A stretch of 64,000 bases of DNA, from the IMG/VR virus record IMGVR_UViG_3300025012_000028, positions 124,001 through 188,000 of that record, one strand, 5' to 3'. The translations under genes were made by a program, and so were the position numbers. The notes below the pieces were generated by a model. It worked only from the letters and a program-made list of their open reading frames with translations, searched no databases and was not told the origin of the DNA. This document shows, in pieces, positions 1 through 64,000 of this stretch (the stretch's first letter is position 1; every line of letters begins with the position of its first letter).

Positions 1-22
1 AACCTCCTTGTCATTTTTAGAA

Positions 23-50
23 ATTATAACAGGATTAATTTAAAAGTCAA
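23..50 (-). promoter_or_regulatory. sigma70-type early promoter (TTGACT-16-TATAAT, extended TGn)
   Basis: Minus strand reads TTGACT TTTAAATTAATCCTGT TATAAT, with an AGGAGG RBS at the window edge. Confidence 0.8.
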
Positions 51-87
51 GAACATATAGGTATGGTAGATTGCCGTATAAACCAGA

Positions 88-134
88 AACTAAGAAGAGG
101 ATCAGAACTAAATCCAATCCTCTTCTTAGTTTTT
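88..134. terminator. intrinsic terminator hairpin
   Basis: AACTAAGAAGAGGAT...ATCCTCTTCTTAGTT inverted repeat directly after the stop of 136..1080. Confidence 0.75.
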
Positions 135-135
135 C

Positions 136-1080
136 TTAAAGTTTACCACCCGCCAGTTTAGTAGCTATTTCCAGAGCCTTTTGGTTGGTATTAACATCAG
201 CACCGAACCAGAGAGAATGGAGACGATTATCTTTGGTTCGCCCCTTATCCCAAGTGAGATATTCGGTGATGGCGTTGTATGCGTTCCATGCTGTTCCAGC
301 ACCCAATTCATGACCTTTACCAGTTTCATAAAAGAGTTCGATTTTCTCTATAGTGGAAGACCGCAGTTCTTTTACTTCACCTTCTTCCTCTTTACCCAGA
401 ACGGCAGTGACATACTTTTCCAAATCTTTTTTAAGGATGGATTTGGAAGCGAGAAATTTATATTGTTCCATTGTTGCAATGAAATCCCTGTTTGCCAGAT
501 CCATTACTTCGCGGACCTTTTCCAGTGTGAGTGCTGCACTTTTGGTATGCTTCATTCTGAGAAGCTTACTGGAACTGGAATTGTGAGCAGCAGACAGAGT
601 GTTCCAACAAACGACTCGTTGTGGAGTAAAACCAGAACGAATAGAAAGAGTGCCGTCATGTGAATGAGAAAGAAGGATGCGCGATTCTACTTCATCACCC
701 TTAACCACTTCACCCTTAATCGCGGTTTTGGCTTGAACCCAGATCACCCTACCTTCTTTAAGAGAACCAGCAGTTTCAAATTCAGCAGAACGAGATTCGA
801 TGAATGGTGCAAACCATTGAAATGCTTCATTGTTTTGGAGTATATGGTATCTGTCACCCACGACACCGAAGATTTTGCCGTCCGATTCCCTGCGCGACAC
901 CTTGGCTTTGGGGATCAGAGTTCCATCGGAAAGATATGCATCTTCAAGAGATACCTTCCAATCCAGACCAGCAACCTTCATCATCTCCGAAGGAGAGATG
1001 AAACCATTCTGAATTTTAGTTCCAAGACCGTGCCAAGGGGTTCCACCAACGTAACCAATGGTTTCGATTTCTGCGCTCAT
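136..1080 (-). CDS. DUF932 / TIGR03299-type phage/plasmid protein
   Basis: PWHGLG, AGLDW.V, ETAGSL..G, SHDG, RVVCWNTL and GTAWNAYNA.TEY motifs; GGAG RBS. Confidence 0.85.
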   Translation of the reverse strand: MSAEIETIGYVGGTPWHGLGTKIQNGFISPSEMMKVAGLDWKVSLEDAYLSDGTLIPKAKVSRRESDGKIFGVVGDRYHILQNNEAFQWFAPFIESRSAEFETAGSLKEGRVIWVQAKTAIKGEVVKGDEVESRILLSHSHDGTLSIRSGFTPQRVVCWNTLSAAHNSSSSKLLRMKHTKSAALTLEKVREVMDLANRDFIATMEQYKFLASKSILKKDLEKYVTAVLGKEEEGEVKELRSSTIEKIELFYETGKGHELGAGTAWNAYNAITEYLTWDKGRTKDNRLHSLWFGADVNTNQKALEIATKLAGGKL

Positions 1081-1122
1081 GTCTATCTCCTTTTACTTGG
1101 TGTGTGATTAACTTATGAATAG

Positions 1123-1151
1123 ACTATACCACCAATCTTATTTAAAGTCAA
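1123..1151 (-). promoter_or_regulatory. sigma70-type early promoter
   Basis: TTGACT-17-TATAGT upstream of the DUF932 gene. Confidence 0.8.
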
Positions 1152-1359
1152 GAGTTTTTATTTTAAATTTACTTTCCCCCATACATATTTCGGTTTGACG
1201 ATCTTGTTGTTCCGATCTACCAACTCCCCACGGATATATTCTGCCGTAATCCCATCTTTCTCAAGGAGAATCCTAGTTGGTAGTTCCTCACCATTCGGAT
1301 CACCATCGACTCTCAACAATTCAAATTCAACTCCACCTAAAATAAGTTTACTTATTGGG

Positions 1360-1599
1360 TTATCTCCTATCCTCGATAAGTTTCCTTTCATCCAGACCAT
1401 CAAAACAACTCGGATCACCAAACCTACGTGCAGAGGCTTCTATCTGGTAAGCACATTCTTCACAATACCACTTGTTGGTAGCTTTGTTATAGAAGTGCGC
1501 TGAGTTAGGTTCTTGACAAGCGGTTCTGTTGCAGTTCTCACCTTGCTTCCCTTTGCCCTCAGAAATTCCAATCCAGTTGCCATGTCTATCACGGCTCAT
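1360..1599 (-). CDS. small Cys-rich phage hypothetical protein
   Basis: CNRTAC...YCEECA putative zinc finger; GGAG RBS. Confidence 0.6.
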   Translation of the reverse strand: MSRDRHGNWIGISEGKGKQGENCNRTACQEPNSAHFYNKATNKWYCEECAYQIEASARRFGDPSCFDGLDERKLIEDRR

Positions 1600-2042
1600 T
1601 TAGTTATCTCCTTATAATGGTTTCACTAGCCATTCAATGAAAGCTTTGACTTTTGGAATCTGTTTTGTTTTTATACAGAACTCATTAACACCCCACACGA
1701 TCAATATTACCATACCCCAAATTATAGTACCGAGAAATAAAACAAAATAACAAATAATTCTGAGACGGTTGATTTTTGTTAAATCACCTTCCAATCCCTC
1801 ACACTCATTAAAAAGATAGAAAGAGATACCCACACCACCATAATTCCAAATTCAGTTTCAGACATTTATTCCCTCGTTAATCATCATACCAACCATCATC
1901 ATAGAAGTCAGGAACCAGTGCGGCCCAATTCCTATGACACTGCTGGTAATATTCATTATCCCTCAAATCCGATTCGGAGATGAATTTACGATCAAGAACA
2001 TCTTCATATGCTTGGTGATTGATTTCATCGTTGGTCATTTTA

Positions 2043-4290
2043 TTACTCCTTTATGTTTTGAAGTCTGGTGATAAGATCCTGAATCCCTTTCTGGCAACTC
2101 TCCAATGTGGAAGTGTCAATGTCATTCAACACTTTAATTAATGAATCCGCATATACAGATACACGTTCCACTTCCTCTTCTTCATAATCGCCCTCCCTGA
2201 AGATGATATCAACCAGTTCTTGAGGACATCCTTCATCTTCGGGGAAATCATATGAAGAACTACACACACAACCTTCCCCACGATCATCGAGATATTTTTG
2301 TAGAGCAAGCGCACCTTCTTTAGTGAAAGGAAATCTTTTCTCGTTTTTCTCGTCAATCATGGACGAAGAAACGAACTCCTTTGTTTTGTTATCCATTCCG
2401 AGTTGAATCATAAATCCTTTTAAATCCTCTGTCGATAAGAAGGATGGATCTTAAGTAAGTCTCCTTGTGGGAACATGCCCCGCTTCACAGAGAGGACAAG
2501 TGGATTTGGAATGTATGAAGTCATTATACTTTTCTTCATCTACCCACCCAAGGGGATACCAAGTGAGTGATTCGGGTTTGGGAAACCAGTTTATAATCAT
2601 ACAATTCTAATCTCCTCTCCCCGTTTGGAAGCTTCCAGAATATCCCTCAGACCTTGAGTGAAACATATATCACCACGCTCGGTTCTTTCCAGAAAGTCAA
2701 TTGCTTCAACCAAAGCAGATTCAAAATTGGATTTATACATCTTAACCATTTTTACCTCCCTTTGCAGATGATATGAATGAGTGTGGTGTTATCAGTGCAT
2801 GATTGTTTATCACCATACCCCCAATCAACCATATAAGAATTGCTTTTAAATTCCAACTGAACATTCACAATTTGTTCGTCGGTTATGTCGTTGCTTGTGA
2901 TAATTCTATTAATTTCTCGTTCGATGTCGTAGGTGTTATGGGTCTTTATATCTCCTTCAAAAATCTCTATCATCTAATCACCTCCTCAATTTTTATCTCA
3001 ATGGATTTGTACCACACCGCAATTTCTTTCAAAGTGATGCGCTTAATGAAAAGATTGACCAGAACATAATCAATCGGAATGCAGACCAGAGACACCATCC
3101 AGAATACAATTTTAATTACTTTTTTCATAACCCCTCCGGTTTGACAGGATGATCGACCAAATGATAAGCTTCGTTATTAGACGAACAAACCAAAGAATCG
3201 TCTGTATCAATAAAAACCACTGTTGTGTTGTGATCATTATCAACATCACAAACCTGTAATGAAGCCAACTCACAAATCATTGCTTCTGCTGTTGTAATTT
3301 TATACCTATTCATCGTATCCATAACAGAAAAAACTTGTTTAGCGTTAAGAAGTTTTTCAGCAAGAGTACGATAGATAGAATAAACATCGGATTTATATTC
3401 TGAACTATCGTCACCGAAACAACGATGGTCACAAACCCGCTGAATATATGCCATCCGTTCTTCGCCCGCATTTTTATAAACTTCTTTGTGCGCCCAATAC
3501 TTGGCTACCAGCAGCAACATGGATTCATCTTGGTTGAGTATGATCATTCACATCCTCCTTTATTTGGAAATGGTGATAGAAGCAATGATGGTATAAGTAT
3601 TGTCCTTGGTAGATATTTTAGGTTGTCTACTTCTCTTAACAACATATTGCATCGGCATTGTTCCTGCCCACAACAATTGTAGATCATTGTTGAATTGTCT
3701 AACCATGAGAATTTTCCCACTTTCGCAAACCAATTTATCAATCACTTTATACACATCGGTGTTGTAAACGTTTCTGTAAACAATCACTTCTCTATAATAA
3801 GTGATATATTCATTGTTAGAAAACTGATCCCTCGGATTCACCAACGTATTTTCATCGGGGTTAGATAAATCTAACCCCCTGTAGAGTTCTATATCTCCCA
3901 TTTGATCAGTTCCACCAGTTCGGAAAATTCACCATAAGCGCCAGAGAATGAGTTATCTTTTCTCCACGCCAGATCAAAACACATGTCACGTTTGGGATTA
4001 TTCACCACACCAAACTCTTCGAAAAGACAATCTTTGAAAAGTTGGTGGATACGATCATGTTCTTCACGATATCTCTTCGCTTGCAATTTAAAAGATTTTT
4101 CATCATAATACGACTCGACAAGCGCAGAATGATGAATCTTTTTCAGATCGTCTTTCTCAGACTGTGAAACATCTTTGGCGATTACCGCCCCTCGATAATA
4201 CAGACAATATTTTGTAGCTGCTCCTTTGTTGGGATAAGGTACATTATTTTTAAATGCTCCTTCTGCTTCCAATTCGTAAAAAGTTTTCAT
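2043..4290 (-). CDS. run of small early hypothetical proteins (2043-2411, 2752-2973, 3125-3547, 3560-3901, 3889-4290 and short ORFs between)
   Basis: Tightly packed minus-strand ORFs, most with GGAG/GAGG RBS; no recognisable motifs. Confidence 0.6.
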
Positions 4291-4428
4291 TTCTTCTCTC
4301 CTTTTAAAATGGTAATAATTTCATGTAAGCAAAGTGCAATGTAGAACAAGGGTGCGAAAATTAAAATTGTAGCCCACACAAAAATTATCTGGTACTGGTT
4401 CATATTCTACCTCCCAAATTGATATGTG

Positions 4429-4457
4429 ATACTAACACCATTTTAAATTAAAGTCAA
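4429..4457 (-). promoter_or_regulatory. sigma70-type early promoter
   Basis: TTGACT TTAATTTAAAATGGTGT TAGTAT (17-nt spacer). Confidence 0.7.
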
Positions 4458-5197
4458 GAATTTAATTTGGGTTTGGAATTAACTTTCTCTTCCACCCCAC
4501 GGAAAATTCCATGTTTCTCGCCCTCGATAACTCCCGCTTGGTAAGCATTGGGATCGACATTCACGTTCTGCCCACCACCTTCAAAGCGATCCTTACCATA
4601 TTTTTCGTCCATGTATTTGTTAATGAGGGCATTTTTAATTACCACTAGCGCATTTACCTGTTCGGTTTCCTGTGCTGACATTTTAATTTCATTTTCCACT
4701 TTCAGAATTTTCAGCTTCTCGCACACAGCGTTGACGAAACCCAAGGAGAAATCCTGTTTAGCTCTCTTGCCTTTATGAGTCTTGTTGTACTCATTCGCCT
4801 TGTTCACCAGAATGGAACACATGTAAGCATAAACAAATGTAGATACCGACACATCGGCTCTTTTCCCGATGAAGCGGAGACTGGTTTCAAATTTGATTTT
4901 ATCTTCCCCAACGTTGGTTTTTACCATCATGGTTTTTACCATGAAACTTTCGGCCAGCCAATATGCAATTTGAATTGTATAATTTTCATCTGAGTGTGCC
5001 ACAGCAAAATCAATTTCAATCACTTCTTCATTTGGAGATTTACGAGAAAGATCCGTTTCATCGATGTTGTATTTCAACATCAACTTACGAGCCATGTCCA
5101 TAGCCGAAGCGGATTCTTCTGGGTATGGAGAGCTATTCGCCAGAGCCATTAGGCCCATGATCTGAGATAGGATTTTATTCAGTTTTTCGTTTTGCAT
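4454..5197 (-). CDS. DUF2786-domain protein
   Basis: N-terminal KI..LMALANSS...EES.SAMDMARKLMLKYNI; C-terminal F.LGF...V and AYQAG motifs. Confidence 0.8.
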   Translation of the reverse strand: MQNEKLNKILSQIMGLMALANSSPYPEESASAMDMARKLMLKYNIDETDLSRKSPNEEVIEIDFAVAHSDENYTIQIAYWLAESFMVKTMMVKTNVGEDKIKFETSLRFIGKRADVSVSTFVYAYMCSILVNKANEYNKTHKGKRAKQDFSLGFVNAVCEKLKILKVENEIKMSAQETEQVNALVVIKNALINKYMDEKYGKDRFEGGGQNVNVDPNAYQAGVIEGEKHGIFRGVEEKVNSKPKLNS

Positions 5198-5223
5198 AAC
5201 CCTTCCTCCTTTAATTTAAAAAG

Positions 5224-5251
5224 AGTATATCATAATTTAAATTAAAGTCAA
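5224..5251 (-). promoter_or_regulatory. sigma70-type early promoter
   Basis: TTGACT TTAATTTAAATTATGA TATACT. Confidence 0.75.
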
Positions 5252-5763
5252 GGATTTTCGGTAAATAAAATAGAATTACATACGGCAAGAATTTCAATAA
5301 TAATCTTCTTGTGAGTTTTCGTCAATTTTCTTTTCCGTGAAATATAGTTCACTAATTCAACTGTGTCTTGGACATACTGAAGTTTCGGGTTGTCCGACAC
5401 ATTACTAAGACGATCCACCAATTTCAGAACCAGAGCATAATTAGAAATGCCCAAGAGTTTCTTCTTGAAGTATTCATTCTTACCCAGAAGTTTAATTTGG
5501 TCTTCATCGGAAGTCAATTCGTACACCAAAGAAGCCACCAACGGGGTAAATTCGTTAGCGAGATCCACAAACGAAGTGGCAGTATCCTCAAGGGTGTCAT
5601 GAAGAATAGCAGCACACACCAATTCTTCAATGTGTTTGGAGCGTTTGAAGCTGGTCAGGAGATAGCTGGTATTGATAGGATGGGTGACGTAAGGAAGACC
5701 AGAACCTTTCCGAACCTGATCCTTGTGTTTCTTCTCCGCAAATTTGAGTGCTTTATATATCAT
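5248..5763 (-). CDS. HD-domain small alarmone hydrolase (SpoT/Mesh1-like)
   Basis: A..FA.KKH.DQ.RKGSG.PY.THP, AAILHDTLEDT and LKLVDRLSN motifs; likely start MIYKALK. Confidence 0.85.
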   Translation of the reverse strand: MIYKALKFAEKKHKDQVRKGSGLPYVTHPINTSYLLTSFKRSKHIEELVCAAILHDTLEDTATSFVDLANEFTPLVASLVYELTSDEDQIKLLGKNEYFKKKLLGISNYALVLKLVDRLSNVSDNPKLQYVQDTVELVNYISRKRKLTKTHKKIIIEILAVCNSILFTENP

Positions 5764-5999
5764 AGTCCCACCTTCGGAAAATAAAATCTTTTCACCCAAT
5801 CAATTGCACTCACACACATTTCCCTATCGGGAACATCATTCTTTTTGCCGTGAGATGATTGTTTCCAGTTGACAATATCGTAATACCAATATGTGACTTC
5901 GGTATCATCATAATACCAATATGTGTCTTTGGTATCACGAAAGGAATGAAGAGACTCAACCACTTCCAAAATATCCCCATCCAATTTATAAGAAAGCAT
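5760..5999 (-). CDS. hypothetical protein with an internal 10-aa duplication
   Basis: TYWYYD occurs twice; imperfect 30-nt tandem repeat at 5881-5940. Confidence 0.6.
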   Translation of the reverse strand: MLSYKLDGDILEVVESLHSFRDTKDTYWYYDDTEVTYWYYDIVNWKQSSHGKKNDVPDREMCVSAIDWVKRFYFPKVGL

Positions 6000-6008
6000 T
6001 AGTTTCTC

Positions 6009-6335
6009 CTAATTTTTATTCTTGCTCCAAAATATATCTGCACTCCGCATTGCAGCTTCAATCCTTGCCCTACCAATAGGGTTTGCAGAATGGATATTCC
6101 ATTTGATGGGATCTAGTGTTTGATGATATGCGCGTGATTCGATGTATGCTGCTACATCATAACCAGTCCCACATTTTTCATCACCTAGATCATGATCAAA
6201 ATCTATTTCAGACACAACACCAGTTGAAATATATTCGATGGCCTGTTTAGCTGTCGTGCATCCATACCACCCAACCGGCACATGGCGATCTGGTGTATTG
6301 GGATCGTGTATTTGATCATCTAACCACAGTTTCAT
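6009..6335 (-). CDS. cyclic-phosphate processing receiver-domain protein
   Basis: MKLWLDD..R, DFDHDLG...GYD and IHSANP.G motifs. Confidence 0.8.
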   Translation of the reverse strand: MKLWLDDQIHDPNTPDRHVPVGWYGCTTAKQAIEYISTGVVSEIDFDHDLGDEKCGTGYDVAAYIESRAYHQTLDPIKWNIHSANPIGRARIEAAMRSADIFWSKNKN

Positions 6336-6776
6336 TTTATCTCCTTTTAACATAAACCAGTGGAAGGAAAACCAACAACCACCACCACGAATAAGGAATT
6401 GCTCCCAGATTTTTCATGATGATGAAGAACACAAACGGACCTCCACCAATCCAATTATATGTTGTTTTCATTTATCCTCTCCGCAATCACAAATATCATA
6501 AGAACGTCCACAACCATCGCAGAACATGTCAGGATCGACACCAATTATTTTCACCTGTCCTGATTTATAATCGGCATGAAGATTGTCCCACGGGTGGTTG
6601 TAAGTTTCCCACTCGTCCTCATATACATCCTGATCCCAATCATACGAATCAAACCACCCTTCTTCTTCAATATCGTAGTGGTCAATTGATTCTTCGCTCA
6701 ACCTATCGTTGGTTATTTTACAGGATTCCACAAGTATATCTAAGAGAGTTTTACAAGATTCCATATCTTCCTCCTT

Positions 6777-7109
6777 TTATTTCAAGATAGTCCAACCACG
6801 GCGATCACACATATGGTAAACTTTACCTTCACTGGTATACTCGACAACCACATCACCCACAGACATGGAAGAATGTAGCGAGGGGTATTCGGTTCCGAGT
6901 GGATCATCACCATGAAGTTTTTCAATGTATTTAATGATTTCGATGGGGTGGGCAATATTCAGAATTCGATAAACATCATCGACATCTTCAGCCTTGACGA
7001 TACCAACCGATATAAAATCGTTGGAAGTGAGGAATTCTTCTATGGAATGGACTTTGGGGGAAAAGAAGTCAGAACTCTTCATGTTGTAAACTGCGAGGAA
7101 TTGTTTCAT
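6777..7109 (-). CDS. YodL-like protein
   Basis: LN..HP...HSSMSVGDVVV...CDRRGW; start MKQFLAV after an AGGAG RBS. Confidence 0.65.
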   Translation of the reverse strand: MKQFLAVYNMKSSDFFSPKVHSIEEFLTSNDFISVGIVKAEDVDDVYRILNIAHPIEIIKYIEKLHGDDPLGTEYPSLHSSMSVGDVVVEYTSEGKVYHMCDRRGWTILK

Positions 7110-7141
7110 GGTATCTCTCCTTTGTCGTTGATGGTAAGGAG

Positions 7142-7170
7142 AGAATACCACGATTTTAAATTAAAGTCAA
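7142..7170 (-). promoter_or_regulatory. sigma70-type early promoter
   Basis: TTGACT TTAATTTAAAATCGTGG TATTCT (17-nt spacer). Confidence 0.75.
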
Positions 7171-7184
7171 GGATTTATTTTGAG

Positions 7185-7523
7185 TTATTTACCGAGATAA
7201 TAAACTGTAAGGAGAATTACGGAGGTATGAAGAAACTGATCAAACCCGATGGAGGTAAAGAATTCATGCCTCCTTTCTTTTGCCCATAGATACGAGTTGA
7301 TTCTACTGGTCACACCATCAATGATGATATGGGAAACAAAAGCAATTGCTCCAAATTTCAAATCCAAAAACCAAAAGGGAATAGAATAAACGAAACAATG
7401 GATACCCAACCATTTGAGAGATTTGGATTTGTTGACTGCCATTTCATCTGTTTGCCAAACAAAATCAAAAACCCAATGTGCTAAATTCAAAACCAAAAGT
7501 AGACATAAAAGTTGAGAGGACAT
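7185..7523 (-). CDS. DUF3307 membrane protein
   Basis: AHWVFDFVWQ...MA.NK, H...Y, SHIIID and GFDQFLH motifs. Confidence 0.8.
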   Translation of the reverse strand: MSSQLLCLLLVLNLAHWVFDFVWQTDEMAVNKSKSLKWLGIHCFVYSIPFWFLDLKFGAIAFVSHIIIDGVTSRINSYLWAKERRHEFFTSIGFDQFLHTSVILLTVYYLGK

Positions 7524-7576
7524 TTGTTCTCCTTAAGAATTATAGATTTCCAACCACTTGAAATAGGTTTGGTATA

Positions 7577-7978
7577 TTAAACTCCTACCTGAAAGATTTC
7601 TTCACCCTCAAAATCTTGCCAGATGTTTTTCATATTTTCCAGAATGTTTGTAGGAACATCATGAATATTCCCAAAATCATTACAGCACTTGATAACTGTC
7701 AGATCGTAACCATGTTTCTCTGCCAAATCAACATAACGTTTAAATGCTTTCCTCTTGCTAAAGACACCAGAAATAGTGACATCAATCTTATGATCTACAC
7801 ACTGACACACCAACTCATACATCTTTTCAATTCCTGCCTGAAGTCTCTCAGGAGTCCAAAGGTACTTACCATCGGTGATTAGAAATTGATCCGACTCAAG
7901 GTGGACAGTATTGAAAGTTTTTGCTAATGTACTCTTGCCACTTCCCGGCAACCCTCGTAATATCCGCAGTTTTGGCAT
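7577..7978 (-). CDS. AAA_33-type P-loop (polynucleotide-kinase-like) protein
   Basis: ILRGLPGSGKSTLA Walker A, E.D.F, and NIHDVP C-terminal motif. Confidence 0.8.
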   Translation of the reverse strand: MPKLRILRGLPGSGKSTLAKTFNTVHLESDQFLITDGKYLWTPERLQAGIEKMYELVCQCVDHKIDVTISGVFSKRKAFKRYVDLAEKHGYDLTVIKCCNDFGNIHDVPTNILENMKNIWQDFEGEEIFQVGV

Positions 7979-8457
7979 TTAATATCCTCTCTTTCGTATA
8001 GCTTCTTTGTGATTGGTGCGGATTACATTTTCAAAATAAGAAAAAATTTGCGGATATAAATGGTGACTATTTCTTTCTTGATACCATATAACTGTAATTG
8101 TGTCAAGATAATAATTCCTCATAAACAAATTCGTCTGGATAAAAGTTCTCTTATCCTGTATCTTTTCCAATTCTTTCAATGAAATGCGGTAATCGGAAAA
8201 TAGACTCTGGAATTTGGAGTTGAGATGATTAAAATCCCCTTTAGGTAATTGTTTAAGCAAACACACCAATCGTTTTGCCGCAACGGTAGACCCGTAATTA
8301 TTGAGGTTCATCATCCCTCCTATAGACCGTTTCGTTGATTCGCACAGATTTAAATTCGCCTTTACCAATCAATACAATATCCAAATCTACAGAACAATCG
8401 ACACATATAAAGCTAAGTAAATCATAATCATCAAATTCAAAGAAAACATTTTCGTGT

Positions 8458-9579
8458 TTACACATTTTGGCTCTCCCAGAAGTCTTTGATGGTGTTCACC
8501 AGAATCCCATTAATCTTCTCAAAATTGGCACTGTGGGGAAGTGTGGAAACCTTATATAGATCTTCGAACCTCAACATATATTGGTCACATATACCCATTA
8601 GTTCTTCGTACTTGTACTTACCATTTTTCACATCAAAAACGAATTCACGATCTTCCGGCTTAAGACGAACACTCAGAGTACCGTCCCTTAGAATTTCTTC
8701 ACCTTGAAGGAGCAATCTGAAAACATGACTCATGTGCTTGCTGTCATAACCGAATTTAGCTTCTAGTTCTGCACGTTTGGGATTTCGTTTCTCCATCCAT
8801 TCCTGATACTGTTTCCAATTGCTCATTGCCGCAGCATAGGTTTTCTCTTTGGCAAACACAACCATAACATCCGATTTGAAATGATCTTCACCAACGGCAA
8901 CCACAACATCCAACATATTGTTGAGGTTGTTTGCTACCACCGGGAAAACAAAATCGGAAAAGGCATCTTCCAAAACTTCACGAATATCAAACTCAAAGTA
9001 ATTCCGAAACACTGACTTGGTAATTTCATCAGCGGTTTCGGCCAATACCTCATTGATTGAGAATTTGAGACTTTCCTTGATAACATGTTCGATGCTTCCC
9101 ATCAGTTCCTTAGACATAGAACTAGGGTCAGGAAGTCCATAAGCGGCTCTTGTGGGCTTTTCCAGTATGGGATTCAACAGCCAGTGCCTATGAGATTTAA
9201 CACGCTTCAATTGGGAATATGCGTAACCAGTGTAGGTATGTTTCACCTTCTTAGTAAGGAACATGGATCGGAATTGTTTGAGTGCTTTCCAGTGTTCTGA
9301 TTCATAAATCAAACAGTCTTGGGAAATAAAAAAGAATTCCAAGATGTTGGGATTTCCTTTAATTGCCAAGTCTGTAAATTTTTTAATGTCGAAGATAGTA
9401 CGATCCGGTTCTTTGGAAACCTTCTGTTCAAAGTTATGAAGACCTAGATAATATTCGGGAGGGGAAATAGCAACACCACGATAATCGGTATCACTTTCCG
9501 GTGTCGATAGTCCATAAGCCTGACTACCAATGATGGCTTCAAAAATTATATTCTTTTCCAACCACGTTTCAGGATTCAT
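8458..9579 (-). CDS. RlaP/YcgL-like pol-beta superfamily nucleotidyltransferase
   Basis: GSQAYGLSTPESDTDYRG, GNPNILE, Y.GYAYSQ and GYDSKHMSHVFRLL motifs. Confidence 0.85.
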   Translation of the reverse strand: MNPETWLEKNIIFEAIIGSQAYGLSTPESDTDYRGVAISPPEYYLGLHNFEQKVSKEPDRTIFDIKKFTDLAIKGNPNILEFFFISQDCLIYESEHWKALKQFRSMFLTKKVKHTYTGYAYSQLKRVKSHRHWLLNPILEKPTRAAYGLPDPSSMSKELMGSIEHVIKESLKFSINEVLAETADEITKSVFRNYFEFDIREVLEDAFSDFVFPVVANNLNNMLDVVVAVGEDHFKSDVMVVFAKEKTYAAAMSNWKQYQEWMEKRNPKRAELEAKFGYDSKHMSHVFRLLLQGEEILRDGTLSVRLKPEDREFVFDVKNGKYKYEELMGICDQYMLRFEDLYKVSTLPHSANFEKINGILVNTIKDFWESQNV

Positions 9580-9753
9580 TACTCCCCCTCATAAATTTCT
9601 TTTACGTGTTTATCAATCTCCTTAGAACAGAGATGTTTCAATACGAGCAGTTGTTCTATTGTGGGACAATCTACTGTAACCTCACACTCATCATAGTAGC
9701 GGGAAATCTGAACTAGATTTTCGTAAATATAATTTTTAACTGCACTCATTTAA

Positions 9754-12106
9754 TCAACTCTCCTTGAGACGGTGATCACCATCTTTTCTCCAAAGATTTT
9801 CCGCAGTCACCTTGACAATTTGCAAAGCTTCTGGGTCTTGAGACAATAGTTCACCGAGCAACATACTTTCGGCCACCTGAGTACACAACCTACTCACATG
9901 GTTATTCAGAAAGGCATATGCAGTAAAAGTATTGTAACCCAACAAAGTTATACATGCGTTATGGAATTGAGTGAGGGTATATCGTGTCATATCCCTAAAC
10001 CTCCTTCTGGTTTCGTTTTTCCCAATCAACAAGGTATTTTTTCATGGCGCTGGCAATATCCCTCGATTTGGTTGCTGCATTATCAGAACCACCACGGATA
10101 GCTCCACCTTTACCAAGGAAGAAATAATGTGGTGTGCTACCAACATGAACTACAACCACCACATATTTGCCGGTACGAGAATCAACTACCTTCCCATCAC
10201 GACCGCCATTCTCTCTGGTGTCGGTGAGGTACATCACCATCTTTTCCTGAATTGTGAGGTTCTTATAAGCCTTTTGTTTAGCCATTGATAAGTTCCTCCA
10301 ATTTTTTATCGAGTTCCTGAATCTCTTCCATTAGACGTTCTTTATCGTATTTCAAGCTGGAAATTTTCCTTTCCTTTTCTTTCGCCAGTCTTATCGTTTT
10401 ATTTTCTTCGGATTCAATCCAATAAACAGAATATCCCATTCCATGATGCGATCTGGAATAATTGGAGGGAGGTACATTTACTACAATGGCTTTATTTCCC
10501 TGCTGCCGGATTTTCTTTGCTTCTTCCTTCACTTCTTCTTTATAGTGGGAATAATGACCAGCGAATAAATACCCCGCCTCTCTTGCTTGTTTCTCGTTCA
10601 TATCCTACCTCCAAACTGGAATTAATATCCGATATGAAAGGAGTATAACAGGATTTAAATTAATGTCAAGAATTAATTTTGACCATAAAATATTGAAACC
10701 CCGCTTCCAGAGTTCTTAAAATGATTTCATCATGATAATCGAATTCATCATATTCATAACTACATATTTCATTTTCATGAACTTTTATGGTCAGTTGCTC
10801 TGGATCTATATTTTGAATTTCTATTTCACTATTGTAATATCCATCGTTATGAAGTACATGAGTGAAACCACCACAGAATGCTTCATACTTGAGATTGGTG
10901 AAGAACTTCGTGAATTTATCGTTCCATTCTTTTTTAGTGTAAGTTTTCAACTTTATTCCCCGATATATACTTTCCAGTTGATGTTGGTTAGATTGGACAC
11001 TTCAATATTCAGATCTTTGAAAAACTTCATCTGAAGTATCGTGTGTTTTAAATTGAAAGTTTCGGACTGACAGTTTTCCCCATCGGAGAAATAGAAACCA
11101 GAAAAACCTTCGGTGTGATCCTCATGGACAGTAATCTCTGTAGACCATCTGGTATGATAATACCCACATGCGACACATTGATATCCTACTCCCATCCCAT
11201 CAAGGTCTTCAATTTCAAAATGGGTTCCCCCACACTCATTACACTTAAAAGGTTCTTTCATCATGCGCTCCCGAATCTATATGATTTAAAACAATCATAT
11301 TCTTCATCGACAATAAATCCGAGTTTTTCAAGTTCTTCTCGATCCACATCGGAAACTCTCATAGGATCAATACAAACCTGCATCACATCATGTTCACAAT
11401 GAGTAGGCCATTCAGGATTCCCATACTTCAGAAATATCTGTAATGCTTTAATTAGATCTTCCATAATTAATTTCCCCCATAAATAGAAACGTATTCTTCA
11501 CCTTCTTGCTCAAGCTTCCGAAGATTTAAAAGCAGATCTTTAAGTTTCATATCCATCCCCTATTTGAGTTGTTTAGAATTGATCCTAGAAATGATTCTAT
11601 CAATGAATTCTTCAGACTTGATATATTCATCGATGATTTTTTTACCAGTGTTTTCATGGTTTGCTAGAATATCCCACGTCTGTCTGTGGATAATATCTTT
11701 GAAAGCTTTAATTGTTTTATCATCGTGGTCGTAGTTTGGTTTGAATAATTTATCAAACAGTTCTGCAACACGTCTATCCAATATTTCAATAAATTCACAT
11801 CTTCTGAGCACATGTGACAAATTATTAATATTAACCTTATCGTCGATGCCCAACCAACTAATGAGTTTACATTTAAGCTTTTGTAACATAAAATCTTTCT
11901 CCTTAATTAGATATTAATAAACTTCCAAGAAAATGGGATGCTGTGACAAACATGAAAACTCCCACAATCCCAACAACACAAAAAACTACTTCACTCCAAT
12001 AATTATCATAGAGGTAGTACCAAACAGAAACCACACCCAAAATAATGAGAGTGATAATTAAAGCACCAACCACAATGACAGATGCACCAAGAATAAATTC
12101 TATCAT
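9754..12106 (-). CDS. run of small early hypothetical proteins (e.g. 9995-10285, 10278-10601, 10666-10950, 10953-11264, 11261-11464, 11560-11889, 11903-12106)
   Basis: Contiguous or overlapping minus-strand ORFs; 10953-11264 has CxxC...CxxC; 11903-12106 has two TM segments. Confidence 0.6.
10642..10669 (-). promoter_or_regulatory. sigma70-type early promoter
   Basis: TTGACA TTAATTTAAATCCTGT TATACT. Confidence 0.8.
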
Positions 12107-12262
12107 TTGAACCCCCTTAATTTCTCATAACAATAATACACAACTCATGCATCATATTGGCATCAATCTTGTTGTGCCTAACCCACATGTGTATGGTTTC
12201 CTTACACTCCACATAGGTCTTATCTTTCAGCCGTTCAACATAATCAGCAAGAGTTGGTTTCA

Positions 12263-13486
12263 TTAGTTCTTTCCCTCGTTGAGAATTTCTTTGTACTTGT
12301 GAGCATAAACGTTCTCGACAAAGTTGATAGTGGCATCGTTCCCTCGCTTGAGGATATGTTTGGGAACATTCACATCAGCTTCCTTGAAAGTTCTTTCCAG
12401 ACGATTGATGATACTGAACTGATCGGCATCGAAAGGATAATCACAATCACATGCCCTCACGAAATCCCAAGCATAATATTTGACACGTTTGAAAAACCTA
12501 ATCAGCTTGACAGGTTTCATTTTGGTCAGGTTGTGGATCATGTGGTTGTTCGCCACAACATTGATCAGTTTATTCTCATGCTTCGTGAACCTCATGAAGT
12601 TGAGGTACGGAGTCAGAATCTTGGCGCTCTCGTGTTCATGACCGTAGTGGTGTCGCCCGTTCCGGTAATCCTCAGACTGAGCAGTAACCGCCTTACCGAC
12701 ATCATGGAACAGAACCGCAAGGAAAACCTGATACGAGTAACCTTTCTCCGCGCAGAGGTCGATACTTTTCATTACATGCTCAAATGCCGTATCGTTGACG
12801 TGGTGGGTATGTTCCGGTCCCGCATAGAAATTGGTCAGATCAGCAAGAGGTTTAAAATGATACTTCAGTGCATCAATTTCATGAAGAAATTTGAAGAACA
12901 TAGAAGGATATTTTGAATCCTCGTATACTTTCTTCAGTTCAGCACATACCCTATCAGTAGGAATGTTTACTAGTTTTTCGACGTTCTGTTTCATAAGATC
13001 CATAGTTTCCACGTCACATTTCAAACAGAAACGAGAAATGAACCTTGCGCCTCTGTAAATGCGAAGTGGATCTTCCACAAATGCGACCGGATTTACACAA
13101 CGAAGGATTTTATTTTTAACGTCCTCCGCGCCGTTGAATGGATCTACAATTTCCCCAGACAGGTAATGTTGTGCAATGCTATTGATGGTAAAATCTCTCC
13201 TACCAAGATCAACTTCAATCTGAACACCAGAATGAACTTCAAAGTCTTGATATTTTTCACCAACACATTTTTCAGAACGAGTCAAAGCAATCTCAGATCC
13301 ATCGGTATTGAGATACACCGGAAAACAATCCCCGACCTTGTTAAGAGTAGGAAAGAACTGTTCAAATGATTCTTGAGATGCTTGGACAGTGTAATCTACA
13401 TCTTTAGGTTCAACCCCCATGATAGCATCACGGACACAACCACCAACTTTATAAAGATGAAATTTTTCAGAAATGGTATCGAGCAT
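12263..13486 (-). CDS. cca: CCA-adding tRNA nucleotidyltransferase with HD domain
   Basis: VGGCVRD, DVD, DLGRRDFTINSIA, EDPLRIYRGARF and LFHDVGK motifs; start MLDTISE after AGGAGG. Confidence 0.9.
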   Translation of the reverse strand: MLDTISEKFHLYKVGGCVRDAIMGVEPKDVDYTVQASQESFEQFFPTLNKVGDCFPVYLNTDGSEIALTRSEKCVGEKYQDFEVHSGVQIEVDLGRRDFTINSIAQHYLSGEIVDPFNGAEDVKNKILRCVNPVAFVEDPLRIYRGARFISRFCLKCDVETMDLMKQNVEKLVNIPTDRVCAELKKVYEDSKYPSMFFKFLHEIDALKYHFKPLADLTNFYAGPEHTHHVNDTAFEHVMKSIDLCAEKGYSYQVFLAVLFHDVGKAVTAQSEDYRNGRHHYGHEHESAKILTPYLNFMRFTKHENKLINVVANNHMIHNLTKMKPVKLIRFFKRVKYYAWDFVRACDCDYPFDADQFSIINRLERTFKEADVNVPKHILKRGNDATINFVENVYAHKYKEILNEGKN

Positions 13487-13521
13487 ATTCCCTCCTAAAT
13501 TGAAATTCCCAACTGCCAAAG

Positions 13522-13550
13522 ATTGTAGCACAATTGGGAATTAAAGTCAA
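13522..13550 (-). promoter_or_regulatory. sigma70-type promoter overlapped by a hairpin
   Basis: TTGACT-17-TACAAT; AATTCCCAA...TTGGGAATT inverted repeat at 13504-13542. Confidence 0.7.
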
Positions 13551-13554
13551 TAGT

Positions 13555-13854
13555 TTATTTTGAATTATTTGTCTGGATGTATTTGGCTCTGAAAAAGTAA
13601 GGGACGGAAATCACTGGATATATTTCTCTATCAAACAGATTTGTGAACACAACATAATTCAATTTGTTTTTGTTACATGGCTCACATGCAACACAGAAAT
13701 TATCCTCACCAATCCCATTTCCCAGATCAACCGGGATGATATGGTCCAAACTCGGTTTCCCGACAATTGGTTTCCGGCAATAGAGACAAATCCCATTTTG
13801 TTCTTGGAATTTCTTTTCCCTCATTTCAATTCTAAATTGGTGCGACTCCCTCAT
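13555..13854 (-). CDS. small HNH endonuclease
   Basis: CLYC...SLDHIIP...G.G.DN..ACEPCNKNK. Confidence 0.85.
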   Translation of the reverse strand: MRESHQFRIEMREKKFQEQNGICLYCRKPIVGKPSLDHIIPVDLGNGIGEDNFCVACEPCNKNKLNYVVFTNLFDREIYPVISVPYFFRAKYIQTNNSK

Positions 13855-13855
13855 T

Positions 13856-14089
13856 TTAAAAATGTCTCCATGTTATGGGTGAACCCTTATGAATTGTCAC
13901 GATCACTTTCTTCTTGACCACCATACAATAACCGCTGATATAAACGTAAGTGACCTTCTTGAGTTTTTCTTTCTGTCCTGATTTATAAAATGATTTTAAT
14001 TTATCAATCACTTTAGTATCAGAATATTTTGCCCCTGTCCGTTCACGAAATCTATCAATTACATGGCGAGACACGATTAAATCTTCCAA
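13856..14089 (-). CDS. small basic hypothetical protein (possible RelE/DUF4258-like fold)
   Basis: SRHVIDRFRER...VIVTI; TTG start after AGGAGG. Confidence 0.45.
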   Translation of the reverse strand: MEDLIVSRHVIDRFRERTGAKYSDTKVIDKLKSFYKSGQKEKLKKVTYVYISGYCMVVKKKVIVTIHKGSPITWRHF

Positions 14090-14096
14090 AACAAAA

Positions 14097-14149
14097 AACC
14101 CTCCTAGAAAATATGGTAGGAATATACCACCTTCTAGGAGGGAAGTCAA
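14097..14149 (-). terminator. terminator hairpin ending the late effector array, overlapping a sigma70 promoter
   Basis: CCCTCCTAGAA...TTCTAGGAGGG followed by a U-tract on the minus strand; TTGACT-17-TATATT at 14121-14149. Confidence 0.75.
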
Positions 14150-14167
14150 CAATTATTTTAAGTTTAA

Positions 14168-15220
14168 TTATTTTGTCATAAATTTTACAAAAGCTTCACC
14201 GTCTTCAGACCTATCTTCAGAAAAAGTTAACTTTTTAGGAAACATATCTCTAACATGTTGAAGTAATTCAGACATAATGCCTTGTCTTCTATATTCGGGT
14301 TTGGTATAAATATTTGCTACATGTCCTATTCCTCGTTTATTACTTAATACCTGAATTACCGCTATATGCTGTTCATTTTCATATTTTAAAAATCTATAAC
14401 TTCCATATTTATCTTTTAATACTTTAACTGTAGGTGACAAAATTTCTTCTTTTTCAACACCAACATAAGGATGTTCTTTATTTAGGAAAGAAACTAAAGT
14501 TTCATTACTTCTAATACTCTCAAATATATTATTACTTTCCCCATCAAACATTCCTCGGTTGTCCACATGCTTAATCTGGAACGGGAAAAATGCGACCCAA
14601 TGAGTTCTTCCGTTAGGATGCTTCTTAAACACTCCGTCATATCCTAAAGCTTGATATATTTTCCAATTGAATTCTTTAGGATGATCTGAATAAAAATCAT
14701 TCGCCAAAGAGAATAGACCTTTCACGATATTATCATTCTCAATAACATGAATTTCCGTTGCGGCTCTGATTACTTTTTCTTTGCCTTCCCATTCAACATC
14801 ACCATAATTGGAAAGTGCGTCTGCTAATTCGGGCGAACGTTTAATAAAGAAATTGATTTTATCATATTTCACATTTCCAATCTTATCAGCATCAAGTGGT
14901 TTCTTAATACAAAGATAGACCGGATGAACTGTAGGATTGTCAGACCCGCCTAATTTAGAACCTTTGGTGGATTCCGTCTTTCCTGTATATCCTTCCGCTT
15001 CTGTAATGTCGGTTGTAAAATAAAATCCACTACCAAGCTGATCAGCACCCTGATTAGTAAACTCATATTTAAATTCTTCTATGGCAGTTCCAGATCCATG
15101 ATAGCAAACTAATGGTTGTTTATTTTCGTCAACGACCTTGGAACCCCTAAACCATTTCCTGAACTTAGGGTTCTTGGTGACATCTAATGCTTCAGATAGA
15201 AATTGTTTAAAAGATATCAT
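14168..15220 (-). CDS. leader-tagged putative internal head protein: ART-PolyVal-like ADP-ribosyltransferase plus C-terminal GNAT
   Basis: MISFKQFLSE leader; YHGS...GSGFYFT...PVYL.IKKP...LGYDGV...VAF...QIK; GNAT motif A IYTKPEYRRQGIMSELL. Confidence 0.75.
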   Translation of the reverse strand: MISFKQFLSEALDVTKNPKFRKWFRGSKVVDENKQPLVCYHGSGTAIEEFKYEFTNQGADQLGSGFYFTTDITEAEGYTGKTESTKGSKLGGSDNPTVHPVYLCIKKPLDADKIGNVKYDKINFFIKRSPELADALSNYGDVEWEGKEKVIRAATEIHVIENDNIVKGLFSLANDFYSDHPKEFNWKIYQALGYDGVFKKHPNGRTHWVAFFPFQIKHVDNRGMFDGESNNIFESIRSNETLVSFLNKEHPYVGVEKEEILSPTVKVLKDKYGSYRFLKYENEQHIAVIQVLSNKRGIGHVANIYTKPEYRRQGIMSELLQHVRDMFPKKLTFSEDRSEDGEAFVKFMTK

Positions 15221-16287
15221 TCGAACTCTCCAAAAACATTATCGACAAGATACTTCAGCGTTTTCCAAATACCAGACGAAGTAATACTTTCAAATGCCTT
15301 TTCATCTCTATGTGGATTATTTCTCATTTCTTTGTAGCTAGTCCACACATCTTCGAAGCGTATAAAGAACTCTTGTGGGTTTTCATATACATAATTGTAT
15401 GTCGCACCAGTGAACACTCTCTGTTCCCAAACACTATTATCTTCATAGATATTGAAACTAAGTTTGACATATTTATTTCTTCTATCTTCGTTATAACTTG
15501 CGACTTTTATTTCTTTCATCTCAGGAAGTTGTTCCACTTCTTTATAATAATGCCAATCTCTATCGACATGTCTAAAAGATAAATCTAATGCCGCCTGACA
15601 TCTAGTTTCTGCCCATCGTTCCGATGACCAACCTGATGGTAATTTGTTTCTCATGTGGTTGAGTACATTGACTATTAGATCAATCTTAGGGAAATTGAAA
15701 ATTTTCAATGGAATGTTATAATGGTCACACCAAGATTCGAATACATCAAAATTCATTGGATCATCAAATTGGTTAAACACTTCCACAGCTCCACCTAAAA
15801 TTTCAGGATAAACCGCAACAGCAATTTTACTATACTTGTGTGCGGCATCATAATGTTTATCTATTATAAAATAGAATTTAATTCCTTTGTTTACGTAGGA
15901 GTTCCAGTGTGCTGGTGTGCTTTCTGTAATACACCATTTAGTTCCTGCACCATACTTGCGACTGGCCTCATGACTTCTAATATGATAAACATAAAACTCT
16001 TCATTCTCAAATATTTTGTCTGCATCTTTCGTTTTTACAATTTTTGTTTTGCGCTCAACTTCCTTATCTCTTTTCTTATCCACAAACTGATAGAATGACC
16101 AAAACCCTTTTGGTATCCAATAAGAAATATCTTTTTCACTTCCAGATAATTGATTTTTTGCTTTTAATTCTTTGAACCATTCGATATATTTATCAATATC
16201 TTTATCATTGTAATCCGGATTTCTCCAAACTCGTTTGGCATCGGCAAAGGATTCTACCAACAATATATAGGATTTGAAAGAAATCAT
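15217..16287 (-). CDS. leader-tagged putative internal head protein, PcfJ-like domain
   Basis: MISFKSYILLVE leader; EASRKYGAGTKWCIT...W.SY...FYFI motif. Confidence 0.6.
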   Translation of the reverse strand: MISFKSYILLVESFADAKRVWRNPDYNDKDIDKYIEWFKELKAKNQLSGSEKDISYWIPKGFWSFYQFVDKKRDKEVERKTKIVKTKDADKIFENEEFYVYHIRSHEASRKYGAGTKWCITESTPAHWNSYVNKGIKFYFIIDKHYDAAHKYSKIAVAVYPEILGGAVEVFNQFDDPMNFDVFESWCDHYNIPLKIFNFPKIDLIVNVLNHMRNKLPSGWSSERWAETRCQAALDLSFRHVDRDWHYYKEVEQLPEMKEIKVASYNEDRRNKYVKLSFNIYEDNSVWEQRVFTGATYNYVYENPQEFFIRFEDVWTSYKEMRNNPHRDEKAFESITSSGIWKTLKYLVDNVFGEFE

Positions 16288-16499
16288 TTTATTTCCTTGA
16301 TATTATATGAATCGGGTGTGCGCCTAAAATAACTCTCCACCGATCTTCCTAGTTTCTTTGATAACCCAAAACACATTTTCTTGAATGCTTCATCCTGACT
16401 TGCCGCTTCAGTAGACAGATAATGATTTTCTTTATGGTAGCAGAATGTTCCTTTGAATTTGGATGCTTCCGAAAGATATTGTTTAAATCTAATCATCAC
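16284..16499 (-). CDS. small leader-tagged putative internal head protein
   Basis: MMIRFKQYLSE leader; 71 aa, basic, similar in size to T4 IPI. Confidence 0.65.
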   Translation of the reverse strand: MMIRFKQYLSEASKFKGTFCYHKENHYLSTEAASQDEAFKKMCFGLSKKLGRSVESYFRRTPDSYNIKEIK

Positions 16500-17418
16500 T
16501 TCTCACCTTAGCATCTTTCCATTTGTTAGACAAGAATTCAATTACTTCTTTTGTCGATTTGAGTTTATATCGATGCATTCTCTTCACAAGCTTCTCGACA
16601 CTCATAGATTTAATTTCATCACTTTTATTATTGTGTATATCATTATTTAGAGTTGCTAAAGAGTCACCACGATAGTTATGATAAACTATTTCATATCTTA
16701 AATCATCTGCTTCTGAAGAAAGATCTTTGACTTCATCTTTATCGAATAACTCGACATAGAGATTTATTTTTTCTGGTCTACCACCCATACCACTTTTCAC
16801 TTTTTTCTTATTCAGAAGCATGAATGATTCAAAGTCTTCATAAAAATAAACTGGAATGCTATAAACGTTTGAATAATCAAGTATCTTTTTGTACATTCTA
16901 TTTCTTTCCCATGCATTGTGTTGATCATTCAGAGAAAGTTTTTCAAACGCTTTATAGTCGGAATTAATGAGAAGGTAATTCTTATCTACCATAATATGAA
17001 TTTCTTTGATATATTCATGTGCATTTTCGATTATGGATGTGGGAGAAAAGATTCTGTCCTCATTCTCTTGGTTACGCAACCGCATATCAAGAGATACACT
17101 CGGTCTTCTGAAAGATGGCCCCCAATAATCTACACTCTTACCGGAAAGATTATGAGAAAGTTTCGTACCATCCAACACAAGATTGACCTGTTCGGAATTA
17201 CCAAAGCTTCTAGCATAACCACCATATTTAATTCTACTGGTAGAAAAATAAAATGGTTTAAACTTTTTCCCTTTGTACATCTGATCTGAAGCAGTTCCTA
17301 AATCAGATGCTAATCTAAACTTATCATCTTTAAGAATTGATACTAGTTTATGAACACCAGTATGATGATAGAGAATGGGTGATACACCTTCTATAAGAAA
17401 CTCTTTGAAAGATATCAT
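16489..17418 (-). CDS. leader-tagged putative internal head protein, ART-fold candidate
   Basis: MISFKEFLIE leader; LYHHT...IL, FSTSR and ENEDR (H / STS / ExE arrangement). Confidence 0.55.
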   Translation of the reverse strand: MISFKEFLIEGVSPILYHHTGVHKLVSILKDDKFRLASDLGTASDQMYKGKKFKPFYFSTSRIKYGGYARSFGNSEQVNLVLDGTKLSHNLSGKSVDYWGPSFRRPSVSLDMRLRNQENEDRIFSPTSIIENAHEYIKEIHIMVDKNYLLINSDYKAFEKLSLNDQHNAWERNRMYKKILDYSNVYSIPVYFYEDFESFMLLNKKKVKSGMGGRPEKINLYVELFDKDEVKDLSSEADDLRYEIVYHNYRGDSLATLNNDIHNNKSDEIKSMSVEKLVKRMHRYKLKSTKEVIEFLSNKWKDAKVRSDD

Positions 17419-17693
17419 TTTGGGATGTCCTGTACTTTTATTATTTTTGTAATTTTAGCATATTTTGGATGTACATAATCCAACCTATCAAATAAAACAT
17501 GAGCACGTTTAAGTGTCATTACTTCTGGTTCATCTGTTATATGAATATCATAACCACCCCAACCTATAAATTGTTTAATCCCTTTACGTTTTCCTACATA
17601 AATTACATATTCTTCTCTACCACTATTTCCAATTTTAGTGAGATAATCATCTAATGCTTTATCTTCCTTTATGAATTCTTTAAATGAAATCAT
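17415..17693 (-). CDS. small leader-tagged putative internal head protein
   Basis: MISFKEFIKE leader; ATGA overlaps at both ends. Confidence 0.7.
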   Translation of the reverse strand: MISFKEFIKEDKALDDYLTKIGNSGREEYVIYVGKRKGIKQFIGWGGYDIHITDEPEVMTLKRAHVLFDRLDYVHPKYAKITKIIKVQDIPK

Positions 17694-18508
17694 TTTTTCT
17701 TCCTTATCTTAACTAAAGAATCATCAAACAGAACATAATTCAATTCATTACTACTATCCCCAAAGTATTTAGTTCCGGCGATACCAATAGAAGCAAAATA
17801 CAAAGATGCTTCTTTGGCTGAACCAAATATATGTTTAGCTAGTCCATATATTTGTTCACCACTCTGGTTCCAAAATCTATATGATTCATTTTTTAAAACA
17901 TCATTCAGTGGGATTGACTTTACTTCATCCCCCATATCTTGAAGAATTCCTTTAGGATGAGCCTTCTCAAATAAAGGAATGAGTTTCTTTTTTATTGGTT
18001 CGCTCTGTTCTTTGAGAGATTTATTCCAATGAAGAAATTCATCTTCTGAAGGAATGATATCTACATGATACAATTTACCTTTTGACTTCTTAACTTCTCT
18101 TTGTTGATTGATATTCTGTGCTATTTCATCCATCTTTTTATAATAACCCAAACCATTATCTTTAGTCCACTCTTCTCCATTCAGAGCATCATTCAACATA
18201 CCAGATATAAACTTCTTTGCTTTTTTCAGACCCATAGTATAAATTAAATCTGCTGCTTTTTGTTCAGGTGTTCCAGCTTTAGTTTTAATTCCATTTATTT
18301 CGTAGAACCAAGGAACCGGAGCATCACCAACCTTTTTACCTATATACCATTCAGCAACTTCCTTCTTAGAACTGAAATATAAACCCCACCCATATGCAGC
18401 AGCACCCTCACCACTACCGATATGTTGAAGTTTGAACTCATCAAAATCGTAGGGTGATCCATGATAAGCAATCGGAGATTCAATTAAAAACTTTTTGAAT
18501 GATATCAC
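17690..18508 (-). CDS. leader-tagged putative internal head protein, ART-PolyVal-like domain
   Basis: GTG start MISFKKFLIE; AYHGSP.DFDEF...GSGEGAAAYGWGLYFS...Y, GKLY.V, GIAG.KY and NYVLFDD motifs. Confidence 0.75.
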   Translation of the reverse strand: MISFKKFLIESPIAYHGSPYDFDEFKLQHIGSGEGAAAYGWGLYFSSKKEVAEWYIGKKVGDAPVPWFYEINGIKTKAGTPEQKAADLIYTMGLKKAKKFISGMLNDALNGEEWTKDNGLGYYKKMDEIAQNINQQREVKKSKGKLYHVDIIPSEDEFLHWNKSLKEQSEPIKKKLIPLFEKAHPKGILQDMGDEVKSIPLNDVLKNESYRFWNQSGEQIYGLAKHIFGSAKEASLYFASIGIAGTKYFGDSSNELNYVLFDDSLVKIRKKK

Positions 18509-20090
18509 TCACCCTCCCCATCTGTTTTCCACTGCATAACATCTTTAAAGATAAGATATTCATTATCACTGAACCACCCACTTCTCAACCTAAGATGTTT
18601 GACCTCATTGGCGATTGTGGTTTCAACTGGTTCTTGGTGATATTTATCCTTATCCCCTCCTACAAAACCTTTCTTTTTGAACTTGGTGTTGTCGTGGTAA
18701 ATTTTATCTAAAAGCGCCAACATCTGCTCTGCGCCCTGTGAATATTTTTTCTCGTGCTCATGTCCTTCCCAAGATGCTTTCTCGTCCTCTAGGTAATCCT
18801 CAAGCGTTTTACCGGCATTTGTTTTCATCTGTACATATGACGCTTCAATATATGCTCGATACCACTCTTGATCTGAAAGAGGTTCCCATTTAACCCCATA
18901 AATTTCGGCAAGAGTTGTGATATCAGATTCATAAGATTTGATCAGTTTGATATTATCTAATTTTCTTTTTTCATGTCTTGCGTCTACTTCTTTCGATTCC
19001 ATCTCTTTACGAGAAAATTCAGGAACAAAATCGGTTCTGTCCTTCAGAGTTTTCCAATCTTCACCAATCTCTTTGGCTATATCAATAAATTTAGTTTCGG
19101 CATCCCACGAAAAGTTATAAGGTTCCTTCTCCGAATAGATGTTAACTCTGATTCTATGGTGATCATACTTTTTAGAATATTTGTGGGGCTTCTCACCCAG
19201 ATTAAGATTATCCATATAGGATTGAGGGAAAGAAAATTCTGTATCAATCCTTCTACCTTTCTTAGTCCATGACTTTTCTTTGCTAAATTCTTTGATTTTA
19301 TCTCCAATCTGCATGGCGATCATAGCCGCAAGCTTCCTATGTAACTTAGCTTCATCTTTTGATGTTCCTAAACCACCAGCAGAAAGATATTCGGATTTGG
19401 GATTTAGTTCATAAATGTCTACGATCTTGAAGAACTTCTTATTGAAGAACACGGCTTGCCACGGTTCCCTATCATTGATGATTGCCGACTTTTGGTTTCT
19501 GGCTTCATCAATAAGTCCATCATAGCCCAAGGATTTCCAGAACTGCATTTGTTCTTCGCCAGTTTTTAATTCAGGTTTCACATCATCAAAATATCTATTC
19601 TTCTGAAAATAGAATTCTTCTGGATTTGAAACCTGTGACATTTTAAATAAAGCTTGTTTGTCGTTACATTTATATCTTTTTTAGCTGCTTTGAGATAGTA
19701 ATCATTCAATCCCAACGCTCTAAGAATCCTATCCATGATATGATTCTGCATGGTCTGAAGGTGGAGAATGTTAGGTGAACCAACTAACTCAATAACTCTG
19801 AGGAATCTAGCTCCACGACCATACCAAACGTCTGCGGGATGCTGGCATAAATAAGATAAAGGATAAAGGTAAATTCCTTCTGGGTCTGAGTGGGAGGAGT
19901 CTCGTTGGTGTGGTGATGAAAAATTCTTATTTAAAATATCGGTGTCGGGATTCATTGTAAAATTACACCAATATTGATTTTCAGATGATGTTTTTAATAT
20001 TTTATTCCATTTTTTATAAAATAAATGGAATTGCTTGGGATAGATATCATGAAAATGAATCTCAGTTAAAAAGCTTTTGAAAGAAATCAT
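18505..20090 (-). pseudogene. leader-tagged ART-like gene split by a -1 frameshift (ORFs 19578-20090 and 18505-19641)
   Basis: Leader MISFKSFLTE and PEGIYLYP lie in the 5' ORF; LGYDGLID...EPWQAVFFN lies in the 3' ORF; the second frame opens exactly at the A6 run 19677-19682. Confidence 0.7.
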
Positions 20091-20115
20091 TATTATGCCT
20101 CTGTGTGTTTAAAAT

Positions 20116-20123
20116 TATTTATA
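20116..20123 (-). promoter_or_regulatory. T4-type late promoter TATAAATA
   Basis: Exact consensus about 25 nt upstream of the MISFK start at 20090. Confidence 0.75.
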
Positions 20124-20149
20124 AAATCTATATTGAGGATAAACCAATC

Positions 20150-21079
20150 ATGAAAGATAAAACATATTATATCATTTACGAAACTACAAATTTATTAAAT
20201 GGTAAAAAATATAGGGGAGCGCATAAAACTAAAAATATAAATGATGGGTATATGGGGAGTGGTGTGATAATTAATCAAGCAATTTTGAAATATGGAAAAG
20301 AAAATTTTGAAACAATTCATTTAGCATATGCGTTATCATATGATGATCTTTTTTGGTTAGAAGAATATGTTTTCGTGACTAAAGAATGGGTTGATTTGCC
20401 ACATTCTTATAATTTAAGAGTGGGTGGATGTGGCAAATATTACGAAGAACAAACTAAACAAACATGTTTAGACAAATATGGGGTTGAATTCTATTCCCAA
20501 ACTGAAGAATGTAAACTTAAGAAAATTAACACATGTTTAGAAAAATATGGAGTTGAATTCTATGTTCAAACCGAAGATTTTAAGTTGATAATGAAAAATA
20601 AATACAGCGAAGATAACCCACATCCCTTAACTGGCAGGCCAGTTTTACCAGAAACAAAAGAAAAACTCAGAATCGCAAATTTAGGAAAAGTCACGTCAGA
20701 AGAAACCAAAGCAAAAATAAGCGTAAAATCTTCTGGTAAAAACAACCCTAATTATGGTATTAAACATACAAATGAGACTAAAGAAAAATGTAGCAAAGTA
20801 AATCAAAAATATGAATATAAACTAATTTCACCTAATGGTGAAATTTTCACAACTTTATCATTATTTAATTTTTGTGCCGCAAATGAACTGGATAGAAATG
20901 CATTTAGAAATATTCTTAGGGTTGGTAGAACGACCGTAGAATGTCCCAAAAATGTTACACAATGTAGTAAGTTAAGATTTAATACTACTGGATGGTCGAT
21001 AGAAGAAATGGAGATTATCCCAACTTCACCCAAAGCAAAGTATCCAAGAGAGAAATCATCAATTCCACTCCGTTGGTAA
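20150..21079 (+). mobile_element. GIY-YIG (Seg-like) homing endonuclease with NUMOD3 repeats
   Basis: YIIYETTNLLNGKKYRGAH...DGYMGSG...AILKYGKENF...E...YNL.VGG; ETKEKL / ETKAKIS / G.NNPNYG repeats; likely ATG at 20150 after GAGG. Confidence 0.85.
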
Positions 21080-21652
21080 ATTCCAAACTTCTATTTTATC
21101 TTTTGGTTTAACTACTTTCGAATTGGTGATCAGTTTCATATTGAATAGAACAACCATTCTTTCTCCCCACCCAAATGCGTTATCAACAATTGAATAGTCC
21201 ACACCATGTTGCACTAAGAACCGTCTCAAATTGTTACTGTCGGATGGTTTGATTGCTTCATAGTTGACCATTATGTTTATGAAGATGACTGCGCTAATTC
21301 TATCTTTGTAATTATATTTTGATGCTGCCACTAAAACTTCTTTCCGTTTAGATTTGATACAGTAATATTTCACAAAATCATCGATGGCATGAAAAGGAAT
21401 TGAGGCTTCTTTAGCATCCACACCCTTTTGAATTGTGACAAGATATAACTTCCTACTTCCCTTTTTATATTTCTCTACCACATTATATGAAGTAGTCAGA
21501 TATAAACCGGGAGCAAATTGGAATCTACCTTTCTTCTGAATATAATTTTCATCGGGACCATAATCTAAATTGCCCCCATGCCAGAAAGAAAGAGTATTGG
21601 GTTCTGTAGATGGGGAAATGAGATCTTCGAAGATGGTTTTATATGATATCAT
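21059..21652 (-). CDS. leader-tagged putative internal head protein, ART-like domain
   Basis: MISYKTIFE leader; FWHGG...GRFQFAPGLYLTT...KLYLV...GVDYSIV...VVLFN. Confidence 0.65.
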   Translation of the reverse strand: MISYKTIFEDLISPSTEPNTLSFWHGGNLDYGPDENYIQKKGRFQFAPGLYLTTSYNVVEKYKKGSRKLYLVTIQKGVDAKEASIPFHAIDDFVKYYCIKSKRKEVLVAASKYNYKDRISAVIFINIMVNYEAIKPSDSNNLRRFLVQHGVDYSIVDNAFGWGERMVVLFNMKLITNSKVVKPKDKIEVWNLPTEWN

Positions 21653-22236
21653 TCGGTTTCCTCGTTACAAAACTTTACCCAATCTTCAACACTGTTCAAA
21701 TGTTCTTTAAGCTCATATAAATCATTTATCACAAAAACCCATTGTCGCATACCGATACAATAACAGAGATGTCTACAGAGATATTGTGCTCTATTATAAC
21801 TATCAAGAGCCATATGAGATTTACCATAATCTTTGAGTCTCTGATATAATGCACGTCTGAAATCATTTTCAGTGGGATATTTTTCTAAGAACTTCTCTCT
21901 GTTCTCACTCCTGTTGATTCTATAATCATAATTATTGGAAATGTTTTCTTCCATCTCACGTTCAAACCCATAACTGTCCGTGAGATACTTCAGAACTTTA
22001 TTGACTTTATCCTTACAATATTCATAACCATGTGTATCCCACATGATTCTTTGAAATGCTCGGTTAATAATATCCCCTGCGTGTTCGACTACTGGATTAA
22101 GGACACCACCACCCATCAACATCTGAACCTTTAACATTAAATCTTCGGGTTCACCACGTTGATCTAAAGCTATCTGTATGCTTTTGGCTTTAAAAGAATC
22201 ATCTGATTCAGACAAATATTCCCTAAAAGAAATCAC
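21649..22236 (-). CDS. leader-tagged putative internal head protein, unknown helical domain
   Basis: GTG start MISFREYLSE; 4-nt overlaps on both sides. Confidence 0.7.
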   Translation of the reverse strand: MISFREYLSESDDSFKAKSIQIALDQRGEPEDLMLKVQMLMGGGVLNPVVEHAGDIINRAFQRIMWDTHGYEYCKDKVNKVLKYLTDSYGFEREMEENISNNYDYRINRSENREKFLEKYPTENDFRRALYQRLKDYGKSHMALDSYNRAQYLCRHLCYCIGMRQWVFVINDLYELKEHLNSVEDWVKFCNEETE

Positions 22237-22913
22237 GCTGCCTCCAAATAACCCGGTTTAGTATACTTAGCCAGAGCCGGATTCTGATCATCTACAATAA
22301 TTTCATCTAATACATTCAATTCGTCTGGATCGTGCCACGGATCGATACACACTATCATACCATCAGAAGGACGCTCCATGAAATTCCCAACGTGAATATC
22401 CAGCCTACCGAATTCTCTTCCCTCTTCCATCTTTAACATTGCGTTTCTGAGACTCGGACCTTGAGGAAACATATCTTTATTCTTCTCTGCTCTTCTACCA
22501 ACCCGACCCACGAACCATTCATCCTGTACATCCATAATTACTTGATCAACGAATGTCTCATTACCTTCCGACATAGGTTCAAGCTTTTCTAATTTGACCA
22601 ACTTAATCAATTCGTCTTTACGGGAACGTCTATGGAAAGCAGGAATGGTTTTCATTCGCCCCAACACTCTAGGAAAATGGGGATTGTTTCTGTTCTCGGA
22701 TTTGAGAATATATCTAAGGAAGGATTCATAAGACTGATCTAAAGTCCAAACCTTGATCACATAGTTCTTACTTGGTATTTCAAAAACCTGTGAGTGAGCA
22801 CCACTACCCACTTCTCTCCACTTAAGTTTCTTGAAAAGATTTTTGAGGGAATTGGCACCATAGAATTTCTTCACATTGTATAACTCTAATAAAAATTGTT
22901 TGAAAGAAATCAT
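22233..22913 (-). CDS. leader-tagged protein-kinase-like enzyme
   Basis: MISFKQFLLE leader; VGSGAHSQVF glycine loop, VIK lysine, LEKL, DIHVGNFM catalytic loop, CIDP metal-binding motif. Confidence 0.8.
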   Translation of the reverse strand: MISFKQFLLELYNVKKFYGANSLKNLFKKLKWREVGSGAHSQVFEIPSKNYVIKVWTLDQSYESFLRYILKSENRNNPHFPRVLGRMKTIPAFHRRSRKDELIKLVKLEKLEPMSEGNETFVDQVIMDVQDEWFVGRVGRRAEKNKDMFPQGPSLRNAMLKMEEGREFGRLDIHVGNFMERPSDGMIVCIDPWHDPDELNVLDEIIVDDQNPALAKYTKPGYLEAA

Positions 22914-22940
22914 AGGTTTGTCCTTTGAGATAATTTCTTT

Positions 22941-22948
22941 TATTTATA
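22941..22948 (-). promoter_or_regulatory. T4-type late promoter TATAAATA
   Basis: Exact consensus about 27 nt upstream of the first array gene. Confidence 0.8.
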
Positions 22949-22950
22949 TA

Positions 22951-22986
22951 AAACAAAAGGATGAAGCTTTCACTTCATCCTTTTGT
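22951..22986 (-). terminator. intrinsic terminator
   Basis: ACAAAAGGATGAAG...CTTCATCCTTTTGT hairpin after 22987..23562. Confidence 0.8.
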
Positions 22987-23562
22987 CTATTTAGCGTTAT
23001 ATACTACACAACTTCGGGTTTCTTGAGGGTAGACCGGACAAGTTTTATCTGCTTTCAAACATGTATAACAAAGAGATTTCAGTTCGTACTCAACAAAATT
23101 TTTAGCGATGTTTTTCAGTTCAAACAAACCTTTTGTATTGTCTACATAATAATCATAGTTGTAATTAGCAACTCGATCATCCGATACATTTCCTAAAACT
23201 CTTTCACCAAATCTCTCTACCAACATTGTCTTTGCGTCTGGATACCAAGATTTGAATTTATCTATCTCTTCTGGTTCCCGAATATGAACAAAAATATGGT
23301 GTGTTTTTGGAAGTACATCTATAAACTCCACTAGATAACTTATAGGACCATTATAGAATTCAGTCGAAAGTTTCTTTAGTTCAGATAAAAACAATCTACC
23401 ATGTTCATCTTTAACAGAATCCCATCCCAATAACTCTGCGGCTTCTTTAACTCTATCTACTGATGAAAGGTTATTGACCATACCAAAATCAAATTCTTCC
23501 TGAACATATTCTATGAATTGATCTTTCCCAGACCCGCCCTGTCCATTTATGATGATGATCAT
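22987..23562 (-). CDS. deoxynucleoside monophosphate kinase-like P-loop protein
   Basis: INGQGGSGKD Walker A, GWD..KD..GR.FL, HIREPEEI and YDYYVDN motifs; next to dUTPase. Confidence 0.7.
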   Translation of the reverse strand: MIIIINGQGGSGKDQFIEYVQEEFDFGMVNNLSSVDRVKEAAELLGWDSVKDEHGRLFLSELKKLSTEFYNGPISYLVEFIDVLPKTHHIFVHIREPEEIDKFKSWYPDAKTMLVERFGERVLGNVSDDRVANYNYDYYVDNTKGLFELKNIAKNFVEYELKSLCYTCLKADKTCPVYPQETRSCVVYNAK

Positions 23563-24006
23563 TTACACCCCCGAATGACCATGACCACCAGCACCACGTT
23601 CCGATTCGGAGAGTTCGTCCGATTCGATAAATTTAATTGTAGGTTTGGGGAGAATAATCATCTGAGCCATTCTATCACCAACCTGATATTCTTTGCCCCT
23701 GTGAGCGTCAAATTTGGGCTTGAAGCGCACTGTCACGTTTCCTCGATACCCAGAGTCGATCACACCAGAAGTTGAGAAAATAAGGTCATATTTAGAGACA
23801 GAACTTCTAGGCCAGATCTTACCAAAGTAACCTTCGGGAATTTCAAATGCTAGATCGGTTGTATATTCGATATAATCTGAAGTCTCATTAATATCAGCAG
23901 CGACCAAATCAAAACATGCATCATCATGTTTTGCGTACTCAGGAATTACAGCTTTATCAGACAACCTTTTGATCTTCACCACCAACGCTTTTTTGCAATT
24001 ACACAT
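23563..24006 (-). CDS. dut: trimeric dUTPase
   Basis: ACFDL, PRSS, GVIDSGYRG, GDRMAQ and RGAGGHGHSG motifs. Confidence 0.92.
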   Translation of the reverse strand: MCNCKKALVVKIKRLSDKAVIPEYAKHDDACFDLVAADINETSDYIEYTTDLAFEIPEGYFGKIWPRSSVSKYDLIFSTSGVIDSGYRGNVTVRFKPKFDAHRGKEYQVGDRMAQMIILPKPTIKFIESDELSESERGAGGHGHSGV

Positions 24007-24021
24007 TCAATTCTTCTCCTT

Positions 24022-24651
24022 TTAGTTTCTGAACCACACAATATGTTTATCATCCAGAACATGAGTCTTAACTACATTCGACCCATGCCAATCACCCATA
24101 TCATCCACATCCTCATTTTTATGTTGTCTTAGATCAAAGCCGGTTCCATCTTCTTTTTTGATCATGATACAACCCTGATCCAACATCAACCTATCAATGA
24201 TTGCTGCTTGACCATAATAGTAAATCTTCCTACCAACTTCAGATTCAGGATCGAAGTAATTAAAAGGGTGCTCACTCATTTCAAAGGTACGATACTGCGC
24301 TTTGGAAAAGGCATAAGCTATATCTCCAAATCCAAATTCATCGACCTGCCTGTTATTCAGAAAGATTTCAACGTATCCAGTTTTCCTAATATCCCAATCG
24401 TCCCATTTATATTTGAGAGTATTTCCTTGTTTAATTCGAATATCCCATGCTGCTCGATTGGTTCCCTTATCGATGAACGGAATCCAATCTACTGATACTT
24501 CTTCATCTTCATCCTCACGCCCAACATATTTGAGCCACCACGTTTCGGGACAACCATTCCATTTGCCCAATTCATGTAAATGTTCTGGACGATCCCAAAC
24601 ACCAGTGAGTCGCCCATTCACCACAATATCAAAAATTTTTCTTTCTTTCAA
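24022..24651 (-). CDS. hypothetical protein
   Basis: 209-aa ORF with GGAGG RBS. Confidence 0.65.
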   Translation of the reverse strand: MKERKIFDIVVNGRLTGVWDRPEHLHELGKWNGCPETWWLKYVGREDEDEEVSVDWIPFIDKGTNRAAWDIRIKQGNTLKYKWDDWDIRKTGYVEIFLNNRQVDEFGFGDIAYAFSKAQYRTFEMSEHPFNYFDPESEVGRKIYYYGQAAIIDRLMLDQGCIMIKKEDGTGFDLRQHKNEDVDDMGDWHGSNVVKTHVLDDKHIVWFRN

Positions 24652-24823
24652 TTTATTTCCTCCACATTTTCATAAATAATTTCGATAAAATCATCAAAGG
24701 TGATTTCATCACAGTGCATTTCAATCTTATCTGTAAGATAAATTGTATAAGGTTTTTCCAAATGTTCTGAGTAGCTGTACTTAAAAATGGGAGCACCGTT
24801 GGGAGCATACAAAACAAAATCGT

Positions 24824-25593
24824 TCATGTGTTTTCTCCGTTGTGAAAGTTATAGATAGCGTCTGCCAATTTGTCTGGATTGATAATATCCTCATCAAAAC
24901 TCCATCCTTTCCAACCTCCAACTAAACAATAATCCCTTCGAAAATCGTTCCACCAATTTTGTTTCTGAGCAAATTTCCAAAGTTTACCAAAATTTTCCCA
25001 CGTTGAAAAATTCATTTTGTAAAATGAAGGTGTATATGAAACTTCAAACCCACACCTCAAACACACGTATTTATCATACCGTTCTTGAAAAGTTGGTCCT
25101 TCGTGTGAATATTCGTCGTGCCAACATTCACCCACCAATTCTGTTAAGAATTTATCTCTATCAGACTTTTCAGACATGGCTTCTCCTTCAAGAAATTGAA
25201 AACCTTATTAGCAAATTTATCTGGATCAATCTCTTTAAGAAAAAGAGATTGATATTTTATACAAACTGGATTTAAACCAAGAGCGGTATATGGTTTTTCT
25301 TTGTCCTGATCTAATATTGCTCCGATAACATGATGGTCTTGTTGCTTCAGCCAATTGAGTAGTTTAAAGAAACCATCCGGTGTGGAGAAATCATTCTTCT
25401 GTCTAAATTGAACATTGTTTTTATCATCCCAAGGGTGAATATGATAACTGTATTCCCCACACTTGCAGATATGAACAATTTCATTATCGTGATATGGTAT
25501 GGAATGATCCGATTCGTGCCAGCAATCACCAATCAACCTAGTCAGAAATTTCTCTCTTTCAACATTGGAATAAAGTTCACTGTCTGGAATCAT
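24824..25593 (-). CDS. two tandem paralogous hypothetical proteins (24824-25177 and 25144-25593)
   Basis: Shared R.KFLT.L.G.CWH, CxxCG/CxCG, FST...F.KL and I.PDK.A....NF motifs. Confidence 0.7.
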
Positions 25594-26390
25594 TTCAACT
25601 TACCTCCTTTTAATTTGCAATTATTGCCATGCCACCTTAAATAATTTGTCTTATTACTTTCTTTGTTGCAAAACTCACATATAAATTTTTTCCCAATTAC
25701 ATTTGTAAAATTTTGATTTTCTCTTAGTATTTTATATATCTTACTAAGTTTAAGATTAAATTTTTCTGATATTATTTCTGCACATATATTTTTATTTTTC
25801 ATATCGACAATTTCATCTATAATTAGCTGTGGTACATATATAGTTTTAGAAGTTCTTAAAAAATTAAGAACTTCTTCTGTATGTTTTTTGCCATAAAAAG
25901 GATTCAATTTCCCTTTTTTGCCGTACATAGAGTTTTTAACTCCACTGTTATCTTCTGATTGTTTTTTTCTAAAATCATCTGATCTTTTTTTGCCTATATG
26001 TAAAACTCCTTTATAATTAGGATTCTTTTCACCTTTCATATTATCAGATAATATTTTTATGTGAGAAGGTGCAAGTAGTTTACCTTTTTTGAGATCGGAC
26101 ACCAATTTGGAGTGTTCCGTTTTTATCCATTCGTATGTTCTATTTGTATATTTTTTCTTATTACAATACATCATCATATTTGCTGCAAATATTAAAGAAG
26201 GTGTTTTGTGACTTTTGGCTAATAATAAGTGTGCTATAAAATGTTCTCTGGCCTTCAATCTAACTATATTTTCTTTTGTATTTGTACCACCCATACATTT
26301 TGGTATAATGTGATGCCTTTCTCCATATCCTATAAACGTTTTTGTTTTACGAGTCTCTATAAGTTGATTATAAATTTTCAGATAGTTCAT
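25590..26390 (-). mobile_element. HNH (Mob-like) homing endonuclease with NUMOD3 repeats
   Basis: MNYLKIY..LI...ERHHIIPKCMGG...EN...L.AREHFIAH.LL; GEKNPNY and NPFYGKKHTEE repeats; RWHGNNCK tail. Confidence 0.88.
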
Positions 26391-26430
26391 AACTACATTC
26401 CCCTTTTTGTGGTTGATGTAGTTATTTATA
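26389..26430 (-). promoter_or_regulatory. late promoter plus RBS-sequestering hairpin of the HNH gene
   Basis: TATAAATA at 26423-26430; perfect 10-bp stem ATAACTACAT/ATGTAGTTAT enclosing the RBS and reaching the start codon. Confidence 0.75.
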
Positions 26431-26431
26431 A

Positions 26432-26827
26432 TCATTTTTTCACCCCTCTATTTTCAAAGAAAAAAATGATGTATTGCATTTCTTCTTTTGAAATAAGTTC
26501 GTGGTACATCTTGGCTGTTGTTTGGTTTACCTGAAAATGCTCCATCAGGTATTGTATTTCCTGTTCTTTCTTGGGTTTGGTACAATTCCAAGGGATATAC
26601 TTTCCCTTGCCCTTGTTGTCAATCTCAGGCAAACCATGATACAAACAATCATAATGCATACGATCATCCATTGGTTTGCTTAATTCACACGCAAGGAAAA
26701 CCAATGACTGGTCGTTACTCATAATCTTACCCATCATCCATTGTGAATAACCTGACAACTCTTCATTGGAAAGGTGCGGCTTCTTGGTAAAACACATCTT
26801 CATTACATCGAATGGTGAAAGTGACAT
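26432..26827 (-). CDS. 62: clamp loader small subunit (gp62-like)
   Basis: SPFD....F..K, Y..WM....S, MHYD.LY..L and YL.EHF.VN...A..Y pattern; close to gp44/gp45. Confidence 0.7.
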   Translation of the reverse strand: MSLSPFDVMKMCFTKKPHLSNEELSGYSQWMMGKIMSNDQSLVFLACELSKPMDDRMHYDCLYHGLPEIDNKGKGKYIPWNCTKPKKEQEIQYLMEHFQVNQTTAKMYHELISKEEMQYIIFFFENRGVKK

Positions 26828-27402
26828 TATTCATCCCCAAATATGATGGTACTGATTTGACTTCTAATAATGATTTGATTTTGGTTTTTTCTACCACTGT
26901 CCTCAAAACTTAATTTAAAAGTGGCGGGTCCAGTTGGATTGTAGAACCATTCAAAAAACTTTTGAAATGATTCCTTATCAGGACTATTCCAATAATATCT
27001 CTTACCACCCACCATATCCACAATCAAATAGAAAGAAACCTTTTCTTCAACAGGTTCGGTTTCTTTTGTCTCTTTTCTCCACCAATACATTCAAGCCTCC
27101 AAATAATACAATTTATTTTTCAACCACCGATTTTCTTCTTCGTAGAATTTTATTTCTTTATGAGTATCGTCTATTTTTTGTTCTAAATCATAATTTTTAT
27201 CGGTAAGGGTTCTTATGTCATATTCCGTCCATTTTAGTTCTTCTTCTACATCTTCTTTATTTCCCAAACACCAATTTAAAAGCTGATGAATAATTTCGTA
27301 TGGGTCTTCGTCCCGGTATCTCCCACAATTCCAACGGTGTTCAAACTCTATGATAGTGTTTCCTATAATTTCCATAATTTCTCCTCGACAATAATTCATC
27401 AT
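26827..27402 (-). CDS. two hypothetical proteins (26827-27090, 27091-27402)
   Basis: Coupled ORFs; TAGACC-17-TATGAT promoter-like site upstream. Confidence 0.55.
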
Positions 27403-27436
27403 ACCGCAATTTTTGATGGTGGTCTATTTTTATTTT

Positions 27437-27444
27437 TATAAATA
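27437..27444 (+). promoter_or_regulatory. T4-type late promoter TATAAATA
   Basis: Exact consensus upstream of the plus-strand membrane gene. Confidence 0.7.
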
Positions 27445-27492
27445 AAGTTGATGAATGACAATTCATCCCTATCCCACTCCCAAGAGGTCCAC

Positions 27493-27984
27493 ATGGAAAA
27501 TGATGAATTGTTCCAAATTAAAACTGATATAGCAGACCTGAGAGCTAATGTGAATACAATCAAATCTGACATTTCAGAGATGAAACATAGTGTTTCAGGT
27601 GCTATGGAAAAGATATCCGATTCGTCGGTTCGAATGGCAACAGTTTTGGAAAAGTTAAATCATAACATTGAAGAACATAAAATCATTCATAAACGCATCG
27701 ATGATCAAAAAATTAATATAGAATATATTGAAGATGATGTAGAAACTCTCAAAACTACATGTAAAATTTGTCAAGAAACCACAAAGATCAGATCACAGAC
27801 TGAGCAAAATTCCCCTTGGACACTAGCAAAAAATAAAGCCATTGAGTATCTAACCATCGGTATTGTTTTGTTAATTTTCTTTATTATGTATATTAATTTG
27901 GATCGCTTCGTTAAGAGTTATTTTCCGGTTGCTGATTTACCGGAACAGACAGATGTGAATCAACACCACAAACCTAAAAGGTAA
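27493..27984 (+). CDS. late coiled-coil protein with a C-terminal TM helix (holin/XhlA-like candidate)
   Basis: Heptad coiled coil, HKRIDD, TM segment YLTIGIVLLIFFIMYI; ATG at 27493 after GAGG. Confidence 0.5.
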   Translation: MENDELFQIKTDIADLRANVNTIKSDISEMKHSVSGAMEKISDSSVRMATVLEKLNHNIEEHKIIHKRIDDQKINIEYIEDDVETLKTTCKICQETTKIRSQTEQNSPWTLAKNKAIEYLTIGIVLLIFFIMYINLDRFVKSYFPVADLPEQTDVNQHHKPKR

Positions 27985-28021
27985 GAAAGCTGGTTAGAAT
28001 TTTCTAACCAGCTTTTCTTTT
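27984..28021. terminator. bidirectional intrinsic terminator
   Basis: AAAGCTGGTTAGAA...TTCTAACCAGCTTT between convergent genes. Confidence 0.8.
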
Positions 28022-28987
28022 TTATCTCCACTTCGCCTCTTTCATCAGAGTGACGGCACAACATACACACGCCAATTCTTTATCATTACTCATTCCTGCT
28101 TTCCACTGCCAATCCCCGATGGTCAGAATAACGTCTGGTTTGGACTCATCTTTCAGATGTGGTTCTATCACATGATAAAGAACAGAAAAGAAGTTCATGA
28201 AATCCACTTCAGAAATAATCTTCCTGACACTATTGAACTTCTTGTTCTTCATCTCTTCAACTAGATCCTCTATCTTGGACGAATCGGAAGCGGAAAGAAT
28301 CTTTTCGTCCACACACCCATTCATCTTGACCAACATCTGAAGCTTGTTCAGAGTTTTGCGGAAATCAGGATAGTGTTTCTGAACGAACTCAGCCAGTACC
28401 TTCTTTTCGTATGGTACTTTCTCGTTGTCCAGAATCCAACACAACCTTTTGAAGTAAGCTTTCATCATGCTTACAGATTCTTCTGTTGCGAAATTGAAAT
28501 TGATATGTCTACCACAACGAGACTGTAAAGCTTCATTGATCCTAGAAACGTTATTGGTAGTGAAGATAAACCGACAGTTCTTCTCCGCAACTTCAATCAG
28601 AGATTTCAGAGCGTTCTGAGCACCAGCACCATTGACATTATCAGTAAGACATTCGGCCTCATCTAAAATTACAACTTTCTTAGCTTGTTCCAAAGAAAAA
28701 GTTGTGGCAAACTGCTCAACCTGATTCCTAATAACTTCGATTTTATTATCTTTGGATGCGTTAATGTAAAGATATTCCGCCCCCACATCACTACACAGAG
28801 CGCGAGCTACAGATGTTTTACCCCTTCCCGCCGTACCGGAAAGTAGCATGTTATCTATCTCACCGGACGCCACCATATCCAGAAAGTATTTCTTTTCCTT
28901 TTCGGGAAGAATCAGATCCTTTACAGTCATGGGCTGATATTTATATTCCCACAAAGAAGAAGTTCCAATTGATTGCATTTCACTCAT
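28022..28987 (-). CDS. 44: clamp loader large subunit (gp44-like AAA+)
   Basis: LWEYKYQP, GTAGRGKT, INAS, ILDEAE, NCRFIFTTN, LQSRC and YPDFRKTLN motifs. Confidence 0.92.
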   Translation of the reverse strand: MSEMQSIGTSSLWEYKYQPMTVKDLILPEKEKKYFLDMVASGEIDNMLLSGTAGRGKTSVARALCSDVGAEYLYINASKDNKIEVIRNQVEQFATTFSLEQAKKVVILDEAECLTDNVNGAGAQNALKSLIEVAEKNCRFIFTTNNVSRINEALQSRCGRHINFNFATEESVSMMKAYFKRLCWILDNEKVPYEKKVLAEFVQKHYPDFRKTLNKLQMLVKMNGCVDEKILSASDSSKIEDLVEEMKNKKFNSVRKIISEVDFMNFFSVLYHVIEPHLKDESKPDVILTIGDWQWKAGMSNDKELACVCCAVTLMKEAKWR

Positions 28988-29412
28988 TATTCAGCACCCT
29001 CTTCCATAATTCTCTTCCTAGTCTCGGTCCACTCGACAATCTCGATGCCGTTGACACAAACAATACTATTATCTGGACCCATCAGACCCAAACAGTATTC
29101 TCCCTCTTTCATATCGGTTCCGTAAAATTCCCAACCGGTAGGATATCCGTGTTTATCGAAGGTTCCAATTTTAGAAATTTTCATGAATTAATAATCTCCC
29201 TCACCTTTTTAAAAGTTGGTAAATCACACATTTTGTTCCACTCTTCAGGAGTAGTGCAACAAAGATACATTTCATATTCCCACTTCCTCAGATATTCCTT
29301 CTGCGCTTCCAAGGAAAGCATTTCAAATTCCCACGATGAAAGATATTCAAAGGATGTGGGTTCGTCGGGGAAGTGAACGAATCTCACTTCCCCGCCAATT
29401 GATCTGACTTCT

Positions 29413-30147
29413 CTAAACACTTTGAGCACCAATGAAGTATTTCAGATCGACATTAGCAGCTTCCCACTTGGTAATACCCTGAGAGCAAACCTGAACCCTG
29501 AAATCATCGTTAATCAGTTTGAGTTCTTCGACCTTAACCGCCATTACTTTGGGAAGTTCATTCTTGGTGATATCTTCCGATTTAATTTCCAGTTCCCAGT
29601 TGTTGGTGTTACCTTCAAGTTCATTGCCAGCAGTCACACGAATGGTATCGGGAGTAGTTTCGAAGAACACAAATTTAGCAGGAAGGATGTTTGCCATCTT
29701 CAGGAGCATAGCAAGCTTCTCAGCAGAGAAAACAAAATCAAGTTCGCTGGTAGCCTTGTCGAAATTGTTTTCAATGCGGTAACGACCACTGGCCTGATCG
29801 AAAGGATCGATGGTATTGCCTTTGACTACCTGAAAGTATTTCAGCATTTCAATTGGGGAAAGGCCATACCTCACCTTAGAATTTCCTTCGCTGACAGTGA
29901 GGAATTTATCCTGAACTTCAATGAAGGGCGTCTTATAAGCTTTGTGGATGGACAGGAGACTTGAGATTTCATAGATACCAAAACGTTCAAATTCGAAAGT
30001 TTCCTTGGGGCGATAGATCGCAACAAGAGAATCCGCATTAGACCTAACATAGAATTTGTCTTTGTCGAGGATTACGTTCTGGTGAACTGTACTGAAATTC
30101 TGAAGAATGGACACGTCGGTACTGCTGAATTGAAATTTACTTCCCAT
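29413..30147 (-). CDS. 45: sliding clamp (gp45-like)
   Basis: ILQNFSTVHQNV, FGIYEISSLL and C-terminal LKYFIG; upstream of gp44. Confidence 0.8.
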   Translation of the reverse strand: MGSKFQFSSTDVSILQNFSTVHQNVILDKDKFYVRSNADSLVAIYRPKETFEFERFGIYEISSLLSIHKAYKTPFIEVQDKFLTVSEGNSKVRYGLSPIEMLKYFQVVKGNTIDPFDQASGRYRIENNFDKATSELDFVFSAEKLAMLLKMANILPAKFVFFETTPDTIRVTAGNELEGNTNNWELEIKSEDITKNELPKVMAVKVEELKLINDDFRVQVCSQGITKWEAANVDLKYFIGAQSV

Positions 30148-31452
30148 TAATTAGTTCCTTCTTTCCTTAATTTAGTTTGTGAATTCATCCTACAAGGGAA
30201 TTCTTTATTTGTCTAATAATTTATTCACGCCGGAAAAACATTTTAAAATCTTTGTTGGCGGTTCGGATTTCTTCAACATCTTCCTCTTCATGTTCGTCAC
30301 AATGAACCCACACCCATTTATATCCAATGAGAGTTTTCTCACAACCACAAGGCAAAACTTCAGTTTCCATTAATACCAAAACTCCTTTTTACTTGATCTT
30401 CGTTTTTATTGATGTACCTGAGATGATTTTTCATTTGCTCCATCACTTCATTCCTATCAGAATATTCAACATCTGAACGGCTCATTATCCACGGACCATA
30501 CGAAACTCGAACAGTCCATAAAAGTTTACCATTTGCAGGTTCTACAAACCACGCACTGAAAGTCTTCATTCGTATTCCTCTCTTGTTAGTATTTGTTGAC
30601 ACTCACTGCAAAACCCCCAGATACGGAAAACATCTCTCTCGTTCTTATCCCTGAAATCTTCCACACGAATATCTTCCAGACATCTAGAGCAATATTCCTG
30701 TGTTCCAAAATCACTTTCTATTTCACTCACCGCTTTCTCCCAAAATAATAATTCAATTCTAATATCTGTTTACCCAAAGTATTAGGTGTCTTTCCTAATC
30801 CTTTACATGCCCAACACACTTCAGACACTTCCACCGATATACCGATCTTTGAAAGTAAGAAGCCTTCACCTTTACATTTCTCACATGTTTCTGTGATAAA
30901 TTGATTTTCCATTTTCATATCATCTCACCGATCATATAATTTGGAATTATTTCTATATCCCTGACAAACCCACCAACATTAATTTCGGGTAATTGTTGAC
31001 TATATTTGAATGCTTCGGATTTTGAATCTATTTTGAAAATAATATTATCTCTTGCCTGTTTTGTTTCTAAACTTTTAAATTCAAATCTCCCATCTATCTT
31101 ACATAAAACAAACGTCTCATTTAACCACTTATACCCAAGAGCAAACCACTTATCATAACGCAAATCTTTGATGAATGAGCCAACGGTTCTTCCACGTTTA
31201 TGCATTGAATGACTCCATTACATTTCAATTTTGGGTTGGTTTGCATTGCGCTGAACAGACTTATTATAAGCCTTGATAACCTTCCTGCTCCTTGCCTTGG
31301 CAATACGTATTGCCTTGCCCCTAGAACAGCTATTCTCGACCATCAGACGTGATATAATATCATCGAATCTGGTCTTTTGTTGATCCAAAAATTGCTGTTC
31401 ATCATCATTTGAAATCATTGAATGTGCTGGTGCTTCCGTCATATCATCTCCT

Positions 31453-31881
31453 TTATTTTCCGGTGTATTTTATTTCATGAACTTTCACACCACAATTCTT
31501 GGCACGTTTAACCATATCATTACTTCCCGGTGTACCAGTTTTACTCTTCCTGATATCGTTGATGATAATGGCATGAGTCGATTTTTCTGCCATCACTTGG
31601 TTTCTATTGAAACCAGCAAGGCAATTATATTCTTTTCCATTGCGAGTTTTGATCTTACAGATAGGAACAGTGAGGTCATTCCAATCGGCGGGGTTCTCAT
31701 CGACTTTGAAATTATTTTCTATTGCCCAACGGAAAGCGATATCATCGACACCTTCCGGTGCCATTCCATCAACAATACATTCGATAAGATTTCTCTTGGG
31801 GAGGATTAACTTGTTGAGGGTTCTGTAAATAAAACCAACATCAGTAATCGACCTACTACCAGCAATCAACAGGCGAATCAT
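31453..31881 (-). CDS. YspA/SLOG-family protein
   Basis: LLIAGSRSI, DGMA.EGVD..A..WA, PADW, AGFNRN..MA and PGSNDM motifs. Confidence 0.8.
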   Translation of the reverse strand: MIRLLIAGSRSITDVGFIYRTLNKLILPKRNLIECIVDGMAPEGVDDIAFRWAIENNFKVDENPADWNDLTVPICKIKTRNGKEYNCLAGFNRNQVMAEKSTHAIIINDIRKSKTGTPGSNDMVKRAKNCGVKVHEIKYTGK

Positions 31882-31907
31882 TGTAAATCCTCATAACTCA
31901 ATTTATT

Positions 31908-33211
31908 TCAAATAAAAAACTTGTTGCTGATTTCTACCGTGACTTTCTTGGGTCTGCCACGTTTCTTCTTTTCACCCGGAATATCGGTGGTAGGTTTCAC
32001 CACATTTTCTTCTGGTAGTTTTGCTTTCCTACCACGTTTTGATATTTCCTTTTTAATCATCCTAGCAGTCTTTTTGTCTTCGCGCAATTTCTTTTTTTCA
32101 GTTTTTAATAATTCTTTTTCTGCTTTCTTCTGATCCTTGATTTTCTTCTTATTAAGTTTCTCCAATTCCAAAACTTTCTTTTCAGTTTCGCGCTCTTTTT
32201 TAGAGAGTGCCTTTTGTTTGCGCACAATAGAATCAGGAAGTGGGAACAGAGGAACCCCGTATTTCTCTAGATAAAAATCCGGAATGGGTTCTTCTTGAAG
32301 TCGTTCATAATTTTTGGTATAGGTCGAACATTTGATTTTATCACAGGTTGGACAAGAGAAGATACACACCACATGCGGAACCCTCGCTGATTTCAAATCA
32401 CAAAAAACGTACATCTATTTCTCCTGAGTAATCTTCAAAGAATCACTGAACATTCCAGTCAACTTATAAACATAATTCTTGCGTTTCCATCCGTTTGCGA
32501 ATTCCCTGATGATTCTTCTATTTATTGTACAATCATCATCCCAAAAATAATCTTCCTTATATTCACCAGAACATACTGGACATTCCTTATGAATATAATC
32601 ACTGAAGATGGTCAGTTTGTAAAGCTTACCCGTACCACCACAACATTTGCAGGATGGTTTTAATTTCTTAAACCAGTTGAACACAATAACTCCTAACTTT
32701 TCGAAAAAGTATGAACAATCTTTGTAAATTTGATATTGCGTGATTCAATTATCCCATCGATATATTTAATAGCTGCTTCTTCTGTGCTAAAACAAACTTC
32801 GCCCAGACAATCCATACATACGCAGGTATACCAACTTTTCCAGAACAGAAACCATTTATATTGAGGGACAAATGAAATCGTTTCCCCATTTCTCTTATGT
32901 TCTATAATTCTATATTTCATTTACACAACCCCCAAATAATTTAATAAACGCTCTGCCACGTTATCAGCATCCATTTTATAAAGCTTTCTTATACCCATGC
33001 CACTCACAATAAAATTTCCACAACCCTCAAATGCGGTCATGGTACAGGCAATACCTTCACCATCATCAATGGTCATTCGTGATCCATTGAATACCCGATG
33101 TTGTACTGTCACCACAAGTCCCTTATCCCGCAAGATTTCAGCAACCCGATCAAATATAGGTTCGAAGGTCCAATATCGAATATGTGCTGGTCTGAGAGGC
33201 CAACGAGACAT
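31908..33211 (-). CDS. hypothetical proteins (31908-32414 Cys-rich and lysine-rich with an AT-hook-like KKRGRPKK; 32415-32684; 32693-32920; 32921-33211)
   Basis: Coupled ORFs; RGRP motif in the first. Confidence 0.55.
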
Positions 33212-33214
33212 ATA

Positions 33215-33505
33215 TTATCCTTCCACCACGAAGATTTTTCTTGCGGCACGAATTTCTTTAACCCTATTTACATCGAAGGAACGATATTGTTTTTTACTCA
33301 TTTCAAATACCGTCACAATGTTATCAGGAGATGCAGCTTTGTTCTTGGAAGGATTTTGGACCAGATGTTTATAAACTCCCCTGCGGCAATTCATCTTGCG
33401 TTCCGAACCGTCCTTTTTCTCAAAATGTACAGAAAAAATAGCACTCTTGGGGATCATACACAGGATCATCTCAACTTCTTCTTTCGAAATGGATATTTTT
33501 CTCAT
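33215..33505 (-). CDS. SH3-like beta-barrel phage protein
   Basis: FSVHFEKKDGSERKM...VFEM.K.QYRSF pattern. Confidence 0.6.
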   Translation of the reverse strand: MRKISISKEEVEMILCMIPKSAIFSVHFEKKDGSERKMNCRRGVYKHLVQNPSKNKAASPDNIVTVFEMSKKQYRSFDVNRVKEIRAARKIFVVEG

Positions 33506-33543
33506 AAAAATTCCTCCTAGAGTATGATTCGAAATCTAGGAGG

Positions 33544-33572
33544 AATTTACCACGGAATTAATTATTTGTCAA
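33544..33572 (-). promoter_or_regulatory. sigma70 promoter overlapping an RBS-containing hairpin
   Basis: TTGACA-17-TAAATT; AAATTCCTCCTAGA...TCTAGGAGGAATTT stem at 33508-33548. Confidence 0.7.
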
Positions 33573-33588
33573 GAAATAATTTTCGAAA

Positions 33589-33682
33589 TATAAATAGAAG
33601 TGGCAAGTAAGATTTTTTAGCGGGAACTAAAAAATCGGTCAACGGAGAGTGTGTTGATTGTCCTTGCTCATTCTATTTATCT
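33589..33682 (+). promoter_or_regulatory. late promoter plus multi-stem structured leader
   Basis: TATAAATA at 33589-33596; an outer stem closing two inner hairpins. Confidence 0.6.
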
Positions 33683-33694
33683 TCAAGGAGAGTC

Positions 33695-34576
33695 ATGTCT
33701 AGAAAACTCACAAATGAAATCATCGATGAACGTCTACTAGGAAGAAAAATTATCAGAATTGGTGACTATAAAACTGCATTAACCAAAATATCATGGAAAT
33801 GTTTGAAGGATGGTTATGTTTGGAACGCAACACCACACGATATAAATTCAGGATATGGATGTCCTGCTTGTGCCAATAAAATACCAATTACGAATGAAAC
33901 AATAGACATCAAATTACAAAACAGATCTATTGTCCGAATTGGCGATTGTATTGGACAGAACAATAAAATTTTATTCTGTTGTCAAATATGTGATTATCAA
34001 TGGGTCACAACACCGAAAAGTATTTTACATGGAAATGGTTGTCCTGAGTGTTCGGGTAAAGTACCATTAACAAATGAAAGAATCGATAATAAATTATCAA
34101 ATAGACCAATAAAAAGAATTGGTAATTGTACCGAGGGCAATAAAATTAATATAGAATGGCAATGTCTTATAGAAACTTGTGGTTCTATATGGAAAGCTTC
34201 GCCGGGTAGTGTATTGAACAATTTCAGAGGATGTCCACATTGTAGGTACAAAAATGAAAAACGTATATATGACTATTTAAGAGAACAGTATTCCCAATTA
34301 AATATTACTCCTCAATATAGAATACATATAAACAACAAACTTTTTGTGATAGATTTCAACCTCAATGATATATTCATTGAATATCATGGCATTCAACATT
34401 ACGAACCAGTTGAATATTTTGGTGGAAAGAAATCTTTTATCAAACAAATTAAACGAGATTACTTACTGAGGGAATATTGTAGTGAAAATAAAATCAAACT
34501 TATAGAAATACCTCATTGGTTTACGAACGATGAACAATATGAATTGTTACAATTTTCGTTAAAAACTTCGACATGA
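33695..34576 (+). mobile_element. zinc-ribbon repeat plus PD-(D/E)xK/Vsr-like homing-type endonuclease
   Basis: Three C...W...GCPxC repeats; NEKRI, IDF, FIEYHGIQHY, RD...REYC and LIEIP motifs. Confidence 0.8.
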
Positions 34577-35721
34577 TTCCTAGTAGGCCCATATGAAACC
34601 ATAGCAATGTTTTTATTCTTGATAAATTCTCTCACATTTTGGGAAATAATTTGGCCTTCATCAATATATTTTATTGTTTCATCTTCCAATTGATCAACAC
34701 AAGTCATACAAACTTTGTGGATTATACAAACACCTTTGTTGTTGTTTTCAAATAAATCTTTTCTGATAGCTTTTCTAATCAAATCAAGGTTTAAAAAACT
34801 AAACCTTAAAGTTCCTTGCCATTGATTGGGAATGTTGGTGGCATCGATGATATTGCAATAGGGTTTATCTACCAATTCCATTGGCAATGGTCCGTTACCG
34901 TGTCGAGTAGTATAAGTTCGCATAACATAGGTAACTTCAATTTCTTTTATATCCATTTCAACACTCAATTCTATTATATTATTCAACCCCGTCTTGGATC
35001 TTGTGACATACGGAAAGAATTCGTTATTTTCATCAAGAAGTAACCCTTGAGCACCTTCGAAAATAACGTTTTTATATCTTTCACTTATATCTTTAGCAGA
35101 CGATAAAATGATTATTCCTTTAAAGAATTCTAAATCTTTAATATACCGATTGATCATATTTTCATTTTCCATCAGTGATTTATAATTATCTGGAATAGTT
35201 TGAATTTCCAACTTTTGGATTCGTTTATATGCATATTGTTTGATTTTTTTAAGTTCTTCATATTCGGAAGTTAAATTAAAAATTAGTCCATTTATGTCGT
35301 GTCGTTCGATAGTTTCCGAAATGCCCATTCCACAGGAACCATGACGATTACCGCCACGCATATCTTCCATCATTTGGTTGAGGATCATGTCATATGGAGT
35401 GGTCACTTTACAAGAAGGATCGACATACACAATGGGTTTAACCCCCTTGGAAACAAGTTCCTCATACTCCTGTCGGAAAATGATGGGATTGACAATGAAA
35501 TGTTTGGAAAGGAAAGTGGGCGAACCATTGAAGCTACCGCTTCCAAAATGGTGGAATACATGGCGAACTCCTTCAGGTGTCACTACGGTATGTCCTGCCT
35601 GTGCTCCACCGTTAAAACGTACCACCACGGCTTCCTCGTTGTACTTTGCAGAAAGGTAATCGACCTGTTTCCCTTTTGCACAATCCCCAAACCCCGAACC
35701 TATGACAGCAAATCCTTTCAT
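34513..35721 (-). CDS. divergent adenylosuccinate synthetase-like ligase
   Basis: GFGDCAKG, RFNGGAQAGHTV, HGSCGMGI, FEGAQG.LLD, PYVTRS.TG and TRHGNGP motifs. Confidence 0.85.
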   Translation of the reverse strand: MKGFAVIGSGFGDCAKGKQVDYLSAKYNEEAVVVRFNGGAQAGHTVVTPEGVRHVFHHFGSGSFNGSPTFLSKHFIVNPIIFRQEYEELVSKGVKPIVYVDPSCKVTTPYDMILNQMMEDMRGGNRHGSCGMGISETIERHDINGLIFNLTSEYEELKKIKQYAYKRIQKLEIQTIPDNYKSLMENENMINRYIKDLEFFKGIIILSSAKDISERYKNVIFEGAQGLLLDENNEFFPYVTRSKTGLNNIIELSVEMDIKEIEVTYVMRTYTTRHGNGPLPMELVDKPYCNIIDATNIPNQWQGTLRFSFLNLDLIRKAIRKDLFENNNKGVCIIHKVCMTCVDQLEDETIKYIDEGQIISQNVREFIKNKNIAMVSYGPTRNHVEVFNENCNNSYCSSFVNQ

Positions 35722-36656
35722 ACTCAACCCTCCATTGTTTTTAATAGATTTTCAATATTCCACGAATGTCTGTGTGAACCCTGTTTTAGTGTAGCGCGGA
35801 TCATCACCCTCTTTAACGATGATCCTTTCCTAATTTTTGTGGCACGAAACCGCATCCACTTCCACAGATAAAAACGAATTATCCCAACTTTAAATGGAGT
35901 GCCGATACCTCCAAAATAATCGAATACTCGACCACCACTGCGATGAAGGTAATAATCGTATTTCATTATTTCAACCTATTCATAAATGCCTGAAGTGCTG
36001 TCTTCAAATTAGCAGTTTCAAAAGAAACATCGGGCGCTTCGATTAAGAAAATTTCTTCTGTGATACTGTTTTTATTTTCTCTTTTATGAACGGCAGTTAT
36101 ACTAACCCTATATGTTTCTTCCATCTTTATTCCTCCATTAAAAATTTAGATTTTTCTAACCATTTGTTAATTTGATGCTCGGTGAACGCTATTGGGAGTT
36201 TACCTTTCCTATAATATTTTTTAAGATGATCTGGAACAACCCAACCTTTATTATCTTCTCTTGCTGGAACCCAATACTCGGTTCTGTGATCGGGTAATGG
36301 TTTACAAGAAAAACCCATAAAATAAACCCTTGGGTGGTACTTCACGGCCCATTTACAATAGGCATCCACACCACCTTTCTTGTGGTCTATCACACCTATC
36401 AGGCGATAGACAACATCACCATAATAATCTGAATGGTGGATTTCTGTTTTCATTTTATTATCCCTCCGCAATTCGTTCAAAGTTCATCATATCAAATTTC
36501 ATTTTGCGTCTACCCATTCTACCCAGACGTTTCAGATCTTTTTTGGGAGGAGCACAACAGGAACATTTCCACCCACCAATCCCAATACAAAGATATTTCT
36601 CCCTCATACGTCTGGTGATCAAGATTGGTGATTTCATAATTCCTCCTCAGATAAAT

Positions 36657-36701
36657 TAAAAGCCTGAATAAACTTATATCATTTATTCAGGCTTTTGTCA
36701 A
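36657..36701 (-). terminator. terminator overlapping a sigma70-like promoter
   Basis: AAAAGCCTGAATAA...TTATTCAGGCTTTT; TTGACA at 36696-36701 on the minus strand. Confidence 0.7.
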
Positions 36702-36719
36702 GATTTATTTCTTATTAAT

Positions 36720-37643
36720 TTAGAACGTCACGATACCACCAGCAACGGTTCCATTTGCCGCAAGGTCTTTGATCGCCTTGGAAACTACCACACCAGTCGT
36801 TCCATCCCACGAAGCAACCACGTCTGCAACATCGGCGCCCTCGGTTGCCTGAATGATGGACACGATAACCTCAGACATCTTGCTTGCATCAGCAAGAGGA
36901 ATTGCGTTCTGACCGAGAATTTTGCTCCACGAATCACGAACCCTGACACCATGACTCATCATGTAGTTGCCCTGTTCCACCATCAGATGGAACACATGAT
37001 ACTTCCTCGATACCATCATCAACAGTTCTTCAGCAGAGAAAGCATCTTTTTCGGGTCGATACCCAAGATATTTCTCAATCAATCCTGCTTTAATGGGAGG
37101 AGGTACACATTCATCACCGGCAGTGAAGAGATAACCTTTTTTTCCACGCTTTTCAAAGCAGTCGATGGAAGTGTGCATTGCTGCGAAGTACCAAGGAAAA
37201 GTGTACGATTCCGATGAGTTACCACCGCCCCGACCTTCCAGATAAATCTTTTGAAGCTGTTCAGCAATGCGAATGTCTGCTTCAAACTGAGTCACAGACA
37301 GCGGAGCGACTTCGTACATCTCTGCATCACCGATTCCCATGAACATGATGTGCGGATCGGAAATTGGTTTGCGGTCATAAATTTCCGTTGCCAGAGTATT
37401 ACAACCTTCACGGATCATCATACGCGCAAGAGAACCCATTGAACCGGTCTGATCGATGCCAACAATCAGTGCCGTACTGTTGGGGTTATCTGCGCTATCC
37501 CTCGATTCCCTAACTGTGACACCCTTGGGATCGAGTTCATTTACCAGAGTTTTTGTTGTAAAAAGTCCGGCATCCGAAACACCTTTAACATTTGTGGAAC
37601 TATAGGAGTCCCAACTGCTCCTGCTCCATGCACCAGATCCCAT
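36720..37643 (-). CDS. vWA-domain protein
   Basis: RESRDS, MIDAS-like IDQTGSMG, GIGD, QFEAD, EGRGGGN..ESY and KGYLFT.GDE motifs. Confidence 0.85.
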   Translation of the reverse strand: MGSGAWSRSSWDSYSSTNVKGVSDAGLFTTKTLVNELDPKGVTVRESRDSADNPNSTALIVGIDQTGSMGSLARMMIREGCNTLATEIYDRKPISDPHIMFMGIGDAEMYEVAPLSVTQFEADIRIAEQLQKIYLEGRGGGNSSESYTFPWYFAAMHTSIDCFEKRGKKGYLFTAGDECVPPPIKAGLIEKYLGYRPEKDAFSAEELLMMVSRKYHVFHLMVEQGNYMMSHGVRVRDSWSKILGQNAIPLADASKMSEVIVSIIQATEGADVADVVASWDGTTGVVVSKAIKDLAANGTVAGGIVTF

Positions 37644-38298
37644 TTTCTTTCTCCTTTTTAGTTAATAGTTCATAGTAAACTTCATGAATTTTTGTTGCTA
37701 CTTTATCAACATCACTCAATTCTCTATTGGAGAAACGCATTACAAACCACCCCAAAGATAATAAATATTCATCTCTAATTTTATCCAACTCAATATTATG
37801 AGATAAATTACCACTCCCATAATGATCAAGTTCAATATTTAATTTTACATCGGGGAAATAAAAATCCAAAATATAATACTTACGGCCATAATAAATCCGT
37901 TTGCTCCATTTTGGATTCATCATTTGAAAGATGCGATTTTGCCACAAAACTTCTTCATAATACGTTCTGCCATTATGTGTTTTTCGGTGGTCATTTATTT
38001 CTTTTAAATTATTGATGGCATGTGTCGAATATTTTTCTTTATTTTCTGGTTTAGCATTCGATATATCTCTAGCAATATCTCGTTTGATTACCAATTCTGG
38101 ATCGTTATTGACCCTTGTGATATTTCGAATTGAATATTCAATTTGTTTCTGTGATTTATTTCTTAACAATAATCGTTCTTTGGATAATTGTTTAATTAGT
38201 GAATTGTTTTTATTCCTCCAAATAGCCGCACATGATGTGCTACAATATTTTCTATTTGGAGGAATAGATTTACCACAACCATTTTCACAAAACTTCAT
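37600..38298 (-). mobile_element. DUF559/Vsr-like endonuclease with N-terminal Cys cluster
   Basis: CENGC...KYCSTSC; EEVLW, YILDFY...NIELD...H...D..RDEYL...GWFVMRF.N. Confidence 0.8.
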
Positions 38299-38388
38299 TT
38301 ACGCTACTTCTTCGGTTTTTTCGGTTGCTTCGACTTCAACAACTTCTTCGGCAACATACTCTTCGATTTTCAGTGCGGGTGCGCCCAT
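38299..38388 (-). CDS. 29-aa acidic peptide MGAPALKIEEYVAEEVVEVEATEKTEEVA (not in ORF track)
   Basis: Strong AAAGGAG RBS; fills the gap exactly, with its TAA abutting the next ATG. Confidence 0.6.
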   Translation of the reverse strand: MGAPALKIEEYVAEEVVEVEATEKTEEVA

Positions 38389-38404
38389 GTCGTTTCTCCT
38401 TTCG

Positions 38405-38788
38405 TTAGAGTGAGTTAAGATGAATTGCTACAGACGGTAATGAAATGAAACTGTTACCACCATTATTCTGAACCATCTTTGCTACTTTGGTCATAGCTTT
38501 GAATTTATGAGAACCAATTTCAAACCCCAAGAAACAGAAAATAGTTTTTTCAGGACGTTTGTTGCTATCATCAACAACTTCCGCCACGGAATAGATATTA
38601 TCTTCTTCCGAAGTGATTACATAAAGGCAATAATCACATTCTTTGCGCTGCTTAAGTTCTTCCTCGTAAGCAGCGTCATTCCACGTTCCTTCAGGAAGTT
38701 GTGGGTTGAAATAATCAATACACAACATCTGAATTAATTCGTCCCGCCATATGGATTTGCCACACGTCCCACCCAGAAAAACTTTCAT
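38405..38788 (-). CDS. nucleoside 2-deoxyribosyltransferase-like protein
   Basis: MKVFLGGTC...WRD.LI...DYFNP...EE...R..CD..LYVIT...YSVAEVVDDS. Confidence 0.75.
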   Translation of the reverse strand: MKVFLGGTCGKSIWRDELIQMLCIDYFNPQLPEGTWNDAAYEEELKQRKECDYCLYVITSEEDNIYSVAEVVDDSNKRPEKTIFCFLGFEIGSHKFKAMTKVAKMVQNNGGNSFISLPSVAIHLNSL

Positions 38789-39114
38789 TGGTTTCTCTCC
38801 CGTTCATAATTTCTTTCCAATATTTCCATACGTGCTAAATGATACAGTTCTGCTCTTATTTTGTCAATATCTTTATCAAGTTTATTGATTAATTGTTTTT
38901 TAAACTTCTCACATAGAGCCGCAAACTTCTTGCAGCATTAGACATTGATAAACATCCACCACTAACTTCTTCTACAAAAAGAGTGGAATTAACCACAAAC
39001 CTTTTACCTCTCCAATTGAATCGGATGCTACTCGGATATAATTTAAGATCGCTGATAGTATTAGATTCGGGTAACTTGCTGTACACCGTTTCAATAATTT
39101 CTGCTAATGTTTTC

Positions 39115-40131
39115 TCACTCATACACATCCTCCCATTTCAAATCAAGATGGATAAATTTTCTCTCACCATAACTCTCTTTTAGAATTTTGGTGTGCCAAG
39201 TTTCATATTCCTTGAACGGATCATCCCCCGCACCATATTCCAACCAGTTTTGGAAAGCTTTGGGAGCCTTGGCCTTCTCCAACAGTTTGCGCCCAAGTGC
39301 CTTAACAAATTCACCATCGGTGGTGCAGCTTGCCAGCTTGGATGCCCTGACAGTAGGAGGAACCGAATTATAAAGGTGTGATGGAACAGCAATCATCTTC
39401 TCACCGATATTGGTGGTGAACCACCACCCACCTAGAATTGCGACAGAGTGATATTCGGGAGAAATGAAAATTGTTTCCAGAGAAATACTGTTATTAACTA
39501 TACCATTAAATTTGAAATAACACAACAGATTATTTAATCTACTTTGCATCCACGCCACGTGTTTGTCCCACGCCACTGGATAACCTTTGGAATTGTAATG
39601 ATCATATACATCCTTTAATAGAAGTTGATCGGGTGTTTTGCTCACCACGATAACGAACCTGCTATCTTTACATTTGAAGTTTTTCTTAATGGTGGGAAGG
39701 TATCTGCTGAACTCCTTTTTCATATCTTCGTTTGCATACTTAAAGGATTTCACATTTCGTAAGTAATTCTCATAGAACTTAATATGATCCTTATCCAGAA
39801 CATATGCTATGACAGTTTTGGAAATGTACATCTCCCCCAATTCGAATTTATGTTTCTTCCTGAAACCAATTCGATAGGTGGTATTGTGTTCATCGGTGAC
39901 GTAGACCACAAAAGGAATTTCCCATTTCCCCTGTTCGATCAGTTCAACCGACTTGGTGTACATGTCCTTAATGTGAACAAAAACATCGTTGGCATTGGAT
40001 TCTTTATAACGATCAGGATGAAATTTCATGCTGAGAGTTTTGAATTCACTTTTAGCCACATCAATATCATTGCTGAAAATCTCACAGGGATTGACAATTT
40101 TTAATAGTTCGTTGGCTGTGAAATCTTTCAT
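39115..40131 (-). CDS. J-domain plus degenerate kinase-like protein
   Basis: FK.LSMKFHPDR J-domain motif; FELGEMY, HVAWM..RL.NL.CY, GIVNN.I...TIFISPEYHS...LGGWWF. Confidence 0.75.
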   Translation of the reverse strand: MKDFTANELLKIVNPCEIFSNDIDVAKSEFKTLSMKFHPDRYKESNANDVFVHIKDMYTKSVELIEQGKWEIPFVVYVTDEHNTTYRIGFRKKHKFELGEMYISKTVIAYVLDKDHIKFYENYLRNVKSFKYANEDMKKEFSRYLPTIKKNFKCKDSRFVIVVSKTPDQLLLKDVYDHYNSKGYPVAWDKHVAWMQSRLNNLLCYFKFNGIVNNSISLETIFISPEYHSVAILGGWWFTTNIGEKMIAVPSHLYNSVPPTVRASKLASCTTDGEFVKALGRKLLEKAKAPKAFQNWLEYGAGDDPFKEYETWHTKILKESYGERKFIHLDLKWEDVYE

Positions 40132-40349
40132 TTAACTTGTCCTATATTGGATTTGGTTTTCTTCAAACACTTTAATCGCAGCTTCGAAATAATATTCCTG
40201 ATCGAAGAGAAATATGAATTCTGAATATCCTATGTCCACCACATTCCTGATTAATGGTTCGATCTTCCAGAAAACTTCAGCAGTCTCTTCCCACGAATCG
40301 TTCACATAAACAAGCTGAATGATCCATGTTTTAAAAACAGGCCATTCCA

Positions 40350-40811
40350 TTAGGCAAGCCTCTTGGATTTGATTAAATCAATGAGTTTATATTCTGGAGA
40401 CTCGGGTGGAAAATAGTATTGGGAATGAATATTACTATTTTCATCTATTTCTGAAATATTAAAGTAGTACCCATCATCAAATTTAACTGCATTAAAATAT
40501 CTTTCTGGAACAATCACCCCACAACAAGTAATAATCCCACCAAGAGAATCTTCATCTTCGTGGAACTTATCAAAGGGTAGATCCATAGAAGGGCATATTT
40601 CCCAAAGAAGATTAAATATATCCTCAATATCTTTTCGATTGCCCCCATTGAGGATGATGATAGTTTTATCATGTCCTGCCCAACGATTATATCTTTTGCT
40701 TCTCGCACATTTCTGAGATAGATCACCCACAAGATGTGCCGTTTGTAGGCCATGTTGAAGCGGCGAAAGATAAAAAATTACAAATGAATAAAGCCTGAGT
40801 TCTTCTTCCAT
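40350..40811 (-). CDS. Pth2-like (peptidyl-tRNA hydrolase-like) phage protein
   Basis: YLSPLQHGLQTAH, W...DKTIIILNGG and FHEDEDSLGG..T motifs. Confidence 0.6.
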   Translation of the reverse strand: MEEELRLYSFVIFYLSPLQHGLQTAHLVGDLSQKCARSKRYNRWAGHDKTIIILNGGNRKDIEDIFNLLWEICPSMDLPFDKFHEDEDSLGGIITCCGVIVPERYFNAVKFDDGYYFNISEIDENSNIHSQYYFPPESPEYKLIDLIKSKRLA

Positions 40812-40830
40812 TTAATTTTCCTCCCAAAAT

Positions 40831-40874
40831 AAAAAACGTATCCGAACTTTACATCCGAATACGTTTTTTGTCAA
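40831..40874 (-). terminator. terminator ending the second leader-tagged cluster, overlapping a sigma70 promoter
   Basis: AAAAAACGTAT...ATACGTTTTTT stem; TTGACA-17-TAAAGT. Confidence 0.7.
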
Positions 40875-40892
40875 TATATTTTTAGATTAATT

Positions 40893-42629
40893 TTAATTAA
40901 CCATATACCCAAATCCAGATTCATCTTTTAAAAAGTTCCTTGCGTCCAATTGTTCCCAACCGTCGAACCCGTAGTACGGCTGACTCGTTTTTATTTCAAA
41001 TCCAATTCCATTTTCCAATTCAAAATCGGAATCAGTTAATAACAACATCACAGTTTTGAAATTCGTATATACTTTCATTGGTGCCTGATTCCATTTATTA
41101 TCTACATCATTAATAAATGCCTCATCTTCTAGGTCGTTATATGTTTCCCCTCCAATTGTTATATCAAAACTTTTCAGCCCACCGTCTAAAGCAGACATCA
41201 TTTCGTTATATCTGCCACCTTCAATACCTCTCTCCGCTGCCCATCTACATTGAGTATAAAGATCATCTCCCTCATCTTCCAAAAACTGGAACATATCATC
41301 TTCCCAATTTTCTTCATCCTCGTCCGGATATTCTTTTCTAATATACTCTTCAACTTTCTTTTCGTCCAACATTTCATAACATTCTCTTATAGTATCATCA
41401 CTCACTTCTATATCTGGGTCCGAATCTTGGTCTACTATCCATTTGGTTGTATCGTCACCATAATTTTCAACTAGGTCTTCTAAATCTCTGGCTTCATATA
41501 TGACTGCAAATTCTTTCTTTTCATCCCACTCTAAAGAATGAAGATCTTTCGAAATCCAGAGTTCATTCATTCTCTGCATAAATGAATCGGTTTTTCCTAC
41601 TTTCTTATAATAATCCATCAAACCCATCAACTCGGGTCGTTGTTCAAATAAATCTTCTTTAAATTCATCTGACAAATCTTCGGTACTAAAATCCGAATCT
41701 TGTCCATAAGAGGAACGTTCTATCCCTTTGATATAATAACTTTCGGTTCCCTTGGTTGATGTTACTTCTTTATGGAGCAGCAAATCCAGAATGTACTTGT
41801 GGTACTTCTCAACGGGTTTGGTATTTTGTTTGCCCTTCATTTGATATAAGATATGATCATCACTACCCATCTCAAAAGTCAGATGGGGTTCCCATAACCA
41901 CGTAGACGGTTCAGATTTGCGTTTGTTGAGGTATCGGAGGGAAAGTAAGGTACTACCATGACTTCCAGTTCCGCAGTGTCCCATTGCCCTACTCTCGTTG
42001 CTACAGTAGTTGGTGTTGAGGTCTACCCAATACCAACCGTTCCCATACTCGATTATAGGAAAACATCTTTTGTCTGGATAACCTTCTTCATGATCCAATG
42101 GTTGTTTGATATACTGAACTGTTCCATCTAACTCTGATGCCCATTCCTTTTCAATCTTTTCCATATCGGCAAACACTTCTTCGGGGAATTTACCGGTAGG
42201 ATTATAATCATCAATCTCTTTTAAGTGAAGATCCAGAAAGTGTTTATATTGAGTCAATGTTTTTCTAGGTAGAAAATCATTTTGCATTTTACTATCTAAT
42301 ATGTCGGGTCTATCCGCCAGATTAAATTTTTTACATTCGCTTTGTAAAAGTTTTTTGTAATATTGTTTTATGTTCTGTTCAGCAACTTTATCATCTAGAG
42401 TTAAATTGTCTAGTGTCCATGCCATATATATCTGCATTAATTTATTATACCAAATAATTCTAAAATTCTTTTTTAAATACTCTGGCGATTGAAGAACATA
42501 AGATCTATAATATGTGTCGATTACCGGAGTAACTTTACCCAATTCCAAAACTTTGGTAAACATCTGCGAATAATCATATGCCTCAAGCAGCAGAGGAGCA
42601 TGTAAAAAGGTTTTAAAAGAAATCATCAT
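40893..42629 (-). CDS. leader-tagged putative internal head protein, PcfJ-like domain plus acidic C-terminus
   Basis: MMISFKTFLHAPLLLE leader; ESRAMGHCG...LLSLR...PHLTFE...QMKGKQN.KP..KY motif. Confidence 0.7.
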   Translation of the reverse strand: MMISFKTFLHAPLLLEAYDYSQMFTKVLELGKVTPVIDTYYRSYVLQSPEYLKKNFRIIWYNKLMQIYMAWTLDNLTLDDKVAEQNIKQYYKKLLQSECKKFNLADRPDILDSKMQNDFLPRKTLTQYKHFLDLHLKEIDDYNPTGKFPEEVFADMEKIEKEWASELDGTVQYIKQPLDHEEGYPDKRCFPIIEYGNGWYWVDLNTNYCSNESRAMGHCGTGSHGSTLLSLRYLNKRKSEPSTWLWEPHLTFEMGSDDHILYQMKGKQNTKPVEKYHKYILDLLLHKEVTSTKGTESYYIKGIERSSYGQDSDFSTEDLSDEFKEDLFEQRPELMGLMDYYKKVGKTDSFMQRMNELWISKDLHSLEWDEKKEFAVIYEARDLEDLVENYGDDTTKWIVDQDSDPDIEVSDDTIRECYEMLDEKKVEEYIRKEYPDEDEENWEDDMFQFLEDEGDDLYTQCRWAAERGIEGGRYNEMMSALDGGLKSFDITIGGETYNDLEDEAFINDVDNKWNQAPMKVYTNFKTVMLLLTDSDFELENGIGFEIKTSQPYYGFDGWEQLDARNFLKDESGFGYMVN

Positions 42630-43010
42630 TTACCTCAACGTCCCAAGTTTAATAAAATCACCCGAATCTAACAGTTCGTGTACTCCGGTTCCATATTTCA
42701 TCCCAGAATGTTTAACTGCATATTGACTTCCAGATTCCTCTTCACCTATAGTTTTTGTAAGATACATAGGGGAATCAAATTTAATATTCCAACTATAACC
42801 AGTCACCTGATAAACTTTACCAGTCTTATTTGATTTGAATCTATCACCCACTCCCAAGCGCCATCCTTGGTATGCCTCAATCTTTTCCATCATGTCTTTC
42901 ACACCAAGCTTAATATCATCCCTCAATTTCTTATGAAACTCCCTTTCGGGTCTGGTGATAAGAGGAATGGGTTCTTTATCTTCGGTGATAAATTCTTTGA
43001 ATGAAATCAT
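42630..43010 (-). CDS. leader-tagged putative internal head protein
   Basis: MISFKEFITE leader. Confidence 0.7.
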   Translation of the reverse strand: MISFKEFITEDKEPIPLITRPEREFHKKLRDDIKLGVKDMMEKIEAYQGWRLGVGDRFKSNKTGKVYQVTGYSWNIKFDSPMYLTKTIGEEESGSQYAVKHSGMKYGTGVHELLDSGDFIKLGTLR

Positions 43011-43036
43011 GGAGTTATCCTATATGAATTTTTTAT

Positions 43037-43065
43037 TTGACAATTACGGATTTCGGAGTTAAAAT
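43037..43065 (+). promoter_or_regulatory. antisense sigma70 promoter
   Basis: TTGACA-17-TAAAAT on the plus strand, with no plus-strand ORF downstream. Confidence 0.6.
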
Positions 43066-43124
43066 AATCTTGTCCGTTAGGACATAGACATCTACTGCCT
43101 TTTATTATAGGACAATGGACAATC

Positions 43125-43556
43125 CTAGAAATCATCATCTTCATCGGGAGGAATGACTTCTACAACATCATATTTCTCACCAATATATTTATTTGAATAT
43201 AAAAAGTCCTTCATATCTTCTACATCGACCCAACCTAATTTAAGATTGGTGGAAGTCAGAGTTATAATGCAGCTATACTTTTTAAATTTCTTCATTTCTC
43301 CAACAAAGTTAATTTCCAAACACAGAGGTTTTTCTAATTCAAATTTCCGCGCAACATCTGTATGTAGAATGGTATCCCCGAAACCATAAACAATTTCACC
43401 ATCCACAACAACTACTCTCATGATATCCCAACTCTTAACAACCTCTATGGATTTGATTTCATCAAAGGTGGGATTTTCGAATATAAGTTGTTCCTCACGC
43501 TTATACATGTAGGAATCTTTATAATTTTCGGATAAAAATTTTTTGAATGATATCAA
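43125..43556 (-). CDS. leader-tagged putative internal head protein
   Basis: TTG start MISFKKFLSE. Confidence 0.65.
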   Translation of the reverse strand: MISFKKFLSENYKDSYMYKREEQLIFENPTFDEIKSIEVVKSWDIMRVVVVDGEIVYGFGDTILHTDVARKFELEKPLCLEINFVGEMKKFKKYSCIITLTSTNLKLGWVDVEDMKDFLYSNKYIGEKYDVVEVIPPDEDDDF

Positions 43557-43559
43557 TGG

Positions 43560-43715
43560 TTAGTTCCTCGAATGGTTATGTTTACCGTTAGAATGATAAT
43601 CATTATTAAGGAGTCGTCTCAGTGCAAGATCAAAACGTCTAGCAAGTAAAAAATCACACTCAGATATCGACTTGGCCTTTTCTCTTCTCAATCCTTCGAT
43701 GATTAGTTGTTTCAT
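43560..43715 (-). CDS. 51-aa hypothetical protein (not in ORF track)
   Basis: MKQLIIEGLRRE...HSRN* fills the gap between the tailspike and the leader-tagged cluster. Confidence 0.4.
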   Translation of the reverse strand: MKQLIIEGLRREKAKSISECDFLLARRFDLALRRLLNNDYHSNGKHNHSRN

Positions 43716-43769
43716 AACACAATAACCTAAGATGGTAATAACAAAATTATCATGTCAGTGGTGCTACTT

Positions 43770-46700
43770 TTATACTAGTGTTAATGTGGTACTCCGCACT
43801 GTGCCGTCCGAACCCTTGACTTTTACCGTCAAGGTAGTGTTGTCGGTCAACTCGAAAGTCATTTCCCCGTTTACTGTTGGTGTTGCCGACGTGAGGGGAA
43901 AAGCTGAAACGTAATCCGTTGTAGGGGTGTAGGCTGCTGTACCAAGGTTTGATGATTTCACCAGCCCGTTTATTATAAACGTCGAATAAACCCCACCGTC
44001 ATTAGTGAGTAGATAACCATCGCCGGTCCCTTGATCTTGTTCATACTGGTTAATGATAGTTGCCATCATGATGATGCCATCATGAACTGAGACCAAGGAG
44101 CCAGAGCCGAACACTGTGGACCCACTTAGACCCGCCCCCGGTGTGGCTTCTCGTGCCTGAAAGATTGTGCCGACTGCATTGGACGTAGAAACATACCCGA
44201 CTTGAAGCGGCGTAAAATCAGCATCGGTGTTATTTAGTATCTTATACCACCCTCCGACCTCAATATTCGTCAAGTTCGTATAAGAAATCGGCGTGCTGGC
44301 GAAAATGGCCCTCGATTGCCGTCCAATTCCCTGTTTTGATCTCAGATCGTCACCATTGACCCTGAGATTAAGCATATAATAGTTACCAAGAACCACACCG
44401 TAACGAACTGCTGGTGTGCCGGAAACATACCCCCCATTGCCATCTACTGTCATATCGAGAGTGCTGGCATACATTCCATAACTAGAGTTGCCCAACCGGA
44501 ATCCGTGTGAACCGTTCTCTTGTGCTTCTATTGTACCTTGGTGGTTCGCTCCGGTGAGAATTACCGCACCTTCAAAGTCATTAGCAGCAGTACCGAAATA
44601 TGGAACAATATCGACAGATGAACCTGTGGTGGAGATGTTGAGCCGTCTAGAAAGAAAAACTTTGATGTCGGAATACTGAATATTCTTGTTTGCGAATCTC
44701 GCCGCCAAACCCCAGTGCATTGCACCGCCAATCTGGATTTTCGACAATTTGCTATCGTTGGCCTTGCCGAGGTCCAGCCCCGAACCATCGACCCGCTGAA
44801 CAATCAGCCCCTCAATTACTAGGTTGCTAGCGTACCCTTCATCGTTACTAACAACCACGCCGTGACCACCACTCAACAGATGCGCTCCAGTGCCGGAATC
44901 GCGGATATCGTCGGCTGCGAACTCCTCGCGTAGGCCGTACACGCCTCCAGCGGCCCCCGATCTGTGTCCCGCGAAGAATTCAACTCTGGTGTCGGAAAGC
45001 GTCCGGGAATAAGTGTTGTCCACACCTTGGGCAATGTATATGCCGCTCCCCACCGAGAACAACCCCCCACCAGCCTGACCATCGACCGTAAGCCCATGGA
45101 TAGACCCGTACGCGCCGGTCCAGCGAATGACATAAAGCAAGGCGTCAGCGGCGTCATCTCCGGAAGGTTTGAATCGTATCTTACTGGACGCTGAACCATC
45201 CCCGATGAGATGCACTTTTGATTTCAACTCAACATCACGCCACCACGTAACCCCGCGCGGGACAAAAACGGAGCCGCCGTTTAGCGCGGCTTGCACATCA
45301 ATCGCGGCTTGCGCGGCTGCCGAATCGTCCGAGCCGTCATATTTCGCGCCGAACCATTTAACGTTGACCGCCCCGGTGTAATCCCTCAGCCATGCAGCCG
45401 AACCGTCGCCGCCTGTCGGCACAATGACGGTGCCGTTGTTGTCGGTGTAGGTGCCCGGTGAAGCACCTGAAACCCAACGGAAATGACCTCCCCCACCATC
45501 TCCTGCCGAAGTGTGATTCTCAAGGTATATAGATGGCACAGTGCCGTTCGTGATGCCTCGTAACGCCGTGAGGTTTGTCACGACCAAGCCATCCATAGCA
45601 TCTTGCACCGCCTTGACCGCTGCCGAGTTCGCCGCCGTGGTTGTGGAGTTAGAAGTAGTGGAGGATGAAAGCTCCGATGTTGATACAATATCCCCGAACT
45701 TTAAACCACCCACAACTTTCGATGGGTCGAAATTGTGTGGACCCACAAGTACCGGTTCTAGTGCTGCCGCCACATCAACTTCAGTAGTAGGAGGATATGT
45801 CTCTGAGTTAATTTTTCGGAAGGATAAGATTGTAGTTCGTGAAGCATTACCATCTATCAAAAGATGTTGTGCATCGGGCGCTGCCGCAGCACCTATGGTG
45901 TCCTGTCTTGACATTCCCGAAATAATACTGTTACCTTCCCCACCTGAAATACGGTAGCTCCTGCCGGGAAACTCAGCAGACCTGTTAATGTTGGCTTCCA
46001 CACCGGACCCACTCAGAGTTACGGCGTTAGCACCGTCCAACCAAAAACCTAGTCCGGCCTGTTCGATATATGTGCCGTTTATATTGACTGTAGTTGGACC
46101 ATATAGATAGACCCCAAGGATAATATCTCGTACACTAGAACTAATAAAAGTATGACCGTCACCACCATCTATAAATATTCCGGCATAACCACCTTGAAAA
46201 ATTTTGACCTGATCATAGGTACAAAATGCACCAGTACCCACATAAAGTGATATATCATTGAGGTAACGTAGATGAACATTACGTACAGTCAAATTAGTAA
46301 GTATTTCTTGGGAGCTAACATGAATATCAATACCTTTATTCCCCGTGCCGACCCATTGACCCGGACCATCTATCCCAAAATTGGATAGATATACCCAATC
46401 TGTATCGACACCTAACAATGCTGGACCATCAAAGTCAGCCTTGATAAGTCCTGAGTCCAATGGTGACACACCGAAAATACGATGTCCGTCGCGCAGTGTA
46501 AGGGGTGCTGATATTTTACACCATGCCGGAAGTAGTATACTAGTTTCTGAGTCAAGTACAGCCTGTATTGCAGCTCTATCATCCGTTATACCGTCACATA
46601 CAGCGCCTCTTGTTTTAACATTGACCGCATGTGTGTCTATCTGATCCTGCACCGCCTTGGTTAAAGAGTTAATTGAAGTTTTAACCGAATTACCATTTTG

Positions 46701-46772
46701 AACAATAGGTACTTTTTCTAAACCAGATAGTGGTATCGTAGCTTCATTAAATTCAGATATTTTCTTTGCCAT
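43770..46772 (-). CDS. tailspike/depolymerase with two pectate-lyase-like beta-helix modules
   Basis: KKISE N-terminus; VNVK.RGA..DG.TDD..AIQA and VNVKWFGAKYDG.DD..A.QAA; tail-fibre repeat between them. Confidence 0.85.
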   Translation of the reverse strand: MAKKISEFNEATIPLSGLEKVPIVQNGNSVKTSINSLTKAVQDQIDTHAVNVKTRGAVCDGITDDRAAIQAVLDSETSILLPAWCKISAPLTLRDGHRIFGVSPLDSGLIKADFDGPALLGVDTDWVYLSNFGIDGPGQWVGTGNKGIDIHVSSQEILTNLTVRNVHLRYLNDISLYVGTGAFCTYDQVKIFQGGYAGIFIDGGDGHTFISSSVRDIILGVYLYGPTTVNINGTYIEQAGLGFWLDGANAVTLSGSGVEANINRSAEFPGRSYRISGGEGNSIISGMSRQDTIGAAAAPDAQHLLIDGNASRTTILSFRKINSETYPPTTEVDVAAALEPVLVGPHNFDPSKVVGGLKFGDIVSTSELSSSTTSNSTTTAANSAAVKAVQDAMDGLVVTNLTALRGITNGTVPSIYLENHTSAGDGGGGHFRWVSGASPGTYTDNNGTVIVPTGGDGSAAWLRDYTGAVNVKWFGAKYDGSDDSAAAQAAIDVQAALNGGSVFVPRGVTWWRDVELKSKVHLIGDGSASSKIRFKPSGDDAADALLYVIRWTGAYGSIHGLTVDGQAGGGLFSVGSGIYIAQGVDNTYSRTLSDTRVEFFAGHRSGAAGGVYGLREEFAADDIRDSGTGAHLLSGGHGVVVSNDEGYASNLVIEGLIVQRVDGSGLDLGKANDSKLSKIQIGGAMHWGLAARFANKNIQYSDIKVFLSRRLNISTTGSSVDIVPYFGTAANDFEGAVILTGANHQGTIEAQENGSHGFRLGNSSYGMYASTLDMTVDGNGGYVSGTPAVRYGVVLGNYYMLNLRVNGDDLRSKQGIGRQSRAIFASTPISYTNLTNIEVGGWYKILNNTDADFTPLQVGYVSTSNAVGTIFQAREATPGAGLSGSTVFGSGSLVSVHDGIIMMATIINQYEQDQGTGDGYLLTNDGGVYSTFIINGLVKSSNLGTAAYTPTTDYVSAFPLTSATPTVNGEMTFELTDNTTLTVKVKGSDGTVRSTTLTLV

Positions 46773-47372
46773 TTAGATAAACCCCTTTGAAGCAATAAAA
46801 TATGCGTCCGTCAAATCCCATCTACCACTACTCATAGAGTATTTAGAAAATTCATTTTGAATGTTTTCAGGAAGCTTACAAAAAGTTCTAAATTTTATGT
46901 TGGTAGATAAGATCAAATCAATATTATCTTTAGAAAATTGTAGTTTATCTTTTCTAGTCATTTCTTTATAACCGGCCTTTTCTTTGAGAGAAAGCAATTC
47001 TTTTTTTGTAAGACCTAACTCTTTATTCTCTACCTTGGAAAATAGTGGTGACCGCCATTCCATCACTTTAAAAACCTTCAAAGGTATAGTGGGAAAATCT
47101 TGTTTAATTTTGATACGCAAATACCAGTTCTGCCCCGCAATAAGATCCTTTTCGCCGGAAGGAGAATCATATGATAAATCTTCTAACGTCAACATATCCG
47201 GTTTGCAAAATGAAATGAAACTACAAATTTCATTTATATTATGAATTAATAGTGCTTCATCATTCAAATCTTTAGATGATGATTGAATGAGTTTATAATC
47301 AAACAAATTTTTATCTTCTAATAAACAAAGTCCAGAAGATCGTAATGACAAATCTATACCTAAAATCCTCAT
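46773..47372 (-). CDS. RuvC-like Holliday junction resolvase
   Basis: MRILGIDLSLRSSG, LEDLSY, W and DLTDAY.IA motifs. Confidence 0.8.
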   Translation of the reverse strand: MRILGIDLSLRSSGLCLLEDKNLFDYKLIQSSSKDLNDEALLIHNINEICSFISFCKPDMLTLEDLSYDSPSGEKDLIAGQNWYLRIKIKQDFPTIPLKVFKVMEWRSPLFSKVENKELGLTKKELLSLKEKAGYKEMTRKDKLQFSKDNIDLILSTNIKFRTFCKLPENIQNEFSKYSMSSGRWDLTDAYFIASKGFI

Positions 47373-47926
47373 ACTCTTATGTCTACCATATTAAGTTTTA
47401 TTTCCGTATCTACTTCTTCTGATAATACTTGATCAATCATATTGCATCTTACTGCCCATTTACTTTGTACATATGAGAAAATTGATCCGATCATTTCTTT
47501 AAATTCAACAAAAGATAGTTGTTGTGTATTATTATCTGCATCACGTATACTCATAATTTGATCTGGATTTAATTGCCAAACCATCAAAAGTTTTACCCAA
47601 TCTATTTGTGCTTCATTTGTAATATCTATATTAAATGTTTTGTTTGTAGATAATTCAATTTGTAACTTATAAAGTAATGAATCGATATAATTGGTTTTAA
47701 TGTTGACCACTTTTTTATTTTTTAAAATATTTAAAGGAACCGGACTGGGGATAAATGGTTCTTTAACTCCGTTCTTAAATATCCATTTACCTTGTTCAGA
47801 AATAAATGATCCCCAATCTTCATCAGATATATTTATTGCTTCTATTGGAATGTTCGTTGGATCATGTGTATCATCTGAAAAAAAAGCTTGTGGATGACCA
47901 TCTTCATCAAAAATACCAAATTTCAT
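47369..47926 (-). CDS. tail fibre assembly/chaperone-like protein (DUF4376-like C-terminus)
   Basis: AFF.D..H...IP..AI.IS.EDW and IRDADN....L motifs; directly after the fibre gene. Confidence 0.65.
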   Translation of the reverse strand: MKFGIFDEDGHPQAFFSDDTHDPTNIPIEAINISDEDWGSFISEQGKWIFKNGVKEPFIPSPVPLNILKNKKVVNIKTNYIDSLLYKLQIELSTNKTFNIDITNEAQIDWVKLLMVWQLNPDQIMSIRDADNNTQQLSFVEFKEMIGSIFSYVQSKWAVRCNMIDQVLSEEVDTEIKLNMVDIRV

Positions 47927-47935
47927 AAAAACTCC

Positions 47936-49081
47936 TTAATACCCTATCGCAAATATTGTTGCCCATGAATTTACTGTATCATTACCAGCAATTGATTGTC
48001 TTGTCACAACCACAGAACTTGTTGTGGGGGTTCCAATTATCTGGAATACAACGTCTCCACCTACTGTATATGAAGCTATCGAAGTTCCTACTATTGCAGT
48101 CAGACAAGCATTAGGAAAGGCAATAGGAAATGTGATTGTCTGTGCTGCCGATTCGCCCCCAGGTGTTACCTCCGCTGAAACACACCACTGTAATATAACA
48201 CCGCTTGGAAGTTTCTGGTAACCAAAATTACCCACAACATCTTTCTGAAAATCTGTCAAATCGAGTGCATCAGATACCATTTGAAAATCTGAGATTGGTT
48301 TGCCATTAAAAAAATTAGCATCCAATCCAGATCCCACACCATCAACACTTTTAATTTTTGTCAATAATGATGTTGGTGTATCAGCCAAAGCAATAGGAAC
48401 CCAACTTGAACCATCACCAGTTATTTTCCACGAATATATGCCGATAGGATCATAAAATGAATCATGAGAATACTTGACATTCTCTAAAAAGAAATGTTTA
48501 TCCAATATATCAAATAATTCTAAACTTCCTTTTGATAACGAAAGTTTTTTGATTGTAATTTCATTATCACCACTATAATTATTTTTAATCTTAAATGAAA
48601 TATTGGAAAAGACTTCTGAGGTTTTAAATAAGAAATAATTATCGTATGATGTAATTAAATCAGTGGGTGTAAAAGAAGTAGATAGAATACTGTTGTTAGA
48701 TAAATTTATAAACCCAGAAGAGTTGGTAAGTTCAAATCCACAATTTTGTGATGCTTCTATACTTACAACAAGAAGATAAGTTGTAGATGGTTCTAACTTG
48801 TCTGTAATATCCTGTGAAATATATTGGTTTGTTGTTCCTGAAATAAAATTTACCACAGAATAATATCCATCGATGTCAATATCAACAGAACCTGTGTCCG
48901 CTGCCACACTCCACCCAAAAGGTAGTGTATTACCATTTAAAAAGAATTTAAGTTTAGAGTTGATTAATAAATTTTGTAAAGAAGTTTTAGCCAAACCAGT
49001 AACTATTTGATTTAGATTATTTTTCAATCCAATTAATGATGTGGTCTGTGTGGATAAATAATTCTCATTTATTTTTGACAT
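47936..49081 (-). CDS. tail fibre protein with gp53-like C-terminal domain
   Basis: VDG.GSGLDA, GYQKLPSGVILQW, TFPIAFPNAC and FAIGY motifs. Confidence 0.8.
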   Translation of the reverse strand: MSKINENYLSTQTTSLIGLKNNLNQIVTGLAKTSLQNLLINSKLKFFLNGNTLPFGWSVAADTGSVDIDIDGYYSVVNFISGTTNQYISQDITDKLEPSTTYLLVVSIEASQNCGFELTNSSGFINLSNNSILSTSFTPTDLITSYDNYFLFKTSEVFSNISFKIKNNYSGDNEITIKKLSLSKGSLELFDILDKHFFLENVKYSHDSFYDPIGIYSWKITGDGSSWVPIALADTPTSLLTKIKSVDGVGSGLDANFFNGKPISDFQMVSDALDLTDFQKDVVGNFGYQKLPSGVILQWCVSAEVTPGGESAAQTITFPIAFPNACLTAIVGTSIASYTVGGDVVFQIIGTPTTSSVVVTRQSIAGNDTVNSWATIFAIGY

Positions 49082-49091
49082 ATAATCCCCA

Positions 49092-50981
49092 TTAAATTAT
49101 TAATGTAAATGATTCAACTGATGTAATGAATTTACGGTATAATGGTTGTTTGTTGGATAAATAAACAACTGTACCCAAATCCCATTGATGTGTAATAGGA
49201 TTAAACAATCTATGTTCTATATCTTCTACATATGATATATCAGTACAGGTGATTACTTCATTATCTATATTTAGATATTTAGGTTCGTGACATATTGCTA
49301 TCTGTCTATATATCCCATCATAAATATCAAACAATTCGGAACTTTTGCCAAGTTGTACATCAACCATTATAGAAGTCATATCAAATTTTAAGGCATCTTC
49401 ATAAGAAGAACAAAGAGCAAATTCGATTGATATATTGGTTGTTGATGGTTCATGTAACATCACTTGTGGGTTAATTCTTGTGTCTGTGGTGGAAGGTATA
49501 ATATCTATAGTTCCTAATGGTTTATCGACTCCAATATACATATTATTGTAGTCGATGGATGTGATTGTAAAGTAAGAAGATAAAGGGTAATATGTATTAC
49601 TGGTTGTTTGTTTTCTAAACCTAATTTTATCTCCCACAATAAAATCGACAGACCATAAATATAGACGCTTATCAGTGGAAAGATAAGGCGCACCATTTGG
49701 TTTTGGTCGGATATTGCCATACCTAATAATTCCTGAAGAGTTGAGAATATCGATGGTGTGAATCTTTTTGGATGTGGTAGTAAAACCATAATCTTCAATA
49801 TACTTTCGTTTTTCTTCTGAACTTCTTATCTCCCTCACAAACGAGAAGTTAGTATATAAACTTCCATCTGTTGATGGATACTCTTTCTGTAACCGAATTA
49901 AGTTTTTTATATCGAAAAGACTAGCTTCAATATTACCATGTCTCAAATATGAATTGGATAGGGATGGTGGAACAGCATCAGATACCGACGAAAAGTCATG
50001 AATTTTTTCATTGAAAATGGCTAAAGTATTATTGGGCGACTCGTAAGTTATTTTTAATGTAGCTTCTTGTGCCACAAAATCTTTGAAAGTGAAAATAATA
50101 TATCTGATACCTTTCGAATCCACATTAAAGATATTATTGTTTATGTGTTTTAAATATAAATTAGGTGAAATTTGTAAGTTGTTGGAATCGGCCAAATAAA
50201 AATAAAACCCAGAAGAGCTATTAGAAATATTAACATATTCCAAATATTCATTATTAATCTTAGTAGTATTGATTGTCTCATCCAAACCAACTGTTCCAAA
50301 TCCATTGTCAGACAATCCTTTGATCACCACTTCTCCCAATAAAGAAGTATACTTCACCAAATTTAAAACCTTCAAAGTATCAAACCTAGAAGAATGATTT
50401 GAGTCTGGGGGCGAACTCAATACTAACTTTACATTTTCTGTATATGAAATATAATCTTCAGGTATTTCTTTAATCTTCACCATATTAGAAATTATGGGGT
50501 GAAGAGGATAAGTATCATTCTGATCCACAAAAATATAATATTTATTTCCATTTTCATTATTCAAAAACTCTGAATGGTTATATGGTAAACCTTTTATCGA
50601 ACACCAACTATTATTCATATGAATTAGTGTTAGATTGACATCCTCTAATTCTTCAATAGAAGAATAATTATTCATATTTGAATTAAAATCGGATGTGGTA
50701 GATATTGTTTTATATATTCGGATCTTCGTAAATGATTGGGATATATCATAACCACTACAATTCTTATCTACAAATAACCCATCAGTTTCGATTCCTGAAG
50801 CTAAAATGTCTGTGATGCTATCGACATTGGGTGGTAAAGAAATATTAATCAAAGCACAACTACCCCAAGCTTCTTCTGAACGTAGAAACGCAAGATAAAA
50901 ATTTTCCTTTTCGAATTCTTTGAAAAGTAACTTAGTATTAGAATTTATATGCGATCCAGAAATTTGATTATAGTTATTCAT
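49092..50981 (-). CDS. baseplate wedge protein (gp8-like)
   Basis: YLAFLRSEEAW, YRQIAI..EP and GTVVYLSNKQP.YR....E.F..I gp8-type termini. Confidence 0.6.
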   Translation of the reverse strand: MNNYNQISGSHINSNTKLLFKEFEKENFYLAFLRSEEAWGSCALINISLPPNVDSITDILASGIETDGLFVDKNCSGYDISQSFTKIRIYKTISTTSDFNSNMNNYSSIEELEDVNLTLIHMNNSWCSIKGLPYNHSEFLNNENGNKYYIFVDQNDTYPLHPIISNMVKIKEIPEDYISYTENVKLVLSSPPDSNHSSRFDTLKVLNLVKYTSLLGEVVIKGLSDNGFGTVGLDETINTTKINNEYLEYVNISNSSSGFYFYLADSNNLQISPNLYLKHINNNIFNVDSKGIRYIIFTFKDFVAQEATLKITYESPNNTLAIFNEKIHDFSSVSDAVPPSLSNSYLRHGNIEASLFDIKNLIRLQKEYPSTDGSLYTNFSFVREIRSSEEKRKYIEDYGFTTTSKKIHTIDILNSSGIIRYGNIRPKPNGAPYLSTDKRLYLWSVDFIVGDKIRFRKQTTSNTYYPLSSYFTITSIDYNNMYIGVDKPLGTIDIIPSTTDTRINPQVMLHEPSTTNISIEFALCSSYEDALKFDMTSIMVDVQLGKSSELFDIYDGIYRQIAICHEPKYLNIDNEVITCTDISYVEDIEHRLFNPITHQWDLGTVVYLSNKQPLYRKFITSVESFTLII

Positions 50982-51011
50982 TTAAACCTCAATATAAATA
51001 TACTTTATTGT

Positions 51012-51054
51012 TATTTATAACAAAAAAACCTCCCATATCAATGGGAGGTTTTTT
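51012..51054 (-). promoter_or_regulatory. terminator followed by late promoter TATAAATA
   Basis: AAAAAACCTCCCAT...ATGGGAGGTTTTTT hairpin; TATAAATA at 51012-51019. Confidence 0.75.
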
Positions 51055-51074
51055 GAATTGTGGGGTTTTACAAA

Positions 51075-53402
51075 TTAAACCAATGTACCTTCTGATGTAA
51101 AAACAGGAGCTACATAGGACACGACACCACCAATAACGGTGTTGGTTGCGGTAGTATCTACAGTCACATTAGTTCCGGATATAGAGACTACTTTTTTTGA
51201 TGTGGTTCCTCCAATCCCCGCTACAGTGATGAAGTTTCCAACAACAATACCGGATGTACTATCTACCACGATCACATTGCTTCCTGCTGTGGTATTTCCT
51301 GTGGTATTTCCTGAGTTCAATGTTCCGGCAGTTCCAGCAGCAGTACATGTCCATGCGCGTATTTGCCCCACTAAGGCGGGAGTTCGTACCACTCTATCAT
51401 TAATTTTCCATGTGCCAGTAGTAGGAATTGCTGATTGATAAACTGTCCGATATGCATTGGTAACTATAGTCGCATGACTTCCGCTGATAGATGATGCGAT
51501 ATTATTCAGTATGTAACTCTTACCAATACAATATATCACATCACTATAATTGCCTTTTAGAACATTATTGGTGATGATTGCGGTGGCATTAACGTCACCG
51601 CCCACTAACATAGAATATGAGTCATATGAATTGTTGGTGATTGTGTTACCATCAAATATTGACGTACCCGTCAAAGATGGGTTCAATACTACGGCACTAT
51701 TGCCCCCATCAAAATGCGCCCCCATCACAGAACTATGCTCTGCATAAGCAATATATAGAGTACGCTCGGTGTTTTTGAAGATACCACCTTGGATCTTGAT
51801 ATATGCGTTGGCCGATAATGATCTAAATCCGTTTCGCACTGTTGAGTTTAGACCTACCTGTAAATTATGGAACTCCAACTTTTTATAGGTAGAATCGCTT
51901 TCTATCAACACCCCATATTCTGCATTATCCACTCTGACATTTGATATTATCACGTTCTGTGTGGGGTAACCAACAAAGTAGAGTCCCTCTGTTCCTTTAC
52001 CGACATAGACAGTCGGGGGGTCGGGTGGTACTGATGCGGGTGGAATAATTACTGTGGTGTCTGTGTAACCACTCCCACCATCATCGACAATGTAATTAAC
52101 CACTTTATCACTTTCATCGCCCGTACCAAGCACAGCATGTATCTGTGCGATTCTTCCACCCGCTCCGTAAATGCGAACATTCGGCGCGGTAACATAACCC
52201 TCTCCTAACGTTACGGGCGTCACGGCAGTGACAGCATCACCTATTACCGTGGCAATTGCTGTAGCACCCGATCCACCACCATCATTTGCTAGGTAGCCAG
52301 AAATCCGCACGTTGTCGATAAAACCAACCACATTACCCGAAAACCGAATACCATGTGTCGAGGTTGCTAACGTGTTTCGCATCCAACAATTGTTGATATT
52401 AAAGGTAGTTGTTTGGTAAGTGGTTGGGTCCATACCACCCACACTCATACAATCCCTATAATGAGATCCATCAAATTTACATTCACTGATATTACAGTTT
52501 CTTGATTCCCACAAATAAATATTGGATCTAGGAGTACGTCCGAAATAACAGCGAGAAACATAAACATCGTTAGACATTGATGTAATGAACCCATACCCAA
52601 CTCCAATGTCACCGGGAAGGTCTTTGATGATCATATCTACCATTTTAAATCCATCTACTTTGTAGATATGAACTCCGGTCGTACCATTTGTTGTGGTAAC
52701 TTCGGATATATTACCATCAATTGTTATTCCATATATGGCAATATTTTTGGTGAACGACGATGGATCAGTATTTTCGTCCCAACTAATTGTGGTATCATTT
52801 CCTAAGAAGTACCTAGTAGTAGTATAACTCCCCGCCTCAAGTTTGAGTGTTGCACCATAACCCATGATGGTGGTATTATCATATATGCGCAACAGATCAC
52901 CACTGACAGTATAGGTTTTTCCTGATGTAAACTCCACTGTCTGTCCTGCTCCTGCCTTTAGTGCCTGAATTATTGCGGGGGCATCGTTAGTACCCTCACC
53001 TTTGGCACCAAACCACCCAACTTTAACTGTACCTTTTAATCCAGTTATATACCCTGTACCATCAAATTTTTGTTCGTCAGTCCATTTTGATGTACTGCCA
53101 CCATAAAAAATGCTATGTGATCCATGAATTATCTTTGCTCCATTGAATGGAAGTAACTCGATGTTAGATTCAATTGATAGAGGAGCAGTAATTGGTAAAT
53201 CTGTTTCATATACCAATGCAACTTTGGTTGTAGTTCCTATAGCACTGACTGCTGCGACTAAAGAACCATATTGAGCAACATTTACCCAAGGGTGAAGATC
53301 CTTCAATTTGGTATGGACGTTATCACCATCTTGAACTAACGGCAAAAGTTCTTCGCCAGTTAAGGAGGTCACGTTAGTAGTTTCTGAAATCTTCTTAGAC
53401 AT
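51075..53402 (-). CDS. tailspike (beta-helix depolymerase)
   Basis: MSKKISE N-terminus; V.WFGAKG.G..DA.AI.QA; beta-helix repeats; PTTGTW...D.V C-terminus. Confidence 0.85.
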   Translation of the reverse strand: MSKKISETTNVTSLTGEELLPLVQDGDNVHTKLKDLHPWVNVAQYGSLVAAVSAIGTTTKVALVYETDLPITAPLSIESNIELLPFNGAKIIHGSHSIFYGGSTSKWTDEQKFDGTGYITGLKGTVKVGWFGAKGEGTNDAPAIIQALKAGAGQTVEFTSGKTYTVSGDLLRIYDNTTIMGYGATLKLEAGSYTTTRYFLGNDTTISWDENTDPSSFTKNIAIYGITIDGNISEVTTTNGTTGVHIYKVDGFKMVDMIIKDLPGDIGVGYGFITSMSNDVYVSRCYFGRTPRSNIYLWESRNCNISECKFDGSHYRDCMSVGGMDPTTYQTTTFNINNCWMRNTLATSTHGIRFSGNVVGFIDNVRISGYLANDGGGSGATAIATVIGDAVTAVTPVTLGEGYVTAPNVRIYGAGGRIAQIHAVLGTGDESDKVVNYIVDDGGSGYTDTTVIIPPASVPPDPPTVYVGKGTEGLYFVGYPTQNVIISNVRVDNAEYGVLIESDSTYKKLEFHNLQVGLNSTVRNGFRSLSANAYIKIQGGIFKNTERTLYIAYAEHSSVMGAHFDGGNSAVVLNPSLTGTSIFDGNTITNNSYDSYSMLVGGDVNATAIITNNVLKGNYSDVIYCIGKSYILNNIASSISGSHATIVTNAYRTVYQSAIPTTGTWKINDRVVRTPALVGQIRAWTCTAAGTAGTLNSGNTTGNTTAGSNVIVVDSTSGIVVGNFITVAGIGGTTSKKVVSISGTNVTVDTTATNTVIGGVVSYVAPVFTSEGTLV

Positions 53403-53426
53403 TATCAATCCCTCTTAAAATATACT

Positions 53427-55178
53427 TTAGGTTTCATCTTCTAATATTATTTCGCCTGATTCTGTTGTCATCACATCACCATCTTCGGTTAAACATACAC
53501 TTTGGAGAAAGGAGAAATCAGTTTCCAACATTAATTCTTCACCACTTATTTCAAAAATAAACGATCCATCATTTTCAGTTAACAAATAATTTTCAGACAC
53601 AAACTCTTTTTGTATTGTATGAACAAAATCATTATTTATCAATGTGACCGAAAGAATGAACTCACCGGACAATAAAGATAAAGGAACTTCTGAGAAAAAG
53701 AGTGGATCGTTAGTCTGAAGTTCTTGAAACACATTTCCCGTATTTTTATTTATGATCTTAAATAAATATTGTAATGCTACACCAGTCAGTAAATATTCCA
53801 TACTGATATAATACATGTTTTCATTTTTGTTCATTATTTGAACTTTAAATTTACTAGGTATATCTAGCAAAGATAATAGTTCAATATCATTATAATCATA
53901 TTCAGTACTATAAATAGAAGGTTTGAAATTGATTCTATTATGTGTTTCAAAATCCCCCACAGCAGCACCTTCATAATAATAAGGAACTGCTGTGGTTGTG
54001 CTAAGATTCTTATCCAGATATGAAACTGGATATTCTATCAATTGACCGATATTAGATTTGATGATGCTTTGTTCGTGTATCAGACCCATGATATTAATGT
54101 TGGGTAATATGGTAGAGGTATCAATGAAAATATATTCATCTCTCCACGAAACTGGATGGACAATATGCTTTATGTATTTTGTCCAATAAAACTTTGGTAG
54201 GTTGGATGTGATTCGGTATGTGAAATTCTTTTCACCTTCTTCCACTAAATAAAAATATCCACCCATTGCTTCACAAAACAGCCCGAATAAATTTTGTATG
54301 CCTACCAATACACCTTGTATAGAAGAGTGAAGCAGTTTGTGGTTATTAAATAAAAGTTTTTTTATTTCAATCACCAAATCTTGATTTGATGCTTGTTCTT
54401 CTAAAACAGTTATATAATTCTGATATCCATCCAAATATTGAGATATATATAAAGTCTCAAATTGTTTTGTAATATTTTCTTGGATTAATATTGGAGGTTC
54501 TATTTTTCCTTGGTGGTTGAGAGTGGGAGAAAATTGATAATTAAATTTATTTCCATTGAATATATCAGAAAAATTTTTCCGTTTGAATATGGGATTGATT
54601 GGGGCATTTGGAAAATTTATAACGAGTGACGTTTGATTTTCAGTGACAAAATCAAACGTCACTATATTTCGTTCATCGGACCACCCAAACATAATGTTAA
54701 AGTCGATATGAACCGAATAAATGGTTTGGTATTCGAAAATTGTTTTGGAGGAAACCCCACCCTTTGGCCCACTCAATAAAGAAATATTTACAACACCACC
54801 CTCTATTTCGTTACATTGAAAAAGTAATTGAGTAGAATCTTTAATATTCTGTGGTATAAGTGTTTCTGTTTTTTTTCTATAAAGTTGAACTGCTAAATTT
54901 TCATTTTCACCTTCATATGAATAGAGAGTCTTATTTTTATTATTGGTTAAAATAAACTGACTTAAAATGTCAGTTATGTTTGTAAATGTAGATAATATAT
55001 AATTAACATCACCATATTGAGCTTCAAAGTATTGTGATTCTGCATCGTTCAAAAAAATGGAGAAAGAAAAATAATCTTCAACCAACAAATCTTTCGACAA
55101 GTCATTGTTAATTATTATTGTAAATTCTCTAAGGTTGTTTAAACTATCATATAAAGTAATCGGTACAGATATTGACAT
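53427..55178 (-). CDS. baseplate-associated protein (gp7-like position)
   Basis: K.IVHP.SW motif; C-terminal LLTENDG / LTEDG / TTESGEIILE repeats; located in the wedge module. Confidence 0.5.
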   Translation of the reverse strand: MSISVPITLYDSLNNLREFTIIINNDLSKDLLVEDYFSFSIFLNDAESQYFEAQYGDVNYILSTFTNITDILSQFILTNNKNKTLYSYEGENENLAVQLYRKKTETLIPQNIKDSTQLLFQCNEIEGGVVNISLLSGPKGGVSSKTIFEYQTIYSVHIDFNIMFGWSDERNIVTFDFVTENQTSLVINFPNAPINPIFKRKNFSDIFNGNKFNYQFSPTLNHQGKIEPPILIQENITKQFETLYISQYLDGYQNYITVLEEQASNQDLVIEIKKLLFNNHKLLHSSIQGVLVGIQNLFGLFCEAMGGYFYLVEEGEKNFTYRITSNLPKFYWTKYIKHIVHPVSWRDEYIFIDTSTILPNINIMGLIHEQSIIKSNIGQLIEYPVSYLDKNLSTTTAVPYYYEGAAVGDFETHNRINFKPSIYSTEYDYNDIELLSLLDIPSKFKVQIMNKNENMYYISMEYLLTGVALQYLFKIINKNTGNVFQELQTNDPLFFSEVPLSLLSGEFILSVTLINNDFVHTIQKEFVSENYLLTENDGSFIFEISGEELMLETDFSFLQSVCLTEDGDVMTTESGEIILEDET

Positions 55179-55186
55179 AATTACCT

Positions 55187-55954
55187 TTAAATATCAGATT
55201 CCAGCATCTCAAGAAATGTTTTAGTTAGGTTGGGCATAAAATTATATTCTTCAAAATATTTTGGTTTGAACATATTCTTGTAAAATAAAGATGGATAATA
55301 ATGATTGTCATTTAATAATATCGTTGTGGATGACTCTACTATCATATTATTTATGATGAAAGGAAACTCAGAAGTTACGATACAATCACGCATTTCAACT
55401 TTAACTCCACTAATGACCACATCGAATAAAGGTGTCTCTTCATCATATAAAAAAATCTGTGACAAATTAAAATATGACCCACCATTGAGAAATTTATATA
55501 GTATTTCATACTCTTCTTGAGAAACCACGATTGGTATATTGTTCTGTGTATAAAAAGAAAATATTTGGTTATTATAATAATCGATCTTTATAATTTTCCC
55601 TTCCATCTTTTCTATTATTATTTGATCTGCCTCCTCCAAACCACTTTCATCTAATGAAATTGATGAGAATTTATAATAATTAAATTTGCGCCATGTTATA
55701 TTATCCAAGGAATAATAAAATGATACATCACCTACAAAATTGGACGAATACTCTAAATCAACAAACCGAATGGTTGAGGGTGCAGAAAGAAATAAAGTTA
55801 GATCGATATTTCTTACAACGGGTTCCGTGATAATTAGTTCTATTTCATCACGGAACCCATATTCACCTTCAATATTATCAACTTCGGTCATGTCCGCTGA
55901 GTATGTGGTGCAGTTTAATTTATTCTTTTGATTATAAACTAAATTAAGGATCAT
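55187..55954 (-). CDS. hypothetical baseplate-module protein
   Basis: Coupled to the gp6-like gene. Confidence 0.55.
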   Translation of the reverse strand: MILNLVYNQKNKLNCTTYSADMTEVDNIEGEYGFRDEIELIITEPVVRNIDLTLFLSAPSTIRFVDLEYSSNFVGDVSFYYSLDNITWRKFNYYKFSSISLDESGLEEADQIIIEKMEGKIIKIDYYNNQIFSFYTQNNIPIVVSQEEYEILYKFLNGGSYFNLSQIFLYDEETPLFDVVISGVKVEMRDCIVTSEFPFIINNMIVESSTTILLNDNHYYPSLFYKNMFKPKYFEEYNFMPNLTKTFLEMLESDI

Positions 55955-58900
55955 TATATTGTTTCCACTTCTCTAACATTGGTGATGATAAATTGATTGA
56001 ATTTAGTATCGAACTCTGTTTTGTCTGTTTTAAACCGTATAATATCCATTTGTATATCGCTTGAGTTGTAATTCTCATATTTGAAAATATCACTCAATGG
56101 TGTGATGCCTCTACTCTCTGTGATATCATCCAATCTCTCATTGATCTTGGGAAATAAATTCAACACTCCATTGTAGTAGTCTAATTCACCTATAGAAACA
56201 TTGTGATGTACATCTTCCACATATATCACCATCACGTTATCTGTTTTTTGATCTACCTTTAGGTCTGCATTAAAACCTTCATTATTGATTTCTATTTTAT
56301 TTAGTTGATAAACATTTGCTGGTTTTGCTTTGACCCAATTGGTTCCAGTATAAATTAAGAGGTCTTTATGTTTGAAAAGTTTATTACCATTATATAATGG
56401 TACAGATAACCTAGAATCGTTATTGAAGTTTCCCGAATCAACCACTTCAACCATATCTCCAACGTTTGCCGTCTGTGCATCAGCAATTGGTGTTAAACCC
56501 AATACTGAGAATTTTTTCCATAAATCATCACCACCGATATATATAATTTGTTCACCCGAATTATATTGTGTGGTATTTGTTTGTCCATTGAAGTTTTTGT
56601 TTGGTGCTACATCGGATGATATTATTTCAAATACATCACCCATCTCAATATTAATAGGAAATTCTGAATTAGAATTTACAACATCAATGTTATTCTCATA
56701 TATATCATCATCGAAAATTTTCCATTTGTCAGATCCAATATAAATTATATAGTCTCCACCATTGAGAAGGTTGTCTGATGGTGGATTAACAAACTTCGAA
56801 AGTTGATCTGTGATATCAATATCTGCGACGATTTTGAAAATTTGATAATAGTATGGTGTTTCGGGTAATGATTCAATGTCTGAAGTTGGTTCGGCATGAA
56901 CATAAACACGATCATAATTGAAGTATTCTTGGACCGATCCGACCTTGAATGATGCACCAGTACCAGTACCAACATAAGCCTCTATTTCTAATTCTTGATT
57001 TGATAAAAACCCATATGCCGAATATAAAACCAACACGGAACTCACTTTACCAGTAGTTTCCAATGAGTTTACATTGAATGATGCACCAGTACCAGCACCA
57101 ATATAGGATTGGACAGTCAACAATTCGTTAGTCGAAAATCCATAATCGGAAGTAGAAATTGCAATTGAATTGATACCGGCATTTCCAACAGAACCTACTT
57201 TAAAAGTTGCACCAGTACCAGTACCACCATATGTCTCCACAGTTAAAACTTCATTTATTAAGAAATTATAATCGGAAGAAGATATTGAGATGCTAGCAAT
57301 TCCAAAACCCCCGTTCACTGTTATATTTCCAGATATCAAATCACCATTCAAGTTTTTAAGAACAATATTTTCTCCATTAATATACCCCTCACCATCTGTC
57401 ATCAATGTGATTGATGTACACTTATATGTGACGTTAATGGTTCCAGCTACCACATCATTGTCCGTATTCTTTAATATAATAGATTCGTTTGCAACATATC
57501 CACTACCTTTGAGATTGATGTTGATTCCATTACATTTGTATGATGCTGTAATGAGTCCAGATGTCAAATTCCCCGAAGCATTTTTAAACTCAATATTTTC
57601 GCCCGAAATATAACCAGTTCCACCAGTCACCACTTCTATTTCGGAACATTTAATTCCTATTAAATCGTTAATATTTTCAACCAGATACCAACCAACTCCA
57701 ACTAACTTGTTCTCATCGTTGTTATAGATCATCAGGTCGCCATTAAAAACTTTCTTGCTTGTGATCGATTCCCAAGTCAGATCATTCTTTATGCGATATA
57801 AATTATCGATTTTGTTGGTTTCTAATGATGGATAAGTCACCGAAACACCTTCAACATCATGTATTTGATCGACTATCACCTTCACCAACATATCATTTTC
57901 TAATTTTTTTGGTAGAAGTTGGCTAGAGTCTACAGTTTTAGCGACAAAATTGACTGTCGTGGTGTCCATAATTTCTTCATTATATACAACATAATCCGAA
58001 CCACTAGTAAATATATCACCCTGCTCAAAGTTGGTATTGAGTAGATTAAGATTTAAACAAGATACAGTTCTTTTTATTTGACATTTGGTCAACCCATCTT
58101 CCCCAACAAACCCAAAATCATTTGGAAAATAATTGATACCATGAACTCTATCATATACGAAATCGGTAAATAAGTAATAATCGCCCTCTTCATTCTGTGA
58201 AAAATCTATATTATTAAAATTGGAAGAGTCAATATACCCCCTGAACTTTTCAATAGAATTTATTTCTAAAACTGCCACAATTTTATTATTCAGTTTGATG
58301 TTGGAATAAATCGCATTTACATTTTCAAAAGACCAATTTGTAATCTTTGAACTCATATTTACAACATCATAATTTCCCGATGTGATTGAGACATTAAACA
58401 AATCATTCCTACTATCAATCAAGAGTTGTGATGTATATGTGTTAGTTAACAACTCCAACGAATAACTATTTACAGAATTGGTGATAATTTTAAAAGGACT
58501 TTTATCGTTTTCATTACCATAAAATTGGTATTTGGTTTCATCTATACCGAAATAAAATAAAAGATCTTCCTTCTGTATCGAAGTAATAGTGGGTGAACCA
58601 TCAACAACTTTTAAGGTCGCCACTTCTTTATCTATAATTATACCACCAATTTCATATGAAAAAACTATTTTTCTATTGATCACTGAACCTTCAGCAACTT
58701 CGACCACTTTGACCACAACATTTCTTTTGAAAGAATCTTGATAATTATAAGTTTTAAAATAAAGAGAGTCGGAAACCAAAACCAAATCTATGATTTTAAC
58801 ATTTTTTATATCCCTATTATAAATATTTCTATGTAAAGAAGGGTTTATAAGGCCACCCGACCCCGAAAATAAAGAACAGTCAGAAGGTGCGATATTCGTT

Positions 58901-60681
58901 TGAAGATAATTCAACAAAACCAGTTTTGAAATGTACTGATCAATAAAAATTTCTGATAAGGAATCGGTGGTTTTATTTAAAATATTCCAATCTTCTGTGG
59001 GGAGTAGTTCAGTTTTAATAATGTCTATATTAGTTTTGATAAAATTGGTCGATTCGACAAAATTCCCTGTAGTGTCCCTCACATCAACAACCGGAAGATA
59101 TAAAGCATTAGTAGTGTTTGTAATTCCCGAAACTGTATTATTGTTGATGATGAATGAATGAACAAACTTAAGCTTATAAGATTTGATTGATTCTAAATCG
59201 TTGATATCGGAAATTGTAGATTCTCTGAAAGGAATCTGTAAAGCATTATATTTGCCGTCGTAATAATCTTTTAATAATTTCTTAACTTGTATTTTTATTT
59301 TATTTTTGGTTGTAGTTGTTAAGTCCTTATCAATCTCAATGGTTGGAATAACATCAACCATGAGATAATTAGGATTCCAAAAGTGACGTTTGGTGGCTGT
59401 TACAACTCTCGATTTGATTTTGGCAATTATCTCATTCTTTATATTGGATGATATATAAATATTATTATCATTCAAGAATTCAGATATATTGAATGTTGGA
59501 GTTAGACAGAAATATATATTACCTAACTTAGAGTCATCTGGAAATAGTTCATCCCCACCGATGACAGAATAAGAACCAACACCATCCGTATTGGAAAGTT
59601 CAAATAGATAATCATAAGTTTTAGTTATACTTCCACCAGACGCATATACTTTCGGTGCGCTGAATTTAATGCTATCTAAGGATTCAACATCAGATCCTCC
59701 TGAAGATTTGTTATATATATTTTGATATAAAGTAGTTTCGAAGTTATTAATATTGAAGTTGTTTCCTATTGACAACTTACTCACATCATAATAAACGTAA
59801 GTATTCGGTAAACCATCTTTGGTTAAAGATGGTGGAAGTGATGTTAAGTTCTCATTGTTTGCAGCATAACCTTTCGTTTCGAAGTATTCACATATAATGA
59901 CGTCTGTATCTGAGGGTACAGTCGCATTCACATTGGAATTACCAAATACAATCCTTGGAAAACCTTCTAAGGTAATATCTTCCTCAAGATAAAAAATCTT
60001 TGAAGAAAATATTTCATTGAAGTTTTTAATTAAAGACCATTTATAATCCAACAATTCGTTGATGCGATAAGGCTGTTCTAATAAGTTATATTCTGCCAGT
60101 TTTGACATCGGTACTACGAAGAGAGAGAAATTTTCCTCATCCACATTTTTATTGTTAATGAGGAATGAAAAATTAGATTCTCCTGTTGGATAAGTAATAT
60201 TATACTGAAATGATCCTTGGGATAGAAGGTATTCACCCTCCAACTCCGTAGGATTACCATTGTACTTAAGTTCAATGGGTTGCATATTGAAGTATATGTT
60301 TCCAAAACTACCTTGGAAGGGCGAACGAGAATAGATGATCAACTTACTATTCTCGTTGAAGTTACTTCCATTGTAGACCAGTTTCCCGCTGAATTTTGCA
60401 GAGTAAGGACGTTTGGGTGTATAGTTAAGTTCCTTAGCCTTGGAAACCCCATTCTTTCGAATCTCCGTCGAATCCAGAAAGATGTTATTCGCCAAAAGAG
60501 AAGTATTAAACCCCTCGATCATGGCGATATACGACATACTATCAATAAAATAACTTAGGTTACTAGAACTAAAATCGAATTGACCACCATTTAGCGTGGA
60601 GTCGGACGATTTCTGGTTAAAGTATTCGATTGTCTGTTTTTTAATGTCCTGAAATTTTAAAAGATTGAGCGCCAATTTCAT
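55954..60681 (-). CDS. 6: baseplate wedge gp6-like protein, greatly extended (1575 aa)
   Basis: LKFQDIK, FDF.SSNLS...D..SY, FLDS...R....S.AK.LNYTP, FGN, GGSD.ES.DSIK..AP and T..DY motifs. Confidence 0.85.
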   Translation of the reverse strand: MKLALNLLKFQDIKKQTIEYFNQKSSDSTLNGGQFDFSSSNLSYFIDSMSYIAMIEGFNTSLLANNIFLDSTEIRKNGVSKAKELNYTPKRPYSAKFSGKLVYNGSNFNENSKLIIYSRSPFQGSFGNIYFNMQPIELKYNGNPTELEGEYLLSQGSFQYNITYPTGESNFSFLINNKNVDEENFSLFVVPMSKLAEYNLLEQPYRINELLDYKWSLIKNFNEIFSSKIFYLEEDITLEGFPRIVFGNSNVNATVPSDTDVIICEYFETKGYAANNENLTSLPPSLTKDGLPNTYVYYDVSKLSIGNNFNINNFETTLYQNIYNKSSGGSDVESLDSIKFSAPKVYASGGSITKTYDYLFELSNTDGVGSYSVIGGDELFPDDSKLGNIYFCLTPTFNISEFLNDNNIYISSNIKNEIIAKIKSRVVTATKRHFWNPNYLMVDVIPTIEIDKDLTTTTKNKIKIQVKKLLKDYYDGKYNALQIPFRESTISDINDLESIKSYKLKFVHSFIINNNTVSGITNTTNALYLPVVDVRDTTGNFVESTNFIKTNIDIIKTELLPTEDWNILNKTTDSLSEIFIDQYISKLVLLNYLQTNIAPSDCSLFSGSGGLINPSLHRNIYNRDIKNVKIIDLVLVSDSLYFKTYNYQDSFKRNVVVKVVEVAEGSVINRKIVFSYEIGGIIIDKEVATLKVVDGSPTITSIQKEDLLFYFGIDETKYQFYGNENDKSPFKIITNSVNSYSLELLTNTYTSQLLIDSRNDLFNVSITSGNYDVVNMSSKITNWSFENVNAIYSNIKLNNKIVAVLEINSIEKFRGYIDSSNFNNIDFSQNEEGDYYLFTDFVYDRVHGINYFPNDFGFVGEDGLTKCQIKRTVSCLNLNLLNTNFEQGDIFTSGSDYVVYNEEIMDTTTVNFVAKTVDSSQLLPKKLENDMLVKVIVDQIHDVEGVSVTYPSLETNKIDNLYRIKNDLTWESITSKKVFNGDLMIYNNDENKLVGVGWYLVENINDLIGIKCSEIEVVTGGTGYISGENIEFKNASGNLTSGLITASYKCNGININLKGSGYVANESIILKNTDNDVVAGTINVTYKCTSITLMTDGEGYINGENIVLKNLNGDLISGNITVNGGFGIASISISSSDYNFLINEVLTVETYGGTGTGATFKVGSVGNAGINSIAISTSDYGFSTNELLTVQSYIGAGTGASFNVNSLETTGKVSSVLVLYSAYGFLSNQELEIEAYVGTGTGASFKVGSVQEYFNYDRVYVHAEPTSDIESLPETPYYYQIFKIVADIDITDQLSKFVNPPSDNLLNGGDYIIYIGSDKWKIFDDDIYENNIDVVNSNSEFPINIEMGDVFEIISSDVAPNKNFNGQTNTTQYNSGEQIIYIGGDDLWKKFSVLGLTPIADAQTANVGDMVEVVDSGNFNNDSRLSVPLYNGNKLFKHKDLLIYTGTNWVKAKPANVYQLNKIEINNEGFNADLKVDQKTDNVMVIYVEDVHHNVSIGELDYYNGVLNLFPKINERLDDITESRGITPLSDIFKYENYNSSDIQMDIIRFKTDKTEFDTKFNQFIITNVREVETI

Positions 60682-60716
60682 GTGGAGGTTACCTTATTTT
60701 GGTTGTTTGTATTTAT

Positions 60717-62819
60717 TTATACTGTAGTTCCTGATCCATCTTTCCAGACTGTACCATTCCATACTATGAGTTTATTTAATGTAGTATCAAAATGTTGTTG
60801 AAATGATGTTGGGTATATTGGTCGGTAATTTGTGGACGATGCGGGCAATATCATTTGGTTGTAACCAATTAAGGTTGTGTCGGACACAAGTTTAATTCGT
60901 CCATGACTTTCATTTATAAGACTGTTATTTACGCCATCAACATCCCTAATATGAATTTCATATGCTCCACCAACAATTTTATATGAATTATCTTTAAATA
61001 TACTACCCACAGCTTTTTCGGTATCTATGACCCTAGTTACATTTTTTACATCAAAAATATTATTGGTCACTTTCATATTAATTACTGTCAAGTGATTGGG
61101 GTGTGATCCGGTGATTGAAATACCTCTAGCATATATGAGATTGTCAGTAGTATATTCGTTCAAAATGCAGCTAAAAATATTATTGGATATAATTGTATTG
61201 ATGCCATTATAATTTAAAATTCCGCCCAGTCGAAACACATTATTGGAAATGATTGTATTTTTTGCACTATATATCTGAATACAATACTGTTCAGTATTTG
61301 AGACCGGATCAGAATTTGGTGTTGGTTCATTACTAAAATAGAGTATATTATTTGAGATGGTTGTATTATGTTCTATTGTGTTTTCATCCAATCCAGTAGC
61401 ATCCCATTCTGCTTGTGTTGGTACATATTTCCAACTTCCATAACTAAATGAACTGTATGATGTAGAATCAATACCAGTAAGGGAAAAATTATTGGAATCA
61501 ATAACTAATATCACCGCACTTGCCCCATTAATTTGTGTCATACCCCAATTTGCGCTTGTGGTAATTTTTACGGTCTGACCAGTGGTGCGCCCATGACCCG
61601 TACTGTTTACGACCGCAGGGTTGGCGTTGGTAATGTTTTGAATGGTTGCGGTTGGTTGAAGTGGTTCGTCCCACAATTTATTGACAAATATATTAGCCAC
61701 TTTATTATCGTAAATAATATTATTTGAAATTGTAACATGACCTACCATATCATTTGGATAATCGTAAGACTCGCCAGCATTAATACCATAGTAATTGTCA
61801 TGTATATGAGCACCAGTTATAGATAAGTTAAGTGCTCCTTGATGTACCCCAATACCAGAGTCGTGTATATTGTGGTGCCAGTGACCACCAATTATAGTAA
61901 TTCCTATAACTTTACCTGAGTGCAATCCTTTCTTGCCGTTATGGTGTGAGTGAACATTTATAAAAGAACAACCATCAGCACCAATAGGAACACCACACCC
62001 ATTTCCAGTTATATTACGACACTCAACATTTTCGAGAGTACCGTTATCTGCAAGAAAGGAGACGCCATAATTGGCGTTGGCATTCCACAGCCAACTGCTA
62101 TTGGTTCCGCCTGTTTCGGTCCAGTTACCATCAGCAGTCAGGCCGGATACTGTTGAACCTACCGCAGTTACAGAAATGACAGTAAAAGCAGAAGATGTAG
62201 CATCAAAAGGTAAACCTGTTATCGTACTAGTACCAGTTTTGATTGGTGCATAGTCCATAATTTTGATTATTGTATTTCCTGCACCAACTCCTTTTAAATT
62301 GACCCCCTCTTTATTGAGTGACACTTCATCCGAAATAATGTAAGTTTTACCCCTCAAAAGGACTTCACCCCGAACTACAGATTGAATTGCTTTATTAATC
62401 TCTATTTGGTCCGATACACCATCTATTCCCCACCACTCAGGTCGTGCCTCACTCAAATTCTGAATCAAACCCAATCCTTTGAAACAATCATCAGAACCCT
62501 TAAATAATCCATTAATAGTCACATCGTTACTATTATTTAAAGCCCCACCAGCCATATATATATCTGCGTTTAATGTGGTCGGCACAACTGTCCATTCTTT
62601 ATAGATAAAGAGAGTTTTATTTGAGGCTAGAGCAACGCTATCTGCCTCACTTAACGTTTCAAATTCTAAATCACTTATCCACCCTACTCGACCATCCAAC
62701 AGTACAATTTTATCATATAAATATAAAAAGTTTTCATCCATCTCATCCATCGTCAGCGGAATTAATGATTTAGTTATATCATCTTCTATTCTGTCGGTTG
62801 ATCTAGTTCTTAATGTCAT
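60717..62819 (-). CDS. tailspike (beta-helix) with an inserted FCCH-like beta domain
   Basis: PLT.DEMDENF N-terminus; PEWWG.DG..D...I.KAI; ITNANPAVV...HG.TTG..VKI insert; FDTTLNK.I.WNG..W.D C-terminus. Confidence 0.8.
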   Translation of the reverse strand: MTLRTRSTDRIEDDITKSLIPLTMDEMDENFLYLYDKIVLLDGRVGWISDLEFETLSEADSVALASNKTLFIYKEWTVVPTTLNADIYMAGGALNNSNDVTINGLFKGSDDCFKGLGLIQNLSEARPEWWGIDGVSDQIEINKAIQSVVRGEVLLRGKTYIISDEVSLNKEGVNLKGVGAGNTIIKIMDYAPIKTGTSTITGLPFDATSSAFTVISVTAVGSTVSGLTADGNWTETGGTNSSWLWNANANYGVSFLADNGTLENVECRNITGNGCGVPIGADGCSFINVHSHHNGKKGLHSGKVIGITIIGGHWHHNIHDSGIGVHQGALNLSITGAHIHDNYYGINAGESYDYPNDMVGHVTISNNIIYDNKVANIFVNKLWDEPLQPTATIQNITNANPAVVNSTGHGRTTGQTVKITTSANWGMTQINGASAVILVIDSNNFSLTGIDSTSYSSFSYGSWKYVPTQAEWDATGLDENTIEHNTTISNNILYFSNEPTPNSDPVSNTEQYCIQIYSAKNTIISNNVFRLGGILNYNGINTIISNNIFSCILNEYTTDNLIYARGISITGSHPNHLTVINMKVTNNIFDVKNVTRVIDTEKAVGSIFKDNSYKIVGGAYEIHIRDVDGVNNSLINESHGRIKLVSDTTLIGYNQMILPASSTNYRPIYPTSFQQHFDTTLNKLIVWNGTVWKDGSGTTV

Positions 62820-62828
62820 TTTTTACTC

Positions 62829-63212
62829 CTATCTAATACTTTTAAAATCTATAACCATTTCTTGATTAGAGTTTGTAAAATTAATTTCAAAATTCAAATA
62901 AATGATATATGTTTGTAGATCTTCATCACCAATTACTTGAACTTGTATATTATTTATTCTGGGTTCATATCTTTTTAGTCCCATTTCGATATCTATCTTC
63001 ATCATTGCTGCACTCAAATCATCAATAGGATCAAATAGATAACGATCCAAATCCAAACCTATTTCTGGGTTCATGGGAACTGTGAATGGTTGGGTTTGAA
63101 AAAGATTCATGATAGATTCTTTTACTGTTTGTTCGTTAGTGAGCATGGGAATATCTTTAGTTCCCAATAAATCTCTACCCTTCTTAGAAATGTCATAGTA
63201 ATAAATTGTCAT
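62829..63212 (-). CDS. 25: baseplate wedge gp25-like protein
   Basis: YYDI, VKESIMNL..T......MNPE.G..L..YLFDP and RYEPRI motifs. Confidence 0.88.
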   Translation of the reverse strand: MTIYYYDISKKGRDLLGTKDIPMLTNEQTVKESIMNLFQTQPFTVPMNPEIGLDLDRYLFDPIDDLSAAMMKIDIEMGLKRYEPRINNIQVQVIGDEDLQTYIIYLNFEINFTNSNQEMVIDFKSIR

Positions 63213-63236
63213 ATCGAACCTTATTTTAGTTTCTCT

Positions 63237-63277
63237 TATTTATAAAAAGAAAAGCCCCCAAGATTTTCTTGGGGGCC
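63237..63277 (-). promoter_or_regulatory. terminator after SSB followed by late promoter TATAAATA
   Basis: GCCCCCAAG...CTTGGGGGC hairpin with U-tract; TATAAATA at 63237-63244. Confidence 0.8.
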
Positions 63278-63305
63278 AATTGCATTGCAAGGAGGTTCGG
63301 ATTTG

Positions 63306-64000
63306 TTATTTGATTGCGTGTTTGAAGAATTCATCATCTTCATCTTCGGCTGAAGATGAAGTGCTGGTTGAAGTTTCAGGAGCAGCTTCAGAAGAAGTAG
63401 CCGTAGAATCAGAACCAAAATCAGGAATCTGATCATCTTCGCCGGAACCGAAGAAGTTATCAAGTCCCTCTCCGGTTTCGGGTTCTTCAGGTTCGCCACC
63501 ACCCTCTTCTTCACGTTCTTCAATGGACATACCAAACACATGACCAACGAGAGCAATCACTTCATCGTTGGTAGGATATTTGGTTGGATCGATAAATTCA
63601 TCCAGCAGAACTGATTTATCCATGACCGCATCAATTTTAGCTTCATCACCACCCATAAACGCTTTCTGGGGCATGAATCTAGATTCTGCATAGGAAGGGA
63701 TAGACGTACCATTATCGAACTTTCCATTCTCCTTAGACGTAAGGAAGAAGTCTGCACCATCAAACAGATCGCAAGGAACGAATTCGATGAAATCCGGTGC
63801 TTCTTTATCCTTGTCGGTGGGGAACATTTTCTGTTTGTACTTGGCGATTACAGGTGCCATATCATAAAGAAAAGTTTTACCTTCATCATCGGGACGATCA
63901 GAATGTTTGATTACGTGAAGGTTGCAAACAAAATGCTCTTTCCTGCAAAGCTTCTTACCTTCTTTTTTGTCGGACTCAAAAGCGGATTCGTGATATTCCC
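63306..64000 (-). CDS. 32: single-stranded DNA-binding protein gp32-like (5' end outside window)
   Basis: The frame is open to the window edge: RKEHFVCNLHVIKH...PDDEGKTFLY, DLFDGADF, SY.ES.F, acidic tail ending DDEFF. Confidence 0.85.
   Translation of the reverse strand, partial: EYHESAFESDKKEGKKLCRKEHFVCNLHVIKHSDRPDDEGKTFLYDMAPVIAKYKQKMFPTDKDKEAPDFIEFVPCDLFDGADFFLTSKENGKFDNGTSIPSYAESRFMPQKAFMGGDEAKIDAVMDKSVLLDEFIDPTKYPTNDEVIALVGHVFGMSIEEREEEGGGEPEEPETGEGLDNFFGSGEDDQIPDFGSDSTATSSEAAPETSTSTSSSAEDEDDEFFKHAIK

What the first reader, a model, noticed from the sequence alone, without database searches (positions are those of the whole stretch)
33589..33694. Multi-stem structured RNA in front of a zinc-ribbon endonuclease
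Seen: an outer stem ATAAATAGAA..GCAAG / CTTGC..TTCTATTTAT that includes the late promoter. It encloses hairpin GATTTTTTAG-CGGGAA-CTAAAAAATC and hairpin GGTCAAC-GGAGAGTGT-GTTGATT, directly before the AAGGAG RBS. Inference: a cis-regulatory or nuclease-associated ncRNA, or the end structure of a mobile element. It is more elaborate than the single hairpin on the HNH gene.
Basis: partly seen in the sequence, partly recalled or inferred. Interest (0 to 1): 0.6.

Follow-up and report, generated by a model that had tools for sequence, protein, structure and literature searches.

The report
Shared structured leader of phage homing-endonuclease genes
The three-stem fold is real and belongs to a conserved, roughly 95-base promoter-to-ribosome-site cassette that sits in front of homing-endonuclease genes of several unrelated families in T4-like environmental phages, most likely to restrict when and how much of these DNA-cutting enzymes is made.

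Summary
The fold exists exactly as described (window 33590-33680; -29.7 kcal/mol, z -3.7). It is not specific to the zinc-ribbon nuclease: about 155 homologous nuclease genes elsewhere lack it.

It is one of five copies in this 214.5 kb T4-like phage genome. These precede two zinc-ribbon/Vsr-like, two GIY-YIG and one HNH-type homing endonuclease gene (HEG). I collected 31 distinct copies from more than 20 viral contigs, and nearly all lie directly upstream of HEG-type genes.

Anatomy:
- The closing helix has a 5' arm that is the T4-type late promoter box TATAAATA and a 3' arm that mirrors it.
- Helices P1b, P2 and P3 covary strongly (84-98% paired; covariation score 0.55 against 0.15 in shuffles).
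- Junction motifs RUAAK and YUGUCY are conserved.
- The P3 loop repeats each gene's own Shine-Dalgarno sequence plus flanks (0 of 5000 permutations reach the observed match).

Best reading: an elaborated version of the known T4 "late promoter inside a hairpin" control of HEG translation, packaged as a portable module. The Shine-Dalgarno-mimic loop, the Watson-Crick-only helices and the mirrored promoter box point to an additional antisense partner, which is untested. No Rfam family matches and no paper describing it was found. No RNA data were available.

The parts
33589..33596 (+). T4-type late promoter box TATAAATA, forming most of the 5' arm of helix P1a (33590-33599)
   Evidence: Sequence. 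The same box lies 19-60 nt upstream of many ORFs genome-wide. The genome encodes a T4 gp23-type capsid protein.
33590..33680 (+). The whole three-way-junction element (P1a, P1b, P2, P3)
   Evidence: MFE fold. Covariance model R1 scores 122 bits here. 31 distinct relatives fold the same way.
33602..33607 (+). P1b 5' strand (pairs with 33663-33668). A T4-type late transcript (start about 6 nt after the box) would begin here.
   Evidence: P1b is 98.5% paired, with 6 of 6 pairs showing compensatory changes. The start-site position is inferred from established T4 late-promoter geometry.
33608..33611 (+). Conserved junction motif UAAG (family consensus RUAAK)
   Evidence: Found in 25 of 31 copies.
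33611..33636 (+). P2 hairpin (10 bp, loop CGGGAA)
   Evidence: In the family, 8 of 8 modelled pairs covary and 90% are paired.
33637..33659 (+). P3 hairpin. Its loop carries GGAGAGU (33644-33650), a copy of the real Shine-Dalgarno (SD) region at 33687-33693.
   Evidence: Family-wide, the match of each loop to its own SD region averages 7.4 nt against 5.3 nt for other copies' SD regions (0 of 5000 permutations).
33658..33663 (+). Conserved motif UUGUCC (family consensus YUGUCY) at the P3/P1b junction
   Evidence: Present in all 31 copies, but it was part of the search pattern for most of them.
33663..33680 (+). 3' strands of P1b (33663-33668) and P1a (33671-33680). The reverse complement of 33673-33681 reads GATAAATAG, a mirrored late-promoter-like box on the minus strand.
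   Evidence: The mirrored box is a perfect TATAAATA in 20 of 31 copies. L003 (G-C) and L332 (A-U) carry paired changes at the outermost base pair.
33685..33697 (+). Shine-Dalgarno sequence AAGGAG (33685-33690) and the ATG start codon (33695-33697) of the endonuclease gene
33695..34576 (+). Free-standing homing-endonuclease-type gene (293 aa). It has three treble-clef zinc ribbons (DUF4379/CapR) and a C-terminal domain of the kind sources label Vsr-like or DUF723. It is antisense to all its neighbours.
   Evidence: Pfam, PHROGs phrog_559 and phrog_9084, homologues and one source name 'very-short-patch-repair endonuclease', invariant D220, E229, Q234, H235.

Best explanation
The element is the window's copy of a conserved promoter-to-RBS expression cassette used by free-standing homing endonuclease genes (HEGs) in a clade of T4-like phages. 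I think it works mainly as the known T4 device in an elaborated form.

Proposed mechanism:
- The late promoter box lies in the 5' arm of the closing helix.
- RNA that reads in from outside contains both arms. It closes the long P1 stem right up to the ribosome binding site, which buries the AU-rich stretch next to the Shine-Dalgarno sequence and, in many copies, the Shine-Dalgarno sequence itself.
- RNA started at the embedded late promoter begins at the foot of P1b. It lacks the 5' arm, keeps only the compact P1b/P2/P3 junction at its 5' end, and leaves the ribosome site open.
- The enzyme is therefore made late and sparingly.

Shown: the fold, its conservation and covariation, its exclusive placement before HEG-type genes of several families, its modularity, and the computed change in accessibility.

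Inferred: the transcription start site, the existence of read-through RNA, and the effect on translation. The role of the Shine-Dalgarno-mimic loop is not explained by this model alone (see first rival).
For: - Five copies in the genome precede five HEG-type genes of three nuclease classes.
- 31 distinct copies across more than 20 viral contigs nearly all precede GIY-YIG, HNH, zinc-ribbon or C2H2 zinc-finger genes.
- Covariation is strong. 90.3% of cells are paired against 65% in shuffles and 38-45% when slid; the score is 0.551 against 0.149 (0 of 500 shuffles).
- Each sequence folds to the same shape on its own.
- The paralogue copy and the GIY-YIG copy share the module from the box to the Shine-Dalgarno sequence, but nothing before or after it.
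- The computed unpaired probability of the Shine-Dalgarno region is 0.30 in read-through RNA against 0.47 in late-start RNA (23 of 28 copies, p=4e-4). With shuffled upstream sequence it is 0.38 (p=0.019).
- In the window copy the 3' arm goes from 0.02 to 0.88 unpaired.
- The closest viral-contig homologue of this nuclease (L002) carries the classical form: a 20-bp hairpin with the box at its top and the RBS in its 3' arm (z -8.9).
- The T4 precedent (I-TevI/II/III, segB, Aeh1 mobE), and the phage 25 seg43(25) hairpin that abuts but does not cover the RBS, are described in PMC2988022.
Against: - In the window copy the Shine-Dalgarno sequence itself is not more buried in read-through RNA (0.47 against 0.40).
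- Most of these genes, including this one, are antisense to their neighbours, so plus-strand read-through RNA may be rare.
- The model explains neither why a simple hairpin is replaced by a three-way junction with conserved junction bases, nor why the P3 loop copies the Shine-Dalgarno flanks.
- The helices do not favour the plus strand. P1 has 9 G.U pairs on the plus strand against 31 positions that would be G.U only on the minus strand, and the minus strand folds more stably in 20 of 27 copies.
- No transcript data exist.
Confidence: 0.55

Rival explanations
1. Sense/antisense pair (may act together with the best explanation). The opposite strand is also transcribed through the element, either from the mirrored TATAAATA box in the 3' arm or by read-through of the flanking phage operon. 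It folds into the mirror-image junction, whose P3 loop is exactly complementary to the endonuclease gene's ribosome binding site. This would block translation or trigger cleavage, and facing promoters would also interfere with each other.
For: - It is the only model here that explains identity, rather than complementarity, between the P3 loop and each gene's own Shine-Dalgarno sequence plus flanks. The match persists in copies with non-canonical sites such as UAUCGGGUA, and spans essentially the loop only.
- No plus-strand segment complementary to the motif sits at a conserved position.
- The modelled core pairs are almost purely Watson-Crick. MFE folds do contain G.U pairs, mainly in P3, about equally on both strands.
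- The minus strand folds as well or better.
- The mirrored box is a perfect TATAAATA in 20 of 31 copies, and is kept in L323 where the plus-strand box is degenerate.
- The loop-to-Shine-Dalgarno identity is one-sided, towards the HEG only.
- Precedent: the CfrI antisense RNA to an HEG in cyanophage S-PM2 (PMC2984593).
Against: - No RNA evidence of any kind.
- The window copy's mirrored box is GATAAATA, not the consensus.
- The copy with the longest loop/Shine-Dalgarno match (L247, second copy) has a degenerate mirrored box.
- An antisense RNA overlapping the leader would pair with it anyway, so the need for a Shine-Dalgarno copy is not compelling.
- The 3' arm was fixed by my search pattern in most copies, which biases counts of the mirrored box.
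Confidence: 0.25
2. Bidirectional insulator or terminator-like module. An A-rich arm, a structured core and a U-rich arm stop or process transcripts entering from either side, so that inserting the endonuclease gene does not disturb the neighbouring phage genes.
For: - The core is followed by a U-rich run on both strands (UUCUAUUUAU).
- The elements sit next to the promoters of the neighbouring phage gene: a sigma-70-like TTGACA/TAAATT at 33572-33544 on the minus strand, and back-to-back late boxes in other copies.
Against: - The terminator scan calls nothing here.
- The stems next to the U-run are A-U rich and the U-runs are interrupted.
- This does not explain the Shine-Dalgarno-mimic loop or the fixed spacing to the start codon.
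Confidence: 0.08
3. A DNA-level element: a palindrome or cruciform that serves as a protein-binding, recombination or homing-related site, or as the inverted-repeat end of a small mobile element.
For: Near-perfect inverted symmetry with few G.T pairs in P1b and P2. No strand preference. The module is found in front of different genes.
Against: - There are no flanking target-site duplications (0-4 of 8 flank bases identical in 30 of 31 copies, 6 of 8 in one).
- Helix sequences differ freely between copies, so no common protein site exists apart from the promoter box.
- Three nuclease families with different DNA-binding modules share it.
- The tight register with the ribosome site and the Shine-Dalgarno copy are RNA or translation features.
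Confidence: 0.07
4. A non-coding RNA partner (guide, cofactor or autoregulatory operator) specific to the zinc-ribbon endonuclease.
For: Two paralogous zinc-ribbon nucleases in this genome, and one homologue in contig L003, carry it.
Against: It is absent from about 155 other homologous loci and present before GIY-YIG, HNH and other genes. Nuclease-specific operators, as in I-TevI, resemble that enzyme's target site; here unrelated enzymes share one design.
Confidence: 0.03

Closest known systems
T4-type 'late promoter inside an RBS hairpin' control of homing endonuclease genes (I-TevI, I-TevII, I-TevIII, segB, Aeh1 mobE; also T4 genes e, soc, 49) (PMC2988022)
   Same: - A TATAAATA late box lies in the 5' half of a stem directly upstream of an HEG.
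- Late transcripts would lack the 5' half.
- The phage is T4-like.
- The ribosome site is computed to be less accessible in longer RNA across the family.
- A homologous nuclease in contig L002 uses the classical form.
   Different: - Here the stem encloses a conserved, covarying three-way junction with fixed junction motifs.
- The 3' arm abuts but usually does not contain the Shine-Dalgarno sequence.
- The arms carry the promoter box on both strands.
- One loop copies the Shine-Dalgarno region.
- The same module is reused by at least 3 nuclease families and in 5 places in one genome.
seg43(25) hairpin of Aeromonas phage 25 (PMC2988022)
   Same: A very stable structure ends immediately upstream of the RBS of a free-standing seg gene without sequestering it, as in the window copy.
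   Different: It is described as a simple hairpin in one phage. No branched core, family or loop/Shine-Dalgarno identity was reported. I did not examine that sequence.
CfrI antisense RNA of cyanophage S-PM2 (Millard et al. 2010, cited in PMC2984593)
   Same: Antisense transcription opposite a homing endonuclease gene in a T4-like phage, thought to regulate it.
   Different: CfrI is about 225 nt and overlaps the coding regions of the HEG and psbA. Here the candidate antisense region is the roughly 80-nt leader, and no transcript has been observed.
I-TevI transcriptional autorepression through an operator overlapping its late promoter (PMC2988022)
   Same: A control element overlaps the late promoter of an HEG.
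   Different: That operator mimics the enzyme's own homing site and is enzyme-specific. This element is shared by unrelated enzymes.
Phage P1/P7 c4 antisense RNA system (from my own knowledge, not tested; Rfam holds a C4 family)
   Same: A structured phage RNA whose loops pair with a ribosome binding site, with the target sequence present in more than one copy.
   Different: c4 and its targets lie on the same strand. No Rfam match was found here at the gathering threshold or at E<=10.

Membership tests
T4-type late-promoter-in-hairpin translational control of homing endonuclease genes | T4 late promoter box (TATAAATA) embedded in the 5' half of the structure | tested here: met
   The box is at 33589-33596, in the P1a 5' arm. 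The motif behaves as a promoter box genome-wide.
T4-type late-promoter-in-hairpin translational control of homing endonuclease genes | The 3' half of the structure sequesters the Shine-Dalgarno sequence in longer transcripts | tested here: inconclusive
   In the window copy the stem ends 4 nt before AAGGAG, with no computed difference in accessibility (0.47 against 0.40). Across the family the values are 0.30 against 0.47 (p=4e-4), and 0.38 in the shuffled control (p=0.019).
T4-type late-promoter-in-hairpin translational control of homing endonuclease genes | The controlled gene is a homing endonuclease in a T4-like phage | tested here: met
   endonuclease families; T4-type terminase and gp23 capsid protein.
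T4-type late-promoter-in-hairpin translational control of homing endonuclease genes | Two transcript classes exist: read-through RNA, and late RNA starting inside the structure | not testable with these tools
   No RNA run holds the stretch. The start site is inferred from T4 promoter geometry.
Any described RNA family (Rfam 15) | Match to a curated covariance model | tested here: not met
   There are no matches at gathering scores in the whole window. At E<=10 only weak chance hits appear: the two with E below 1 that are not snoRNA models lie on the neighbouring hairpin, and two snoRNA hits (E 0.66 and 6.1, far below gathering) overlap the element on the minus strand.
Cis-encoded antisense RNA regulators (kissing-loop type) | A promoter on the opposite strand directed through the structured region | tested here: inconclusive
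   The mirrored box is GATAAATAG in the window and a perfect TATAAATA in 20 of 31 copies. Counts are biased by the search pattern and function is not shown.
Cis-encoded antisense RNA regulators (kissing-loop type) | A loop of the antisense RNA complementary to the target's ribosome binding site | tested here: met
   The P3 loop equals each gene's own Shine-Dalgarno sequence plus flanks, so its complement pairs with the real site over 7-10 nt.
Cis-encoded antisense RNA regulators (kissing-loop type) | The antisense transcript is detected | not testable with these tools
   none was listed.
Intrinsic (rho-independent) terminator | A G+C-rich stem directly followed by a run of U | tested here: not met
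   The scan of 33100-34800 calls no terminator at the element. The arms are A-U rich and the U-run is interrupted.
Transposon or MITE-like element with terminal inverted repeats | Target-site duplication flanking the inverted repeats | tested here: not met
   The 8-nt flanks share 0-4 identities in 30 of 31 copies and 6 in one.

The most novel reading that the evidence does not exclude
The cassette is a two-strand device: facing late promoters, or operon read-through, produce mirror-image three-way-junction RNAs. The minus-strand RNA carries, in its P3 loop, a tailor-made anti-Shine-Dalgarno sequence for the endonuclease gene next to it. This would be a self-contained, portable antisense repressor that selfish nuclease genes carry with them to stay harmless to the phage. 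It would be a new class of structured phage regulatory RNA, defined by covariation through identity between a loop and a distant ribosome binding site.
Probability: 0.25. Interest if true: 0.8.

Novelty: new variant of a known kind. Interest (0 to 1): 0.62.

Why it matters
Homing endonucleases are selfish DNA-cutting genes that must be kept quiet to be tolerated. In T4 this is done gene by gene with simple hairpins.

Here a single, conserved, branched RNA/DNA module is shared by at least three unrelated endonuclease families, five times in one genome and across many uncultured T4-like phages. It is exchanged as a unit that runs exactly from the promoter to the ribosome site. This suggests that the regulatory leader is itself a portable part of these mobile genes.

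The loop that copies each gene's ribosome site is an unusual signal, because it covaries by identity rather than complementarity. It gives a directly testable hypothesis for antisense or decoy control.

Practically, the model gives a new marker for finding free-standing endonuclease genes, and their decayed remnants, in phage metagenomes.

Tried and rejected
- **Public phage records.** Similarity searches with the locus found nothing.
- **Close relatives of the nuclease.** An exact-peptide scan found none.
- **Population variation.** Contigs carrying the identical nuclease or the identical neighbouring gene are all identical over the element and all carry the endonuclease. There was therefore no population variation and no endonuclease-free allele to define the cassette borders. 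One search was a coordinate slip, corrected.
- **Capsid-based relatives.** Three relatives were found, and their records have no copy.
- **Cultured T4-like phages with related Seg-type genes.** pf16, Acj61 and PM2 have no copy. A T-even phage with a 56%-identical GIY-YIG domain has only a 55-nt intergenic space.
- **Small ribozymes and riboswitches.** A hammerhead needs a CUGAUGA core, which is absent. A purine-type junction needs a long J2/3, which is 0-2 nt here. Rfam gives no match.
- **Pseudoknot between the P3 loop and the YUGUCY motif.** Rejected on geometry: only 1-2 nt would have to cross an 8-bp stem.
- **Upstream ORF started from the P3 Shine-Dalgarno copy.** There is no consistent start codon (by eye).
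- **Plus-strand partner complementary to the Shine-Dalgarno motif.** None sits at a conserved position.
- **Mirror-image identity between P2 and the neighbouring gene's ribosome site.** None.
- **Strand test by G.U against A.C.** It does not favour the plus strand.
- **RNA-seq.** Only three small metatranscriptome runs from the same samples were listed, and none holds the stretch.
- These were size-limit slips, corrected.
- **Structure and complex prediction.** Not needed for the question.

Full report
**Observation**

It folds, alone or in a 215-nt context, into an outer stem enclosing two hairpins.
- P1a: 33590-33599 with 33671-33680.
- P1b: 33602-33607 with 33663-33668.
- P2: 33611-33636.
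- P3: 33637-33659.
- AAGGAG follows at 33685-33690 and ATG at 33695.
- Energy is -29.7 kcal/mol, z -3.7 against dinucleotide shuffles, with 1 of 200 shuffles folding as well.

**Setting**

The window is part of a 214,553-bp IMG/VR viral contig (36.5% G+C) from groundwater metagenomes. The genome encodes a T4 gp23-type capsid protein and a T4-type large terminase.

TATAAATA, the T4 late promoter box, lies 19-60 nt upstream of many ORFs, often as TATAAATAAAAGAAA. The promoter role is inferred from established T4 knowledge.

The downstream gene (33695-34576) encodes a 293-aa protein with three treble-clef zinc ribbons (DUF4379/CapR). Its conserved C-terminal domain is of the kind sources call DUF723 or Vsr-like, and PHROGs file it with homing or HNH endonucleases. 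It is the only plus-strand gene among minus-strand neighbours, and its 3' end overlaps that of a purA-like gene. This is typical of a free-standing homing endonuclease gene (HEG).

**From one fold to a family**

A 48%-identical paralogue elsewhere in the genome has the same upstream architecture with different helix sequences. So does one homologue in another contig, L003.

A covariance model built from these three sequences found five copies in the genome. They precede the two zinc-ribbon genes, two GIY-YIG/NUMOD3 Seg-like genes and one HNH/endonuclease-VII-like gene. Five other HEG-like genes in the genome lack the element.

The model found nothing upstream of about 155 other homologues of the zinc-ribbon nuclease. 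The closest viral-contig homologue (L002) instead has a classical 20-bp hairpin, with the promoter-like box at its top and the RBS in its 3' arm (z -8.9).

Further copies came from three routes:
- one in a complete 254-kb phage contig;
- a DNA-pattern scan of viral contigs, filtered with the model;
- whole-record scans, which added copies not selected by the pattern.

In all there are 31 distinct sequences from more than 20 contigs. The genes behind them are:
- GIY-YIG/NUMOD3 (most);
- HNH/NUMOD3;
- DUF723/DUF4379 zinc-ribbon;
- C2H2 zinc-finger proteins;
- a few degenerate stubs.

No Rfam family matches. Full-text searches found no description of such an element.

**Anatomy and conservation**

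Every sequence folds on its own into the same three-way junction. On the model-fitted alignment, with P1a put in register:
- 90.3% of cells pair, against 65% after shuffling partners and 38-45% after sliding them;
- the covariation score is 0.551 against 0.149 (0 of 500 shuffles);
- all 19 modelled pairs of P1b, P2 and P3 show changes on both sides.

Caveats: the alignment leans towards the model, and most copies were found with a pattern that fixes the two boxes and YUGUCY.

The junction motifs RUAAK and YUGUCY are conserved. A T4-type start, about 6 nt after the box, falls at or within a few bases of the foot of P1b.

The two arms of P1a are the same box on opposite strands. Two copies carry matched changes at the outermost pair: G-C in L003 and A-U in L332.

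The paralogue copy and the neighbouring GIY-YIG copy are nearly identical from the box to the Shine-Dalgarno sequence, with a compensated, divergent P2. They are unrelated before and after that stretch. The unit is therefore a promoter-to-RBS module.

**The unexpected feature**

In almost every copy the P3 loop repeats the gene's own Shine-Dalgarno sequence with its flanks. Examples are GGAGAGU here and, elsewhere, AGGAGCAAA, GGAGUUAUA, GUGAGGUA and even UAUCGGGUA.
- The match of a loop to its own gene's site averages 7.4 nt, against 5.3 nt to other copies' sites (0 of 5000 permutations).
- The identity covers essentially the loop.
- No plus-strand segment complementary to the motif lies at a conserved place.
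- There is no mirror-image identity towards the neighbouring gene.

**How it probably works**

The known T4 device (PMC2988022) fits the layout. Long RNAs form the closing stem, while late RNAs start inside it and leave the ribosome site free.

Computed accessibility supports this moderately for the family. The Shine-Dalgarno region is 0.30 unpaired in long RNA against 0.47 in late-start RNA (23 of 28 copies, p=4e-4). A shuffled-upstream control gives 0.38 (p=0.019).

In the window copy only the AU-rich 3' arm next to the site changes (0.02 to 0.88). This resembles the seg43(25) case noted in that review.

Three observations point beyond a plus-strand-only device:
- the modelled core pairs are almost purely Watson-Crick;
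- G.U pairs in the MFE folds do not favour the plus strand, and for P1 they favour the minus strand (9 against 31), while the minus strand folds more stably in 20 of 27 copies;
- identity between loop and ribosome site is what one expects if the complement of the loop, on the other strand, must pair with the real site.

Most of these genes are antisense to their neighbours. The mirrored arm is often a perfect late box. Minus-strand RNA through the element is therefore plausible.

I rate this antisense component at about 0.25. It is compatible with the main model, and an antisense RNA to an HEG is known in a T4-like cyanophage. Terminator, DNA-palindrome and nuclease-specific readings are weaker.

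**Limits**

No transcript data exist. No endonuclease-free allele was found. Cultured T4-like phages that I tested lack the element.

Noticed in passing
window 33509-33548 (minus-strand gene 33215-33505): A perfect 14-bp hairpin whose one arm carries the AGGAGG ribosome site of the leftward WYL_2-like gene. A sigma-70-like promoter (TTGACA at 33572-33567, TG-extended TAAATT ending at 33544) points into it. This looks like a classical RBS-sequestering hairpin on the neighbouring gene.
   Followed up: partly
window 34513-34576: The endonuclease gene and the convergent adenylosuccinate-synthetase-like (purA-like) phage gene overlap by 64 nt at their 3' ends. Some population variants split the purA-like gene into two ORFs.
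   Followed up: no
G000 109597-115504 (outside the window; loci L162, L164, L165): Two copies of the leader, with nearly identical P1 and P3 but a compensated, divergent P2, drive a GIY-YIG gene and a zinc-ribbon gene about 4.7 kb apart. This is evidence that the leader moves between endonuclease genes.
   Followed up: partly
window 13555-13854 (-), 20105-21079 (+), 25590-26435 (-); G000 7396-8145 (+), 104531-105340 (-): Five further HEG-like genes (HNH, NUMOD3, GIY-YIG) lack the element. Several sit in line with their neighbours as promoter-less cassettes, and one has a plain late box 24 nt upstream.
   Followed up: partly
L187 (G042:99702-99810), L247:2727-2835, L323: Leader copies followed by only a 25-aa ORF, by no ORF, or by a 61-aa GIY-YIG stub. 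The leader seems to outlive decayed endonuclease genes.
   Followed up: no
L002:679-732 and L009: Homologous zinc-ribbon nucleases in another phage contig use a simple 20-bp hairpin with a GATAAATAAT box at its top and the RBS in the 3' arm. This is the classical T4 arrangement.
   Followed up: partly
left border of several copies (e.g. G000 114328-114339; L248, L251, L213): The endonuclease gene's late box overlaps, back to back, a late box for the divergent neighbouring gene (TATTTATAAATA or TATTTATATAAATA). Other copies have strong sigma-70-like promoters for the neighbour right beside the element.
   Followed up: no
G000 196344-196607 (outside the window): A short gp23-like (capsid) match containing an in-frame TGA, far from the two intact gp23/gp24-like genes. 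It may be a gene fragment.
   Followed up: no
window 8458-9579 and 12263-13531: Phage-encoded nucleotidyltransferases, one matching tRNA nucleotidyltransferase (CCA-adding type) families.
   Followed up: no

Follow-up and report, generated by a model that had tools for sequence, protein, structure and literature searches.

Proteins that are injected together with the DNA act ahead of any phage gene expression and are a main route by which host defences are disabled. In bacteriophage T4, the capsid-targeting sequence (CTS) MKTYQEFIAE has been experimentally defined as a leader of 10 amino acids that undergoes a single cleavage by gp21. The Ip1, Ip2 and Ip3 (IPI-III) internal proteins of this phage, which block type IV restriction enzymes, carry a leader ending in [L/I]-x-E at the extreme N-terminus of otherwise dissimilar polypeptides, and in T-even phages overall at least 10 Ip-type genes have been reported. 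Another T4 effector, the ADP-ribosyltransferase Alt, is made late, processed at its N-terminus by gp21, packaged in the head and injected, and in T4-like phages there is an association between genes of the Alt family and baseplate genes. The giant phages SPN3US and phiKZ also possess ejection and head proteins with N-terminal propeptides that are cut at x-x-E by a T4-related prohead protease, and conserved N-termini occur there on diverged paralogs.

The genes discussed here were found in an uncultured T4-like phage from a groundwater metagenome, with a genome of 214.5 kb; window positions given below refer to a stretch of 64,000 nucleotides of it. Three adjacent genes on the minus strand of the window, encoding proteins of 143, 126 and 577 or 578 aa, begin with MISFK-x-F-[LI], and this N-terminus is common to about 20 genes at six loci of the genome. 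As in the T4 Ip proteins, a leader ending in [L/I]-x-E stands at the extreme N-terminus of otherwise dissimilar proteins whose genes occupy more than one locus, the numbers being three genes at two loci in T4 and about 20 at six loci here. The leader resembles the T4 CTS in its length, in a hydroxyl residue at position 3, in aromatic residues at positions 4 and 7, in I or L at position 8 and in E at position 10, but its consensus, MISFK-x-F-L-x-E, is a different one, and its cargo includes enzymes, unlike that of the T4 Ip genes. The propeptides of SPN3US and phiKZ differ in form: they are mostly 80–130 residues or longer and end in A/S-x-E, whereas the leaders considered here have 10–15 residues and end in L/I-x-E. 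In polyvalent proteins (Iyer et al. 2017, PMC5512222), effector domains, including ADP-ribosyltransferases (ART), are likewise delivered alongside invading DNA, but there a single giant polypeptide combines numerous domains, whereas in this phage they are encoded by separate genes, each with its own tag.

In our reading, the leader is most likely the form that the known capsid-targeting sequence of T4 takes in this phage. The leader system as such has long been known; the earlier note had not named it. Judged from their sequences, the three cluster genes probably encode internal head proteins, which would be packaged by means of the leader, processed behind L-x-E and injected together with the DNA. 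Synthesis of each cargo protein would take place late in infection and include a short capsid-targeting sequence at the N-terminus, and this tag would allow the protein to enter the prohead's gp22-type scaffolding core. A single cut would then be made by the gp21-type prohead protease after [L/I]-x-E, the last residue of which is E10 in the two small proteins, of 143 and 126 aa, and E15 (LLE15) in the 577-aa protein. The mature cargo would be retained in the head and subsequently delivered to the host cell with the DNA, where it would most likely serve to take over the host early or to counter its defences. Late timing, packaging, cleavage and injection, like the function of the cargo, are inferred.

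Head machinery and operon context

The genome encodes head proteins of the T4 type. A gp21-type protease (genome 67720-68406) was recognized by the Peptidase_S77 model with a score of 60.2 bits, which is above the cut-off; it is 31% identical to T4 gp21 and keeps the GE-x-HP and S-RG-G blocks. A gp22-type scaffold protein was recognized as T4_CASP (E = 6.5e-20; phrog_237), and the genome further encodes a gp23 capsid protein, which shares only about 30% identity with its counterparts from cultured T4-like phages, and a vertex protein of gp24-like type. In three of the head proteins, L-x-E is found where the aligned T4 proteins are processed, or close by: the capsid protein has NYLME/DGS near T4's SFLTE/AEIGG, the vertex protein has NFLKE/SALSSS aligned with T4's LLRE/STTTNS, and the protease begins with LLIE, as does T4 gp21.

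The genes upstream of the cluster encode tail fibre and baseplate proteins, and the operon is tightly packed. Directly after the stop codon of the 578-aa gene, an intrinsic terminator (40825..40868, minus strand) is formed by a 16-bp hairpin and a U-run. A simple terminator scan missed this hairpin, but folding confirmed it (dG -20 kcal/mol, z = -4.87, with none of 200 shuffles as good), so that the position originally described for the cluster, at the end of a tail operon and before a terminator, holds. The nearest T4-type late-promoter box upstream, TATAAATA at 51012..51019 on the minus strand, is 7.4 kb away. Between 51019 and the cluster no other intergenic late box with at most one mismatch was found, nor is there one directly upstream of the cluster. 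The box at 51012..51019 is the probable start of a combined fibre and cargo operon ending at the terminator, and the cluster would be co-transcribed from it.

Genome-wide, TATAAATA is found upstream of the genes for capsid, protease, portal, sheath, terminase, vertex, baseplate and fibre proteins. It also occurs upstream and on the same strand at five of the six leader loci, while at the sixth, the class-B locus, a box precedes the first gene. These positions would fit late expression of the tagged genes. The earlier note had named common occurrence of the motif on early, non-virion genes as a finding that would speak against its reading, and this was not observed: none of the tagged genes has a recognizable early function, and the leader loci have late boxes.

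Leader distribution, conservation and alternative explanations

The canonical leader comprises 10 residues, M-I-S-F-K-x-[F/Y]-[L/I]-x-E, and the set consists of 17 canonical copies and three variants; the copy at genome position 199412 reads MIRFKEFIAE. All copies are located at start codons, and internal copies do not occur. In the gene set, the strict pattern gave 16 N-terminal matches against 0.003 expected, and no match at internal positions in about 62,000 aa. A position matrix scored over 253,051 six-frame positions yielded 17 sites of at least 18 bits, all of them at minus-strand start codons. A Sec or lipoprotein signal peptide was considered and rejected on reading the sequence: the leader has only 10 residues, with K5 and E10, and is without a hydrophobic core.

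The cluster is part of the same system as a first array of about 11 leader genes at 14168..22913 on the minus strand, the end of which (22913) is 17,980 bp away from the cluster, in agreement with the 18 kb noted before. Members of the first array include a gene with ART-PolyVal and GNAT domains (14168-15220), a gene with an extended leader, MISFKSYILLVE (15217-16287), and an ART-PolyVal gene (17690-18508). Leader variants in the array are MIRFKQYLSE and MISYKTIFE, and two late boxes, at 22941-22948 and 20116-20123, belong to the array itself. Over the whole genome, the tagged cargo includes ADP-ribosyltransferases of the ART-PolyVal type, GNAT acetyltransferases and a PcfJ-like protein, with lengths of up to 801 aa, and tagged genes also flank the gp24-like head vertex gene. 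The tagging of ART-domain proteins and the proximity of the second cluster to fibre and baseplate genes are reminiscent of Alt; unlike the Alt/VIP2 clade, however, the ARTs found here are of the ART-PolyVal type, and none of the three cluster genes encodes an ART.

Conservation of the leader acts at the peptide level, and it is the leader peptide that is under selection. Nucleotide identity between tagged genes is 0.68 in the leader, 0.32 upstream of it and 0.29 past codon 10; the similarity ends sharply at codon 10, beyond which the tagged proteins are mutually unrelated. Within the leader, conservation is 0.79 at first, 0.88 at second and lowest, at 0.63, at third codon positions, and 45% of the codon pairs that encode an identical leader residue are synonymous variants. 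In other phages, homologs of the cargo bear the leader of their own phage, which is common to unrelated neighbouring genes (for example in L006, with IPSFKQF..., L012, L031, L042 and L029). It is with the phage, and not with the cargo, that the tag goes.

These observations bear directly on two explanations in which the peptide has no present role. The conserved 5' segment might act in the mRNA, as a translation-initiation enhancer or as an unstructured A/T-rich start, and the leader codons are indeed A/T-rich and follow Shine-Dalgarno-like boxes; unstructured starts are favoured by many phage genes. We consider this very unlikely, however, since a nucleotide-level function does not agree with least conservation at third codon positions and frequent synonymous codons, and since the motif terminates in the protease consensus and homologs keep [L/I/M]-x-E but vary the remainder. 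Even less credit can be given to the idea that the shared N-termini are functionless remnants of duplication or of recombination cassettes. Tandem expansion is indeed suggested by the adjacent arrays of tagged genes, the paralogs g83855 and g84760 share APIDPWDISWK behind the leader, and in T4 the DNA of two leader copies, located at 65.7 and 66.4 kb, is identical; moreover, PMC2839356 deals with mobile regulatory cassettes as agents of modular shuffling in genomes of the T4 type. The leaders of the present phage, in contrast to those two T4 copies, have diverged synonymously, and most tagged proteins share nothing past codon 10 and belong to different families. Dispersal over six loci, retention of the peptide despite synonymous change and the occurrence of own tags in other lineages together require selection on the peptide. 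With the T4-type protease and scaffold also present in the genome, the proposal of the earlier note that the leader is a functional address tag with an L-x-E cleavage element, and not a trace of local duplication, is supported by every test made.

A different matter is whether the leader, as a real propeptide recognized by the prohead protease or by some other assembly factor, marks stable injected cargo, or instead auxiliary scaffold or core components that are degraded and expelled, or proteins bound for another part of the virion such as the tail or baseplate. The location of the cluster at the end of a tail-fibre operon fits the latter possibilities, and two of the three cluster proteins are strongly acidic, in contrast to the highly basic character given for the internal proteins of T4. 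On the other hand, the leader flanks the gp24-like vertex gene and tags ART and GNAT enzymes, which are typical of injected effectors, and the Alt-family genes of T4 adjoin baseplate genes, yet Alt is packaged in the head. We therefore judge a non-cargo function to be unlikely, and continue with the interpretation as packaged and injected head proteins.

If that interpretation is extended beyond this genome, it can tentatively be proposed that this phage and many uncultured T4-like and jumbo phages deploy an unusually large arsenal of separately addressed injected effectors, of which lineage-specific leaders ending in [L/I]-x-E would be a general signature. In the present phage the arsenal could comprise the roughly 20 tagged genes and a second tag class. 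If true, the lineage-specific leaders would allow host-takeover and anti-defence proteins to be found in metagenomes from sequence only: because the tag varies by lineage while the L-x-E ending is kept, candidate injected effectors of uncultured phages could simply be listed. In T-even phages it is the shared leader by which such proteins are recognized, and this principle carries over to the present phage despite its distant capsid protein.

The three cluster proteins

All three open reading frames and their leader-type N-termini, as first reported, were confirmed, with a probable change of start for the longest. The 577/578-aa gene (40893..42629, minus strand) has as called the N-terminus MMISFKTFLHAPLLLE. 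A start at the second ATG, at 42626, giving 577 aa, is more likely, since a GAGG box is present about 6 nt upstream and the exact MISFK is then obtained. The resulting leader is an extended one of 15 aa, MISFKTFLHAPLLLE, encoded at 42582-42626. As it has no E at position 10 and LLE ends at residue 15, the cleavage site is predicted from orthologs only, and is placed after LLE15. In orthologs, LL-x-E is conserved right in front of the mature start A-x-DY, with an additional, earlier L-x-E retained in two. Among the 35 homologs of the protein, [L/I/M]-x-E is retained within residues 4-22 in 32 of 34 (p = 7e-17), with a different remainder of the leader. The observation that extended leaders still end in L-x-E thus stands for this family, and it would imply that the targeting and cleavage elements are separable.

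The mature form of the 577-aa protein is predicted to have a mass of 66.6 kDa and to be very acidic (pI 4.5, net charge about -50). Searches of Pfam and PHROG gave no match. When 50,697 phage records were searched with tblastn, one match in a cultured phage was found, a hypothetical protein of Salicola phage SCTP-2, and a nucleotide search of the same records with the three-gene region gave none; the protein family is represented in 386 IMG/VR stretches. The structure model has a mean pLDDT of 81.9, with a low-confidence leader, and the model of the conserved core domain (residues 165-340, encoded at 41607..42134, minus strand) reaches 91.3. Homolog alignments show that W200, E211, H217-C218-G219, S229, R231, T250, K264-G265, N268 and P271 are invariant in this core.

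The PcfJ-like motif noted earlier in this protein can be kept in part, as a distant resemblance and not as a Pfam assignment. Neither the protein nor its core matches the PcfJ-like family PF14284 at E values up to 1, and in the eight of 28 homologs where PF14284 does match, over the region from MGHC to QMKG, the scores (22.5 bits at best) all stay under the gathering score of 25 bits. Structural comparison with Foldseek retrieved AFDB clusters annotated as 'PcfJ-like protein' with E values of 1.5e-4 to 4e-4, but with TM < 0.3, while a viral PcfJ cluster in the ESM Atlas, in which 21% of the members carry PF14284, gave a TM of 0.83 when normalised by the hit. The Pfam domain does not extend to the protein's long, helical N-terminal region or to its C-terminal half, which is acidic. 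The best 50 VIA matches of the core are almost all GNAT, MYST, HAT1, ESCO1 or FemA folds, with Z values of only 3.5-5.8, under the tool's trust level of 8. Foldseek searches of the PDB with the whole model and with the core gave nothing at E <= 0.001 (best E for the core 0.026), and a profile search of PDB sequences gave chance matches only. The core may be distantly PcfJ-like, with a fold resembling acyl-CoA N-acyltransferases; across the family, this acyltransferase-like fold could be a divergent one in which a His-Cys pair is invariant. The term PcfJ is absent from PMC5512222, and a functional description of PcfJ was not found in the papers and tools consulted.

The 126-aa gene (42630..43010, minus strand) has the leader MISFKEFITE at 42981-43010, and cleavage is predicted after E10, which would leave a basic protein of about 13.3 kDa with a pI of 9.1. 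Pfam and PHROG searches were without match, and in a word-index homology search of 5.8 billion clusters the protein, an ORFan, found only itself. It has a weak structural resemblance to DUF1653-like small beta domains (TM 0.47 / 0.66), on which we do not rely. When the gp21-like protease was modelled together with the precursor's residues 1-60, the predicted complex scored 0.01, which was classed as 'no answer' and weighs neither way.

The 143-aa gene (43125..43556, minus strand) starts at a TTG codon and has the leader (M)ISFKKFLSE at 43527-43556. This start is credible because an in-frame TAA is present two codons upstream, because the public gene call has the same length of 143 aa, and because relatives start with MISFKDFLLE and MISFKEYLKE. 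The protein is predicted to be cleaved after E10, to give a small acidic domain of about 15.7 kDa (pI 4.5). No match was found in Pfam, PHROG or a protein atlas search, and the word-index homology search returned only the protein itself; an exhaustive search gave seven distant relatives. Four of these carry leaders resembling a CTS, and the starts of the relatives further include MKKFKQFLTE and MKSFKQYIAE. Packaged and injected cargo is a likely role both for this small repeat-forming domain and for the widespread PcfJ-like family. One relative of the 143-aa protein, P0042, contains six tandem copies, each with x-x-E directly before EW-DS-K. Its repeats start right after x-x-E, which agrees with the predicted mature N-terminus of the 143-aa protein and suggests that delivery of such domains may, in some phages, take the form of a polyprotein cut into units by the prohead protease.

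The tagged genes and their T4 parallel

The leader-tagged genes are most likely the T4 capsid-targeting sequence (CTS) and internal-protein system in a highly divergent, uncultured T4-like phage from a groundwater metagenome, enlarged relative to T4 to about 20 genes (counting MISYKTIFE and the extended leaders, MISFKSYILLVE and that of the 578-aa protein) and with new cargo families; packaging, cleavage, timing and injection of the tagged proteins are what we infer. In T4, IPI, IPII and IPIII, which are internal proteins, undergo a single gp21 cut adjoining a leader of about 10 residues, MKTYQEFIAE, which is the CTS; fusion to it leads to the packaging of foreign proteins. This leader is the sole common feature of the Ip proteins, which lie at two loci of the T4 genome and of which the T-even phages have at least 10 between them. 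Short N-terminal propeptides are also removed from T4 Alt and gp24. The present leader equals the CTS in length and pattern, one copy reading MIRFKEFIAE.

The phage has genes for a Peptidase_S77 prohead protease (60.2 bits) that is 31% identical to T4 gp21 and keeps the GE-x-HP and S-RG-G blocks, an adjoining T4_CASP (gp22-type) scaffold (E = 6.5e-20), a gp23-type capsid protein with about 30% identity to its counterparts in cultured T4-like phages, a gp24-like vertex protein, and also a large terminase of T4 type and a tail sheath. A motif scan including head-protein N-termini had been proposed in the earlier note; several of these N-termini agree with the leader. The capsid protein site NYLME|DGSTS falls near SFLTE|AEIGG of T4 gp23, the vertex protein site NFLKE|SALSSS aligns to MAKINELLRE|STTTNS of T4 gp24, and LLIE is the N-terminal start of both proteases; thus, the [F/Y]-L-x-E endings of the head proteins agree with the [F/Y]-[L/I]-x-E that closes the leader. 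A 140-aa ORF at genome 203325-203747 (L086:9325-9747, minus strand), with a sub-threshold Peptidase_S77 match (24.9 against a 27-bit cut-off), may be a degenerate protease paralog; its neighbours are genes of replication and of recombination, among them those for a RecA/UvsX-like protein, an NAD-dependent DNA ligase and an SMC/AAA-type ATPase.

Selection on the leader and its association with the phage

In the virus record, which has 214,553 bp at 36.5% GC and of which the window covers bases 124001-188000, a strict pattern matches 16 N-termini of the predicted gene set, against about 0.003 expected by chance, and no internal position in about 62,000 residues. A position matrix run over all 253,051 six-frame positions with a cut of 18 bits returned 17 sites, all of them minus-strand ATG, GTG or TTG codons. 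Away from start codons, the top score is 15.3 bits, for FIEFKESLTE (L086 ~8575, genome 202575, minus strand), a probable chance match some 45 residues inside the NAD-dependent DNA ligase. The tagged genes occur at about 57.6-59.8, 82.9-88.6, 138-147, 164.9-167.6 and 199.4 kb of the genome.

The earlier note had taken the leader for a functional address tag rather than the product of local duplication. Among canonical leaders, codon pairs for the same residue differ synonymously in 45% of cases, and conservation is lowest at codon position three (0.63 vs 0.79 and 0.88). At the nucleotide level, identity within the leader reaches 0.68, as against 0.32 for the preceding 27 nt and 0.29 for codons 11-19. 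Such synonymous divergence with so sharp a boundary is evidence against recent duplication and against an element acting in the mRNA; it argues for selection at the peptide level, with similarity ending abruptly after codon 10. In T4 the two located copies are identical in DNA, whereas those of the present phage have diverged synonymously. These T4 copies were found by a back-translated pattern search at NC_000866 65689-65718 and 66386-66415; a third copy was not found at 3 or fewer mismatches, and the remaining ip gene must therefore have a leader that is more divergent at the DNA level.

The address-tag reading is also supported by relatives in other phages, where the tag tracks the phage rather than its cargo. 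L006, a contig of a T4-like phage with gp13, gp14 and gp15, carries a homolog of the 577-aa cluster protein within an array of which unrelated members begin MSIPSFKQFLILE and MKFNIPSFKQFISE. In further IMG/VR contigs, for example L012 (MRAKEFLLE, MRAKQFLIE), L031, L042 and L029, a family member and an unrelated neighbour likewise share the contig's own tag, and relatives of the 143-aa cluster protein bear MKKFKQFLTE or MKSFKQYIAE.

The three-gene cluster and its operon

The second group of leader-tagged genes consists of three adjacent minus-strand ORFs, separated from the end of the first array (window 22913) by 17,980 bp. They encode proteins of 143 aa (43125-43556, leader (M)ISFKKFLSE), 126 aa (42630-43010, MISFKEFITE) and 578 aa (40893-42629, N-terminus MMISFKTFLHAPLLLE). 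The TTG start of the 143-aa gene is credible: two codons upstream of it there is an in-frame TAA, the length agrees with that of the public gene call, and relatives in other phages have the N-termini MISFKDFLLE and MISFKEYLKE. For the 578-aa gene, the second ATG (42626) is the probable start, giving a 577-aa protein with an exact MISFK and a GAGG box about 6 nt upstream. A 51-aa candidate ORF (43560-43715, minus strand), without a match in a family search, shares the frame of the 143-aa gene, with TAA-CCA alone between it and the TTG. In the 114-nt gap between the 143-aa and 126-aa genes (43011-43124), a T-rich run comes after a small hairpin (43071-43084); the two may form a weak attenuator within the operon, or a site of processing.

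The location after tail genes and before a terminator was confirmed. Upstream lie genes for a 1575-aa baseplate wedge protein, fibre proteins and a 1000-aa pectate-lyase/beta-helix tail fibre or spike (43770-46772, minus strand), and the last cluster gene is followed by a 16-bp hairpin and U-run (dG -20 kcal/mol, z = -4.9). The genes for capsid, protease, portal, sheath, terminase, vertex, baseplate and fibres have TATAAATA boxes in front of them, and so do leader-gene units; the closest intergenic box 5' of the cluster is at 51012-51019, and the intervening genes are tightly packed. Judged from the sequence, the cluster would be co-transcribed late with the fibre genes. A sigma-70-like promoter, TTGACA-17-TAAAGT (40846-40874, minus strand, 10/12 matches), overlaps the terminator in its 5' flank and its stem and points toward the downstream genes, which encode a hydrolase (phrog_3668), a protein with weak DnaJ-like and kinase-like matches, a nucleoside 2-deoxyribosyltransferase-like protein and a DUF559 protein; the overlap looks like a late/early boundary. 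The GC content of the 1000-aa fibre or spike gene, about 52% vs 36.5% for the genome, suggests that a module for receptor binding, or a depolymerase one, was recently gained by horizontal transfer. Amid the tail-fibre genes, within the presumed late operon, there is a gene for a RuvC-like Holliday-junction resolvase (phrog_159; 46773-47372, minus strand).

Cargo proteins and other tagged genes

The predicted mature 143-aa and 126-aa proteins have pI values of 4.5 and 9.1, and Pfam, PHROG, homology and protein-atlas searches assigned neither to a family. In P0042, an 866-aa metagenomic protein related to the 143-aa one, the domain of the latter occurs six times in tandem, each time with x-x-E immediately before EW-DS-K. 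This matches the predicted mature N-terminus E|NYKDSYMY, as if P0042 were a polyprotein cleaved into units by a prohead protease. The domain is likewise repeated in P0041 (740 aa).

For the 577-aa protein (predicted mature mass 66.6 kDa, net charge about -50), 35 homologs were found, all metagenomic. The extended leader ending in L-x-E, noted earlier, is supported: [L/I/M]-x-E occurs at residues 4-22 in 32 of 34 homologs, vs 26% of internal windows (p = 7e-17), and the nearest homologs keep LL-x-E immediately before the mature start A-x-DY-x-Q-M-F. Together with the earlier L-x-E additionally retained by the homologs P0004 and P0006, this argues that the extension is common to the family and that the first site was lost in the protein described here. 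The PcfJ-like motif that the earlier note had recognized holds in part. The protein itself has no Pfam match, but PcfJ (PF14284) matches the conserved core (residues 165-340) in 8 of 28 homologs, all below cut-off (best 22.5 vs 25 bits), and structure searches led to clusters named 'PcfJ-like protein' in AFDB (E 1.5e-4 to 4e-4) as well as to a viral cluster of the Atlas carrying PF14284 (TM 0.83, by hit). Invariant core residues are W200, E211, H217-C218-G219, S229, R231, K264-G265, N268 and P271. The model of the isolated core (pLDDT 91.3) matched nearly exclusively GNAT, MYST or HAT1 folds, with Z 3.5-5.8, a consistent lead to a possible fold of this type that is below the tool's trust level.

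Elsewhere, tagged cargo includes an ART-PolyVal ADP-ribosyltransferase fused to GNAT (window 14168-15220, minus strand), a further ART-PolyVal ADP-ribosyltransferase (17690-18508, minus strand) and a separate GNAT (genome 59011-59424), which parallel T4 Alt as well as the effector domains that polyvalent proteins contain. A second tag class is possible at genome 110.8-114.3 kb, where three minus-strand genes (L087:2832-3098, 3095-3592 and 4171-6303; genome 110832-114303) have the leaders MSILESILNE, MNIFDSILKE and MSILHKILEE, resembling MNKFQSILQE and MSIFSKLLQE of L006. Pfam and PHROG gave no family for any of the three products; the last leader belongs to a 710-aa protein whose gene is preceded by a TATAAATA box. 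At 801 aa, the product of L004:11165-13570 (genome 86165-88570, minus strand), with the leader MIPFKNYINE, is the largest of the tagged proteins. It has a sub-threshold Lcl_C-like match at its C-terminus, and its gene, immediately upstream of the gp24-like vertex gene, has a TATAAATA box of its own.
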